Shown here: one piece after another, positions 1 through 32,000 of the stretch
Numbering within the stretch: position 1 is the stretch's first letter
Layout: the number at the start of each line of letters is the position of its first letter
Origin: an uncultured bacterium
GTDB taxonomy: Bacteria > Auribacterota > JACPWU01
Length of the DNA: 32,000 nt
Assembly: GCA_964640155.1 (NCBI GenBank)
Contig: CAZXEQ010000005.1
Coordinates: 120,001 to 152,000 of the forward strand
Reading direction: 5' to 3'
The notes under the pieces: generated by a model
Databases searched by the model: none
Seen by the model: only the letters and a program-made list of their open reading frames with translations
Told to the model about the DNA's origin: nothing
Translations under genes and position numbers: made by a program

Positions 1-844
1 ACTCATTGGAGCAGCTTTCGGGATTGGGTTTGTCATTGGCCCTGCAGTTGCAGCATTATTGATTCATGAAAAAATAGCAGCTTTTTTTCATATTTCACAA
101 TTTCGTTATGCCCTACCTGGATTTTTTGCGGCCTTTTTATCATTTTGCAGCTTTCTTCTGGTTTATTTTAAATTACCTGAAACAATCACCAAGAATTCAA
201 CCAAAGATACTGATCGCATTGTCAAAATGAGTGTTTTTTCAAAAACATTCTGGAAAGTTATTTTTGGAAATAGAAATTTTTCCTCTTCTTTGATTCCCAA
301 ATTAGTTTTGTGTCTTTTTCTCATTATTTTTGCTCAAGCTAATCTTTACAGTTCCTTTCCTCTCTTTTGTCATAACCAACTCCGTCTTTCTGCAGAAGGA
401 GTTGGAATATTATTCACCTTCATTGGAATTATTTCGGCTTTGATTCAAGGGGGAGCCATTAAATATTTAACTCAAAAATTTCACGAAGAAAAACTTTTTG
501 TAACTGGGAATATTTTGATGATGATAGGACTTTTCTTCGTCCCCTTCTCATCTTCAGTTTATATATTAGCTTTTTTTCTTGGAATCATGAGTATGGGAGC
601 AAGTCTTAATACCCCCACACTCAACAGTCTCATTTCTAAAGAAGCTGACCCTAAGAACATGGGAGCCATGATGGGAGGAGCTCAAGGGATTTCAAGCCTC
701 GCTCGAGTGTTGGGCCCCACTTGGGGAGGATTGCTTTATCATTTTGGACATCGTCTTCCTTTTCTTATCACCAGCTGCTTATTAAGCCTTACCGTATGGA
801 TAGGCATTAAAGTTCTTAAACTTCATACTTTAACCAAAAAATAA
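1..844 (+). CDS. MFS transporter, 5'-truncated by the window edge
   Basis: Frame 2 is open from nt 2 (LIGAAFGIGFVIGPAVAALL, an MFS-type G-rich helix), so the TTG at 59 in the ORF track is not the true start. There are multiple hydrophobic helices. Stop TAA at 842-844. Confidence 0.8.
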   Translation, partial: LIGAAFGIGFVIGPAVAALLIHEKIAAFFHISQFRYALPGFFAAFLSFCSFLLVYFKLPETITKNSTKDTDRIVKMSVFSKTFWKVIFGNRNFSSSLIPKLVLCLFLIIFAQANLYSSFPLFCHNQLRLSAEGVGILFTFIGIISALIQGGAIKYLTQKFHEEKLFVTGNILMMIGLFFVPFSSSVYILAFFLGIMSMGASLNTPTLNSLISKEADPKNMGAMMGGAQGISSLARVLGPTWGGLLYHFGHRLPFLITSCLLSLTVWIGIKVLKLHTLTKK

Positions 845-864
845 ATCTTTTAAAGGAAGTACTT

Positions 865-1275
865 ATGACTTCTTCTGCTAAAGAAAATTCTGTTTTTACA
901 CGCATCATTCGTGGAGAAATCCCTTGTCATAAAGTTTTAGAAAACGATTCTTGTCTAGCTTTTCTAGAAATCAAACCCGTTCATCCTGGACATACATTAG
1001 TCATTCCAAAAATAGAAGTAGATGCTTTCTTTGATTTAGAAGACGCACTCCTTTCAAATCTCATGATTTTTTCAAAAAAAGTAGCGCAAGCTGTTCAAAA
1101 AGCCATCGATTGCAAGAAAGTAGGTGTCATTATTTATGGAATGGAAGTGCGTCATGCCCATGTTCATTTGATTCCCATCCATGGAATCGCAGGAGAGTTT
1201 AACTTCGCAAATGCAAGACCTGCATCAAACGAGGAACTTCAGAAAATGGCAGAAAAAATTAGATCTCAACTGTAG
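865..1275 (+). CDS. HIT-family (histidine triad) nucleotide hydrolase/transferase
   Basis: Histidine-triad motif RHAHVHLIP near the C-terminus and N-terminal VFTRIIRGEIP. AGGAAG lies 5 nt upstream of ATG 865. Stop TAG at 1273-1275. Confidence 0.9.
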   Translation: MTSSAKENSVFTRIIRGEIPCHKVLENDSCLAFLEIKPVHPGHTLVIPKIEVDAFFDLEDALLSNLMIFSKKVAQAVQKAIDCKKVGVIIYGMEVRHAHVHLIPIHGIAGEFNFANARPASNEELQKMAEKIRSQL

Positions 1276-1478
1276 AAAATTATACGCTATTCGGGTGACC
1301 GATGAATCGAGTCATGAGCAATCGCACTCGAGTGAAAGCAACAAAAGTAAAGGGACCCAACTTCAAATTGACTCAAAAAAGAAAACAAACGAAAATTAAA
1401 ATGAATATCTTCATGGGCGCTGGAATGCGTACGAGAGAAGAGAGCGAATGACATTCGTCGGGCAGGACCCGTTTCCTT

Positions 1479-2255
1479 TTATTTAAACTCCACCGTCACA
1501 GGACAATGATCTGAGCCATAGACATGTGGTAAGATTCCCGCATCTTTAACCCCACTCACCAAATCATCAGAAACAAAATGATAATCAATTCTCCAGCCAA
1601 CATTTCGCTCTCGAGCGGCTGTTTTCATATCCCACCATGTATAATGCTGGGGTTCTTGGCTGAATTTTCTAAAAATATCTACTTGTCCATCCTCCACCCA
1701 ACGATCCAACCAAGACCGCTCTATTTTTAAAAATCCGGATACATTTTCATTTTCTTTAGGGCGAGCTAAATCAATCGGTTGATGGGCCGTATTATAATCG
1801 CCAGAAACAATGACACTCTTTCCTTGATCTTTTAACTTCTTAACAAATTTCATCGTTTCTTCATAGAAATCTAACTTGTATTGAAGCCTTTCAGGACTCG
1901 CCTTGCCATTGGGAAAATAAATATTCAAAAGCACAAACTCTGGAAATTCTGTTAAGAGAACACGGCCTTCTTCATCAAATCGAGCCACATTAAAACCAAG
2001 ACTTACTTGAGAGGGTTTACGTTTACTAAAAGTTGCAACTCCGCTATAACCCTTCCGTATGGGTTGACTCCAATACACGTGAAAACCCGGAGGATTTAAA
2101 AGCATCATATCTAATTGATTCTCATGGGCCTTTGTCTCCTGAACACAAAGAATATCGGGAGAAGTTTTTTCAAGCCATTCCAGAAAACCTTTTTTCTGAA
2201 CAGCTCGAATCCCATTCACATTCCATGATAAAATTTTCACAAAAGCTCCTTCCAT
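1479..2255 (-). CDS. xth: exodeoxyribonuclease III / AP endonuclease (EEP fold)
   Basis: ILSWNVNGIRA, CVQETK, NTAHQPIDL and GSDHCPV motifs are typical of ExoIII. The ORF-track start at 2270 is a TTG with no RBS. I prefer the in-frame ATG at 2255 (MEGAFVKILSWNVNG); the start is uncertain by 15 nt. Confidence 0.88.
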   Translation of the reverse strand: MEGAFVKILSWNVNGIRAVQKKGFLEWLEKTSPDILCVQETKAHENQLDMMLLNPPGFHVYWSQPIRKGYSGVATFSKRKPSQVSLGFNVARFDEEGRVLLTEFPEFVLLNIYFPNGKASPERLQYKLDFYEETMKFVKKLKDQGKSVIVSGDYNTAHQPIDLARPKENENVSGFLKIERSWLDRWVEDGQVDIFRKFSQEPQHYTWWDMKTAARERNVGWRIDYHFVSDDLVSGVKDAGILPHVYGSDHCPVTVEFK

Positions 2256-2321
2256 CCTAAATTTTTCCAACAGTTCGACGGATTACGATAGAATAATATA
2301 AGATTTCATGGGAGACCTCAA

Positions 2322-3206
2322 ATGAATGTTGTTACAGGGGCCTTTGGTTATATTGGAAGATGTATTACTCGTCATTTGCTCAATCTCAAAAGAAAAGTTA
2401 AAACAATCACGACTCACCCTGAAAAACCCAATCCGTTCGGAGCAGAGGTACAAGCTTTTCCCTATCACTTTAATGATCCTGACAAATCAATCAAAATACT
2501 CCGAGGAGTTTCAACCCTTTACAATACTTATTGGATTCATTTTGAATATGGAGGCCACACTTTTTGAATGTGATCAAAAAGCAGGTGTCAAAAAAATCAT
2601 TCACATCAGTGTAACGCAAGTCTCTACTCAGTCTTCTTTACCTTATTATAGAGGTAAAGCAATACAAGAAGAATTGCTCGCTAAAAGTAAAGCACCTTAC
2701 ACCATTATTCGGCCAAAACTCTCGTATTTGGAAAAGAAGATATTTTGGTGAATAATATTGCTTGGCTCATCCGGCGTTTTCCTTTTTTCCCTATTTTTGG
2801 ATCTGGCAATTACAAAGTCCAATCTATTTTTGCCGGCGATGTAGCAAAAATTGCTGTTGATGCAGTTGATGAACCTTCAGGGAAAATCATTGACGCCATT
2901 GGACCCGAAACTTTCACTTTTGAAGAGATGGTGCATCTTATTGCTAAAAAAATAGGACGTAGCCCTCTGTTTATGCATGTGCCTCCCCAATTAGGGATTC
3001 TACTTGGAAAAATCATCGGTTTATTTCAAAAAGATGTGATCTTAACCAGAGATGAATTGACAGGTTTGATGCAAAGTCTTTTAACTTCTACTCAAACACC
3101 CGATGGAAACACACTCTTTTCACGTTGGTTAGAGGAGAATAAAGAGACAGTAGGAAGCTCTTACACTTCAGAATTAGGCAGACATTTTAAATATCCGTTT
3201 TCATGA
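2322..3206 (+). pseudogene. disrupted NAD(P)-binding SDR/NmrA-like (NDUFA9-like epimerase family) gene
   Basis: One protein family is spread over three ORF pieces. Frame 3 (2322-2567) reads MNVVTGAFGYIGR...NTYWIHFEYGGHTF*. Frame 1 reads TLFECDQKAGVKKIIHISVT...YTIIRPKL. Frame 3 resumes with (LVFGKEDI)LVNNIAWLIRRFPFFPIFGSGNYKVQ... to 3206. Lesion 1 at about 2557-2566 looks like a short deletion removing about 8 codons. Lesion 2 is an extra 2 nt in CTCTC at 2719-2723. Confidence 0.75.
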
Positions 3207-3247
3207 TTCTGCCCATCCAAAGGGAAGTTCATTAATTTTTTAGCTTT

Positions 3248-3275
3248 TACGAAATACGAATTACGAATGACGAGA
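3248..3275. repeat. short heptamer tandem array
   Basis: TACGAAA TACGAAT TACGAAT GACGAGA, in the convergent spacer between the pseudogene and the 321-aa gene. Confidence 0.5.
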
Positions 3276-3338
3276 CAAGCTTTCACAGGCTTTTGCAGTC
3301 CAGTAGGGATAGTCCTAGTTCAGGGGATACGGTTTTTA

Positions 3339-4304
3339 TTATTGATCGTAATCCGTATTCAACATCTCATTAGGATTATCTGGATTGCGATATCCACCAA
3401 TGGTGGGATCATACGTATTAAGAGGGACATCGTGATATCGACCTGTCGACTCTGACAAACCTCTTTGATATCCCATCATTGCCTCTTGTTGGCCCTGAGA
3501 AATGCGAGTATCTGAAGCCATTTTATTTTCCCAAGTGCTCATTATAGAAGATGAATCAGCAGGATTGTTTTTGGGAAGAGACGCCGCCATTTCTCTTACG
3601 CCTCCTACAGCACTCCCATCAATGATTTTTAGACTTTCCGCCATAGCTGACAAGGTAGATTCCCATTTAGCCCATTCAGATGCAGGAGAATACATCTGCT
3701 TAACCTGAGTGCTAAATTGTCCCCATCCATTGCAAACCGCAACGTAAAGTTGTACGTGAAGACGCGCTCCTTTTCTCAAAAGAATATATTCTTTCACACC
3801 CCTTTGCCACTGTGTTCCCATCGCTCCAGGTTCTGAAGGAAGCATTTGTTCACGAACTACCTTTTCAACTTGAACTCCCAAAGTGCTCAAGTACCCATCC
3901 GCAAATTGCATAGGGGTTGCTTGCCCTGCAGCTCCTATCAACACAGCTCCACCAATACCCACGGTCTCATTGCTAGAAGGATCATACACATCTATCCCAT
4001 TGGCGCTTTCTATCACTTTCCAGTCTGACGGTTTTGAAACAGAAAAAACCCGCCCTCTATAAATTTCTAAATTTTGAGTGTTTTGTTTTTTGGATGTGCT
4101 CTGCACTTGCGCAGAGGAAGAACCTTGAGAAAATGATGAGTTAGAAGCAATCTGTAGGTCGTCTGCCTTTGGCTGAGAAGAGTGCATTGAGCCATTCAAT
4201 CCTCCTCGAAATCCTTCCATAAAATCTTTCCAGTTCAGAACAAGGACAAGGAGAAAAGCCACTAAAATGCTCAAAGCAACTCTACGTGGAGCAACTCTTT
4301 TCAC
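3339..4304 (-). CDS. hypothetical protein with N-terminal signal/anchor helix (probably exported)
   Basis: 321-aa ORF. The GTG start at 4304 gives VKRVAPRRVALSILVAFLLVLVLNW (basic N-region plus hydrophobic helix), followed by a Ser/Gln-rich linker. I recognise no family motif, the start codon is uncertain and there is no clear RBS. Confidence 0.6.
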   Translation of the reverse strand: MKRVAPRRVALSILVAFLLVLVLNWKDFMEGFRGGLNGSMHSSQPKADDLQIASNSSFSQGSSSAQVQSTSKKQNTQNLEIYRGRVFSVSKPSDWKVIESANGIDVYDPSSNETVGIGGAVLIGAAGQATPMQFADGYLSTLGVQVEKVVREQMLPSEPGAMGTQWQRGVKEYILLRKGARLHVQLYVAVCNGWGQFSTQVKQMYSPASEWAKWESTLSAMAESLKIIDGSAVGGVREMAASLPKNNPADSSSIMSTWENKMASDTRISQGQQEAMMGYQRGLSESTGRYHDVPLNTYDPTIGGYRNPDNPNEMLNTDYDQ

Positions 4305-4362
4305 GAATGAAATTGTAGCATAATTTTTAAAAGAACAAGAGCCCTATTTTTTAGAAATAAAG

Positions 4363-4722
4363 TTAGAATTGTCCCGTCCTCAACATGACCAAAGTGCAAG
4401 CTTCGAGCGCTTGAATGCCTGCCAAACTTACCTTTGCAGCAAGTTCCGGGTTCTCAGCTCCAGGATTAAAGATGACACGCCGAGGATGTTTTTGAAGAAT
4501 TTCATGAATCATTGAAGCTGATTTCTCTTCAGAAACGTATAAAGAAATGACATCTAAAGGCGCCATAATCTCATGAAGAGAGTGGTAAACTTTTATTCCC
4601 TCAATCTCTTGAATTTTAGGATGAACAGGGAAAACGGTATGCCCCTTCTCTTTTAAGAGCATTACTGCTTGATAAGAATAGCGATCTGGTTTATTTGAAG
4701 CACCGATTACAGCGACATTCAT
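4363..4722 (-). CDS. CoA-binding domain protein (YccU/YneT-like)
   Basis: VAVIGASNKPDRYSYQAVMLLKEKGHTVFPVHPK is the typical CoA_binding_2 N-terminus. GGAGAG RBS lies before ATG 4722. Confidence 0.8.
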   Translation of the reverse strand: MNVAVIGASNKPDRYSYQAVMLLKEKGHTVFPVHPKIQEIEGIKVYHSLHEIMAPLDVISLYVSEEKSASMIHEILQKHPRRVIFNPGAENPELAAKVSLAGIQALEACTLVMLRTGQF

Positions 4723-4734
4723 ATTCTCTCCAAA

Positions 4735-4797
4735 GCGTTAAGAGTTAAGGGCTATAGGCTAATAACTCTTAGCTCTTAGCTCTTAACTCTAAAAGAG
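4735..4797. repeat. heptamer-phased array switching orientation (inverted) in a divergent spacer
   Basis: GCGTTAA GAGTTAA GGGCTAT AGGCTAA | TAACTCT TAGCTCT TAGCTCT TAACTCT AAAAGAG. AGAGTTAA (4741-48) is the exact complement of TTAACTCT (4783-90). Confidence 0.6.
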
Positions 4798-4867
4798 TCT
4801 TTACGCTATCTTCTACTCATCATATTATAACAAAAGAACATAAAACTATTAATAAGGTCTTAAAAAC

Positions 4868-5287
4868 ATGTCCCGCTTCCCTGTTTCTCAAGAAAAAGAA
4901 ACTGCTTTAGAAAAACGTCTGGCCGCCCTAGGTATTTTTGAAAATGACTTAGACGAACAATTTGTTCGCTCTCAAGGGCATGGTGGGCAGAACATCAATA
5001 AAATATCTTCTTGTGTTGTATTAACCCATCGTCCGACAGGCCTCCAAGTGAAATGCCAGCAGGAACGTTCTCAGGCCATGAATCGATTCTTTGCTCGAAG
5101 GCTTTTAGCAGATAAGATGGAAAAGCAAATTTATGGAAAAAAATTGGCAGAGGAAAAAGAACGTCATAAAATTCGCAAGCAAAAGAAAAGGCGTTCGCGA
5201 AAACTTAAAGCTAAATTGAGAGAAGATAAAGAACATCGTCAAAAGAAAAAAGTAAATCGGCTAAGCATAAAATCTGAAGAAACTTAA
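4868..5287 (+). CDS. RF-1 domain (GGQ) protein, ArfB/ICT1-like peptidyl-tRNA hydrolase
   Basis: The GHGGQNINK (GGQ) motif is followed by VVLTHRPTGLQVKCQQERSQAMNR. The C-terminal tail is strongly basic (KIRKQKKRRSRKLKAKLREDKEHRQKKK), as in ribosome-rescue factors. Confidence 0.8.
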   Translation: MSRFPVSQEKETALEKRLAALGIFENDLDEQFVRSQGHGGQNINKISSCVVLTHRPTGLQVKCQQERSQAMNRFFARRLLADKMEKQIYGKKLAEEKERHKIRKQKKRRSRKLKAKLREDKEHRQKKKVNRLSIKSEET

Positions 5288-5306
5288 AAAACTTCTACAA
5301 TTTTTA

Positions 5307-5654
5307 TTAAACCTCAACTCCTCCTCTTTCTAAACTCCTAAGCGTCTGTCTTTGCTGACGGAGTGTACTGGCAATACTGCGACAAACTGTACTGCAAATC
5401 CCCGTAATATTAGGATCCGAAATTCTGTAAAAAACAGAAGTCCCTTCCTTACGCGAAGTCACCACATGCGTAGAAGTCAAAATGGCCAAATGTTTGGACA
5501 CATTGGACTGATTCATTTGTGTATGCGCCATGATTTCAGACACATTTTTTTCTCCATCATGAAGAGCTCTTAGAATCTTCAGACGTCCTGTCTCTGCCAA
5601 TGCCTTCAAAAAACCAGCAACCTGTTCCAACGCCTCATCTGAAAGAGTTTTCAT
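5307..5654 (-). CDS. ArsR/SmtB-family transcriptional regulator
   Basis: Winged-HTH signature RLKILRALHDGEKNVSEIMAHTQMNQSNVSKHLAILTSTHVVTSRKEGTSVFYRI. GAGGAAA RBS precedes the start. The gene is divergent from the SulP gene. Confidence 0.9.
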   Translation of the reverse strand: MKTLSDEALEQVAGFLKALAETGRLKILRALHDGEKNVSEIMAHTQMNQSNVSKHLAILTSTHVVTSRKEGTSVFYRISDPNITGICSTVCRSIASTLRQQRQTLRSLERGGVEV

Positions 5655-5691
5655 TGCATTTCCTCATATTCAGTTTAAAAACCAGACTAAA

Positions 5692-5722
5692 ATCATATAT
5701 GACTATATTTTCATATTATGAT
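5692..5722. promoter_or_regulatory. candidate ArsR-type operator (paired palindromes) in the arsR-sulP divergent spacer
   Basis: ATCATATATGA-N8-TCATATTATGAT. TCATATATGA (5693-5702) is a perfect 10-bp palindrome and the second half is the same with one extra T. A third related word, GATATGATT, lies at 5743-5751. Confidence 0.3.
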
Positions 5723-5788
5723 TGATCAATCAATATCAAAACGATATGATTCTCAAAAGCAGACTTCTAAACAAAGATCATCATTTTT

Positions 5789-7510
5789 ATGAATAATAGC
5801 GCATTTCTAAAAAACTCTCAAAAATCTTCACGACCCAAACAGCCCCTTTTCTTACCCAAGCTTTTTTCGACCTTAAAAGACTACAGCTGGAAAATTTTTT
5901 GGGGAGATTTGTCTAGCGGGATCATCGTTGGTATTGTCGCTCTCCCCCTGGCCATCGCCTTTGCTATCGCTTCAGGCGTTACACCCGACCGAGGATTAAC
6001 GACAGCAATTATTGCAGGGTTTTTAATTTCGGCTCTAGGAGGGTCTCGAGTTCAGATTGGAGGGCCCACCGGAGCTTTCGTTGTAATCGTCTATCACATC
6101 GTTGAAAAATATGGAATCAATGGCCTTCTCATCAGCACTTTGATGGCAGGTATCATGCTCATAGCCTTAGGACTGCTTCGATTAGGAACCATGATCCGGT
6201 TTGTCCCTTATCCTCTCACCGTTGGATTTACCTCTGGGATCGCTGTTGTTATTTTTTCTTCACAAGTGAAAGATTTTTTTGGACTTCAGACAGGAACTTT
6301 ACCCGCTGATTTTATAGAAAAGTGGGCAACTTATCTAAAACACTTTCACACGGTGGATATCCCCACTTCTCTTCTCTCCATCCTAGCTTTGCTGATTATT
6401 ATTTTTTGGCCACGTATCAATCGCAAAATCCCAGGATCTATTATCGCTATTATTATTTTGACGGCTCTGGCTCAATTGTTTCATCTCCCCGTCGAAACCA
6501 TTGAATCCCGATTTGGAGCTCTTCCCACAGGATTTCCAGATCTCGTCTGGCCCCAATTTACTCTTTCAGAATTAAAAGAGCTGATGAGTCCAGCTTTTAC
6601 AATTGCGCTTCTTGGAGCCATTGAATCTCTGCTCTCAGCAACTGTCGCGGATGGAATGATTGAGGGACGCCATCGTTCTAACACAGAACTTATTGCCCAA
6701 GGCATTGCAAATTTAATCACACCTCTTTTTGGAGGGATTCCTGCAACAGGAGCCATTGCACGAACCGCAACCAATGTCAAGAATGGGGCTAAAACACCTG
6801 TGGCTGGAATCATTCATGCACTCACACTTCTTCTCATTCTCCTTGTTTTAGGGCCTTTAGCTCGACTTATTCCCCTGTGTGTTTTTGCTTCTATTTTGAT
6901 GGTGGTTTCTTATCACATGAGCGAATGGCATGCCTTTCGGGCCCTTTTAAAATCTCCGCGAATGGATGTTGCCGTCTTACTCGTAACCTTTTTGACCACT
7001 GTTCTTGTAGATCTTACCCTAGCTGTTGAAATTGGATCACTGCTCTCCATCATACTATTTATGAAGCGTATGACGGATGTCACCACTGTGCGTGAAGTGA
7101 CACGAGAAATGGATGAAACTTTGGATGAAGATACCTTACGTTCAGAAAAAGAGTCCATTAGCAAAAGAAGTATTCCAAACGAAGTTCGAGTCTATGAAGC
7201 AGAAGGCGCCCTTTTCTTTGGAGTTGCAGAATTAGTTCGGGACAATTTAGATATTGGTGAAAATCCGCCTAAAATCATCATTTTGAGAATGCGTCATGTG
7301 CTCGCATTGGACGCTACAGGAATACGAGCTCTTCTAGACTTAAAAAGAGCCTGTCGCAATCAAGGAACGCAACTGGTCTTATCAGGACTTCATGCCCAGC
7401 CTTTGTTTGCACTCACACGAGCTGATTTATTTTTGGAGTTTGGGAAAGAAAATATAACGGCCAACATCGACGAAGCCCTTCAAAGAGCTCGTAATATTCT
7501 TCATGAATAA
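5789..7510 (+). CDS. SulP-family anion permease with C-terminal STAS domain
   Basis: 573 aa. GDLSSGIIVGIVALPLAIAFAIASGV is a SulP signature region, followed by many TM helices. The C-terminal part, about 120 aa (VRVYEAEGALFFGVAE...LDATGIRALLDL), is STAS-like. Confidence 0.9.
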   Translation: MNNSAFLKNSQKSSRPKQPLFLPKLFSTLKDYSWKIFWGDLSSGIIVGIVALPLAIAFAIASGVTPDRGLTTAIIAGFLISALGGSRVQIGGPTGAFVVIVYHIVEKYGINGLLISTLMAGIMLIALGLLRLGTMIRFVPYPLTVGFTSGIAVVIFSSQVKDFFGLQTGTLPADFIEKWATYLKHFHTVDIPTSLLSILALLIIIFWPRINRKIPGSIIAIIILTALAQLFHLPVETIESRFGALPTGFPDLVWPQFTLSELKELMSPAFTIALLGAIESLLSATVADGMIEGRHRSNTELIAQGIANLITPLFGGIPATGAIARTATNVKNGAKTPVAGIIHALTLLLILLVLGPLARLIPLCVFASILMVVSYHMSEWHAFRALLKSPRMDVAVLLVTFLTTVLVDLTLAVEIGSLLSIILFMKRMTDVTTVREVTREMDETLDEDTLRSEKESISKRSIPNEVRVYEAEGALFFGVAELVRDNLDIGENPPKIIILRMRHVLALDATGIRALLDLKRACRNQGTQLVLSGLHAQPLFALTRADLFLEFGKENITANIDEALQRARNILHE

Positions 7511-7535
7511 TAACTAGATACGATATACTTCCAAT

Positions 7536-8636
7536 ATGTCACAAGAAAATGAACTTAACCTATATCTTCACATTCCCTTTTGTCCCTCCAAATGCCCTTA
7601 TTGTGCGTTCAAGACGGGTGTTCACAAAGACTCTACGATTGATCTCTATGTACAAAAACTATGTTCTGAAATCCAGAGTCGTCTCACTCCTTTGCAGAAA
7701 AGTTCCATAAAAACCATTTACATGGGAGGAGGGACAACAAATCTTCTCTCTATACAACAACTCACTCAAATCATGAAAATAATTCATGATTTAGTAAGAT
7801 TCGATAAACAGTTTGAAATCACTGCAGAACTTCATCCTCTGCTCATTGAAAAAGAATATATTCAAGAAATGTTAGCCTTGGGTTTTAACCGCTTTTCGAT
7901 TGGAGTACAAAGCTTTCAAGACAAAGAACTTCAATTTCTGAAAAGAGACTATTCCTCCAAAGAAGTTCAGGAGAAAATTTTGATTCTGAAAGAAGCCCAA
8001 ATTCCAAATTTGAATCTCGATTTTATTATCGCTCTTCCTTCACAAGAAAAAGAACATCTTGATTTAAACCTTCAAACAGCTTTGAAATTTGCGCCAGAGC
8101 ATCTCTCCCATTACCTTCTTTCTATGGATGAAGGAAGTTTCTGGACACATCAGAAAAACAAAGGACAATTTGAAGAGATTGAAGAAGAGAGGGCTGCTCA
8201 ACTTTATAACCACGTATGTCAGGCCCTAGAAAATTCTTACAATCACTATGAAATTTCAAATTGGGCTAAAACAGGATTTGAATGTCAGCATCATCTTTCA
8301 TTCTGGGAAGGAAAACCTTATTTAGGATTTGGGCTTTCTGCAACATCCTTTGATGGCAAAATTCATTCCCGAAACACCAGTGACATAAAAAAATATTTAG
8401 AGAATCCTCTTCTTCTAGAAGAATCGCTCGCCTTTAAATCTGATCAAGAAAAATCTATTATGGAAATTATTTTAGGAAGCAGAACAAAAAAAGGGATTCC
8501 GAATCGATTTTTAAAAACACAAATAGCCGCTCTTCACGAAGCTGGATTTATTAACACAACAAAAGATTTTGTTGTGTTAACAAGAAAGGGATGGCTTTTT
8601 AATGATTATGTGATTGATCAATTGATCAATGCTTAA
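7536..8636 (+). CDS. hemW: radical-SAM HemN-like heme chaperone / oxygen-independent coproporphyrinogen oxidase family
   Basis: LYLHIPFCPSKCPYCAF (CxxxCxxC), GGGT motif (YMGGGTTNLL) and a C-terminal HemN_C-like region. 366 aa. Confidence 0.85.
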   Translation: MSQENELNLYLHIPFCPSKCPYCAFKTGVHKDSTIDLYVQKLCSEIQSRLTPLQKSSIKTIYMGGGTTNLLSIQQLTQIMKIIHDLVRFDKQFEITAELHPLLIEKEYIQEMLALGFNRFSIGVQSFQDKELQFLKRDYSSKEVQEKILILKEAQIPNLNLDFIIALPSQEKEHLDLNLQTALKFAPEHLSHYLLSMDEGSFWTHQKNKGQFEEIEEERAAQLYNHVCQALENSYNHYEISNWAKTGFECQHHLSFWEGKPYLGFGLSATSFDGKIHSRNTSDIKKYLENPLLLEESLAFKSDQEKSIMEIILGSRTKKGIPNRFLKTQIAALHEAGFINTTKDFVVLTRKGWLFNDYVIDQLINA

Positions 8637-8644
8637 GAGTAAAA

Positions 8645-9010
8645 CTATCCTTTAACCTTTAACCCTTCTTTTTGAAGAAGAATACGGATTACTTCACGTT
8701 GATCTCCTTGTATTTCAATTTGACCTCCGTTTCCTTTTATAAGATACGTTCCGCCTGCACCACAACGTGTTTTTAATTTTTTTGCCCACTCTTTAAGAAA
8801 TTTTTCGGACTTTGGAAGTTGATCAATGACAGTAACAACTTTTCCTGCCCTTCCCGTTTTTTCAATTCTTAAAACAGCCGTAATATCTAAAGGGGAAAGA
8901 ATTTTTTGAGGAGAACATGTACACGCTGCCATCAAACGTTTGCATTGAGAGCAGGTTTTATTTTTTTCCGGATTTGTGGAATAAACCAAAGATGAATCGA
9001 ATGAATTCAT
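8645..9010 (-). CDS. SUI1/eIF1-family translation initiation factor (YciH-like)
   Basis: RIEKTGRAGKVVTVI...LAKKLKTRCGAGGT...IEIQGDQREVIRILLQKEG matches the SUI1 fold pattern. 121 aa. Confidence 0.85.
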   Translation of the reverse strand: MNSFDSSLVYSTNPEKNKTCSQCKRLMAACTCSPQKILSPLDITAVLRIEKTGRAGKVVTVIDQLPKSEKFLKEWAKKLKTRCGAGGTYLIKGNGGQIEIQGDQREVIRILLQKEGLKVKG

Positions 9011-9021
9011 TCCTACACCTA

Positions 9022-9432
9022 TCAGCGCAGAAAAAATCGATATTGAACTGAATTTGTCTGTCCCTTTTTGATCATTTGATCAAACTTCTTTCTAAGCCAT
9101 CGCTTAAAAACAAATCTTGTCCAAGGGATTAAAAGCAAAAGACCTGCCACATCACTCAAAAAACCTGGGATAACAAGTAAAACTCCTGCAATAAAAAGAA
9201 GAAGCGCATCTAACATATGTTCCGCGGGCATTTCTCCTTTTTGTAACGCCTTGTGAAAGTTAGACCAGGCTCGAAATCCTTCAAGACGAGAAAGAAAGGC
9301 TCCTAAAAACCCAATTCCAAAAACGACCAGAACGGTTGTCCAAAAACCCCAAAGCTCTCCCATTCGAATCAAAATAAAGATCTCTAAAATAGGAAATGCG
9401 ATAAAAGCAATAACCATTAATTTCAGAAGCAT
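9022..9432 (-). CDS. fxsA: FxsA-family inner-membrane protein
   Basis: Two N-terminal TM helices plus LLVIPGFLSDVAGLLLLIP, the conserved FxsA motif. 136 aa. Confidence 0.8.
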   Translation of the reverse strand: MLLKLMVIAFIAFPILEIFILIRMGELWGFWTTVLVVFGIGFLGAFLSRLEGFRAWSNFHKALQKGEMPAEHMLDALLLFIAGVLLVIPGFLSDVAGLLLLIPWTRFVFKRWLRKKFDQMIKKGQTNSVQYRFFLR

Positions 9433-9441
9433 TTTTAAAAT

Positions 9442-9699
9442 TTATCTCCCTTTTCGATAACAAACCACAAAAAGCATCACCAAACTAAAAAGAAAAAGAT
9501 TTGTAATATTGAATGTACGCCACACCAAATCCTCTGAACGAAATCCAGAGGGAGCCATTAATACAAGACAAGTCCATACCCCTAAAGCCCAAGACAAACT
9601 GATATCGCTCGAAGACTTTCTTCGAAAAATTCTTACAATCAGAGGAATATTCCAAAGAGGTAAAACAATCGCAGCAATTAAAGCAATTTTTTCAATCAT
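9442..9699 (-). CDS. small 3-TM membrane protein (possibly PQ-loop/SemiSWEET-like)
   Basis: 85 aa with three hydrophobic helices. A strong AGAGGAAA RBS precedes ATG 9699. LPLWNIPLIVRIFRRKSSSDISLSW loosely resembles a PQ-loop motif, so the family call is weak. Confidence 0.55.
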   Translation of the reverse strand: MIEKIALIAAIVLPLWNIPLIVRIFRRKSSSDISLSWALGVWTCLVLMAPSGFRSEDLVWRTFNITNLFLFSLVMLFVVCYRKGR

Positions 9700-9718
9700 G
9701 TTTCCTCTTTGTAAGATA

Positions 9719-9844
9719 GAAACCTCTCAAAAAGGTTCCAGATGCAAGGCACCCGCAAGCGAATGCGGAGGCGTACGTTTGATGGTACGCCGCACAAATG
9801 AGCGCAGAGGGTAACGCAGCAGATGGACCTTTTTCAGGGGTTTC
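9719..9844. repeat. 126-nt GC-rich palindromic intergenic element, copy A
   Basis: About 86% identical (manual alignment, no indels) to 23601-23726 in the same orientation. Terminal inverted repeats are GAAACCTCTCAAAAAGGTTCCA ... TGGACCTTTTTCAGGGGTTTC and the central hairpin is GGCGTAC-N8-GTACGCC. G+C is about 54% by hand count. Confidence 0.85.
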
Positions 9845-11111
9845 AAGCAACCCAAAAATTTAAACAATGCATCAGTGAGAATAATACCTGTAAAACAACC
9901 ATAGGAACAATTACAAAATAGGATTTCTGTCTCAATAAAAGTGCCAAAACAATGAAAATAGGGAAAACCATCAATAAATATCGCGCATAAGACATGAAAC
10001 TCCCCATCAAAGCAGGAACAACCCCCATGATAAATGTATAACAAAAAAGTGTTTTATCTAATTTTTTACTAACAGGGCCATTATCTATCTGACTGTCCGA
10101 TACAACGTTCGACTGGCCCTGTAGTACTACTGACGAAGTAGTACCGGTCCTTGAAAAGAAATCATAAGGAGGTGCAAGTCCGCGAGGAGATTTATAAATC
10201 GCGGACTTGTTGGTATAAACAAAATAGAGCAAAACTAAAAAACATAAAAAGAATAAACGATCTATGATGCTGGTTGTAAAATCATGCAAAGTGTAAGTAA
10301 TGTGAATAAAATTTCTAAGAAACCAATCCTTAAGATTAAAAATGTTAGCAATTGAATTGGCAGAAACATATTCATTTTGCGTCGTAAAGCCAGAGAAGAA
10401 ACTTCCGGTATAATATTTCATTAAAAAAAGATAGGTTATTACTCCTAAAGCAAAACCAGCTATCAAAAACCATTGCTTGGTTAAGCGCCTTTCTCTTTTT
10501 TGAAAAATCAAAAAGACTAGCAAAGGAAAAACAAGAAAAATCCCTTGCGCCTTTGCTAGAGGAAGAAGAAAAGCTGAGAAAAAAGTTAAAAATATTTTCT
10601 CCATGTAGAGAGAATAGAAAAAAATTAAAACCAACGTCAAAAAAAGAGACTCGGTATAAACCAAATTGAAATAAAAATGGGTGGGGAAAACCAACATAAA
10701 TACCCCAGATAAAAAGGCAATCTCAGGAGTAAAAAGTTTTCTCACAAAAAGATAAAAAATGGTCATCATTAAGAAAGATAAAAAATTAGACAAGACCAAA
10801 CCCGTCAAAAAGTAATTTTCCAAAAAAATAGGCTGAAAAGCTTTTATTAACAAAGGATATAAAGGAAAAAAATTATTGCTCATTTGTCCCGGACCATACC
10901 CTTTTTCTGCCAGGCAAATATAATGCTGAGCATCCCAAGTTGCCAATGGCAAAGTCCAACTTGAATAGGAATAATTGGAAGAAACAAAATTTTCATTAAA
11001 TGCAGGAGCATTGAATGGCAGGAGATGAAACCCTAAAAAAACAAGAAAAAAGAAACAAACCTTTGATAGAAGTGTCAGTACTAACAAATTTCTTAAACTG
11101 GGGCCAGGCAT
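9843..11111 (-). CDS. GT-C fold membrane glycosyltransferase, PIG-V/mannosyltransferase-like
   Basis: 422 aa and very hydrophobic (more than 8 TM helices). WDAQHYICLAEKGY matches the WDxxxYxxIAxxGY motif of PIG-V-type mannosyltransferases. The ATG at 11111 overlaps the 3' end of orn by 19 nt. Confidence 0.7.
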   Translation of the reverse strand: MPGPSLRNLLVLTLLSKVCFFFLVFLGFHLLPFNAPAFNENFVSSNYSYSSWTLPLATWDAQHYICLAEKGYGPGQMSNNFFPLYPLLIKAFQPIFLENYFLTGLVLSNFLSFLMMTIFYLFVRKLFTPEIAFLSGVFMLVFPTHFYFNLVYTESLFLTLVLIFFYSLYMEKIFLTFFSAFLLPLAKAQGIFLVFPLLVFLIFQKRERRLTKQWFLIAGFALGVITYLFLMKYYTGSFFSGFTTQNEYVSANSIANIFNLKDWFLRNFIHITYTLHDFTTSIIDRLFFLCFLVLLYFVYTNKSAIYKSPRGLAPPYDFFSRTGTTSSVVLQGQSNVVSDSQIDNGPVSKKLDKTLFCYTFIMGVVPALMGSFMSYARYLLMVFPIFIVLALLLRQKSYFVIVPMVVLQVLFSLMHCLNFWVA

Positions 11112-11665
11112 GCTTCTTCCCTAAAATAAGTCTTCCGATAAAATGCTAACTCCTCAATGGATTCTCGAATATCATTCAAAGCACGGTGCGCATCTTTCTT
11201 TTCAGGAAGATCTTTATTTTTAGGATACCAATTTTGCACCAGAATTTTAAGTGTTGTCACATCCACATGGCGATAATGTAAATAGGCATTTAGTTCTGGC
11301 ATATATCGAATGATAAATCGACGATCATGATGTACTGCATTCCCACATAAAGACGATTTTCGAGGAAAACAATAATGTTTAATAAATTCCAGGGTAAGTT
11401 CTTCAGCTTTTTTTACACTGATTTTAGAATTTTTAACCTCTTCAATTAAACCTGATTTTGCGTGATGTTTCTGATTCCAGTCATCCATGCCTTCTAATAC
11501 CCTTGGAGCTTGATGAAGGATTAAATTAGGACCTTCTGCTATAATATTTAATTGTGCATCAGTGATAATGGTCGCGATTTCAATAATTTTATCTTTTTCG
11601 GGATCAAGGCCCGTCATTTCCATATCAATCCAAACCATATTGTCTTTGTTTTTTAATTGAGACAT
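11093..11665 (-). CDS. orn: oligoribonuclease (DEDDh 3'-5' exonuclease)
   Basis: NMVWIDMEMTGLDPEKDKIIEIATIITD (Exo I motif), GNAVHHDRRFI and HRALNDIRESIEEL (Exo III with His). 190 aa. Confidence 0.9.
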   Translation of the reverse strand: MSQLKNKDNMVWIDMEMTGLDPEKDKIIEIATIITDAQLNIIAEGPNLILHQAPRVLEGMDDWNQKHHAKSGLIEEVKNSKISVKKAEELTLEFIKHYCFPRKSSLCGNAVHHDRRFIIRYMPELNAYLHYRHVDVTTLKILVQNWYPKNKDLPEKKDAHRALNDIRESIEELAFYRKTYFREEACLAPV

Positions 11666-11698
11666 CCCCTACCTTTACTTTCTTTTGTAGAATATTTT

Positions 11699-12763
11699 CT
11701 ATGAAGCGCGATATTCTTCCTGATAAATTCGAATAAAAGCCATGAGTAACGCAACCACCAAAGGTCCTAATAAAATACCCGTGGGACCATAAACTTTAAG
11801 GCCTCCTAAAATACCAAAGAAAAGAAACAACATGGGAAGTTTTGCTCGATTTCCAATCACCAAAGGTCTCAGAAAATTATCAACCATGCTGACTACCAGA
11901 AATCCCCAAGCCAATAAAAAAATAGCCTTCCCCATCATTCCCTGTCCTAAATAATAAAGTCCCACAGGAAGCCAAATAGCCCCTGCTCCAACCAAGGGGA
12001 TCAAAGCCGTAAACATGGTCGCAAATCCCAAAACAAGCGAGGAGCCTACTTGACCAATCAAAAACCCAATACCCGCCACTGCACCTTGGGCCGCTGCTAC
12101 AATGAATACTCCTCGAACCACAGCCGTAACTGTTAAATTGAGCTGATAAGCAATTTGATCTTTGTATTTCTTTTCCATGGGAATCAATTCTTTCGCCCAT
12201 TCAAAAAAGCTTTTCCCATCACGAAAAAGAAAGAAGAGAGTAAAAATCATTCCAGCTAGATTAATAATCAATGCAAAAGCATTTTTAGGGAGCTTCTTAC
12301 TAACACTGACAATCGCTTTTACACCTAAGCCTGCTGCTTGTGTCATCATTTTCTGAATATTGATCTGTGATACATCTACGACGCCTTTCAATTTTATTTC
12401 CAGCCATTCTCTCCATTGCTGCCCAGAACCCTCACGACTCCATGTTTCTAGAGTAGTTCCAAGGCCCTTGATATGCGGGATCAAATGCGTTATTTCATTA
12501 AGTAAAAGCCAGCTAAAGAAAATAAAAGGAATAACGATGGAAACAATCACAAAAAAGCTAGAAATAAAGGCCGCTAAATTTTTTCTTTTGACGCCTACCC
12601 ATTTTTGAATCAAGACATGCAAGGGATAGAAAATGAGGGTCAGAACAATTGCAGCTAAAATCCCTCCAAAAAAGGGAGAAAGAATATGCAAGATTTCATA
12701 AATGAGATAGATAAAAACAGCAAGAAAGAAAACCCGAATCAGTTGTTCACGCTGTGTGTTCAT
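11699..12763 (-). CDS. AI-2E family transporter (PerM/YhhT-like permease)
   Basis: 354 aa, about 8 TM helices. The conserved C-terminal region IPLVGAGAIWLPVGLYYL...VDNFLRPLVIGNRAKLP is typical of this family. It starts 4 nt after the glgP stop. Confidence 0.85.
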   Translation of the reverse strand: MNTQREQLIRVFFLAVFIYLIYEILHILSPFFGGILAAIVLTLIFYPLHVLIQKWVGVKRKNLAAFISSFFVIVSIVIPFIFFSWLLLNEITHLIPHIKGLGTTLETWSREGSGQQWREWLEIKLKGVVDVSQINIQKMMTQAAGLGVKAIVSVSKKLPKNAFALIINLAGMIFTLFFLFRDGKSFFEWAKELIPMEKKYKDQIAYQLNLTVTAVVRGVFIVAAAQGAVAGIGFLIGQVGSSLVLGFATMFTALIPLVGAGAIWLPVGLYYLGQGMMGKAIFLLAWGFLVVSMVDNFLRPLVIGNRAKLPMLFLFFGILGGLKVYGPTGILLGPLVVALLMAFIRIYQEEYRAS

Positions 12764-12767
12764 GTCT

Positions 12768-14768
12768 CTAAACCTTTACATCCCACATTTTCGTCGCATA
12801 CTCTTCCACCATACGATGCGTATTAAAAAAGCCAGCTGCGCTAATACAGTGAATCATCATATTAATCCACTCTGATTTCTGACTCACACTACCTTTACGA
12901 TTGGTTTGATAGTAAAGAGCGACCATTTGATCTAAGGATTCATAAAGTGCCGCGGAATCTTCATCCATTCTAAGATTAAATTCACTGTCCATTTGGCCTC
13001 CTTTAGCGCGATAGCCAAATATTTTCCCAATCCCTGAATCTTCGGCTTCCGCAACCCATCCGTCAAAAGTACTCAACTGGACAACACCATTTAAAATAGC
13101 TTTCATGCCACTGGTTCCAGAAGCCTCAAAAGGTGGTAAAGGATTATTCAACCAAACATCCACAGAGCTTGTGAGTAATTTTCCAAAGTAAGTATCGTAA
13201 TTTTCCAGCATGATGACTTTAAGATGATCATACTGCATATTCAGTTCATCAATTCTAGAAAGCATATCACTGATAATATGCATTCCCACATTGTCATTGG
13301 GATGAGCTTTACCTGCAATCAAAATTTGAATAGGCCCTTTATCTCTCGCAATTTCTAAAAGCTTATCCACATGCTGCAGCAAAAGACTTGGGCGTTTATA
13401 ACTTGCAATTCTTCTGGCCCAAGCAATGGTAAAAATATCTTTTCCCATTTTCCATGAAGAAAGCAAATGACAAAGTTTTTCTTTATTTTCTTGATGTGCC
13501 TTCCAAAGACCTTCTCGAAAAGATTCATCATGAAGCAACTTCTCTACTTTTTTTAAACAAGTAGGATCTTTTCTCCAAGAACCGATCTTGCCCTGAAACT
13601 CATCTAAAAGTTTTGCTATCGACTCTGAGACCCATGTCAAATGATGCACTCCATTTGTAATCGCTTTTAATTTCTCTTTAAACATAGGAAATTGAAGTTG
13701 TGTTACTTCCCCATGAAGTTGAGAAACTGCATTAATCTTTGAAGTTGCATTCATGGCTAAATGCGTCAAATTAATCATTTCAGGCTGATGAGGATCAAGT
13801 CCCAAAGTGCGTATGAGATTCATTTTATCTTCAGGCAAAATTTCTTCTGCTAAATGAAGAGAAAAACGATCGTGACCTGCCGCAACAGGAGTATGACAGG
13901 TATAACCAAATTTCTTTTGCAAACCGTCTCTTTCATTCTCACTCAAACCACACGCTTTTTCAATATAGGCAAACGCAGCATGCCCTTCATTCAAATGATA
14001 CCAATCAATAGAGTATCCCAATTCATCCAAGGCTAGAATGCCACCCATTCCCAAAATGGTTCTCTGCAAAAATTTCCACCATTCGCTATCACTTCGATAA
14101 AGTCGATGGGTTAATTTACGAATCTCATCTGAATTTTCAGGCAGATTAGAATCTAAAAGTACTAAAGGAATAACATGTTTTTCATCATGGCTATAAACAT
14201 AATATTTCCAGAGCTTCAGATGAATAGTATCGCTTTTAAGTTGGATTTTAACGCGATGCTTTAAAGGCACCAGCCCTGGGAAATAATTGGGATCCCAAAG
14301 CATGGCCCTAGGAACTTGCCCATCATGAAACAAAAACTTTTGTTCAAAATACCCCTCATGCCAGAGAATACCAATCCCCACCAAAGAAACACCTAAATCA
14401 ACAGAACTTTTTAATGTATCCCCTGCTAAAACACCCAATCCTCCACTATAAATAGGGAGATCCGGGGGCCTTTCAATATGAAGCCCGTGGAAATAATCCA
14501 TCGCACGCATGTTTGAAAATACTTCATGATCATAGTGCATGTTTTTGGGATTGACTGACTTCACCGCTTTGAAAGGATGATAAATATTAGGGGCAAGACC
14601 ATATTCCATTGAGAAATAGGCAATGGAACGAATATCAGATGAAAGCAAAGCTTCTTCCGATTTTTTGAGAACACTCATGGGACGACCAAAAAATGATTTC
14701 TCATCAATATCATCTTCGTATCGCTCTTCCCAATTTTCAATTTGGGAAATCCACTTGCTTTGAGGCAT
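12768..14768 (-). CDS. glgP: alpha-glucan phosphorylase (GT35, short 'alpha-glucan family' type)
   Basis: IAYFSMEYGL, YSGGLGVLAGD and the PLP-lysine region FEASGTSGMKAILNG. 666 aa. Confidence 0.9.
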   Translation of the reverse strand: MPQSKWISQIENWEERYEDDIDEKSFFGRPMSVLKKSEEALLSSDIRSIAYFSMEYGLAPNIYHPFKAVKSVNPKNMHYDHEVFSNMRAMDYFHGLHIERPPDLPIYSGGLGVLAGDTLKSSVDLGVSLVGIGILWHEGYFEQKFLFHDGQVPRAMLWDPNYFPGLVPLKHRVKIQLKSDTIHLKLWKYYVYSHDEKHVIPLVLLDSNLPENSDEIRKLTHRLYRSDSEWWKFLQRTILGMGGILALDELGYSIDWYHLNEGHAAFAYIEKACGLSENERDGLQKKFGYTCHTPVAAGHDRFSLHLAEEILPEDKMNLIRTLGLDPHQPEMINLTHLAMNATSKINAVSQLHGEVTQLQFPMFKEKLKAITNGVHHLTWVSESIAKLLDEFQGKIGSWRKDPTCLKKVEKLLHDESFREGLWKAHQENKEKLCHLLSSWKMGKDIFTIAWARRIASYKRPSLLLQHVDKLLEIARDKGPIQILIAGKAHPNDNVGMHIISDMLSRIDELNMQYDHLKVIMLENYDTYFGKLLTSSVDVWLNNPLPPFEASGTSGMKAILNGVVQLSTFDGWVAEAEDSGIGKIFGYRAKGGQMDSEFNLRMDEDSAALYESLDQMVALYYQTNRKGSVSQKSEWINMMIHCISAAGFFNTHRMVEEYATKMWDVKV

Positions 14769-14830
14769 AAGACTTAAACCTTTCTTGATTTCATCTTTAA
14801 AAAGAAGTTATCTCCTTAACAGAAAAAGTT

Positions 14831-15820
14831 CTAAACGGAAAGCTCAACCCCTTCTTCAACCGTAAACCCCATCGACTGAATCATAGATTGGGCTTCTTCT
14901 ACTTGTTGCCCCGGTGTTGTTAAATATCCTTCGATAAAAATAGAATTCGCTGGGTAAATTGCAAATCTTTGCATTTCTTTTAAATTAAATTCACGTCCAC
15001 CCGCAGCTCGAATCTCTTTTGTAGGATTCAAAAACCGAAAAAGACTTAAAACCAAAAGACCTTTTGTCGCATCAACACTTTTAGATTTTTGAAGAGGGGT
15101 TCCATCAATCGGATGAAGAAAATTAATTGGGATAGAATCGATATCCATTTTTTGAGTCGTAAACGCTAAATCTAAAATATCTTCGTCTGTTTCCCCCATT
15201 CCAACAATACCTCCGGAACAAGTCGACATTCCCGCTTCTTTAACCGCCTGAATGGTTTTAATTCTGTCTTCATACGTGTGCGTTTTACAAATTTCAGGAT
15301 AAAACCGCTCGCTGGTATTCAGATTATGATTCACCCATCCTACTCCTGCTTCTTTTAATTGCCTGGCCTTGGGATAATCCATGAGACCCAAAGAACAACA
15401 TATCTCTAAATCAGAGTATTTTTTCTTAACTTCTTTGACAACATCGCACAAATGATCAATGTCTTTCTCACTAGGACCGCGTCCGCTAGTCACCATACAA
15501 AACCTTTTAGAACCCGAAGTGACTGCCTTTTCGGCAGCTTTCAACAACTGACTTTTCGACATCATTCTATATTTTTCAATAGGAGCCTCAGAAATCACCG
15601 ATTGAGAACAATAATTACAATCCTCTGGACACAAACCACTGCGGGTATTTTGAAGCATACAAAGCTTCACTTTACGCCCATGAAAATGCTCTCTCACTAA
15701 AAGAACAGCATCTAAAACTTGGGGTAAATCTTCCGAAGAAGCCTGAAGAATACTTCTAGCCTCTTCTCGATTCAGCCTTTGTCCTTCTAAAACTTTCTTC
15801 GAAAATGCTGTGTAATCCAT
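14831..15820 (-). CDS. bioB: biotin synthase (radical SAM)
   Basis: CPEDCNYCSQ radical-SAM cluster motif, YNHNLNTS-like VNHNLNTS and GGIVGMGE. I place the start at ATG 15820 (MDYTAFSKKV...) because GGAG sits 5 nt upstream. The ORF-track ATG at 15889 has no RBS and adds 23 atypical residues. Confidence 0.88.
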   Translation of the reverse strand: MDYTAFSKKVLEGQRLNREEARSILQASSEDLPQVLDAVLLVREHFHGRKVKLCMLQNTRSGLCPEDCNYCSQSVISEAPIEKYRMMSKSQLLKAAEKAVTSGSKRFCMVTSGRGPSEKDIDHLCDVVKEVKKKYSDLEICCSLGLMDYPKARQLKEAGVGWVNHNLNTSERFYPEICKTHTYEDRIKTIQAVKEAGMSTCSGGIVGMGETDEDILDLAFTTQKMDIDSIPINFLHPIDGTPLQKSKSVDATKGLLVLSLFRFLNPTKEIRAAGGREFNLKEMQRFAIYPANSIFIEGYLTTPGQQVEEAQSMIQSMGFTVEEGVELSV

Positions 15821-15987
15821 ATCAACTCCAATATTTTTATCCCAAGAGTTTAGCGTAAAACCTAAAAAAATGCCTCCGAATTCTTTCATATAACGTACAG
15901 TACTTCATACACGAAAATTCCAAGAAGAAAAATAGGCAAGAGTATAAACATGATGTAGACTATACCTCACAGATGAGAAAATGATCG

Positions 15988-16404
15988 ATGAATACATCCA
16001 ACTTAAAACTAGCGCTTATCCTTCAAACCCATTCTTACGAAAAATGGCATTTAGCAGGTACTTTGGCAGCTACAACCGTAGCCGCGGGTGGAGAAGCCCA
16101 TCTTTTCCTTGCTCAAGAAGCCTTGCTAAAATACCTCGATAGCAGCATGGATGAAGCCTCCCCTTCGTTTCAATCTCAAGATCTTAATGAAAAATATATT
16201 CATTTTCTTGAAGATGGAAAGATTCCTAAACCTGGTAGTCTTTTTAAAAAAGCAAAGGAACTAGGAAATATCAAAATTTATGGCTGTTCAGAATCTGTCA
16301 AACTTTTTCATTTAGAGTCAAAACTGACACAAAAACTGGATGCTATTCTTGGGTATACCACTTTCTTAGATATTGCCAGTGATGCCAAATTAATCGTAAT
16401 TTGA
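15988..16404 (+). CDS. DsrE/DsrF-like (DsrE_2) family protein
   Basis: 138 aa. The pattern KLALILQT...AATTVAAGGEAHLFLAQEAL...IKIYGCSESVKLF...ILGYTTFLDIASDAKLIVI fits the DsrE_2 family, which has a single conserved Cys. Confidence 0.6.
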   Translation: MNTSNLKLALILQTHSYEKWHLAGTLAATTVAAGGEAHLFLAQEALLKYLDSSMDEASPSFQSQDLNEKYIHFLEDGKIPKPGSLFKKAKELGNIKIYGCSESVKLFHLESKLTQKLDAILGYTTFLDIASDAKLIVI

Positions 16405-16410
16405 ACAAAA

Positions 16411-17097
16411 TTATAATTCTCTAAAAAAAGAGCCCACTTGTTGTAAACTTTCCAATACCAAATCTGCTTCGGATAAATATTTTTTAGAAAGTGAAGTTTC
16501 CACAGCAATGCATGTCACACCAGCTGCTTTAGCAGAGCGAATTCCGTAAGGAGCATTTTCAATTACAAGGGCTTCAAGAGGTTCTATCTTCAAACCTTTT
16601 AACGCAGTGAGATAAGGTTCGGGATGAGGTTTACCATGAAGGACTGAGTCTCCTGTCACAATCACTTTAAAAAATCTCAAAAAATCTTCTGTCATCATGG
16701 CTTTTACTTCAGCCAAAAAAGAACCTGTTACAAGGGCTAATAAATAATTTTGATCATAAAGAAATTTGACAATCTCAGAAGCTCCAGGGAAAAATTGAGC
16801 TTTGGGGTATCCTTTAAAAATTTTTTCTTTATGTTTAATTAAATCTTGAATCGTGTCTGGATGTGGATTGTGACCCGCCTTGCTTAAAAGATCGTTTGCG
16901 GTATTTGCACCCTTTTCACCCTCACGAAGATAAATTTCTTCACTGGAAACTTCTAGCCCATAAGCTGAAATGGCTTCTCGCCAGGCTGCATCATGATATT
17001 TCATGGTATCGACTAAAACACCATCCAAATCAAACAAAATGGCTTTTAAAGGAGTTGAAGAGAATTGAGATTTGAGGGAAAATTTTTTAGATTTCAT
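16411..17097 (-). CDS. HAD-IA hydrolase (beta-phosphoglucomutase/phosphatase-like), last gene of the phosphonate operon
   Basis: Motif I ILFDLDGVLVDT, motif II LVTGS, motif III/IV KPHPEPY...IENAPYGIRSAKAAG. It begins 6 nt after the upstream gene. It lacks the DWAGT motif of phosphonatase PhnX. Confidence 0.85.
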   Translation of the reverse strand: MKSKKFSLKSQFSSTPLKAILFDLDGVLVDTMKYHDAAWREAISAYGLEVSSEEIYLREGEKGANTANDLLSKAGHNPHPDTIQDLIKHKEKIFKGYPKAQFFPGASEIVKFLYDQNYLLALVTGSFLAEVKAMMTEDFLRFFKVIVTGDSVLHGKPHPEPYLTALKGLKIEPLEALVIENAPYGIRSAKAAGVTCIAVETSLSKKYLSEADLVLESLQQVGSFFREL

Positions 17098-17103
17098 TAT
17101 TTC

Positions 17104-18090
17104 TCATGCCTCTGGAAGAACAGCCACACGGGTTTTCCAGAAAATGAGCAAACCCCAACCAATCGCAGCCCAAGAAAGCTCGCGAATCCTTCGAATCAAA
17201 CTGACTGAGACCCCCAAAGCAGCACTAAACCCTAAAAGTGTAAAAATAAAAAAACTACCCCCTTCTTGAGTCCCAATATTGGCAGGAACAATAAAAGCCA
17301 AGCCCCGAATCATTTGATGCAAGGCTTCAATAATAAGAGCATCTTGAAAATTAAAAGGAATGTGTAAAAAATATAGAATTAAATAAATTTCTAAAACTCC
17401 CGCCCACCAACCCAAAAAATGGAAGAAAAAAGAAAGCATAAATCGTTTCTTGTCTTTGCCATAAAAATGAGCGATATGTAATTCTAATTCATGAATGCGA
17501 TGCATGATTTTTGAAAAGAAACTTTTCCCGACATTTAAATGCATCAATCCTTTTGCAATTCCTGAAAAAAGTCCTTTGTCCTGAAAAAATAAAAAAAGAA
17601 GAACGAGTATTGTCAATAAAACAAGAACGATAATCAATGCCAGACGCAAATGAAAAGGAATGGGGAAATTGACAAATGCAAAAATAAGGCCTATCACAAT
17701 AAAGAGAATTTCAGACAATGTCATGGTTGTTTTAGCAACGACCAAAGAAGCTAAACTTTCTGGAGTCGAAAGTCCGTCTCGCTTCAAAAGCGATGCCTTC
17801 ACAGGTTCACCTCCCATATAGCCTGTCGGAGTCGTGTTATTAACGGCTTCTCCAGCAACACGAACCCAATAAAGCCTCCAGAAACTAACGGGACAAACAT
17901 TTGTCTTAAATGAAAATTTCCAACCTAAAGTATCCAGGGCATAAACAAGGGCATACACTAGGAAGAGAATTAAAAACTTCCAGTGAAGCATATGAAATTG
18001 CATCGCAATAGTGGACCAACCCACCCGATGAATCAGATAAATAAATATCGCCAGCCCAATGCTAAGTAAAAGAGATTGTTTAATCTTCAT
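17104..18090 (-). CDS. LPG-synthase-TM / UPF0104 'flippase-like' integral membrane protein
   Basis: 328 aa, about 8 TM helices. The N-terminus KQSLLLSIGLAIFIYLIHRVGWSTI...W..L and the internal VRVAGEAVNNTTPTGYMGGEPVKA are typical of the TIGR00374/MprF-flippase-domain family. Confidence 0.7.
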   Translation of the reverse strand: MKIKQSLLLSIGLAIFIYLIHRVGWSTIAMQFHMLHWKFLILFLVYALVYALDTLGWKFSFKTNVCPVSFWRLYWVRVAGEAVNNTTPTGYMGGEPVKASLLKRDGLSTPESLASLVVAKTTMTLSEILFIVIGLIFAFVNFPIPFHLRLALIIVLVLLTILVLLFLFFQDKGLFSGIAKGLMHLNVGKSFFSKIMHRIHELELHIAHFYGKDKKRFMLSFFFHFLGWWAGVLEIYLILYFLHIPFNFQDALIIEALHQMIRGLAFIVPANIGTQEGGSFFIFTLLGFSAALGVSVSLIRRIRELSWAAIGWGLLIFWKTRVAVLPEA

Positions 18091-18112
18091 CTATTCCTAT
18101 TCAGCTTACCGG

Positions 18113-19486
18113 TTATCCTACTGGAGCTTCTTCCATTTTCAGAATAAGAACCAATATCCAAAAAATATGTACGCCTACGGCTGCAAGATAAACGAAAGGT
18201 TTAAAACCGCCGACAAGAGCAATGAATAAAACCATCAAAGAAAAATCGCCAGCCTTGAAAGTGTCCCAAAATCGAATTACTTTCTCCACTTGAGGATAAG
18301 GAATATAAACATAGTCCTCTTTTCCCTTTTCCTTGAGAACTCTTTTAAACATAAAAATCACAAATGTGATTACAATGCCACAGCTTGCTCCCCCTCCCCA
18401 ATAGAAAATATTTGGACTCATTCCCTGTTTAAAAAGACCCCAAGCGATCGCAGGAAACAACAGAATATGAAGAAGTCCATCTACACCAATATCCAACCAA
18501 CTTCCCCATTGACTTGATAAACCCTTGGCTCGAGCCACTTCACCGTCACAATTATCCAGAACATATACTACTTGGAAAAGAAGGGCCCCAACTACACTTA
18601 GAGTATACGATCCTTGTATAAAACAAGACAGCGCCATAAGGCCTGAAAACAAACTCATGAAAGTAATTTGATTAGGGGTTAATGAAGTTTTTAAAAAAAT
18701 CTTTGTTAAAAACCCTGATAGTCTTCGATTGATTGGGATCATTCGTCTAGAATTTTCCAAGCGATCTATTTTAGGCAAAATGATCTTAAGCGCTTTCTTA
18801 AGATCTTCTTCAAAATCTATCTCTGTCCAAGGTAAATCTCCCACTGTTTCATACCCTGCTTTCTCCTCTTTCAACCATTCATCAAAAAGTTCTTCATATT
18901 CACAGGTTACACGACCTTGATTGTAAAACTCATCTAATTTTTTCTTCAAAGAAGGAAGGCTCTCTTTTGATACTTTCAAAAAACCTACCCCTTCACCCAC
19001 CTTTTCATAAGAGCCCTCTAGTTTTCTTGCAATAGTCAAAACTTGATCTCCACGAACTCCTAATTTCATTTCTTCTCCGCTATCAATGAAGCGATCATCG
19101 AGAAGGAAACAATTCCTATCCTTCGATTGGACCATACGCTCCAACGCCTGAACGGGGAAAAGAACATCTGCATCCATAATCAAAAAATCATCGGACTCTA
19201 AAATATCTCGAGCCACCCACAGCGAAAGAACGCTTCCTTCTCTATAGCGATCATTGAGAAGATAATGGATATTAAGACCTTCAAATGCTGATCCTAATTT
19301 ATTTTGAATTTTTTCTTTAAGATGTCCCACAACAAAATACACATCTTGAACTCCTACTTTTTTAAGGTTCTGAAGCATTCTTTCAGCTAAAGTTATACCC
19401 CCTATTTCTATCATGCATTTAGGAACATAATCGGTATAGGGAGATAATCTTTTACCAATACCTGCAGTAAAAATGAGAGCTTTCAT
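18113..19486 (-). CDS. bifunctional nucleotidyltransferase / CDP-alcohol phosphotransferase (IPCT-DIPPS-like architecture)
   Basis: The N-terminal domain is an NTP-transferase (MKALIFTAGIGKRLSPYTDYVPKCMIEIGG). The C-terminal part, about 210 aa, has about 6 TM helices. It carries the exact motif DGEVAR-x8-G-x3-D-x3-D (nt 18479-18547). Confidence 0.8.
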   Translation of the reverse strand: MKALIFTAGIGKRLSPYTDYVPKCMIEIGGITLAERMLQNLKKVGVQDVYFVVGHLKEKIQNKLGSAFEGLNIHYLLNDRYREGSVLSLWVARDILESDDFLIMDADVLFPVQALERMVQSKDRNCFLLDDRFIDSGEEMKLGVRGDQVLTIARKLEGSYEKVGEGVGFLKVSKESLPSLKKKLDEFYNQGRVTCEYEELFDEWLKEEKAGYETVGDLPWTEIDFEEDLKKALKIILPKIDRLENSRRMIPINRRLSGFLTKIFLKTSLTPNQITFMSLFSGLMALSCFIQGSYTLSVVGALLFQVVYVLDNCDGEVARAKGLSSQWGSWLDIGVDGLLHILLFPAIAWGLFKQGMSPNIFYWGGGASCGIVITFVIFMFKRVLKEKGKEDYVYIPYPQVEKVIRFWDTFKAGDFSLMVLFIALVGGFKPFVYLAAVGVHIFWILVLILKMEEAPVG

Positions 19487-19531
19487 ATAAAACTGTCCTA
19501 CCTTATACGTCGCGCGTAAAAAATAAAATAT

Positions 19532-20614
19532 TTATACCTTCAGTAATTTCCCTAAACACTTCAAAAATCTATGTATATCTGTCATTCGTAAATCACCCAT
19601 ATTCGCTACACGAAAAATCTGATTTTGCAAGGAGCCTTGTCCTGCATAAATTACAAAACCTTCTTTTTTAAGCTCATCATGCAAGAAAGAATAAGTGATA
19701 CCTTGTGGTAATTTCAAAGCCGTCAACGTGTTAGAGTGATATTTTGAACCAATAAAATATTCTAATCCTAATTTTTTAAATCCTTCTCGAAAATTTTCGG
19801 AATAGCTCTTGTAACGACTGATGCGCTCCTTCACTGTCTCTTTCAAAAGTTCTTCCACAGCCATATCCAAAGCATAAAAAGTCTGAATCGCCGGAGTAAA
19901 GGGAACACCTCCATTTTCCTGTTCTTTCCAATACGCATTCAAGTCTAAATAAAGAGACCGTCGAGGAAAGGCTTTTATCCTTTCGAGTTCGTCTTTTTTA
20001 ATAAGCACAAAAGAAACCCCCGGCAGACCCTGTATACATTTATTGGCTGTTCCTGCACATAAAGAAACTTTCACATTTTTAAAATCAAAAATTTCTCCTC
20101 CAAGTCCACTGATAGAATCTAAAATCAAACGGTGACCTTCCATCCCTTTTAGCTTTGCTATTTTGTGAATGGGATTAAGCATCCCAGTTGAAGTTTCATG
20201 GTGCACCATAGCGACTGTATCAATACTTGAGTCTGCCAATAAAACATCATTTATCTTCTCAAGAGGAAGAGCAGTCCCCAGGGGGACTCTTAGTACTTCT
20301 TTGGGGAAACCATAAAAAGAAACAATAGAATCCATGCGATCTCCATAAACCCCATTGGATAAAACCAAAACTTTTTTCTGAGGATTGAGTCCTGAAACTA
20401 AAGTCGCTTCTAAAGCAACCGTTCCCGACCCAGTCAGAAAAATAGCCGTATAATCCTTTTCAATTCCAAAAGCTTTTAATAAATTTTTTCGGACCTTAAT
20501 AAGAAGATCTGAAAATTCTTTTTCACGATGGCACAAATCTCCCCGTAACAAGGCCTTCTTGACCTTGAGGGAAGTATTAACGGGACCCGGATTTAAGAGA
20601 ACGTATGTAGACAT
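19532..20614 (-). CDS. phnW: class-V aminotransferase, 2-aminoethylphosphonate:pyruvate transaminase type
   Basis: 360 aa. LLNPGPVNTS...LCHREKEF N-terminus, TGSGTVALEA, and a PLP-Lys region AGTANKCIQG. The call is strengthened by context next to PepM/Ppd. Confidence 0.75.
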   Translation of the reverse strand: MSTYVLLNPGPVNTSLKVKKALLRGDLCHREKEFSDLLIKVRKNLLKAFGIEKDYTAIFLTGSGTVALEATLVSGLNPQKKVLVLSNGVYGDRMDSIVSFYGFPKEVLRVPLGTALPLEKINDVLLADSSIDTVAMVHHETSTGMLNPIHKIAKLKGMEGHRLILDSISGLGGEIFDFKNVKVSLCAGTANKCIQGLPGVSFVLIKKDELERIKAFPRRSLYLDLNAYWKEQENGGVPFTPAIQTFYALDMAVEELLKETVKERISRYKSYSENFREGFKKLGLEYFIGSKYHSNTLTALKLPQGITYSFLHDELKKEGFVIYAGQGSLQNQIFRVANMGDLRMTDIHRFLKCLGKLLKV

Positions 20615-20634
20615 ATTTTTTCAAATTCCAATAG

Positions 20635-20737
20635 CCAAATTCCAAACACCAAATAATAACCAAACATACAATTACCAAGAACTCAACATCTTGTTGGTTA
20701 TTAGAAATTGGTGTTTATTTGATTATTGTAATTTGGG
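20635..20737. repeat. long imperfect inverted repeat built of CCAA-phased heptamers (intra-operon hairpin)
   Basis: Left arm CCAAATTCCAAACACCAAATAATAACCAAACA (20635-20666). Right arm TGTTGGTTATTAGAAATTGGTGTTTATTTGATTATTGTAATTTGG (20692-20737). The loop is about 25 nt. The repeat fills the 100-nt ppdB-phnW spacer and runs into the ppdB 3' end. Confidence 0.6.
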
Positions 20738-21305
20738 TTTTGGTATTTGTTTTAACAGCTTTTTTAAATCTTTCTGTCATTTCTTCAGGAGTCCATGTGA
20801 CCCTTTTACAAGATTCACCATCACTGGATTCAACTTTGATTAATAAAAAAGAAGGACCTTCATTTTTCAAAACTTTTTTTAATTTAGCCTCTAATGACTC
20901 ATTCCAGTTCACTTTTTCTACAAAGGCATATCCACAGTCTAAAGCTACTTTTTCTAAGGAAATAAATTTTGAAAGCGTGGGCTGCTCCCCTGTTGAACCA
21001 TAAGCTTCATTATCAAAAACAATATGAATAAAGTTTTTGGGTTTCAGACTTCCCACCATCGCCAATGTTCCCATTCCCATCAAGACACTCCCATCGCCGT
21101 CATAAACAACCACACGTCGCTCCGGGTGAGATAAGGCAACACCCAAAGCAATTGCTGGAGCTAAACTCATAGAACCAATCATATAGAAATTTTCAAGACG
21201 ATCTTGAGCAGAAAAAGATTCTCGACAAATGTGACCATTGGCATGAATCACAAGTTCATCTTTCAAAAGACTAGAAATATATTGAATCGCTTCGATACGT
21301 TTCAT
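20715..21305 (-). CDS. phosphonopyruvate decarboxylase, beta subunit (TPP-binding C-terminal half)
   Basis: ThDP motif GDGSVLMGMGTLAMVGSLKPKNFIHIVFDNEAYGSTG (GDG-x-N). I start it at ATG 21305 (MKRIEAIQY...), 5 nt after the alpha-subunit stop. The longer ORF-track start would overlap the alpha subunit by 82 nt. Confidence 0.8.
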   Translation of the reverse strand: MKRIEAIQYISSLLKDELVIHANGHICRESFSAQDRLENFYMIGSMSLAPAIALGVALSHPERRVVVYDGDGSVLMGMGTLAMVGSLKPKNFIHIVFDNEAYGSTGEQPTLSKFISLEKVALDCGYAFVEKVNWNESLEAKLKKVLKNEGPSFLLIKVESSDGESCKRVTWTPEEMTERFKKAVKTNTKTQITIIK

Positions 21306-21310
21306 AAATT

Positions 21311-21832
21311 TTAATGATTCGCTCCGCCTAAAATTCCTTTTCTCATCAAAAGGGCTGCAGGAATTTTTTTCTCTTCCATTTGTTTCACACAAAAAACCAA
21401 ATCTGTTTCTAAGCTTTCGGCCGTTGGAATGCGATAAGGGATTTTTACTGTATCTAAAAGTTGTGGCGTAATTTCACCCATCACCCAATGTTCAGGAGCA
21501 TCTTTGATCTGATATCCACGAAGGCTGATAATCAGAAGTGTTGGAATTTTGTAAATGAGACTGAGTGAGGTTAATGCATTATAAGAAAGGCCTAGTCCTG
21601 AATTTTGCATCAAGACAACCGGCTTTTTACCTCCTAGCCAAGTACCCACAGCTACGCCCACAGCTGCGTCTTCTCGAATGGCTGGCAAATAGGATTCATG
21701 TGAGCTGATACATTCAATAATATCTTCAAGAAAACTACAGGGAACCCCAGTGAAAAAGTTAAACCCTTGGATTCTAAGTAATTTCCAAAAAGCATGAGCA
21801 AGCTTTGTACACGATGACACCTCGGTCTGCAT
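21311..21832 (-). CDS. phosphonopyruvate decarboxylase, alpha subunit (TPP pyrimidine-binding N-terminal half)
   Basis: 173 aa. FFTGVPCSFL...IREDAAVGVAVGTWLGGKKPVVLMQNSGLG is typical of Ppd/sulfopyruvate decarboxylase ComD-type N-domains. AGGAA RBS precedes ATG 21832. Confidence 0.8.
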   Translation of the reverse strand: MQTEVSSCTKLAHAFWKLLRIQGFNFFTGVPCSFLEDIIECISSHESYLPAIREDAAVGVAVGTWLGGKKPVVLMQNSGLGLSYNALTSLSLIYKIPTLLIISLRGYQIKDAPEHWVMGEITPQLLDTVKIPYRIPTAESLETDLVFCVKQMEEKKIPAALLMRKGILGGANH

Positions 21833-21842
21833 AAGTGTTCCT

Positions 21843-21892
21843 GGTTAACAGTTAACTGTTTACAGTAAACCGTACACTGTTCACCGTAAACC
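21843..21892. repeat. palindrome / word-repeat cluster in the pepM-ppdA spacer
   Basis: Perfect 14-bp palindrome AACAGTTAACTGTT (21847-21860). GGTTAACAGT (21843-52) pairs 9/10 with ACTGTTCACC (21876-85). Direct repeat CAGTAAACC (21863-71) / CCGTAAACC (21884-92). Confidence 0.6.
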
Positions 21893-21896
21893 ATCT

Positions 21897-23567
21897 TTAT
21901 TTTATATGCGCCCAAGCATGTTGATAATCTTCGAATGTATCTATTTCCATCCAGCCTTTATAAGTATCCACTGCTTTGACCGGATGCCCTTGATCAATTA
22001 ATTCCTGAATCATATCCGTCAAAGAGGCCATGGCTAATGTGGAAGATTCATGAAAAGGTTTAGGGTTTAATTGATTTAGACGTTCATATTCGCTACAAAA
22101 AATTTCTGATCCTTTTGGAGAAAGCATCGCAATACCAATAAATTCACCATGTACATGCGTTCGATCTAAATTTTGTCCGATCTTCAAAATAGCGTGATTG
22201 GCCCCTGTAGGTATATAGCGATACGTCGTTTGTGGAGGCTCTTTCATAATCACGAGTTCTTGCTCAAGCCCTTGAGGGATTTGATCCTGACTATGTGCAT
22301 CTCTCCAAGCTTGATCAACTAAAATAGAAACATCCGCAGGAGACTGAAGCAATTTTTCTAAAAGACTCCGATCAAAAAGTACATCTCCATAAAGAAGAAT
22401 TACTCGATCTTTGATTTCCGGTTGAGCACAGAAGAAGGAAGAAAGAATATAACTTTCTTTATAACGAGAGTTCTCATAATAACGTACATTCGGCAACTGA
22501 ACGGCTTCAGCCTTATATCCTCGTACCACAACAATGTCTTTGATATTGCAAGAATTCAAAACTTCGATTTGTCTTTCTAAAATGGTTTTACCTTTAATAT
22601 CCAACATGCTTTTGGGTTTGTCTTCAATCAAAGGAAGTAAATGTTTCTCAAATCCTGCACTGATAATAATCGCTTTGATTTTTTCTCCTCCAACAGGCAA
22701 AAACTGATCTTCGGCTTCTTTCAATTGATCGACACCTACCAATTCATAGACTTCCTCTAACGACACAACTTTGTCTCGAATCGATTTGGCACAACCTCCC
22801 ATTTTGAGATCTTGTAGAGTTTCACGCATTGCTTTGATAGCTGCCCTAATAGGATGATTTGCAAAAATAATAATTTTAAAACCAGCTTTCTCTAATTCTT
22901 CAGCTGGAGTTTCATCGAAGATAGTGGGAACTACCACTAAAGGAATTTTCTGATCCCATCGTCTGGCAAATTCTTTTACTTCATCGGCAGACTTAGATTT
23001 GGAATGAATAAGTACCGCGTCTGCTCCGGCCGCTGCAAATGCGCGTCCCCGTTTAAGGGCTTCTTCCATCCCCCAACCTGCAATCAAAGCCTCTGTGCGT
23101 GCAATCAAAATAAAATCAGGATTTTTTTGAGTAGCTTTTCCAGCCCGAATCCTTCCCTGCATTTCCTCAATAGGAACAAGCTCTCTTTGAAAACCAGGAT
23201 AGAAACTACATCGTTTAGGGAAAATATTATCTTCAATACAAATCCCAGCAATCCCCGCTGCTTCATATTCTGAAACGGTTCTCATTACATTCACCGCGTT
23301 GCCGTAACCATTATCGCAATCTGCAATCACAGGAAGGGAACTGGCTCTATCAATATTCTGAGCAATTTCTAAATTCTCTGTCATCGTCATGTAATTGGCA
23401 TCGGGGAGACATTTTTGAGCTGCGGAAATACCAAATCCCCCAGCCCAAATAGCATCGAAACCTGCTTCTTCAATCAATTTAGCACTCATAGCATCATGAG
23501 CCCCGACTGCAAGAATCGATTTTGAATTATTGAGAAGCGCTTTTAATTTTCGAGATTTTTCGTACAT
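21897..23567 (-). CDS. pepM: phosphoenolpyruvate mutase fused to a nucleotidyltransferase (PntC/LicC-like) domain
   Basis: aa 1 to about 292 are PEP-mutase-like (WAGGFGISA, DCDNGYGN, ARTEALIAGWGMEEALKRGRAFAAAGADAVLIHSK, VVSLEEVYEL). aa about 296-556 are an NTP-transferase (KAIIISAGFEKHLLPLIEDKPKSMLDIKGKTILE). The diagnostic loop reads EDNIFPKRCS instead of EDKxxxxxNS. Confidence 0.8.
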   Translation of the reverse strand: MYEKSRKLKALLNNSKSILAVGAHDAMSAKLIEEAGFDAIWAGGFGISAAQKCLPDANYMTMTENLEIAQNIDRASSLPVIADCDNGYGNAVNVMRTVSEYEAAGIAGICIEDNIFPKRCSFYPGFQRELVPIEEMQGRIRAGKATQKNPDFILIARTEALIAGWGMEEALKRGRAFAAAGADAVLIHSKSKSADEVKEFARRWDQKIPLVVVPTIFDETPAEELEKAGFKIIIFANHPIRAAIKAMRETLQDLKMGGCAKSIRDKVVSLEEVYELVGVDQLKEAEDQFLPVGGEKIKAIIISAGFEKHLLPLIEDKPKSMLDIKGKTILERQIEVLNSCNIKDIVVVRGYKAEAVQLPNVRYYENSRYKESYILSSFFCAQPEIKDRVILLYGDVLFDRSLLEKLLQSPADVSILVDQAWRDAHSQDQIPQGLEQELVIMKEPPQTTYRYIPTGANHAILKIGQNLDRTHVHGEFIGIAMLSPKGSEIFCSEYERLNQLNPKPFHESSTLAMASLTDMIQELIDQGHPVKAVDTYKGWMEIDTFEDYQHAWAHIK

Positions 23568-23600
23568 AAGCTGACAACCTTATTAAAAATAACAGTTCAT

Positions 23601-23726
23601 GAAACCTCTCAAAAAGGTCCCAGATGCAAGGCGCACGCAAGCGACTGAGGAGGCGTACGTTTACTGGTACGCAGCACAAAGAAGCGCAGCGAGCAACACA
23701 GCAGATGGGCCTTTTTCAGAGATTTC
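23601..23726. repeat. 126-nt GC-rich palindromic intergenic element, copy B
   Basis: Same length and orientation as 9719-9844. Termini are GAAACCTCTCAAAAAGGTCCCA ... TGGGCCTTTTTCAGAGATTTC. It lies 33 nt upstream (minus-strand sense) of the pepM start codon. Confidence 0.85.
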
Positions 23727-23730
23727 TTTT

Positions 23731-23777
23731 AATAAAAAGCCCCGGCTCTTCTAACAATAGAAAAGCCAGGGCTTTTA
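23731..23777 (-). terminator. Rho-independent terminator downstream of tpx (potentially bidirectional)
   Basis: The stem AGCCCCGGCT (23738-47) / AGCCAGGGCT (23764-73) pairs 9/10 with a 16-nt loop. On the minus strand it is followed by TTTTTATT and on the plus strand by TTTTAT. Confidence 0.7.
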
Positions 23778-23786
23778 TAAACCGAC

Positions 23787-24305
23787 TTACACCTTTTGCT
23801 TCAGTGTACTCAAGACTTCTTCATAATTTGGTTCATGAGTCACTTCTTTAACAATCTGAATATAAGAGATTTTGTCATTAGCATCGATGATGACAATCGC
23901 TCGGGTCAAAAGACGTAACTCTTTGATCAAAAGACCATAGGCTTGACCAAAAGAAAGATCTCGATGATCGGAAAGAAATTTGATTCGATCAGCTTTTGCT
24001 ACACCACACCAACGGGCTTGAGCAAATGGCAAATCGCAACTAACGGTATAAACTTGAATATTGGAAGGGAAATTAGCTGCTTCCTGATTAAAACGCTTGG
24101 TTTGAATATCGCAAACCGGTGTATCTAATGAAGGAACTACATTTAAAAGACGTGTTTTACCTTTTGAGCTAGCTAAGGTGACCGGTGAAAGATCATTACC
24201 TAACAATTGAAATTCTGGTGCTTTATCTCCCACTTTGAGCTCTGGACCTACAAGCGTCAAGGGGCCTCCTTTAAAAGTCACGGCTGCTTTTCGTTCTTGA
24301 GACAT
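23787..24305 (-). CDS. tpx: thiol peroxidase (atypical 2-Cys peroxiredoxin)
   Basis: VVPSLDTPVCD peroxidatic-Cys motif, a second Cys in ARWCG, and the length (172 aa). A strong GGAGG RBS precedes ATG 24305. Confidence 0.9.
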   Translation of the reverse strand: MSQERKAAVTFKGGPLTLVGPELKVGDKAPEFQLLGNDLSPVTLASSKGKTRLLNVVPSLDTPVCDIQTKRFNQEAANFPSNIQVYTVSCDLPFAQARWCGVAKADRIKFLSDHRDLSFGQAYGLLIKELRLLTRAIVIIDANDKISYIQIVKEVTHEPNYEEVLSTLKQKV

Positions 24306-24422
24306 AAAATCCTCCTGTTAAATTTTTTCATCTTTAAGGCAGGAAAGTTATCATAATAAGCGGCGTCCAATCAAGGAAAATTGAAGAGATGCAGATCCTA
24401 TGCCTTAAATGCGATTTTCCCG

Positions 24423-24451
24423 TGACAAACCTATCGCAAATGTGGTTAAAT
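24423..24451 (+). promoter_or_regulatory. candidate sigma70-type promoter for the bactofilin genes
   Basis: TGACAA (24423-28), a 17-nt spacer, then TTAAAT (24446-51) preceded by TGG (extended -10-like TGn). It lies about 58 nt upstream of ATG 24509. Confidence 0.3.
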
Positions 24452-24508
24452 TCGAAAAGTACTTACAAGCTTATCTATTATGAACATCAAAGAAGGAGTT
24501 CGCGCTTT

Positions 24509-24907
24509 ATGAATCCAGCAATCGAAAATAGTTTAAGTTCTGATGTTGAGATCAAAGGAACACTTAAATCCAGCAACGCATTAAAATTTGACGGAAAAAT
24601 CGAAGGACAGGTTATTGCTGAAGGTCGCTTCACCTTAGGGTCTTCTGGAGAAGTTAAAGGAGATATTCAGGCTCAGCATGTGATCGTTCAAGGAAAAGTT
24701 ACTGGCAACATCTCTGCCTCAGACAAAGTTGAGCTTAAAAGTAATGCACAACTTCAAGGCGACATTAAAGCTGCCCGTTTGGTGATTGAGGAAGGCGTTT
24801 CATTCTCGGGTCGTTCTGAAATCAATCCCGATGGAAAGAAAATGAGCGACGTCGTTTCTAAGCTTGGGAAAAATGCATCTCATAGCGAGCTTGTAGAAAA
24901 GAGATAA
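24509..24907 (+). CDS. bactofilin (polymer-forming cytoskeletal protein, DUF583)
   Basis: The beta-helical repeat pattern EIKGTLKSSNALKFDGKIEGQVIAEGRFTLGSSGEVKGDIQAQHVIVQGKVTGNISASDKVELKSNAQLQGDIKAARLVIEEGVSFSG is classic bactofilin. The ATG at 24509 has GGAG 10 nt upstream. The ORF-track start at 24389 would read through the likely promoter. Confidence 0.85.
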   Translation: MNPAIENSLSSDVEIKGTLKSSNALKFDGKIEGQVIAEGRFTLGSSGEVKGDIQAQHVIVQGKVTGNISASDKVELKSNAQLQGDIKAARLVIEEGVSFSGRSEINPDGKKMSDVVSKLGKNASHSELVEKR

Positions 24908-24918
24908 ACAATAGTTTC

Positions 24919-25037
24919 CCAGTTCGCCGGTTTTCCGGTTAGCCAGTTTCCTGTAAATAGCAATACGGTTTAACTTAATGTGCGCAGGTAGACAGATCTG
25001 TTTGTTTACTGGTCAACTTGGAGAACTGGTAAACCGG
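24919..25037. repeat. octamer word array and its inverted counterpart in the inter-bactofilin spacer
   Basis: CCAGTTCG CCGGTTTT CCGGTTAG CCAGTTTC (24919-24950, four 8-mers in phase). Inverted related words ACTGG / AACTGG / AAACCGG lie at 25008-25037. A central perfect palindrome ACAGATCTGT lies at 24992-25001. Confidence 0.55.
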
Positions 25038-25047
25038 ACAACTAAAA

Positions 25048-26271
25048 ATGAAAACAGCCCCTGAATCAAAACCCCGCTCAAAAAAAGTGATCGGGAAAAC
25101 GGTTCCTCTGATTTGCCCTGGATGTCAGCATGAACAACAAACACGCCCAGACAGTATCTCTGCCTATTGCGAGAAATGTCGCAACCCCATAGATATTCAA
25201 CAAGCGCTACATCCTAAAGTTAAAGCAACCAAAACAGCGGAAAAAAAAGTTTCTCTCACTTGTCCGTCTTGTGAACATGTTCAGGATGTACGTCCCGATG
25301 GGGTATCTATTTTTTGTAAGAAATGTCATAATTCGATTGATATTCAGGAAACTTTACATCCCAAGGTCAAAGCAAAGAAAGTTCTAAAAAAAACTGTTCT
25401 CTTAATTTGCCCCGGATGTCAACATGAACAACCTGTTCAACCCGATGGCGTATCTATCTTTTGCAAGAGCTGCCATAATTCGATTGATATTCAAGAAGTT
25501 CTGCATCCAAAACCCAAAACACGTAAAACCATTAAAAACACCGTCCCCCTCATTTGCCCTTCTTGCCAGCATGAGCAGCCCGTTCAACCCGATGGCGTTT
25601 CTATTTTTTGTAAAAAATGTCACGAGGCTATTGATATACAAAAGGTTTTACATCCCACTGCGAAAACGGAAGAAAAAGCAGTTGAAGGAAGAATCATCTC
25701 CTGTTTTAAATGTCATGTGGAGTTAACACCTGCTAGTAAAGCCCAATCCGTCTTATGCAAAAAATGTGGCTATCGAAATGATCTTCAAGATTATCATGTT
25801 AAATCCATGCTCAGTCGCGATCTTGAGACACATGGCATTCTAGAAGTAGCGCATGGAGGAACTGTTCTCAATTCTACTGTGAAGGTCAAAGAAGCCATCA
25901 TTGCAGGAAAATTTATTGGCAAACTCATATCTCCTCTGGTGACATTAAAATCAGGAACTCAATTTGAAGGTGGTATCAGAGCTGACCAATTGATTTTAGA
26001 ATCAGATGTGCAATGCCTCATCAAAAAAGAATTCCAAGTCAATCACATCGTTTTGACAGGCCTTTATCGTGGGAACATTCAAACAAGTCATGCTGTCGAA
26101 CTAAAACACGGTGCCTGTTTCATCGGAACATTGTCTGCCCATCAACTTACTGTCGAAGAGGGAGCCACGTTTATGGGAGACGTTAAGATTGAATCTACCC
26201 TCCCTCAAACTCCCGTACAAATCGTGCCAGAATCTTCACAGGTATTGACGACACCCCAGCAAGTGAATTAA
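25048..26271 (+). CDS. five-fold zinc-ribbon repeat protein with C-terminal bactofilin domain
   Basis: Five units of C-x2-C-x14-C-x2-C begin at C23, C72, C121, C170 and C219, an exact 49-aa period. A bactofilin-like beta-helix region follows at aa about 262-385 (GILEVAHGGTVLNSTVKVKEAIIAGKFIGKL...LTVEEGATFMGDVKIE). The tail is Pro/Gln-rich. No obvious RBS precedes ATG 25048. Confidence 0.8.
   Translation: MKTAPESKPRSKKVIGKTVPLICPGCQHEQQTRPDSISAYCEKCRNPIDIQQALHPKVKATKTAEKKVSLTCPSCEHVQDVRPDGVSIFCKKCHNSIDIQETLHPKVKAKKVLKKTVLLICPGCQHEQPVQPDGVSIFCKSCHNSIDIQEVLHPKPKTRKTIKNTVPLICPSCQHEQPVQPDGVSIFCKKCHEAIDIQKVLHPTAKTEEKAVEGRIISCFKCHVELTPASKAQSVLCKKCGYRNDLQDYHVKSMLSRDLETHGILEVAHGGTVLNSTVKVKEAIIAGKFIGKLISPLVTLKSGTQFEGGIRADQLILESDVQCLIKKEFQVNHIVLTGLYRGNIQTSHAVELKHGACFIGTLSAHQLTVEEGATFMGDVKIESTLPQTPVQIVPESSQVLTTPQQVN
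25081..25803 (+). repeat. intragenic tandem repeat, 5 x 147 nt (zinc-ribbon modules)
   Basis: The period is exactly 147 nt, measured from the Cys codons. Units 2-4 are most similar (PDGVSIFCK(K/S)CHNSIDIQE.LHPK). Unit 5 is degenerate. Copies differ mostly at synonymous or conservative positions. Confidence 0.85.
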
Positions 26272-26310
26272 ACTTAAAGTAACTTCTTACATTTCTCTTG
26301 AGTCCTGACT

Positions 26311-27618
26311 ATGGCCGACAAAAAAACATTTCTTCATTTGTTAAATCATTTTTTTGAAAGCGATCCTCAAAAAGCTGCTCGTCAACTTGAAATTTTGAGT
26401 TCAGAGGACGCCGCCGAAATTTTGAAGTCCATTCCTGTTTCCATCACATTTCAAATTTTTCAATGTTTAGAATCTCAACAGGCTTCCAAGATTTTACTTC
26501 AGTTTCCTCAAGAAATTATCAAAGAGATTTATGAGAAAATCCCAACTCGAAAAGCATCAGAAATTTTTTTACATCTTCCAGACGAAGAGAAGCAAAAACT
26601 CTTAGATAAACTTGATCCTGCTTCTCAAAAACAACTTCAAAAACACATCACTTATCCTGAAAATAGCGCTGCAAGAATCATGAATTCTGATTTTCTTGCA
26701 CTTCATTCTCAACTCAAAGTCAAAGAAGCCACTCAAAAAATCAGACTCTTACATAAAAAAGCTCCTGTCAATTATGTCTATGTCATTGATGATAATAACA
26801 AACTAGTAGGGGTTTTAAATATGCGCGACCTTTTACTAGCCAGTCCTGATTCGTCTTTAGAATCTGTGATGGTTCAAAATGTATTTTCTGTAAACGCCAT
26901 GATGGACAGAGAAGAAGTTGCTCTTCAAGTCTCTCAAAAAAGATTCCTTTCTATTCCTGTGGTTGACGGAGAAAATTATATTTTAGGAACGATTAAAACT
27001 AATGAGCTTTTGAATTATTCTCAGGAAGAAGCAACCGAAGACATTCAGAAAATGTTTGGTGCCGGTGGAGATGAACGTGTTTTTTCTTCTATTGGATTTG
27101 CCATCAAAAAGAGACTCCCCTGGCTTTATATTAATTTAGGAACAGCATTCTTAGCAGCTTTCGTCGTCGGCCTCTTTGAAAATATTATTGCTAAAATCAG
27201 TATTTTAGCCGTGTTCCTTCCCGTTGTTGCAGGACAAGGAGGAAATGCAGGGGCTCAAACTTTGGCCATTGTCATTCGTGGATTGGCCTTAAAAGAAATT
27301 TCACCTCGAGAAGCTAGAAAAGCCATTATAAAAGAAGGACTAATCGGAATCATCAATGGCATCGCTATCGGGATTGTTACTGCACTGATTGCAAGTTTCT
27401 GGGGGCAAAATCCGTTTCTTGGACTGGTGATTGGAATGGCTATGATCGTCAATCTCCTTGCGGCAGGAATCTCTGGAGCCGTTATTCCCCTAGCCATGAA
27501 ATCTGTTGGATTTGACCCTGCTCAATCCTCCAGCATTATTCTTACCACGGTTACTGATGTAATTGGCTTTGCTTCTTTCTTAGGATTCGCTGTAATTTTT
27601 CAAAGCTATCTGGTCTGA
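26311..27618 (+). CDS. mgtE: magnesium transporter MgtE
   Basis: MgtE N-domain, a CBS pair (VYVIDDNNKLVGVLNMRDLL; IPVVDGENYILGTIK) and a TM domain with PVVAGQGGNAGAQTLAIVIRGLAL. 435 aa. Confidence 0.9.
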   Translation: MADKKTFLHLLNHFFESDPQKAARQLEILSSEDAAEILKSIPVSITFQIFQCLESQQASKILLQFPQEIIKEIYEKIPTRKASEIFLHLPDEEKQKLLDKLDPASQKQLQKHITYPENSAARIMNSDFLALHSQLKVKEATQKIRLLHKKAPVNYVYVIDDNNKLVGVLNMRDLLLASPDSSLESVMVQNVFSVNAMMDREEVALQVSQKRFLSIPVVDGENYILGTIKTNELLNYSQEEATEDIQKMFGAGGDERVFSSIGFAIKKRLPWLYINLGTAFLAAFVVGLFENIIAKISILAVFLPVVAGQGGNAGAQTLAIVIRGLALKEISPREARKAIIKEGLIGIINGIAIGIVTALIASFWGQNPFLGLVIGMAMIVNLLAAGISGAVIPLAMKSVGFDPAQSSSIILTTVTDVIGFASFLGFAVIFQSYLV

Positions 27619-30600
27619 TCATGCTGCAGTTTCAACTTCTGTATCTCTTACAACTTCTATTCTTCGGGCTCTCAAACTTTCCACCCTAAGAATTTCTTCT
27701 CTAACTCTTCTTAAAATTTCTTCTATTGAATCTGTCGCCTCTGGAAAACCTTGTCGTATACTTCTAATTTTCCCATCTAAAGCTTCTTCATCAACTTCAT
27801 TAAATCGTTCTAGCAAACGAAGTGCTAATTGATGTATTAATTCTTTTAAAAATTCTTCTCTCTCTTCACTAACCATTGCATCTGCTTGCTTAGCACCTTC
27901 TGCTATCGCCCCTGCAAAGTCAAAAGATCCTCCTATATGTTCAAAAGGCTTTAATAACTGTCTGATTCTCCATTTAACAGAATTTTCCTTTGGTTTCTTA
28001 GCAACAATCAAATAAACATCGTCTATCAATTTATCTTGCTTGTAAAAACTCCACCATTGACTTTTTGGATAATCTTCTGGAATTCTCTCTCCTACAAACA
28101 TTTTAATTTCATACCCCTGCATTTCTAACCATGTCAAAGCCTGTAAAGGGCTTTTAATAATATCTATTTGAGCAATTAACAAGTTTCCCCCAGGTTTAAG
28201 TAAACGATCGTACTCTGTCAAAATTTTAGAATAGTCTTCTGGTTCCTCATCTTCATCTCTTCTCAAATCAATAAAGGATTCATTTATTAAATCTAGCGTT
28301 CCCTCTCGGGGGTAACGAGGATCTGATTGATTTTGAATAACTGTCAAATCTTCCCAATATCTCTGAGGAGGATCTTCAAAATAAACCATTGGACCGCTTA
28401 ACTCTGTTCCCATGACTACAGCATCTTCAGCAAGCCAAACAGGTCGAGTTGCCGGATCTAACAGACGTCGCATCCAAATTCCTTTACCTGTTGCAACATC
28501 CAAAACCGAGTGAATCGCTCCAACGCCTAATATTTCAGATAATTTTTGGCGAGGAAGCAAAGCAACTTGAGTAGCTACTCTTTCTATTTCTGTCTGAGCA
28601 TCAACTCGAGCTGATGCTAAAACAGGATACTTTCTCTCCATTTCTTTTCCACTGATCCATCGCATCAATCGACGCATGGCACCACGAAGATAATCATAAT
28701 TGTCTAACTCAAGAAAATGACTATCCCAAACTCGATGAATGGCAATTTCATAAGCTGCTCTCTCATCTATTTGGTTTAAATACGTTAAACTCAACATTAA
28801 ATATTGATGAAAAATATAATCCGCTAATTCTTCGATTGCCTGTATTTGATCAAAGCCACTGTATTGCTTTACAAGATGCTCATAAACCTCCTGCGCAATA
28901 TAAACAGTAGGTCTTTTACCATCTGATCCCAAATCATAATAGCCACCCAAAACCAAACCTGGAATCACAACCACTCGAACATTCTCAAATCCTAAATGCT
29001 GAGGAGCTACTCCAAACCGTTCTCTAAACTCTTTTTGAAATTCGGCATCTCTTTTTTGAAATGGATAATCTCCCAATAAAATCTTTTTAGCTCCCATAAC
29101 AAATTCTTCTAATGTTATATCTTTCGCTGTTCCATCCCTAAAGGTAGCTCCAATTACAGAATCCATTTCCAAACTTTTAACTTCTTCGCCTGTGTAAGAT
29201 ATAAAGGTTAGACTTTTACTATTGTGAACCACATCTAAACCACCTGTCGTCTCAGATTCTATTTCAGTACTCAATTTTAACTGAGCTAGTTTTGTCAATA
29301 TCGTGTACCCTTCCGGACTTTCAGTGAAGGCCTGTTCCTGAGGATCTAAAAACTCATAAGGACCAATGACACTTACCCTTTCCATCTGATCTGGTGTTAA
29401 TCTAAAAACAGGATCTTGGAATGTAGCTACTAATAATCGTGCTGTAAGAATCAAATCATCATGTTCTAATTTTCTAAATTCCTCCGGTGTAAGAGGATGA
29501 TCAATACCTCTTCTTCTACGAATAGCTACACTATCTTTTACCCCAGGCACCATCATGACACCTGTTGGAATCCCTGATATAAAATGAATACGGATTCGTT
29601 CAAAACCACTTCTTTCTAATTCAGAGATAATTCCAGCTGTTTTCTCAATCATACGATGACTAATAGAAACAGTCTGATCTCTTATATTTCTAGCAATTGC
29701 TGGAGCATGAACCCATTGCACGGAGTGATCCATTAAAAAAGTCATCGCTATTGCAACTTCGCTATATTCTGGAGCTAAAGGAGTATTCATAGCTACACTA
29801 TGTTGAACAGCATTCACCGCATAGTTTGCTAAATCAGTCTGTATAACAGAAGACAGTGTCATAGCCGCATCAGACCATGACAATGTTTCTAATTTAACAT
29901 CTTTTACTTGTTGATCTTCAGGCAGTTCAGAAGTGATAAGTAGATTGTCGGCTGCGTGAGCTGGTGCGTATACTCGAAATTGAGCATTATCTAAACGTGC
30001 TTTTACAAAATCTAATCTATCTCGATCATCCATGGCCACACTATTGCCTAAAATAAAAGACATCATCCCCAAATCTTGTCCATGTCCAAAAATTAGTAAT
30101 TTCTGTCCCTGATGCCGAGCTTCAAGTTGCTCATAAACATGTTCTGATCGTCTTAAGGCTTCAATTCCAGATTCAGAAACACCAGGAGCCTCCACTCCAA
30201 AGTCTTCACCAGAATTAAAACGCTCATATAACTCTGGATTTGTCTGACCGCATTCTTCTTTAGTCTTACCACTCCAGTCTCCCCATGCCATTTCTTTTAA
30301 ATTCGGTTCTATGTGAATGGGAAGTTCTACGCCTACCCTTTCTCTGACCAAATCCTGAAAAACTTGTGCTGTTGCATACGCACAATTTAAAGGACTGGAG
30401 TAAATAATAGGCAAGCGGCCCGCACGAATATCTTTTTCATATTTGAAGTATAAATTCTCTGCAATTTGTTTGGCCTGCTGTTGACCTACATCATTTAGAG
30501 AAATATCCACTCCCCCTGGATAACGATTCTCTATATTCCAATCTGTCTGACCATGAGGAATCAAAGTATAACTATTATTGGCCTTAAATCCAAAATTAGC

Positions 30601-31983
30601 TCCGGGCCTTAATCCCCCTGTATTAGGATCAAAAATAAAACGTTTATTTAGTCGAATTTGATCTAAAAACTCACCCGCCTCTATAATACCTTCAAGGTCT
30701 AAAACAAATTTTCCAAAATCTATGATTTCTCTAATCAATATTTTGGCATCCTCTTTTGCTAAATCAGACTCTAGTTTTCTGATCTTATCTGCTGTCTGTT
30801 TGTCGAGAGGCAGAAACTCATGAACCATTTCATGTGAAAAACCTGTAAAGAAAAGGGCTTGGCGATGGAGAGGATCAGAAATATTTAAAAGTCCAAGCAA
30901 ATTGCAATAAACTTTGGCAGGTTTTTTGGATTCTTCAGAATCTTTATCGGATGAACCCCGATCTCTTTCGTGATTTCCAAAAAGGGTTTTATATCTTTTG
31001 TCTTTAACATCAGAGCCAAATGCAAGTTCTATTGGACCATTGAGATCTTTTCTACCTTTTAACTTCTCTCGATCTCGAATTGTCTTACTGAGTTTTTTAT
31101 AAAACTCCTCTCGAGTAGAGACTGGAGACTGGGAATCGGTAACAGTCAATCCCATCATCCTTTCAAACGCCTGAACCTTTGAATCACTCCCATCTGGGAG
31201 TTGAACCTCTCCATTTGTCATTGTGAATGTGATAGAACTCCCATCCAAAGCTTCATGGATCGCTTGCTCTTCTTTTTTTAAATCAGAAACTTTCAAACCC
31301 TCTCTGACTTCTGCACTGAAATTAAAAACTTCCGTATTGGACAAAGCATTCTCAGCTGCGGACGGCAAATCTCTATCCTCCGCTTTATGAATATAGATTT
31401 GGGCCAACCATGCTCGATGCAATTTTAAAAGCAGTCTTCCAATATTCCACTTTAATTCCGTTCCTTGCTCCCTAATAGAAGGGAGTATCGTCTTATTATA
31501 TTCCCATCCTAAAACTTCGCTTAAAGCAACTTTGAAATCATCATAGTGTTGAATAACCTCTTCCATCGCATCAGCAAATTTAGCCTGATCTTCAACCTCT
31601 AATTCCCAAAGTAATCCTTTCAAGTCTGTAATCATTCTCGCTAACTGCTTATAAAACTCAGCGAGTTCAGGATTTTCTCGAGCTACTCTTTTATAAAGAT
31701 ACGGCCGATCATTTCTTTTTTTTGTATTCACTTGAGGATCTCTCTTTTGAGGAGCTTTCTGTTGAGCCTCACGTGAAAGTAATGTCAATTCATCACGAAT
31801 GTTTCTCAAACGTTGTTTAAGTTCTACTCCTTTTTTAAAATCTTGTGATTTTTCCAATTGATCAATTTCTAAAGAAAGCTGTTGGAATTCTACATATAAA
31901 TCCTCAGCTTTTTTCACCTCTTCAGCCGCCCACGGTTCTCCTTTCATTCCCAGAGGAGGATATTTTAAAAGAGGGTCAAACAT
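27619..31983 (-). CDS. 1454-aa multidomain protein (coiled-coil N- and C-termini, HExxH site, histidine-phosphatase-like domain, class I SAM methyltransferase domain)
   Basis: A single uninterrupted ORF with ATG at 31983. Its TGA stop directly abuts the mgtE stop (TGATCA). See the domain features below. Confidence 0.8.
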   Translation of the reverse strand: MFDPLLKYPPLGMKGEPWAAEEVKKAEDLYVEFQQLSLEIDQLEKSQDFKKGVELKQRLRNIRDELTLLSREAQQKAPQKRDPQVNTKKRNDRPYLYKRVARENPELAEFYKQLARMITDLKGLLWELEVEDQAKFADAMEEVIQHYDDFKVALSEVLGWEYNKTILPSIREQGTELKWNIGRLLLKLHRAWLAQIYIHKAEDRDLPSAAENALSNTEVFNFSAEVREGLKVSDLKKEEQAIHEALDGSSITFTMTNGEVQLPDGSDSKVQAFERMMGLTVTDSQSPVSTREEFYKKLSKTIRDREKLKGRKDLNGPIELAFGSDVKDKRYKTLFGNHERDRGSSDKDSEESKKPAKVYCNLLGLLNISDPLHRQALFFTGFSHEMVHEFLPLDKQTADKIRKLESDLAKEDAKILIREIIDFGKFVLDLEGIIEAGEFLDQIRLNKRFIFDPNTGGLRPGANFGFKANNSYTLIPHGQTDWNIENRYPGGVDISLNDVGQQQAKQIAENLYFKYEKDIRAGRLPIIYSSPLNCAYATAQVFQDLVRERVGVELPIHIEPNLKEMAWGDWSGKTKEECGQTNPELYERFNSGEDFGVEAPGVSESGIEALRRSEHVYEQLEARHQGQKLLIFGHGQDLGMMSFILGNSVAMDDRDRLDFVKARLDNAQFRVYAPAHAADNLLITSELPEDQQVKDVKLETLSWSDAAMTLSSVIQTDLANYAVNAVQHSVAMNTPLAPEYSEVAIAMTFLMDHSVQWVHAPAIARNIRDQTVSISHRMIEKTAGIISELERSGFERIRIHFISGIPTGVMMVPGVKDSVAIRRRRGIDHPLTPEEFRKLEHDDLILTARLLVATFQDPVFRLTPDQMERVSVIGPYEFLDPQEQAFTESPEGYTILTKLAQLKLSTEIESETTGGLDVVHNSKSLTFISYTGEEVKSLEMDSVIGATFRDGTAKDITLEEFVMGAKKILLGDYPFQKRDAEFQKEFRERFGVAPQHLGFENVRVVVIPGLVLGGYYDLGSDGKRPTVYIAQEVYEHLVKQYSGFDQIQAIEELADYIFHQYLMLSLTYLNQIDERAAYEIAIHRVWDSHFLELDNYDYLRGAMRRLMRWISGKEMERKYPVLASARVDAQTEIERVATQVALLPRQKLSEILGVGAIHSVLDVATGKGIWMRRLLDPATRPVWLAEDAVVMGTELSGPMVYFEDPPQRYWEDLTVIQNQSDPRYPREGTLDLINESFIDLRRDEDEEPEDYSKILTEYDRLLKPGGNLLIAQIDIIKSPLQALTWLEMQGYEIKMFVGERIPEDYPKSQWWSFYKQDKLIDDVYLIVAKKPKENSVKWRIRQLLKPFEHIGGSFDFAGAIAEGAKQADAMVSEEREEFLKELIHQLALRLLERFNEVDEEALDGKIRSIRQGFPEATDSIEEILRRVREEILRVESLRARRIEVVRDTEVETAA
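28084..28566 (-). other. class I SAM-dependent methyltransferase domain in the giant protein
   Basis: Motif I VLDVATGKG (aa 1160-1168) and downstream LLKPGGNLLI (aa 1261-1270), with spacing typical of Rossmann-fold methyltransferases. Confidence 0.65.
30004..30576 (-). other. histidine-phosphatase (phosphoglycerate-mutase-like) domain with both clamp arginines replaced
   Basis: YTLIPHGQTDWN (canonical RHGxTxWN, here P476-H477). IIYSSPLNCAYATAQ (canonical SPLxRAxxTA, here C534). LKEMAWGDWSGKT. LLIFGHGQDL (H634). Confidence 0.65.
30820..30834 (-). other. HExxH motif (H384-E-M-V-H388) in the giant protein
   Basis: FFTGFSHEMVHEFLP. This could be a zinc-metalloprotease site, but a lone HExxH occurs by chance at roughly the few-percent level in a protein this long. 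Confidence 0.3.
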
Positions 31984-32000
31984 CTTCTCGACATGATTTC

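Follow-up and report, generated by a model that had tools for sequence, protein, structure and literature searches.

The 32-kb window analysed here (the whole stretch of 32,000 nucleotides) contains a genuine seven-gene operon of an uncultured PVC-group bacterium, which probably serves to pass a 2-aminoethylphosphonate (AEP) head group to some membrane lipid. The analysis establishes which genes the operon comprises and which domains they encode, along with catalytic motifs, fold, synteny and, in related loci, a linkage to hopanoid genes. The full pathway, with a hopanoid as the acceptor, is proposed more tentatively, at slightly less than an even chance. A sequence-only reading of the same DNA had assigned the transfer step to the membrane CDP-alcohol phosphotransferase and had preferred a lipid product over a glycan, both of which we judge reasonable. 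The pathway idea is not novel: an identical gene set is already published as the 'Group 1 phosphonolipid' or 'Burkholderiales_CDP-OH' pepM neighbourhood (PMC8942020). No phosphonolipid has so far been characterised from Group 1 clusters (PMC8942020), and a 'terpene-phosphonate' has been mentioned in passing for Acetobacteraceae (PMC8776678). The phosphonolipid prediction for this gene set is thus known; the hopanoid linkage of related copies suggests a phosphonate-decorated hopanoid that is as yet undescribed.

In the proposed pathway, for which every enzyme activity as well as donor, acceptor, topology and flipping are inferred, the mutase domain of gene 1 would convert PEP to phosphonopyruvate, and the split TPP-dependent decarboxylase (genes 2 and 3) would draw this unfavourable step forward by producing phosphonoacetaldehyde, which gene 4 would transaminate to AEP. 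CMP-AEP would then be formed by a PntC-type cytidylyltransferase, for which the N-terminal domain of gene 5 is the likeliest candidate. From this CMP-AEP donor the six-helix CDP-OH domain of gene 5 could transfer the aminoethylphosphonyl group to a membrane-lipid hydroxyl at the cytoplasmic face, releasing CMP. As acceptor, comparative genomics best supports a bacteriohopanepolyol (an extended hopanoid), for example bacteriohopanetetrol (BHT), and the HpnL-like gene 6 product may handle or translocate the result. Gene 7 would be accessory, most simply a pyrophosphatase pulling the CTP-consuming step. If this is true, the operon would yield a zwitterionic, phosphatidylethanolamine-like hopanoid. 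For BHT-AEP (C37H68NO6P) the calculated [M+H]+ is 654.4857, and for its 1-hydroxy form 670.4806.

All seven predicted minus-strand ORFs were found in the ORF listing of the window between 23567 and 16411, co-directional and separated by gaps of 64, 5, 100, 45, 22 and 6 nt, which reproduces the layout reported earlier (Table 1). Profile searches likewise returned all earlier domain calls for the seven proteins. For gene 3 the listed ORF runs up to a TTG at 21392, but alignments to the profiles start with the first residue of the product of the ATG at 21305. A strong terminator closes off the upstream tpx gene, and the seven genes are therefore a separate transcription unit. In this hairpin a U-run follows the 19-bp stem (dG -31.5 kcal/mol, z = -6.1), and none of 200 shuffles was equally stable. 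It also turns up as a 26-nt repeat. Gene order is kept in locus L001 at 89-98% amino-acid identity and in L094, L002 and L009 at 44-78% identity, and the arrangement is therefore not due to chance.

Table 1 Features of the operon, with positions in the window.
Feature	Position	Strand	Basis or remark
Gene 1, PEP-mutase-like domain + LicC/PntC-type nucleotidyltransferase, 556 aa	21897..23567	-	PF13714 + PF12804
Gene 1, PEP-mutase-like domain, aa 1-296	22680..23567	-	Catalytic residues by alignment
Gene 1, variant signature EDNIFPKRCS, aa 112-121	23205..23234	-	Replaces PepM-defining EDKX5NS; alignment to 5UNC, 1M1B, 2DUA
Gene 1, C-terminal nucleotidyltransferase domain, aa 297-556	21897..22679	-	PF12804, PF00483
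Gene 2, phosphonopyruvate decarboxylase alpha, TPP N-terminal half, 173 aa	21311..21832	-	TPP_enzyme_N; TIGR03297
Gene 3, phosphonopyruvate decarboxylase beta, TPP C-terminal half, 196 aa	20715..21305	-	TPP_enzyme_C PF02775; TIGR03297
Gene 4, 2-aminoethylphosphonate aminotransferase, class V, PLP, 360 aa	19532..20614	-	Aminotran_5; TIGR03301
Gene 5, PntC-like cytidylyltransferase + membrane CDP-alcohol phosphotransferase, 457 aa	18113..19486	-	PF12804, PF00483, PF01066
Gene 5, CDP-alcohol phosphotransferase catalytic motif DNCDGEVARAKGLSSQWGSWLDIGVD, aa 311-336	18479..18556	-	Exact match
Gene 6, HpnL-like/LPG_synthase_TM 'flippase-like' membrane protein, 328 aa	17104..18090	-	PF03706; TIGR03476; TIGR00374
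Gene 7, HAD-IA hydrolase like BT2127 inorganic pyrophosphatase, 228 aa	16411..17097	-	HAD_2; 3QU2
Hairpin terminator	23729..23776	-	Right behind tpx stop codon; upstream boundary of operon

The earlier assignment of gene 1 as PepM stands insofar as the protein scores nearer to PEP mutases than to lyases; the EDKX5NS signature, however, is absent. The PEP_mutase profile was matched at 206.6 bits (E 6e-61), alongside NTP_transf_3, and the closest solved structures are the PEP mutases 5UNC and 1M1B, with 283 bits against solved PEP mutases, about twice the ~130 bits against lyases. The domain retains the catalytic residues D58, D85, D87, E114, K120, S123, R159 and H190 (Mytilus numbering), of which H190 is missing in the lyase-type outgroup of the alignment. 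The signature is changed at two positions, K116 to N and N122 to C, the latter falling on the catalytic cysteine of lyases in the residue-level alignment. This ED-N-x5-CS pattern is common to 119 of the 120 best gene 1 homologues and to 22 of the 25 PepM genes that related loci contain, and PepM inventories filtered by the EDKX5NS motif would overlook the clade. Alternatively, gene 1 could catalyse another reaction of the isocitrate-lyase/PEP-mutase superfamily with its lyase-type cysteine, in which case the product would not be AEP. The altered signature, a TIGR02320 score below the cut-off (280.5 vs 319.55 bits), the naming of such homologues by NCBI as 'family protein' only, and the position of the domain in a basal clade beside canonical PepM, between lyases and PepM (neighbour-joining, no support values), would fit this view. 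We nevertheless regard it as very improbable given the mutase-like scores and the retained R159, H190 and S123. Variant and canonical PepM moreover stand at an equal place in the module, beside Ppd, AEPT, PntC, CDP-OH and HpnL-like genes, and share the hopanoid context, and a nucleotidyltransferase fusion is a hallmark of PepM (PMC6697681). In gene 1 the fused domain has LicC (1JYK) as its top solved match (E 3e-9) and shares 28% identity with that of gene 5.

The downstream enzymes, at or near their equivalog cut-offs, also argue for a PEP mutase. Gene 2 matches positions 1-156 of TIGR03297 (134 bits) and gene 3 positions 171-358 (180 bits, with 68 bits to PF02775); concatenated, they reach 315.3 bits and clear the phosphonopyruvate-decarboxylase cut-off of 312.5. 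With both sulfopyruvate decarboxylase models the score remained under the respective cut-off. Gene 4 scores 355.2 bits over the full length of the PhnW-AepZ model TIGR03301 (cut-off 360.8) and is 37% identical to the Mycetohabitans AEPT. Based on these profiles and on the superposition of gene 5 with PntC, the route suggested before, from PEP through phosphonopyruvate, phosphonoacetaldehyde and AEP to CMP-AEP, appears consistent.

The CDP-alcohol phosphotransferase motif of gene 5, previously described as perfect, is indeed exact (D311-x2-DG-x2-AR-x8-G-x3-D-x3-D336), and its residues are invariant or nearly so across 18 homologues. The top fold match of the AlphaFold model (pLDDT 86.6) is IPCT-DIPPS (4MND, E 1.5e-21), whose two-domain architecture the model has and which is the best full-length match of gene 5 by both structure and profile. 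Next comes PntC-AEPT 6PD1/6PD2, on which the N-terminal domain superposes with an rmsd of 2.3 A; PntC is a characterised AEP cytidylyltransferase. The nearest characterised relatives act on a soluble inositol phosphate. Alternatively, the acceptor could be something other than a bulk lipid. In a DIPPS-like reaction it would be a polyol phosphate in solution, from which the HAD enzyme would then cleave the phosphate to give a soluble AEP-polyol; otherwise gene 6 may act as exporter after transfer to a glycan, to lipid A or to an intermediate linked to polyprenyl. IPCT-DIPPS uses a soluble donor and acceptor, and a separate phosphatase dephosphorylates its product; a HAD phosphatase ends the operon, and most known bacterial AEP is carried by glycans (PMC6697681). 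Nonetheless, we consider such an acceptor improbable. The IPCT-DIPPS model is matched at 125.8 bits against a cut-off of 580, the conserved partner is a membrane protein of lipid-handling type (HpnL/LPG_synthase_TM), and none of the seven genes encodes a LicD-type transferase or glycosyltransferase, in agreement with the earlier reading. To our knowledge, the sequence of CDP-alcohol phosphotransferases does not reveal acceptor specificity.

Among 91 loci only L001 and L006 have the HAD gene, every other version of the module lacks it, and a HAD step is therefore not obligatory. Gene 7 belongs to the HAD family as originally called (HAD_2, E 4e-31), yet among relatives with known activity the pyrophosphatase BT2127 comes closest (3QU2, E 2e-38, about 39% identity; NF053653, 178 bits, under the 245 cut-off). 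Being lineage-restricted and pyrophosphatase-like, it is, as judged from sequence, a lineage-specific accessory outside the conserved module rather than part of it. Gene 6 matches LPG_synthase_TM (138 bits, E 6e-40) and the TIGR00374 model (78.9 bits, over the 43.2 cut-off) and has at least six hydrophobic segments; the protein earlier called flippase-like resembles HpnL (TIGR03476, 192.1 bits, cut-off 195.65) and not MprF. The function of HpnL is not known (10.1101/2025.07.29.667474; PMC12583986).

A survey for the same syntenic genes, as had been recommended, found the six-function module also in Nitrospira moscoviensis, Chlamydiae genome bins, Burkholderiales and dozens of metagenome loci. 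The acceptor favoured by the sequence-only reading was diacylglycerol or ceramide, with CMP-AEP replacing CDP-ethanolamine in a Kennedy-like step and gene 6 flipping the resulting glycero- or sphingophosphonolipid. The gene set fits clusters that were published as phosphonolipid clusters and for which a diacylglycerol-type pathway was put forward (PMC8942020; PMC5987646, where Fig. 7 shows it for the Nostoc version). For Bacteroidetes, a comparable module of nucleotidyltransferase, CDP-OH and HAD genes has been proposed, as yet without confirmation, to produce inositol glycerolipids and sphingolipids (PMC9246714). Hopanoid genes do not adjoin the module in many loci, the window among them. Bacteriovorax does contain phosphonosphingolipids, but its cluster belongs to another, distantly related gene-cluster family, and no such lipid was found in Burkholderia, where the cluster is abundant (PMC8942020). 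In loci with annotated neighbours no diacylglycerol, ceramide or sphingolipid synthesis gene lies beside the module, the tblastn survey having used queries other than these genes; hopanoid genes, by contrast, recur there. Nothing favours diacylglycerol or ceramide specifically, and we consider this pathway rather unlikely. A bacteriohopanepolyol is better supported because of the hopanoid gene linkage and the HpnL-like gene 6.

Co-localisation, even in a single operon, is no proof of covalent attachment, and transport and envelope genes also occur in hpn islands. No phosphorus-containing hopanoid was found in the searchable literature. Within the 32-kb window there is no shc, hpnH, hpnG or hpnA, and no hpn gene lies within 10-22 kb of the module in Nitrospira-type loci and Burkholderia cenocepacia. 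Of 29 module-bearing metagenome loci that are 10 kb or longer, 11 do contain hpn genes, compared with none of six control loci carrying the nucleotidyltransferase only. In L094, the orthologous locus of a close relative, the upstream genes match those of the window (orf407, bactofilin, tpx; 60-78% identity) and the module is 44-71% identical to genes 1-6. Here the module is directly followed, without a change of strand, by genes for HpnA (460 bits), for squalene-hopene cyclase (TIGR01507, 738 bits) and for an HpnG-like protein, and hpnE/D/C adjoin. Four further loci (L080, L034, L035, L067) contain a single colinear block, HpnH-PpdA-PpdB-AEPT-NT-CDP-OH-HpnL-HpnA-IspH-HpnG-like, with overlapping stop and start codons (HpnH 398 bits, HpnA 378 bits). 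The same hopanoid and phosphonate genes are interleaved in L011, and HpnA immediately follows HpnL in L002. In cultured Roseomonas marmotae the module is located between a putative hpnN (annotated as an MMPL-family transporter) and ispH-hpnH-hpnG-shc-hpnEDC, while in Mycetohabitans rhizoxinica it abuts hpnD-shc-hpnA-hpnH-ispH-MMPL-dxs. In the window, the HAD gene stands where relatives carry hpnA. A bona fide HpnA (446 bits) is encoded on another contig of the same sample, which sample identity and G+C (37.7 vs 38.3%) alone would assign to the same organism. A neighbour-joining tree built from the CDP-OH domain (no support values) places the clade of the window as sister to the hpn-embedded clade.

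Seven genes on the minus strand, separated by gaps of 64, 5, 100, 45, 22 and 6 nt, lie where the sequence-only reading had placed them, and its domain calls for all seven were reproduced by Pfam and NCBIfam profile searches (see table). Immediately 3' of the stop of the upstream tpx gene, folding revealed a hairpin with a 19-bp stem and a U-run (dG -31.5 kcal/mol, z = -6.1), which is probably the tpx terminator, and at the other end a convergent open reading frame comes to within 6 nt of gene 7 before it stops. From these boundaries, the seven genes constitute a single unit, and the operon is real and coherent. Consensus scans of positions 15800-24500 stayed at chance level for promoter-like sites (24 versus 21.2 expected) and for terminators (7 versus 6.9 expected), the latter missing the tpx hairpin. 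No RNA genes turned up when the window was searched for tRNAs and against Rfam. G+C is flat over the whole window. The nearest copy of the operon is found in a Candidatus Auribacterota bin (L001), with proteins 89-98% identical, and the next nearest in Chlamydiae/Chlamydiota bins that have the upstream bactofilin and tpx genes in common with the window. Auribacterota are part of the PVC group.

Coordinates and assignments of the operon genes and other features of the window
Feature	Position	Strand	Assignment
Gene 1	21897-23567	-	PEP_mutase + NTP_transf_3 (Pfam, NCBIfam)
Gene 2	21311-21832	-	TPP N-terminal half (Pfam, NCBIfam)
Gene 3	20715-21305	-	TPP C-terminal half (Pfam, NCBIfam)
Gene 4	19532-20614	-	Class-V aminotransferase, PhnW-AepZ type, 355 bits
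Gene 5	18113-19486	-	Nucleotidyltransferase + CDP-OH_P_transf
Gene 6	17104-18090	-	LPG_synthase_TM
Gene 7	16411-17097	-	HAD_2
Hairpin	23729-23776	-	Probable tpx terminator
Bactofilin gene	24389-24907		Bactofilin
407-aa ORF	25048-26271	+	Zinc-ribbon repeat protein
Tandem repeats in 407-aa ORF	25294-25622		147-nt (49-aa) CxxC...CxxC zinc-ribbon repeats
422-aa ORF	9843-11111	-	Membrane protein; weak PMT_2/ArnT-like match, 21.7 bits, below cut-off
Part of 2843-aa ORF	27619-31983	-	Weak or faint CheR-type and Methyltransf_23 matches; histidine-phosphatase domain

The operon probably directs the synthesis of 2-aminoethylphosphonate (AEP), its activation to CMP-AEP and the attachment of the aminoethylphosphonyl group to a lipid of the membrane. 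The gene set fits the phosphonolipid pathway put forward in the sequence-only reading, but the idea is not new, as such a pathway had already been predicted (PMC8942020, PMC5987646) and the candidate is therefore a re-derivation. What makes the operon valuable is that it opens two lines that can be tested: a PEP-mutase clade lacking the canonical signature, and a connection of phosphonates with hopanoids.

Roughly one in three of the bacterial pepM neighbourhoods on record falls into the CDP-alcohol phosphotransferase (CDP-OH) family (PMC8942020). Li and Horsman 2022 (PMC8942020) report 318 'Burkholderiales_CDP-OH' neighbourhoods, equivalent to what Yu et al. 2013 called Group 1 phosphonolipids. 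Their seven-gene core comprises a Ppm-PntC fusion, a phosphonopyruvate decarboxylase (Ppd), an AEP aminotransferase (AEPT), a 2OG-Fe(II) oxygenase, a second PntC and two phospholipid-type genes; according to the authors, none of these clusters has yielded a characterised phosphonolipid (PMC8942020). Six of the seven core functions recur in the window (Ppm-nucleotidyltransferase fusion, Ppd, AEPT, second PntC-type nucleotidyltransferase, CDP-OH transferase and LPG_synthase_TM protein). The 2OG-Fe(II) oxygenase is absent, so AEP rather than 1-hydroxy-AEP would be the product. Genes 1-6 each have a counterpart on Mycetohabitans rhizoxinica pBRH01 (27-41% identity). Relative to that cluster, the window has the second nucleotidyltransferase fused to the CDP-OH domain, a split Ppd and an additional HAD gene besides lacking the oxygenase, and its mutase signature is EDN..CS instead of EDKQFPKTNS, so that its Ppm fails the motif that defines the Group 1 set. 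A Nostoc version of the cluster includes hpnL and comes with a proposed pathway (PMC5987646). A related logic is seen in a putative inositol-lipid cluster of Bacteroides vulgatus and Prevotella, for which a Kennedy-like route was proposed and which holds nucleotidyltransferase, CDP-OH and HAD genes with an LPG-synthase homologue nearby (PMC9246714). Both that cluster and the window place this combination beside genes for head-group supply, myo-inositol-phosphate synthase in the former and PepM, Ppd and AEPT in the latter.

[quoted passage not shown] Gene 1 departs from it with EDNIFPKRCS, which aligns residue by residue and unambiguously with EDKRFPKVNS of 5UNC and EDKLFPKTNS of 1M1B; in Mytilus numbering K116 is replaced by N and N122 by C, the cysteine standing where the lyases have their catalytic cysteine. 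The variant signature occurs in 119 of the 120 best homologues of gene 1, including Nitrospira moscoviensis and Chlamydiae bins, in all eight of the nearest 50%-identity representatives and in 22 of 25 PepM genes of related loci, with canonical sequences first appearing at about 51% identity and below. Judged from this distribution among sequences, EDN..CS is a property of a clade and not an error, and in a neighbour-joining tree this clade branches basally in the PepM radiation.

Gene 1 misses the equivalog cut-off of the PEP mutase model TIGR02320 (280.5 versus 319.55 bits), and this, like the lyase-type cysteine, would be expected if it were not a PEP mutase at all. Such a reading is very improbable. 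No model gives gene 1 a higher score than TIGR02320, those for phosphonopyruvate hydrolase (259 bits) and methylisocitrate lyase (200 bits) coming behind, and among solved structures the scores of PEP mutases are about double those of lyases. D58, D85, D87, E114, K120, S123, R159 and H190 (Mytilus numbering), the catalytic, metal-binding and phosphoryl-binding positions known from PepM structures, are all kept in the window and throughout the clade, and H190 is missing from the lyase-type outgroup sequences of the alignment. Genomic coupling points the same way, with the Ppd subunits directly downstream and gene 1 itself fused to a nucleotidyltransferase; a PF12804 fusion is present in about 33% of PepMs (PMC6697681). 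As partner genes and genomic context are alike in clusters with canonical PepM (Roseomonas, Mycetohabitans) and with the variant, gene 1 is very likely a working PEP mutase.

Motif-filtered PepM inventories would have left out the EDN..CS clade. If its enzymes (from Nitrospira, Chlamydiae-like bacteria and others) are true PEP mutases, every census of phosphonate producers filtered by EDKX5NS excludes them and undercounts such producers, abundant nitrite oxidisers among them, which affects estimates of how much phosphonate is made biologically and matters for the phosphorus redox cycle.

Two other readings of the mutase were considered and set aside. An arseno-organic pathway through arsenoenolpyruvate mutase requires an AroA-like synthase (PMC4943196), which nothing in the operon matches. 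A chlamydial PepM has been interpreted as belonging to a fosfomycin-like cluster (PMC9666466); this is unsupported, as the neighbours are AEPT, the CDP-OH transferase and HpnL, with no fosfomycin genes. The oxyanion-hole segment of gene 1 (aa 44-49, within 22680-23567 on the minus strand) reads WAGGFG, with Gly at the canonical PepM position S46. This Gly is limited to the sub-lineage of the window and a few relatives, the related locus L094 having WASGFG.

The split of the decarboxylase into two subunits resembles the sulfopyruvate decarboxylase ComDE, the usual Ppd being a single chain. When checked against ComDE, genes 2 and 3 in concatenation passed the Ppd model TIGR03297 (315.3 versus 312.5 bits) and remained below the cut-off of both sulfopyruvate decarboxylase models (115.8 versus 147.95 bits for the ComD type, 179 versus 221.5 bits for the ComE type), which upholds the earlier assignment as Ppd. 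A sulfonate pathway leading from sulfopyruvate decarboxylase to taurine was rejected on these scores. Activation of a sulfonate by a nucleotidyltransferase is impossible by established chemistry, and this was also counted against it. Gene 4 aligns over its full length with TIGR03301 at 355.2 bits, the cut-off being 360.8.

Gene 5 belongs to the CDP-OH class by PF01066 (40.5 bits, threshold 22), and the motif D-x2-DG-x2-AR-x8-G-x3-D-x3-D noted earlier is exact at aa 311-336, its residues being invariant or nearly so among 18 homologues. The AlphaFold model (on alignment A1, pLDDT 86.6) shows membrane helices at 271-291, 294-320, 326-353, 360-387, 401-425 and 428-448, preceded by an interfacial helix. 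Among solved proteins the best sequence matches are IPCT-DIPPS of Archaeoglobus fulgidus (4MND, full length), the PntC-AEPT fusion 6PD1 and AF2299, and a fold search likewise returned 4MND first (E 1.5e-21) and PntC next, with rmsd 2.3-2.4 A over about 250 columns. IPCT-DIPPS, a bifunctional inositol-1-phosphate cytidylyltransferase/CDP-inositol phosphotransferase, resembles gene 5 in joining a cytoplasmic nucleotidyltransferase that makes a CMP-activated donor to a six-helix CDP-OH domain with the same motif. At 22% identity, however, it differs in its substrate, inositol phosphate with a soluble acceptor, whereas gene 5 stands in a context of phosphonate synthesis. Membership of gene 5 in the IPCT-DIPPS family was rejected (125.8 versus 580 bits on NF041135; no MIPS gene in the window), the architecture being all that the two have in common. 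From the two-domain architecture, the cytoplasmic domain would make a soluble CMP-activated donor that the membrane domain uses at once. The acceptor, lipid or other, is not readable from the sequence of gene 5.

The nucleotidyltransferase domain of gene 5 shares 45-50% identity with numerous free-standing proteins of about 251 aa, as well as with fusions of a nucleotidyltransferase and an aminotransferase, a kinship consistent with a PntC role. PntC of Treponema denticola, a cytidylyltransferase specific for phosphonates (Tde1415, 6PD1/6PD2; PMC6697681), is fused to AEPT, as are some relatives of the gene 5 domain, whereas in gene 5 the fusion partner is a membrane transferase. Of the residues through which Tde1415 contacts the amine of AEP, Glu196 is kept as E198 and Glu104 corresponds to Asp105, as in LicC, which makes specificity for AEP plausible rather than settled. 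In Nitrospira moscoviensis (L004, CP011801, 4258-6457) the nucleotidyltransferase is a separate gene of 239 aa and the CDP-OH protein still has 478 aa; it must therefore carry an extra, unexplained N-terminal region. A true fusion is present in other Nitrospira (P0286).

Gene 6 had been likened to the MprF flippase, an assignment that falls on the score of 24.7 versus 600 bits on NF033480 and on the missing C-terminal lysyl-phosphatidylglycerol synthase domain; the two proteins share the LPG_synthase_TM domain only. A sequence search of gene 6 against solved structures gave no match, so the flippase likeness comes from Pfam and NCBIfam only. Gene 6 is instead close to the HpnL model TIGR03476, with 192.1 bits against a cut-off of 195.65 (194.1 for the orthologue in L094). 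The function of HpnL is still listed as unknown by hopanoid researchers (10.1101/2025.07.29.667474; PMC12583986), and a link to hopanoids would provide its first functional context.

Such a link is seen in related loci, surveyed by look-ups of the encoding contigs, an alignment-based metagenome scan (80 loci) and tblastn with reference proteins; a scan of species genomes with one protein as query gave three loci only. The HpnL-like gene lies in or beside a hopanoid cluster in L094, L002, L011, L080, L092 and L097. In L094, whose upstream genes orf407, bactofilin and tpx are 60-78% identical to those of the window and whose genes 1-6 are 44-71% identical, the module of six functions (PepM, Ppd, AEPT, nucleotidyltransferase, CDP-OH and HpnL-like) is followed on the same strand by HpnA (460 bits), squalene-hopene cyclase (SHC, 738 bits) and an HpnG-like gene, with hpnE, hpnD and hpnC on the opposite strand. 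HpnA comes directly after HpnL in the Chlamydiae bin L002, and two more short chlamydial contigs appear to hold both the transferase and HpnA. Four loci (L080, L034, L035, L067) show one block with overlapping stops and starts in the order HpnH-PpdA-PpdB-AEPT-nucleotidyltransferase-CDP-OH-HpnL-HpnA-IspH-HpnG-like, and in L011 module genes are interleaved with SHC, HpnH and HpnG. The same holds for cultured bacteria, the module sitting amid the hpn island in Roseomonas marmotae and abutting it in Mycetohabitans. By tblastn, hpn genes were present in 11 of 29 module-bearing metagenome loci of at least 10 kb versus none of six loci with only the nucleotidyltransferase, and in a CDP-OH tree the clade of the window is sister to the hpn-embedded clade. 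Relatives of the operon thus lie inside hpn operons, as do genes for hopanoid side-chain tailoring (hpnH, hpnG, hpnA, hpnI/J/K, hpnO) and HpnL. We know of no hopanoid-tailoring enzyme that is a CDP-alcohol phosphotransferase.

Gene adjacency is no proof of attachment to a hopanoid. No hpn gene other than gene 6 itself lies within the 32 kb of the window, and the module stands without adjacent hpn genes in the Nitrospira-type clade and in B. cenocepacia. In the literature searched, no phosphorus-containing hopanoid is described, and hopanoids and phosphonates are brought together only in a one-line remark on a possible 'terpene-phosphonate' in Acetobacteraceae (PMC8776678). Given the recurrent linkage, a bacteriohopanepolyol is quite possibly the acceptor. 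Transfer to diacylglycerol or ceramide, to which the clusters without neighbouring hpn genes would be no obstacle, seems unlikely, and a non-lipid or other acceptor decidedly more so. Tentatively, it may be proposed that CMP-AEP phosphonylates a side-chain hydroxyl of bacteriohopanepolyol through the CDP-OH enzyme of the module, giving a zwitterionic 'phosphonohopanoid' handled by HpnL, and that PEP mutase activity extends to the large ED-N-x5-CS clade. If true, the product would be the first phosphorus-containing class of hopanoids, would supply a product for the commonest of the uncharacterised families of bacterial pepM clusters and would give HpnL a role. It would also matter to biomarker geochemistry, because polar hopanoid derivatives could evade older, derivatisation-based work-ups. 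The recurrent hopanoid link offers a concrete structure to seek by mass spectrometry in cultivable Roseomonas, Mycetohabitans, Burkholderia and Nitrospira moscoviensis.

In a Chlamydiae bin (L095, GCA_016178055.1, JACOUC010000047.1, 10001-17418), hpnA, shc and hpnG occur as well as hpnE, hpnD and hpnC, which shows that genes for making hopanoids are present in some environmental Chlamydiae-like bacteria. L093 (Logan SRR8893623_493518), a contig obtained from the sample of the window's own contig, encodes a genuine HpnA (446 bits; 2965-3957) beside a GH57 gene, and this protein is also encoded on a 621-kb NCBI contig. With G+C at 37.7% for the HpnA contig, 38.3% for the window and 41-44% for related bins, this HpnA possibly stems from the organism of the window, whose hopanoid genes would then lie elsewhere in its genome. 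Six further loci (L049, L068, L070, L084, L087, L091) combine the variant PepM-nucleotidyltransferase fusion, PpdA/B and a nucleotidyltransferase with HpnH, in most cases with CDP-OH and HpnL and in some with SHC, HpnN or a 2OG oxygenase. No AEP aminotransferase was detectable in these six, and their phosphonate head group may be a different one.

Gene 7 is confined, among the surveyed loci, to the lineage of the window. Its best solved relative is BT2127 of Bacteroides thetaiotaomicron, an inorganic pyrophosphatase of the HAD family (PDB 3QU2; E 2e-38, about 39% identity), and it scores 178.2 bits on NF053653 (cut-off 245). In the alignment the BT2127 markers from structural work, D11, D13, E47, T113, K147 and N172, are kept, and the cap residue Tyr76, which restricts the BT2127 active site, aligns with Ile. 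In its simplest role, gene 7 would clear pyrophosphate from the cytidylyltransferase steps. Alternatively, it could dephosphorylate an acceptor or product that carries phosphate, or it could be the phosphatase that the proposed pathway to the hopanoid side chain requires after HpnG.

Outside the operon, the zinc-ribbon ORF adjoins the bactofilin gene and is found at the same position in L094 at 60% identity. The gene for the 422-aa membrane protein, at a distance of 5 kb on the downstream side, does not belong to the operon, and the 2843-aa ORF extends beyond the window on the full contig (L006).

Follow-up and report, generated by a model that had tools for sequence, protein, structure and literature searches.

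The window (the whole 32,000-nt, i.e. 32 kb, stretch of DNA analyzed here), from an uncultured bacterium of the PVC group, carries a seven-gene operon at 16411-23567, with all genes on the minus strand in the order PepM-NT, Ppd alpha, Ppd beta, AEP transaminase, fusion, HpnL-like and HAD. The first gene (21897..23567) encodes a PepM-like domain (aa 1 to about 290; Pfam PEP_mutase, E 5.8e-61) joined to a non-canonical nucleotidyltransferase (NT) domain (aa about 296-556; NTP_transf_3, E 1.4e-10). Phosphonopyruvate decarboxylase is split into two genes, as it is in all related loci. Its N-terminal TPP subunit, Ppd alpha (21311..21832), matches TIGR03297 (Ppyr-DeCO2ase) with 134 bits over profile positions 1-156 of 360, and sulfopyruvate decarboxylase alpha with 118 bits, and its C-terminal TPP subunit, Ppd beta (20715..21305), covers positions 158-358 of the same profile with 184 bits, its likely start being the ATG at 21305 (MKRIEAIQY...), 6 nt past the alpha stop. 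The next gene (19532..20614) encodes a biosynthetic-type 2-aminoethylphosphonate (AEP) aminotransferase (AEPT), whose score against TIGR03301 (PhnW-AepZ, 355.2 bits) is slightly below the cut-off of 360.8. The fusion gene (18113-19486) is followed after 22 nt by a gene for an HpnL-like "flippase-like" membrane protein of the LPG_synthase_TM type (17104..18090), and 6 nt past the latter starts a gene for a HAD-family hydrolase (16411..17097). The PepM protein with its NT domain at aa 296-556, the split decarboxylase, the AEP transaminase and the HAD agree with the neighbors described in the original prediction. A promoter and terminator scan of 15800-24500 gave counts no higher than those in shuffled sequence.

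The PepM half of the first gene deviates from the defining EDKX5NS motif, having EDNIFPKRCS instead (aa 112-121, nt 23205-23234), and this variant (EDNxFPKRCS) is present in 112 of its 120 best homologs. Among solved structures, PEP mutase (5UNC, 284 bits) is its nearest relative and outscores PnPy hydrolase (248 bits), while the TIGR02320 score of 280.5 bits is under the cut-off of 319.55. Because this half lacks EDKX5NS and falls below the TIGR02320 cut-off, AEP production is inferred from the gene context. PepM motif variants were not found in the literature searched; motif-filtered surveys would miss the members of this large PepM-like clade, which occur in complete AEP clusters.

The fusion gene encodes a protein of 457 aa (starting MKALIFTAGIGKRLSPYTDYVPKCMIEIGG), in which a PntC-type cytidylyltransferase half (aa 1-245; 18752..19486, minus strand) precedes a six-TM CDP-alcohol phosphotransferase (CPT) half (aa 246-457; 18113..18751, minus strand). 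In Pfam, aa 2-121 match NTP_transf_3 (E 1.9e-10) and NTP_transferase (E 1.2e-9), and aa 270-437 match CDP-OH_P_transf (PF01066, E 4.6e-10; 40.5 bits vs a cut-off of 22). The CPT motif DX2DGX2ARX8GX3DX3D is perfect (D311-N-C-D-G-E-V-A-R-x8-G-x3-D-x3-D336); the original prediction had located it at 18479-18547, a range that starts at the DG, whereas the full motif (aa 311-336) occupies nt 18479-18556. Fifteen full-length homologs (34-91% identical) align with the protein end to end, so that the fusion is no assembly artifact, and in all of them every catalytic residue is invariant (in the CPT half, D311, D314, G315, A318, R319, G328, D332 and D336). The opposite strand within the gene contains no ORF of 80 aa or longer. 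The predicted joining of an NT domain to a six-TM CDP-alcohol phosphotransferase at these coordinates is thus borne out by Pfam, the motif and the homologs. The best solved relative for both halves, and the top-ranking Foldseek match of the AlphaFold model, is the IPCT-DIPPS of A. fulgidus (4MND; E 3.7e-20, alignment spanning aa 1-356), in agreement with the IPCT/DIPPS-like, make-then-consume architecture that had been proposed. The six hydrophobic segments of the CPT half (aa ~274-292, 292-314, 329-353, 359-385, 409-428 and 427-457) agree with six helices of the model (mean pLDDT 84.5). Each domain is modeled with confidence. The placement of the two domains relative to each other is unreliable (pTM 0.59; rmsd 18.5 A to 4MND) and gives no basis for judging channeling between the NT and CPT halves.

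By its sequence, the NT half belongs to the AEP cytidylyltransferases of the PntC type. Taken alone and compared with solved structures, it scores 64.5 bits against Tde-PntC over the whole domain, 46 bits against LicC and only 36-39 bits (36.7-39.4) against IPCTs, and Foldseek superimposes it on the Tde-PntC fold with an rmsd of 2.5 A over about 255 columns. These scores, like the lack of an inositol-phosphate synthase among the window genes, run counter to the IPCT-like specificity that had been considered for this half. The key residues are in place (AGIGKRL at aa 8-14, P22-K23, MDADV at 104-108, R154/K155, E198 and WTEIDF at 220-225), and the signature G9-I-G11-K-R13-x8-P22-K23 with R154/K155 is invariant or nearly so among the 15 homologs. 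R13, K23 and R154/K155 correspond to Arg15, Lys25 and Lys153 of Tde-PntC, whose alanine mutants retain less than 10% activity (Rice 2019, PMC6697681); E198, invariant in the 15 homologs, corresponds to Glu196, a ligand of the AEP amine. Another amine ligand of Tde-PntC, Glu104, is replaced by Asp105, as in the phosphocholine enzyme LicC, and the specificity of the NT half could therefore differ from that of Tde-PntC.

The NT domain fused to PepM is of a different kind. At the GXG(T/S)R pyrophosphate loop it has AGFEKHL (nt 22638-22658), with the second Gly and the Arg missing, and the full signature is found in 0 of the 49 PepM-fused relatives scored. Its AGFE..L, PK, YGD and KGWxExD motifs are nonetheless conserved across phyla, a sign of clear purifying selection. 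The original prediction asked whether the two NT domains might be redundant copies; at 28% identity over 177 aa they are not. Among the three options it offered for their coexistence (two activated alcohols, channeling at both ends of the pathway, or one regulatory or inactive domain), the last has the most sequence support owing to the altered loop. The PepM-fused domain is a divergent paralog lacking the pyrophosphate-binding loop and is probably not the one that carries out the main activation, and PepM-fused NT domains in general may not be catalytic PntCs. The coexistence itself is no new puzzle, being already described as typical of such clusters, in which an NT fused to Ppm accompanies a separate PntC (Rice 2019, PMC6697681; Li & Horsman 2022, PMC8942020).

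At the family level, the CPT half matches DIPPS, AIP synthase and PIP synthase; among solved structures it is closest to 4MND and AF2299 (4O6M, E 5e-16). These family and structure matches rule out a housekeeping PgsA/PssA identity, a grouping that the original prediction had singled out for checking. The best full-length family match of the fusion is the IPCT/DIPPS profile NF041135, with 125.8 bits against a cut-off of 580, which is not reached. The proximity in sequence to enzymes that act on soluble polyol phosphates speaks against a lipid acceptor. On the other hand, the only basic residues of the CPT half that are invariant in the 15 homologs are R254 and R319, and TM4-6 contain no invariant basic residue able to bind an acceptor phosphate.

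The comparison of 85 related loci (from Nitrospirota, anammox Planctomycetota, Binatia, Methylomirabilota and Chlamydiae-labelled MAGs) revealed how the fusion arose. The order PpdA-PpdB-AEPT-PntC is kept in more than 70 of them, with AEPT directly upstream of PntC and the stand-alone NT being 44-52% identical to the NT half of the window protein, and about half go on with CPT and HpnL. In two loci (L086 and L087) PntC (235-240 aa) and CPT (211-248 aa) are separate adjoining genes, of which the window protein is the sum; the window gene is a fusion of these neighbors. In AEPT-PntC proteins, members of this PntC subfamily are joined to the neighbor on the other side (P0036, with an NT domain 49% identical to the window NT half over the whole domain length), and since PntC can be joined to either neighbor, the pathway order AEPT, PntC, CPT is supported. 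The literature searched contained neither a characterized bacterial phosphonolipid synthase nor a described PntC-CPT fusion. The fused NT and CPT are a rare joined form of a gene pair earlier predicted to make bacterial phosphonolipids, and the natural fusion provides Rosetta-stone evidence for CPT as the CMP-AEP-consuming enzyme.

The two genes downstream of the fusion differ in their distribution. Most related loci have the HpnL-like gene behind the CPT gene, a pairing conserved across phyla. The HpnL-like protein of the window matches PF03706 (E 6.2e-40) and the flippase-like domain TIGR00374 (78.9 bits, over the cut-off of 43.2), and narrowly misses the HpnL cut-off (TIGR03476, 192.1 vs 195.65 bits). 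As PF03706 is the flippase-type domain of MprF, the pairing argues for a lipid product. The HAD gene, by contrast, occurs with the fusion in the window and, among the related loci compared, in just one other (L006, with the 91% identical relative). It is a lineage-specific addition rather than a core partner, and this distribution rules out the HAD as a conserved terminal phosphatase. The closest solved relative of the protein (HAD_2, E 3.6e-31 in Pfam) is the HAD-type inorganic pyrophosphatase BT2127 (3QU2; E 2.3e-38, 135 bits, the next match having 79), and the inorganic diphosphatase profile NF053653 gives 178 (178.2) bits, short of the cut-off of 245. It is possibly an inorganic pyrophosphatase, and the terminal phosphatase role originally assigned to it is probably not correct.

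Overall, we consider it reasonably probable that the fusion protein is a bifunctional phosphonolipid-headgroup synthase. What the sequences show are the identities of the domains, their intact catalytic motifs, the conserved order of the genes and the fusion event; the substrates, the acceptor lipid and the flipping in the following route are all inferred. PEP would be converted to AEP by the PepM-like protein, the two-subunit phosphonopyruvate decarboxylase and the transaminase, and the cytosolic NT half would convert AEP and CTP to CMP-AEP and pyrophosphate, the latter perhaps hydrolyzed by the HAD protein. The six-TM CPT half would use CMP-AEP as a donor, transferring the aminoethylphosphonyl group to a hydroxyl of a membrane lipid with release of CMP. 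Diacylglycerol is the simplest candidate acceptor, which would give a phosphono analog of phosphatidylethanolamine; the HpnL-like flippase-like protein would then move the product to the outer leaflet. The product is likely a membrane lipid with an AEP headgroup, flipped by the HpnL-like protein. The transfer step has a eukaryotic precedent, as Kennedy-type ethanolaminephosphotransferases convert CMP-AEP and diacylglycerol to a phosphonolipid. For bacterial phosphonate "tailoring", we are not aware of a biochemical demonstration of the steps past CMP-AEP. The same route has been predicted for a Nostoc/Burkholderia cluster containing genes for a CDP-alcohol phosphatidyltransferase, an NTP transferase, pepM, ppd, AEPT and hpnL (PMC5987646) and for the "Burkholderiales_CDP-OH" Group 1 clusters; from these related cluster families no phosphonolipid has been isolated, and the CPT subfamily has no characterized member (PMC8942020).

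Diacylglycerol may not be the acceptor, because in several lineages the module sits inside hopanoid clusters, and a hopanoid polyol is a possible alternative. The PntC/CPT/HpnL module is found together with SHC, HpnH, HpnA and HpnG in L004, is surrounded by SHC, HpnH, HpnA, IspH and HpnG in L087 and is accompanied by hopanoid genes also in L061 and L065. CPT paralogs occur in hopanoid clusters devoid of phosphonate genes (L088, with SHC, HpnG, HpnH, HpnA and HpnN; L091, with HpnL, HpnI, HpnJ and HpnK nearby), and in a Chlamydiae-labelled MAG (L005) the HpnL-like gene is followed by a true HpnA (TIGR03466, 461 bits vs a cut-off of 367.65). Together with the near-threshold HpnL score of the window protein and the "phosphonoterpene" speculated for Nitrosococcus clusters (PMC8942020), this raises the prospect that the same chemistry modifies bacteriohopanepolyol or another triterpenoid alcohol, yielding an AEP-phosphono-hopanoid flipped by HpnL. 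We regard this version as unlikely: tblastn found no SHC, HpnH, HpnG, HpnA or HpnN in the 32 kb window, L001 or L006, most module-carrying loci have no hopanoid gene within 9 kb, HpnL and HpnA are themselves genes without an assigned function, and the literature examined did not yield a phosphonate-bearing hopanoid. An equally doubtful extension would combine three elements, namely PntC-CPT-HpnL(-HpnA) as a hopanoid/triterpenoid headgroup pathway making aminoethylphosphono-hopanoids in Nitrospira, anammox and PVC-group relatives, an overlooked EDNxFPKRCS clade of PEP mutases, and the PepM-fused NT as a pseudoenzyme or regulator. If true, these hopanoids would be a lipid class that we did not find reported in the literature examined, and the EDKX5NS filter would be discarding a large PEP mutase clade, making inventories of phosphonate producers undercounts.

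Two other readings depart further from a phosphonolipid. By analogy with DIPPS, as the original prediction proposed, the headgroup might be transferred to a soluble polyol phosphate (inositol-1-P or glycerol-3-P) and the HAD might then dephosphorylate the intermediate to a soluble or exported phosphonodiester. The family matches, all to enzymes with polyol-phosphate acceptors and headed by NF041135, would fit such a scheme, as would the co-transcription of the HAD gene 6 nt past the HpnL-like gene and the occurrence of a different HAD after the CPT gene in two Scalindua loci. Yet NF041135 is far from its cut-off, no inositol-phosphate synthase (MIPS) was detected among the window ORFs scanned, the HADs are lineage-specific and that of the window is closest to an inorganic pyrophosphatase, TM4-6 lack an invariant basic residue that could hold an acceptor phosphate, and the gene conserved beside CPT encodes a flippase-like membrane protein instead of a phosphatase; we consider this scheme very improbable. 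To our mind just as improbable is a division of labor in which the PepM-fused NT is the true AEP cytidylyltransferase and the fusion NT activates phosphoethanolamine, phosphocholine or glycerol-P for ordinary phospholipids. The distant paralogy of the two domains, the LicC-like Asp105 in place of Glu104 and the purifying selection acting on the PepM-fused domain are in line with it. Against it, the PepM-fused domain lacks the second Gly and the Arg of a loop whose R15A replacement leaves Tde-PntC with less than 10% activity, the subfamily of the fusion NT always comes directly after the AEP transaminase (in some lineages fused to it), and the window contains no gene for a choline or ethanolamine kinase.

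The preferred assignment as a phosphonolipid-headgroup synthase places the window protein among several known systems. PntC (Tde1415 / Ari1348; Rice 2019) shares with its NT half the fold, the GXG(T/S)RX4-8PK signature, the equivalents of Arg15, Lys25, Lys153 and Glu196 and the adjoining AEP biosynthesis genes, Asp105 instead of Glu104 being the exception. Tde1415, a PntC-AEPT, is likewise fused to a pathway neighbor, but this partner is the transaminase, whereas in the window it is the downstream membrane transferase. IPCT/DIPPS (4MND) likewise has a cytosolic NT followed by a six-TM CDP-alcohol phosphotransferase on one chain and makes and then consumes a CMP-activated alcohol; the window protein differs in an NT half nearer to PntC than to IPCT, in a context of phosphonate genes without inositol-phosphate synthase and in its conserved flippase-like partner, which points to a lipid and not to a compatible solute as the product. 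Group 1 phosphonolipid clusters (Li & Horsman 2022, PMC8942020; Gagunashvili & Andresson 2018, PMC5987646) have their parts in common with the window: Ppm-NT, Ppd and AEPT together with a second NT, a CDP-alcohol phosphatidyltransferase and hpnL. Their NT and CPT are separate, not one polypeptide, and the window further differs in Ppd encoded by two genes, in the PepM motif (EDNxxxKxCS for EDKX5NS) and in the added HAD. The 2-oxoglutarate/Fe(II) oxygenase of the Group 1 core is missing (no such domain was detected in the window ORFs scanned), and AEP rather than 1-hydroxy-AEP is therefore the expected headgroup. The reaction proposed here (CMP-AEP and diacylglycerol to phosphonolipid and CMP) is that of the Kennedy-type choline/ethanolamine phosphotransferases of Tetrahymena, which are eukaryotic, belong to another PF01066 subfamily and depend on a separate activating enzyme, in contrast to the fused bacterial protein. 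Finally, MprF (lysyl-phosphatidylglycerol synthase and flippase) also pairs a headgroup enzyme with a PF03706 domain; its synthase chemistry is unrelated (an aminoacyl-tRNA-dependent transferase), and the flippase-like protein of the window is encoded by a separate gene and has a putative function.

Taken alone, the fusion is a minor departure from a pathway that had already been predicted. It offers a single-polypeptide target to reconstitute the CMP-AEP-consuming step, and the module to which it belongs is repeatedly linked to the hopanoid genes HpnL and HpnA. The CPT proteins of Scalindua and Nitrospira carry an N-terminal extension of 230-300 aa. Its profile alignment with the NT domain is collinear, at a probability of only 3-7% (24% identity in whole-protein BLASTP), and a degenerate NT domain is no more than a suggestion for this extension.

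The 457-aa ORF at 18113-19486 on the minus strand is best described as a predicted fused PntC/CDP-alcohol phosphonotransferase of a predicted phosphonolipid pathway, PntC being the 2-aminoethylphosphonate (AEP) cytidylyltransferase. It belongs to a tight minus-strand operon of seven genes (gaps of 45, 22 and 6 nt after the transaminase gene), which comprises a PepM-like (PEP mutase-like) enzyme with a C-terminal nucleotidyltransferase (NT) domain (21897-23567), the alpha (PpdA, 21311-21832) and beta (PpdB, 20715-21305) genes of a split phosphonopyruvate decarboxylase (Ppd), an AEP aminotransferase (AEPT, 19532-20614; 355 bits with TIGR03301, whose cut-off is 360.8), the fusion of an NT and a CDP-alcohol phosphotransferase (CPT) half, an HpnL-like "flippase-like" membrane protein (17104-18090; PF03706, MprF flippase-type) and a HAD hydrolase (16411-17097). 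The two Ppd genes, which lie 6 nt apart and show the same split in every related locus, score alike with the Ppd and sulfopyruvate decarboxylase models in a profile search, in both cases under the cut-off, and their two-gene alpha/beta layout resembles that of the sulfopyruvate decarboxylase ComDE. Upstream of the operon are two bactofilin genes (24389-26271, plus strand), one of them fused to zinc-ribbon segments scoring under Pfam cut-offs; the sole Pfam match of a 1454-aa ORF at 27619-31983 (minus strand) is a histidine-phosphatase domain (aa 474-636).

The original prediction of an NT domain joined to a CPT of about six helices within a phosphonate operon was borne out. The Pfam matches comprise NTP_transf_3 and NTP_transferase over aa 2-121 and CDP-OH_P_transf over aa 270-437, exceeding the gathering score; the CPT half carries DNCDGEVARAKGLSSQWGSWLDIGVD (aa 311-336, nt 18479-18556), a perfect DX2DGX2ARX8GX3DX3D motif, whose edge, earlier placed at 18547, is corrected here to a start at 18556; and hydropathy combined with the AlphaFold model (mean pLDDT 84.5) gives six transmembrane helices preceded by an interfacial helix. 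The proposed likeness to IPCT/DIPPS holds for the architecture, as the best solved relative of the whole protein, also ranked first by Foldseek, is the A. fulgidus IPCT-DIPPS (4MND, E 3.7e-20), but not for the NT half, which is nearer to PntC than to the IPCTs. When this half was searched alone, the closest match was the AEP cytidylyltransferase domain of Tde1415 (Tde-PntC, 6PD1; 64.5 bits over aa 2-241), with LicC at 46 bits and the IPCTs at 36-39 bits, and the fusion model superposes on PntC at 2.5 Å. The NT half contains the GXG(T/S)RX4-8PK signature (as AGIGKRL...PK) and counterparts of Arg15, Lys25 and Lys153, the residues whose alanine mutants cripple Tde-PntC, with less than 10% activity left in R15A (Rice 2019, PMC6697681). 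The Glu196 of Tde-PntC, which contacts the AEP amine, corresponds to an invariant E198, and its Glu104 to Asp105, as in LicC. The models matched by the CPT half, each of them scoring far under its cut-off, are those of DIPPS, archaetidylinositol-phosphate synthase and PIP synthase, and the structures matched are AF2299 and 4MND; no PgsA or PssA match was found in either the family-model or the structure searches.

About 23 full-length homologues of the fusion were found among 5.8 billion protein clusters, in a Ca. Auribacterota-labelled MAG (91% identity), in MAGs carrying the label Chlamydiae or Chlamydiota (44-64%) and in Nitrospira and others (33-42%); 15 homologues align end to end, the catalytic residues of both halves being invariant or nearly so. 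Scanning one genome per GTDB species revealed true fusions in only about 10 species (Auribacterota and Chlamydiae MAGs, several Nitrospirota and one Planctomycetia). Taken together, these observations show the fusion to be genuine and under selection, albeit rare. In the locus of the 91% relative (L006, JAYRIK010000161.1), also labelled Ca. Auribacterota, the proteins are 90-98% identical to those of the window and follow the same order, HAD and BioB included; the next-closest loci (among L001, L005 and L007) are Chlamydiae-labelled and keep the Tpx and bactofilin synteny. These labels disagree on where within the PVC group the source belongs.

For the genome context, the proteins of the window were compared by tblastn with 85 related loci. 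The order PpdA-PpdB-AEPT-PntC is kept in more than 70 of them, with carriers among Ca. Nitrospira defluvii and many other Nitrospira, Scalindua, Brocadiales, Binatia, Methylomirabilota, Planctomycetia and Chlamydiae MAGs, and in about half of the loci with this order a CPT and an HpnL-like gene come next. Downstream, the conserved partner is the PF03706 protein and not a phosphatase. Two loci (L086 and L087) encode PntC (235-240 aa) and CPT (211-248 aa) in two adjoining genes, and the window's fusion is the sum of these. Nitrospira defluvii and Scalindua have a longer CPT gene (435-514 aa) downstream of a separate PntC (L079 9754-11298; L014 9723-11030); its N-terminal extension of 230-300 aa, with no Pfam match and no glycine-rich loop, aligns weakly but collinearly with an NT domain and may represent a degenerate one. 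Four other proteins (P0035, P0036, P0040 and P0048) are AEPT-PntC fusions of the same PntC subfamily, in which the transaminase comes first, an order opposite to that of Tde1415; their NT domain shares 47-49% identity with the NT half of the window's protein (49% in P0036). PntC has thus become fused to either neighbor in different lineages, as a pathway running from AEPT through PntC to CPT would predict. In nearly all of the Binatia loci (L022-L060), PpdA-PpdB-AEPT-PntC is directly preceded by an MMPL/RND transporter (at roughly kb 3.6-6.7 of each locus) that shares 27-30% identity with the HpnN-like protein of another locus (L088), and there is no CPT close by.

The reading with most support, which draws on these gene and sequence results, the documented PntC reaction and general CDP-alcohol phosphotransferase chemistry, is that the cytosolic NT half would convert CTP and AEP to CMP-AEP, the membrane CPT half would move the aminoethylphosphonyl group to a lipid hydroxyl, and the HpnL-like protein would flip the lipid product. 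The same route has been drawn for a Nostoc/Burkholderia cluster (CDP-alcohol phosphatidyltransferase, NTP transferase, pepM, ppd, AEPT and hpnL; PMC5987646) and for the "Burkholderiales_CDP-OH" Group 1 phosphonolipid family (PMC8942020); the products of both were never isolated. Unlike these clusters, the window has its NT and CPT fused, its Ppd split, a HAD added and a variant PepM motif, and it contains no 2-oxoglutarate/Fe(II) oxygenase, so that the headgroup would be plain AEP.

The simplest candidate for the acceptor is diacylglycerol, which is also assumed in the literature. A hopanoid in its place appears unlikely, as the 32-kb window is devoid of any hopanoid gene, even though the PntC/CPT/HpnL module is embedded in hopanoid clusters of several lineages. 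It occurs with SHC, HpnH, HpnA and HpnG in two loci (L004 and L087) and within hopanoid clusters in two more (L061 and L065), while CPT paralogues accompany SHC, HpnG, HpnH and HpnN in L088 (three paralogues and one NT, with no phosphonate genes) and HpnI, HpnJ, HpnK and HpnL in L091. In a Chlamydiae-labelled MAG (L005) a true HpnA (12367-13362; 461 bits, cut-off 367.65) comes right after the HpnL-like gene, and a paper speculates on a "phosphonoterpene" of Nitrosococcus (PMC8942020).

A pairwise comparison showed that the two NT domains of the window, of which the second is fused to PepM, are not close paralogues: they share 28% identity over 177 aa and so are not redundant copies. Clusters in which an NT fused to Ppm coexists with a separate PntC have been described as typical (PMC6697681, PMC8942020), and the PntCs assayed so far are stand-alone or AEPT-fused only. 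In the PepM-fused domain AGFEKHL (22638-22658; aa 304-310 of the PepM-NT protein) replaces the GXG(T/S)R pyrophosphate loop; this variant, AG[FY][ED]xx[LM], is kept in 9 out of 9 orthologues, with the PK, YGD and KGWxExD motifs intact. The full GXGXR signature is absent from all 49 PepM-fused NT domains scored (relatives from two large searches, P0241-P0510), two of which accompany a canonical EDK..NS PepM. Longer proteins with a canonical NT loop were rejected as PepM-NT fusions upon finding other N-terminal domains. Given the loss of activity in the R15A mutant of Tde-PntC, a putative non-catalytic or altered role of the PepM-fused domain, e.g. in ligand sensing, is the best-supported of the three options originally considered.

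The PepM half has EDNIFPKRCS (23205-23234; aa 112-121) in place of the EDKX5NS of PEP mutases (Lys to Asn, Asn to Cys) and scores under the TIGR02320 cut-off. The EDNxxxKxCS form is common to 112 of the 120 best homologues, and the best solved relative is the PEP mutase 5UNC (motif EDKRFPKVNS), ahead of phosphonopyruvate hydrolase. Since published inventories of phosphonate producers retain only EDKX5NS sequences, this clade would have been left out; it nevertheless occurs in complete Ppd/AEPT/PntC clusters.

The HAD hydrolase, suggested as the terminal phosphatase, probably does not have this role, as it is not a conserved partner and its nearest solved relative is a pyrophosphatase. Only in the window and the 91% relative does the fusion come with this HAD; that of two Scalindua loci is unrelated, and no HAD occurs in the other lineages. 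By a wide margin, and far ahead of beta-phosphoglucomutases, its closest solved relative is the HAD-type inorganic pyrophosphatase BT2127 (3QU2, E 2.3e-38), albeit with a score under the NCBIfam cut-off for this family. The Glu of its cap segment YLREGE aligns with that of YMHEGR in BT2127, a residue that matters for pyrophosphatase activity. A putative role in clearing the pyrophosphate that the cytidylyltransferase would release is at least as good a fit as that of a terminal phosphatase.

What the first reader, a model, noticed from the sequence alone, without database searches (positions are those of the whole stretch)
23205..23234. PepM homologue with a non-canonical diagnostic loop: EDNIFPKRCS instead of EDKxxxxxNS
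The N-terminal part, about 290 aa, resembles PEP mutase along its whole length by eye (WAGGFGISA, DCDNGYGN, ARTEALIAGWGMEEALKRG...GADAVLIHSK, VVSLEEVYEL...AEDQFLP). At the position of the PepM signature EDKxxxxxNS (EDKLFPKTNS in the mussel enzyme as I recall it), this protein reads E112-D-N-I-F-P-K-R-C-S121. The motif Lys is Asn and the motif Asn is Cys. This creates a KRC tripeptide reminiscent of the K(K/R)CGH catalytic loop of isocitrate and methylisocitrate lyases. The EDKx5NS motif is commonly used to filter true PepMs in phosphonate genome mining. This gene would fail that filter even though it sits directly upstream of Ppd and an AEP transaminase. Either the motif is more plastic than assumed, or this enzyme has altered chemistry.
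Basis: partly seen in the sequence, partly recalled or inferred. Interest (0 to 1): 0.6.

Follow-up and report, generated by a model that had tools for sequence, protein, structure and literature searches.

The report
PEP mutase with cysteine lid variant
This gene very probably encodes a working carbon-phosphorus bond-forming enzyme (PEP mutase) from a large, conserved group whose active-site lid reads EDN...CS instead of the "diagnostic" EDK...NS, so the motif filters used to count phosphonate-producing microbes overlook it.

Summary
Codons 23205-23234 (minus strand) read EDNIFPKRCS and align without gaps to EDKxFPKxNS of solved PEP mutases. An independent sludge metagenome carries identical DNA, so this is not a sequencing error.

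All 120 closest database relatives (62-96% identical) carry ED(N/S)xxPKxCS. Genome loci place the variant in at least ten phyla.

Every other residue that separates PEP mutase and phosphonopyruvate hydrolase from the lyases is kept. These are the Mg ligands, Lys118, Ser121, Arg157 and His188. The model superposes on PepM 5UNC at 0.9 A.

The gene heads an aminoethylphosphonate-lipid operon. Neither this genome nor five others with the variant has a canonical PepM. Variant and canonical genes never co-occur in 380 genomes sampled.

Asn114 pairs with Arg128 where canonical enzymes pair Lys with Gln. That looks like a charge swap, as in the lyases.

My verdict is a functional PepM, probability about 0.75, and a new variant of a known kind. 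Its chemistry is untested, and Cys120 may matter.

This scan has already reported the same clade on other genomes. One marine survey (Acker et al.) already tolerated two motif mismatches next to Ppd.

The parts
21897..23567 (-). Whole gene, 556 aa: PEP-mutase domain fused to a MobA/LicC-like nucleotidyltransferase (PntC-type) domain
   Evidence: ORF. PF13714 206.6 bits over aa 8-254 and PF12804 42 bits over aa 317-418. AlphaFold2 model mean pLDDT 93.
22698..23567 (-). PepM domain (aa 1-290)
   Evidence: phmmer: 5UNC PepM 282.5 bits, PPH 2DUA 247.2, mussel PepM 242.2, lyases 136 or less. Foldseek: 5UNC TM 0.97, rmsd 0.9 A. TIGR02320 280.5 bits, below the cut-off of 319.55.
23205..23234 (-). Gating-loop motif E112-D-N-I-F-P-K-R-C-S121, at the position of EDKx5NS
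   Evidence: Conserved as ED(N/S)x(F/Y)PK(R/K/Q)CS in 120 of 120 nearest homologues.
23226..23228 (-). Asn114 codon (AAT). Canonical PepM and PPH have Lys here; lyases have Gln.
23208..23210 (-). Cys120 codon (TGT). Canonical PepM has Asn (mussel Asn122), PPH has Thr, lyases have the catalytic Cys.
   Evidence: Identical in the independent run X2.
23184..23186 (-). Arg128 codon (AGA). Arg in 96% of the variant class, against Gln in 86-97% of EDK-type enzymes and Lys in 76% of lyases. Putative charge-swap partner of position 114.
   Evidence: Pair counts: K-Q 108, N-R 55, Q-K 22, K-R 1, N-Q 1.
22746..22748 (-). Tyr274 codon. Tyr accompanies Cys120 (47 rows); Phe accompanies Asn120 (97 rows).
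23439..23441 (-). Gly43 codon. The nearly invariant Ser of PepM and PPH (WxSG) is Gly in this gene and its closest relatives only.
   Evidence: (WAGGF in 7 of 120, WASGF in 108).
21897..22682 (-). Nucleotidyltransferase (PntC-like) domain, aa 296-556
   Evidence: PF12804 and PF00483. Best solved relative is LicC CTP:phosphocholine cytidylyltransferase 1JYK, E 1.2e-9.
21311..21832 (-). Phosphonopyruvate decarboxylase, alpha half (split Ppd)
   Evidence: TIGR03297 positions 1-156, 134 bits.
20715..21392 (-). Phosphonopyruvate decarboxylase, beta half. These are the longest-ORF coordinates; the true start is probably further downstream.
   Evidence: TIGR03297 positions 158-358, 184.2 bits.
19532..20614 (-). 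2-aminoethylphosphonate aminotransferase
   Evidence: TIGR03301 355.2 bits.
18113..19486 (-). Second nucleotidyltransferase fused to a CDP-alcohol phosphatidyltransferase
   Evidence: PF12804, PF00483 and PF01066.
17104..18090 (-). Flippase-like membrane protein (LPG_synthase_TM / HpnL-like)
   Evidence: PF03706 138 bits; TIGR03476 192.1 bits.

Best explanation
The N-terminal 290 residues are a functional phosphoenolpyruvate mutase. It converts PEP to phosphonopyruvate, and the split decarboxylase encoded next door pulls that unfavourable equilibrium forward. The transaminase then makes 2-aminoethylphosphonate. The fused and the second nucleotidyltransferase domains activate it with CTP. The CDP-alcohol-type transferase and the flippase-like protein put it on a membrane lipid.

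The enzyme belongs to a large conserved lineage with a different lid. The Lys of EDK is Asn, and its charge appears to be supplied by Arg128 at the other end of the loop. The phosphoryl-contacting Asn is Cys, accompanied by Tyr274.

Shown here: the sequence facts, clade conservation, operon context and the absence of any other PepM. Inferred: the catalytic activity, the charge swap as a physical contact, and the role of the Cys.
For: (1) The alignment to solved PepMs and PPH is ungapped. PepM is the best hit (5UNC 282.5 bits, against 136 or less for lyases). The model superposes on 5UNC with TM 0.97 and rmsd 0.9 A; lyases give rmsd 2.2-3.2 A.

(2) All residues shared by PepM and PPH are kept: W41, D56, D83, D85, E112, K118, S121, R157, E159, H188, N237, R241. 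Lyases have Glu at 188 and Asp at 159. Only five columns differ consistently from the EDK..NS class: 45, 114, 120, 128 and 274.

(3) The loop is conserved in 120 of 120 nearest homologues. Genome loci place it in Nitrospirota, Myxococcota (including cultured Sorangium cellulosum So ce56), Planctomycetota, Acidobacteriota, Binatota, Omnitrophota, Rokubacteria and Thermodesulfobacteriota. Source names on the protein hits add Chlamydiota and Tectomicrobia.

(4) 15 of 21 variant loci have split Ppd within 9 kb, mostly with AEPT and a second NT. Three of the four full-flank exceptions have a split Ppd elsewhere in the genome. Canonical EDKLYPKTNS fusions (L023, L025) have the same gene order.

(5) The own genome is 97% complete and has only one other PF13714 gene, a PrpB in a prpD-prpB-prpC cluster. 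Five other variant genomes, including two complete ones, also lack any EDK..NS gene.

(6) Variant and canonical motifs never share a genome. Counts were 4 variant, 4 canonical and 0 with both in 79 genomes of the own phylum. In 301 Nitrospirota they were 13, 64 and 0.

(7) Identical DNA occurs in an independent sample, and small contigs from RNA libraries lie on pepM and the transaminase gene (a weak hint only).
Against: No member of the clade has been assayed in anything I could find.

From my recollection of the mussel enzyme work (Liu et al. 2002, cited in PMC7916636; not readable here), Asn122 is one of the residues implicated in holding the phosphoryl group. The Asn-to-Thr difference is the change most authors link to the switch from mutase to hydrolase in PPH. 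So a substitution at this position could change the chemistry.

A thiol beside C3 of the pyruvate enolate is the general acid in the lyases. In a mutase it could quench the intermediate.

The gene scores below the TIGR02320 cut-off. This gene also has Gly at the nearly invariant Ser43.

The mutual exclusion involves related genomes and gives only about p = 0.05 even if they are treated as independent.
Confidence: 0.75

Rival explanations
1. Same net reaction, different mechanism or control. The enzyme still makes phosphonopyruvate, but Cys120 is chemically active. It could act as a transient phosphoryl acceptor (S-phosphocysteine), which would also give retention at phosphorus. Or it could be a redox or thiol switch that closes phosphonate synthesis under oxidative stress.
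For: The Cys is invariant in every member examined, which is more than a neutral replacement would need. It sits at the position that contacts the phosphoryl group in PepM and that carries the catalytic thiol in lyases. It goes with a Phe-to-Tyr change at 274. On the PepM side of the tree, other residues occur at this position (Asn, Ser, His, Thr), so it is a site where chemistry is tuned.
Against: There is no direct evidence. The accepted PepM mechanism is dissociative and needs no enzyme nucleophile (PMC7916636). EDN..NS and EDN..CS proteins interleave on the tree, as if Cys and Asn were interchangeable. The coupling tests had no statistical power.
Confidence: 0.12
2. Different reaction. The domain is not a mutase but a lyase- or hydrolase-type enzyme acting on phosphonopyruvate or another 2-oxo acid, for example P-C or C-C cleavage with Cys120 as the proton donor. 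Phosphonopyruvate would then come from elsewhere.
For: The KRC tripeptide is identical to the lyase loop. The gene scores below the TIGR02320 cut-off and nearly as well on the PPH model (280.5 against 259 bits). With lyases as outgroup, EDN-type lineages branch nearest the lyases.
Against: No other source of phosphonopyruvate exists in six genomes that nevertheless keep Ppd and downstream genes. The lyase general-base Glu is His188 here, as in PepM. The Gly-His after the Cys is Ser-Phe. The gene is fused to an anabolic cytidylyltransferase and heads a biosynthetic operon whose order matches that of canonical PepM fusions. A phosphonopyruvate hydrolase would undo the pathway.
Confidence: 0.09
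3. Catalytically dead PepM-like domain, kept as a scaffold or oligomerisation module for the nucleotidyltransferase.
For: Two signature residues are missing. In this gene the conserved Ser43 is also Gly.
Against: All metal- and substrate-binding residues are invariant across phyla. The loop itself is under strong conservation. Stand-alone proteins of about 300 aa with the same loop exist without any fused domain (P0127, P0136, P0149, P0203, P0220, P0243).
Confidence: 0.03
4. Sequencing or assembly error at the two codons.
For: None.
Against: An independent metagenome contig is identical over 22490-23800. The same residues occur in 120 homologues and in three other genomes of the same family.
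Confidence: 0.01

Closest known systems
Canonical phosphoenolpyruvate mutase (PepM/Ppm, EC 5.4.2.9; Mytilus edulis 1PYM/1M1B, Streptomyces platensis 5UNC; TIGR02320)
   Same: Fold (TM 0.97 to 5UNC). 39-49% identity over the whole domain with no gaps at the loop. Mg ligands D56/D83/D85/E112, Lys118, Ser121, Arg157 and His188. Genomic coupling to Ppd and AEP transaminase. Fusion to a PF12804 nucleotidyltransferase, as in about a third of known Ppm (PMC6697681).
   Different: EDK Lys is Asn114. Asn122-equivalent is Cys120. Gln130-equivalent is Arg128. Phe is Tyr274. Scores below the TIGR02320 cut-off. Activity never tested.
Phosphonopyruvate hydrolase (PalA, Variovorax 2DUA/2HRW; TIGR02321)
   Same: Same branch of the superfamily. 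43% identity and TM 0.95. Shares Phe45 with the variant class. Shows that one change at the Asn122 position accompanies a change of reaction.
   Different: PPH keeps the EDK Lys and has Thr, not Cys. It sits in catabolic contexts without Ppd or NT neighbours (L027-L058). Score 259 against a cut-off of 374.4.
2-Methylisocitrate lyase / isocitrate lyase (PrpB 1MUM; ICL), loop EDQxxxK(K/R)CGH
   Same: Superfamily fold. Neutral amide after ED. K-R-C tripeptide in register. A cationic residue at position 128.
   Different: About 30-33% identity and rmsd 2.2-3.2 A. The lyase Glu188 is His here. Gly-His after Cys is Ser-Phe. The genome has its own separate PrpB (EDQIPAKKCGH) in a prp cluster.
Ppm-PntC fusions of AEP/phosphonolipid clusters (Rice et al. 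2019, PMC6697681; 'CDP-OH' gene-cluster families of Li and Horsman 2022, PMC8942020)
   Same: Architecture PF13714+PF12804. A second NT and CDP-alcohol transferase genes nearby. Predicted CMP-AEP intermediate.
   Different: Those inventories required a perfect EDKX5NS. 22 fused PF13714 proteins without the motif were discarded as non-Ppm, which is where this clade would fall.

Membership tests
PEP mutase (PepM/Ppm, EC 5.4.2.9) | PEP mutase/ICL alpha-beta barrel fold, closest to PepM among solved structures | tested here: met
   PF13714 206.6 bits. 5UNC 282.5 bits. Foldseek TM 0.97, rmsd 0.9 A.
PEP mutase (PepM/Ppm, EC 5.4.2.9) | Mg-binding acidic residues (mussel D58, D85, D87, E114) | tested here: met
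   D56, D83, D85 and E112 are invariant in the variant class.
PEP mutase (PepM/Ppm, EC 5.4.2.9) | Phosphoryl-binding Arg159 and His190, plus loop Lys120 and Ser123 | tested here: met
   R157, H188, K118 and S121 are conserved. Lyases have Glu at 188 and Gly at 121.
PEP mutase (PepM/Ppm, EC 5.4.2.9) | Signature EDKx5NS (Lys116 and Asn122) | tested here: not met
   The loop reads EDNIFPKRCS.
PEP mutase (PepM/Ppm, EC 5.4.2.9) | Score above the curated cut-off of NCBIfam TIGR02320 | tested here: not met
   280.5 against 319.55. Clade members from Sorangium score 292.2 and from Nitrospiraceae 283.5. The canonical fusion L023 scores 379.5.
PEP mutase (PepM/Ppm, EC 5.4.2.9) | Genomic coupling to a phosphonopyruvate-consuming enzyme (Ppd), and no other PepM in the genome | tested here: met
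   Ppd halves lie directly downstream. 15 of 21 loci have Ppd nearby, and 3 of 4 exceptions have it elsewhere. No canonical PepM in 6 genomes.
PEP mutase (PepM/Ppm, EC 5.4.2.9) | Catalysis of PEP to phosphonopyruvate | not testable with these tools
   Needs an enzyme assay or 31P-NMR.
Isocitrate / methylisocitrate lyase branch | Loop EDQxxxK(K/R)CGH with catalytic Cys followed by Gly-His, and the general-base Glu (PrpB Glu188) | tested here: not met
   K-R-C is present, but it is followed by Ser-Phe. Position 188 is His. PrpB model scores 199.9 against a cut-off of 354.4.
Phosphonopyruvate hydrolase (TIGR02321) | EDKxFPKxTS loop, catabolic context, score above cut-off | tested here: not met
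   Asn and Cys instead of Lys and Thr. 259 against 374.4 bits. The operon is anabolic.
PntC-type phosphonate cytidylyltransferase (PF12804 fused to Ppm) | MobA/LicC-like NTP-transferase domain C-terminal to Ppm | tested here: met
   PF12804 42 bits against a cut-off of 27. Best solved relative is LicC 1JYK. Substrate specificity not tested.

The most novel reading that the evidence does not exclude
The EDN...CS enzymes are a surviving intermediate between the C-C lyases and the canonical P-C mutases. They keep the lyase-style lid (neutral amide at 114, cationic residue at 128, thiol at 120). They make the C-P bond with a chemically active cysteine, for example through a phosphocysteine intermediate or as a redox-gated step. 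PEP mutase chemistry would then not be tied to the Asn-based, purely dissociative active site described for the mussel enzyme.
Probability: 0.12. Interest if true: 0.8.

Novelty: new variant of a known kind. Interest (0 to 1): 0.55.

Why it matters
PepM is the marker gene for nearly all surveys of biological phosphonate production, in genome mining for antibiotics and in marine and soil phosphorus cycling. Several surveys require a perfect EDKx5NS (PMC6697681, PMC8942020, PMC12723261).

If this clade is active, those counts are systematically low. In my samples the variant adds 13 genomes to 64 canonical ones in Nitrospirota. It accounts for half (4 of 8) of the PepM-type genomes in this bacterium's own phylum.

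Even the relaxed 'two mismatches if next to Ppd' rule of Acker et al. would miss this gene. Its Ppd is split into two halves, and each scores under the TIGR03297 cut-off.

Mechanistically, a natural Asn-to-Cys replacement sits at a residue thought to hold the migrating phosphoryl group, in register with the lyase catalytic Cys. It gives a ready-made test of how the mutase, hydrolase and lyase activities of this superfamily diverged.

Tried and rejected
(1) Mis-registered loop or a second canonical motif elsewhere: rejected. The alignment is ungapped and the PepM domain has no other ED-x3-P loop.

(2) Sequencing error: rejected.

(3) A canonical PepM elsewhere in the genome: not found. The only other PF13714 gene is PrpB. 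In the Rokubacteria genome two further strong PF13714 hits turned out to be loop-less distant members (IEDATGEE), not PepM.

(4) A resolved phylogeny showing the variant as the ancestral state: not achieved. The IQ-TREE backbone on the PepM side is mostly unsupported. Only the split from the lyases (98) and small groups are firm. The 'intermediate' reading therefore rests on residue states, not on tree order.

(5) Phylogenetically controlled test of the 114/128 and 120/274 couplings: no power. Only 1-3 independent pairs lie on supported branches, so the couplings are reported as raw counts only.

(6) Literature on the variant, on phosphonates in Nitrospira, or on phosphonolipids in Sorangium: nothing found. 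The primary mussel PepM and PPH papers are not held. Statements on Asn122 therefore rest on a review (PMC7916636) and on my memory.

(7) Transcription: only five short contigs in RNA libraries. They cannot exclude DNA carry-over.

(8) A sulfopyruvate/taurine pathway was considered, because the split decarboxylase also resembles ComDE. I set it aside because the operon carries two CTP-type nucleotidyltransferases and a CDP-alcohol transferase, and because canonical PepM fusions use the same split decarboxylase.

(9) Structure coordinates are not returned by the tools, so I could not measure Cys120-substrate, Asn114-Arg128 or Cys120-Tyr274 distances.
Full report
**Observation.**

The minus-strand ORF 21897-23567 encodes 556 residues. 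Codons 23205-23234 translate to EDNIFPKRCS, residues 112-121. Pfam finds PEP_mutase over residues 8-254 (206.6 bits) and a MobA-like NTP transferase over 317-418.

phmmer against all solved structures aligns residues 3-290 with no gap near the loop:

| Protein | Loop |
|---|---|
| Query | IEDNIFPKRCSF |
| 5UNC (PepM) | IEDKRFPKVNSF |
| Mussel PepM 1M1B | LEDKLFPKTNSL |
| Phosphonopyruvate hydrolase 2DUA | MEDKTFPKDTSL |

A contig from an independent sludge metagenome of another study covers 22490-23800 with no difference. The codons are therefore real.

**It is a clade, not an oddity.**

All 120 nearest proteins in the 5.8-billion-protein collection are 62-96% identical in the PepM domain. All read ED(N/S)x(F/Y)PK(R/K/Q)CS.

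In species-representative genomes the same loop occurs in 21 loci. They come from:
- Nitrospirota
- Binatota
- Omnitrophota
- Acidobacteriota
- Myxococcota, including the cultured, completely sequenced Sorangium cellulosum So ce56
- Rokubacteria
- Thermodesulfobacteriota
- Planctomycetota

A full HMMER scan of 1.84 billion cluster representatives shows that the loop is not binary. I classified the 227 PepM-domain rows pooled from that scan, the genome loci and a few close relatives. The EDK..TS/SS and lyase rows come mostly from the genome loci.

| Loop class | Rows |
|---|---|
| EDK..NS | 90 |
| ED(N/S)..CS | 49 |
| EDK..TS/SS (hydrolase type) | 32 |
| EDN..NS | 15 |
| EDQ..NS | 3 |
| EDN..HS | 2 |
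| EDx..SS (x not K) | 3 |
| Lyases, EDQ..CG | 29 |

On a FastTree built without the loop columns, positions 114 and 120 each change state at least 14-15 times on the PepM side.

**What is kept and what is changed.**

Column-by-column comparison shows that the variant class keeps every residue shared by PepM and PPH: W41, D56, D83, D85, E112, K118, S121, R157, E159, H188, N237 and R241. At two of these the lyases differ: Glu at 188 and Asp at 159.

Only five columns differ consistently between the Cys class and the EDK..NS class:

| Position | Cys class | EDK..NS class |
|---|---|---|
| 45 | F | L |
| 114 | N | K |
| 120 | C | N |
| 128 | R | Q |
| 274 | Y | F |

Positions 114 and 128 go together over the 227 rows. 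The pair counts are K-Q 108, N-R 55, Q-K 22, K-H 10 and Q-R 8. K-R and N-Q occur once each.

So where the lysine of EDK is absent, a cationic residue sits ten positions after the Lys118 that all classes share, at the far end of the gating loop. The lyases have the same arrangement (Gln114, Lys128). I read this as a charge swap across the base of the lid. The phylogenetically controlled test also has no power: only 1-3 independent pairs lie on supported branches.

Cys120 likewise goes with Tyr274 (47 rows), against Asn120 with Phe274 (97 rows).

The AlphaFold2 model of the full protein is confident (mean pLDDT 93). Confidence dips to 69 at residues 121-130, as expected for a mobile lid. Its PepM domain superposes as follows:

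| Target | TM | rmsd (A) |
|---|---|---|
| 5UNC (PepM) | 0.97 | 0.9 |
| Mussel PepM and PPH | about 0.95 | 1.5-2.1 |
| Lyases | 0.84-0.90 | 2.2-3.2 |

**Context.**

Directly downstream on the same strand lie five genes:
- the two halves of a split phosphonopyruvate decarboxylase (TIGR03297 positions 1-156 and 158-358)
- an AEP aminotransferase (TIGR03301, 355 bits)
- a second nucleotidyltransferase fused to a CDP-alcohol phosphatidyltransferase
- a flippase-like membrane protein

The fused C-terminal domain is most like LicC (1JYK). That is the PntC type which Rice et al. found fused to a third of Ppm enzymes (PMC6697681).

Among the 21 variant loci, 15 have the split decarboxylase within 9 kb, mostly with the transaminase and a further NT. 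Two of the remaining six are cut by contig ends. Of the four with full flanks, three have a split Ppd elsewhere in the genome. The fourth is a 0.9-Mb fragmentary MAG.

Canonical EDKLYPKTNS fusions from Chromatiaceae (L023, L025) have the same gene order.

**No alternative source of phosphonopyruvate.**

The own genome is 97% complete and has two PF13714 genes. One is this gene. The other is a PrpB with EDQIPAKKCGH, lying between prpD and prpC.

Five other variant genomes have only lyase-type or loop-less PF13714 paralogues besides the variant. They include Sorangium So ce56 and a complete Nitrospirales chromosome.

A DNA-pattern census gave the counts below. Reversed-pattern controls were all zero.

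| Sample | Genomes | Variant | Canonical | Both |
|---|---|---|---|---|
| Own phylum | 79 | 4 (all in the own family) | 4 (three other families) | 0 |
| Nitrospirota | 301 | 13 | 64 | 0 |

If the two were independent, about 2.8 of the 13 Nitrospirota genomes would be expected to carry both, which gives p of about 0.05. Relatedness makes even that optimistic, so it is supportive but not decisive.

**Mechanism.**

The most economical reading is a working PEP mutase, with probability about 0.75. The lid differs in two ways:
- The charge of Lys116 (mussel numbering) is relocated to Arg128.
- The amide that helps hold the migrating phosphoryl group is replaced by a thiol, perhaps assisted by Tyr274.

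The steps after it are ordinary inferences from family membership: decarboxylation, transamination, CMP activation and transfer to a lipid.

Two points keep the matter open:
- The Asn122 position is the one most authors connect with the mutase/hydrolase difference between PepM and PPH (review PMC7916636).
- The Cys is in exact register with the general-acid Cys of the lyases.

The Cys is invariant in the clade although Asn, Ser, His and Thr occur at this site in neighbouring lineages. I therefore give about 0.12 to a chemically active Cys (covalent or redox-gated) with the same net reaction. I give about 0.09 to a different reaction, about 0.03 to a dead domain and about 0.01 to a sequencing error.

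**Peculiarity of this particular gene.**

Ser43 (mussel Ser46) is conserved in 86-100% of all PepM and PPH classes. Here it is Gly, as in six of the closest relatives (WAGGF in 7 of 120, WASGF in 108). Its persistence across proteins down to about 69% identity suggests it is tolerated. It is a further reason to assay this orthologue alongside a WASGF one.

**Comparison with what is known.**

Three studies use a perfect EDKX5NS as the definition of Ppm. Rice et al. discarded 22 fused PF13714 proteins that lack it. This clade would fall among those.

Acker et al. (bioRxiv 10.1101/2020.11.04.368217) already accepted sequences lacking up to two motif residues if a Ppd (TIGR03297, trusted cut-off) lay within 5 kb. 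The idea that the motif can vary is therefore not new. That rule would still miss this gene, because its Ppd halves score 134 and 184 bits against a cut-off of 312.5.

Dharamshi et al. (PMC9666466) noted 'PepM' clusters in sponge chlamydiae and guessed at fosfomycin, without remark on the loop.

NCBI's TIGR02320 cut-off (319.55) excludes the clade: the query scores 280.5, Sorangium 292.2 and Nitrospiraceae 283.5, while canonical L023 scores 379.5. Most NCBI records accordingly say only 'isocitrate lyase/PEP mutase family protein'.

I found no paper describing the EDN..CS class or testing a member.

**Earlier reports of this scan.**

This scan has reported the same 'cysteine lid' clade on several other genomes, with the same conclusion. 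My results were obtained independently here and agree.

What this report adds:
- the 114/128 and 120/274 couplings
- the spectrum of loop classes
- the failure of the relaxed Ppd-adjacency rule with split Ppd
- the Gly43 peculiarity
- the census in this bacterium's own phylum

**Verdict.**

The gene is a new variant of a known kind. It is of moderate to good interest, because it bears on how phosphonate producers are counted and offers a natural experiment on the PepM active site. Its biochemistry remains untested.

Noticed in passing
window 23439-23441 (Gly43 of the PepM domain): The nearly invariant Ser of the W-x-S-G substrate-binding turn of PepM and PPH is Gly in this gene and in six close relatives (WAGGF). 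The other 108 of the 120 homologues have WASGF.
   Followed up: partly
window 23608-23725 (leader between tpx and pepM): In the independent DNA run X2, several contigs break or diverge inside the leader. One joins 23624 to 23699, skipping 74 nt. Point differences occur at 23648, 23664, 23673 and 23687.
   Followed up: no
G000 contig C10, 21437-25159 (locus L002): A prpD - prpB - prpC (2-methylcitrate cycle) cluster. Its PrpB (EDQIPAKKCGH) is the only other PEP-mutase-superfamily gene of the genome.
   Followed up: partly
Representative proteins P0134, P0143, P0152, P0159, P0171, P0175, P0186, P0197, P0209 (EDN..NS); P0130, P0215 (EDN..HS); P0190, P0225, P0254 (EDx..SS): Further uncharacterised loop classes on the PepM side of the superfamily, many of them stand-alone proteins of about 300 aa. 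These also fail the EDKx5NS filter. Their contexts were not examined.
   Followed up: no
L006:10723-11688 (Binatia) and L007 (Omnitrophota): Two variant loci without a nearby Ppd have different neighbours. In Binatia the gene downstream is squalene-hopene-cyclase-like. In the Omnitrophota contig the neighbours are polysaccharide or capsule synthesis genes and a methyltransferase. This hints at other phosphonate end products.
   Followed up: partly
window 22678 (RNA-library contig of run X17): The single metatranscriptome contig on the gene (22617-22877) carries one extra T behind 22678. At depth 2.9 in one contig it is most likely an error.
   Followed up: no
G385 contig C180, 39408-39911: The Ppd alpha half of the Planctomycetota genome that holds L016 is read through one in-frame TGA in the six-frame match. 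This could be a gene boundary, a frameshift or recoding.
   Followed up: no
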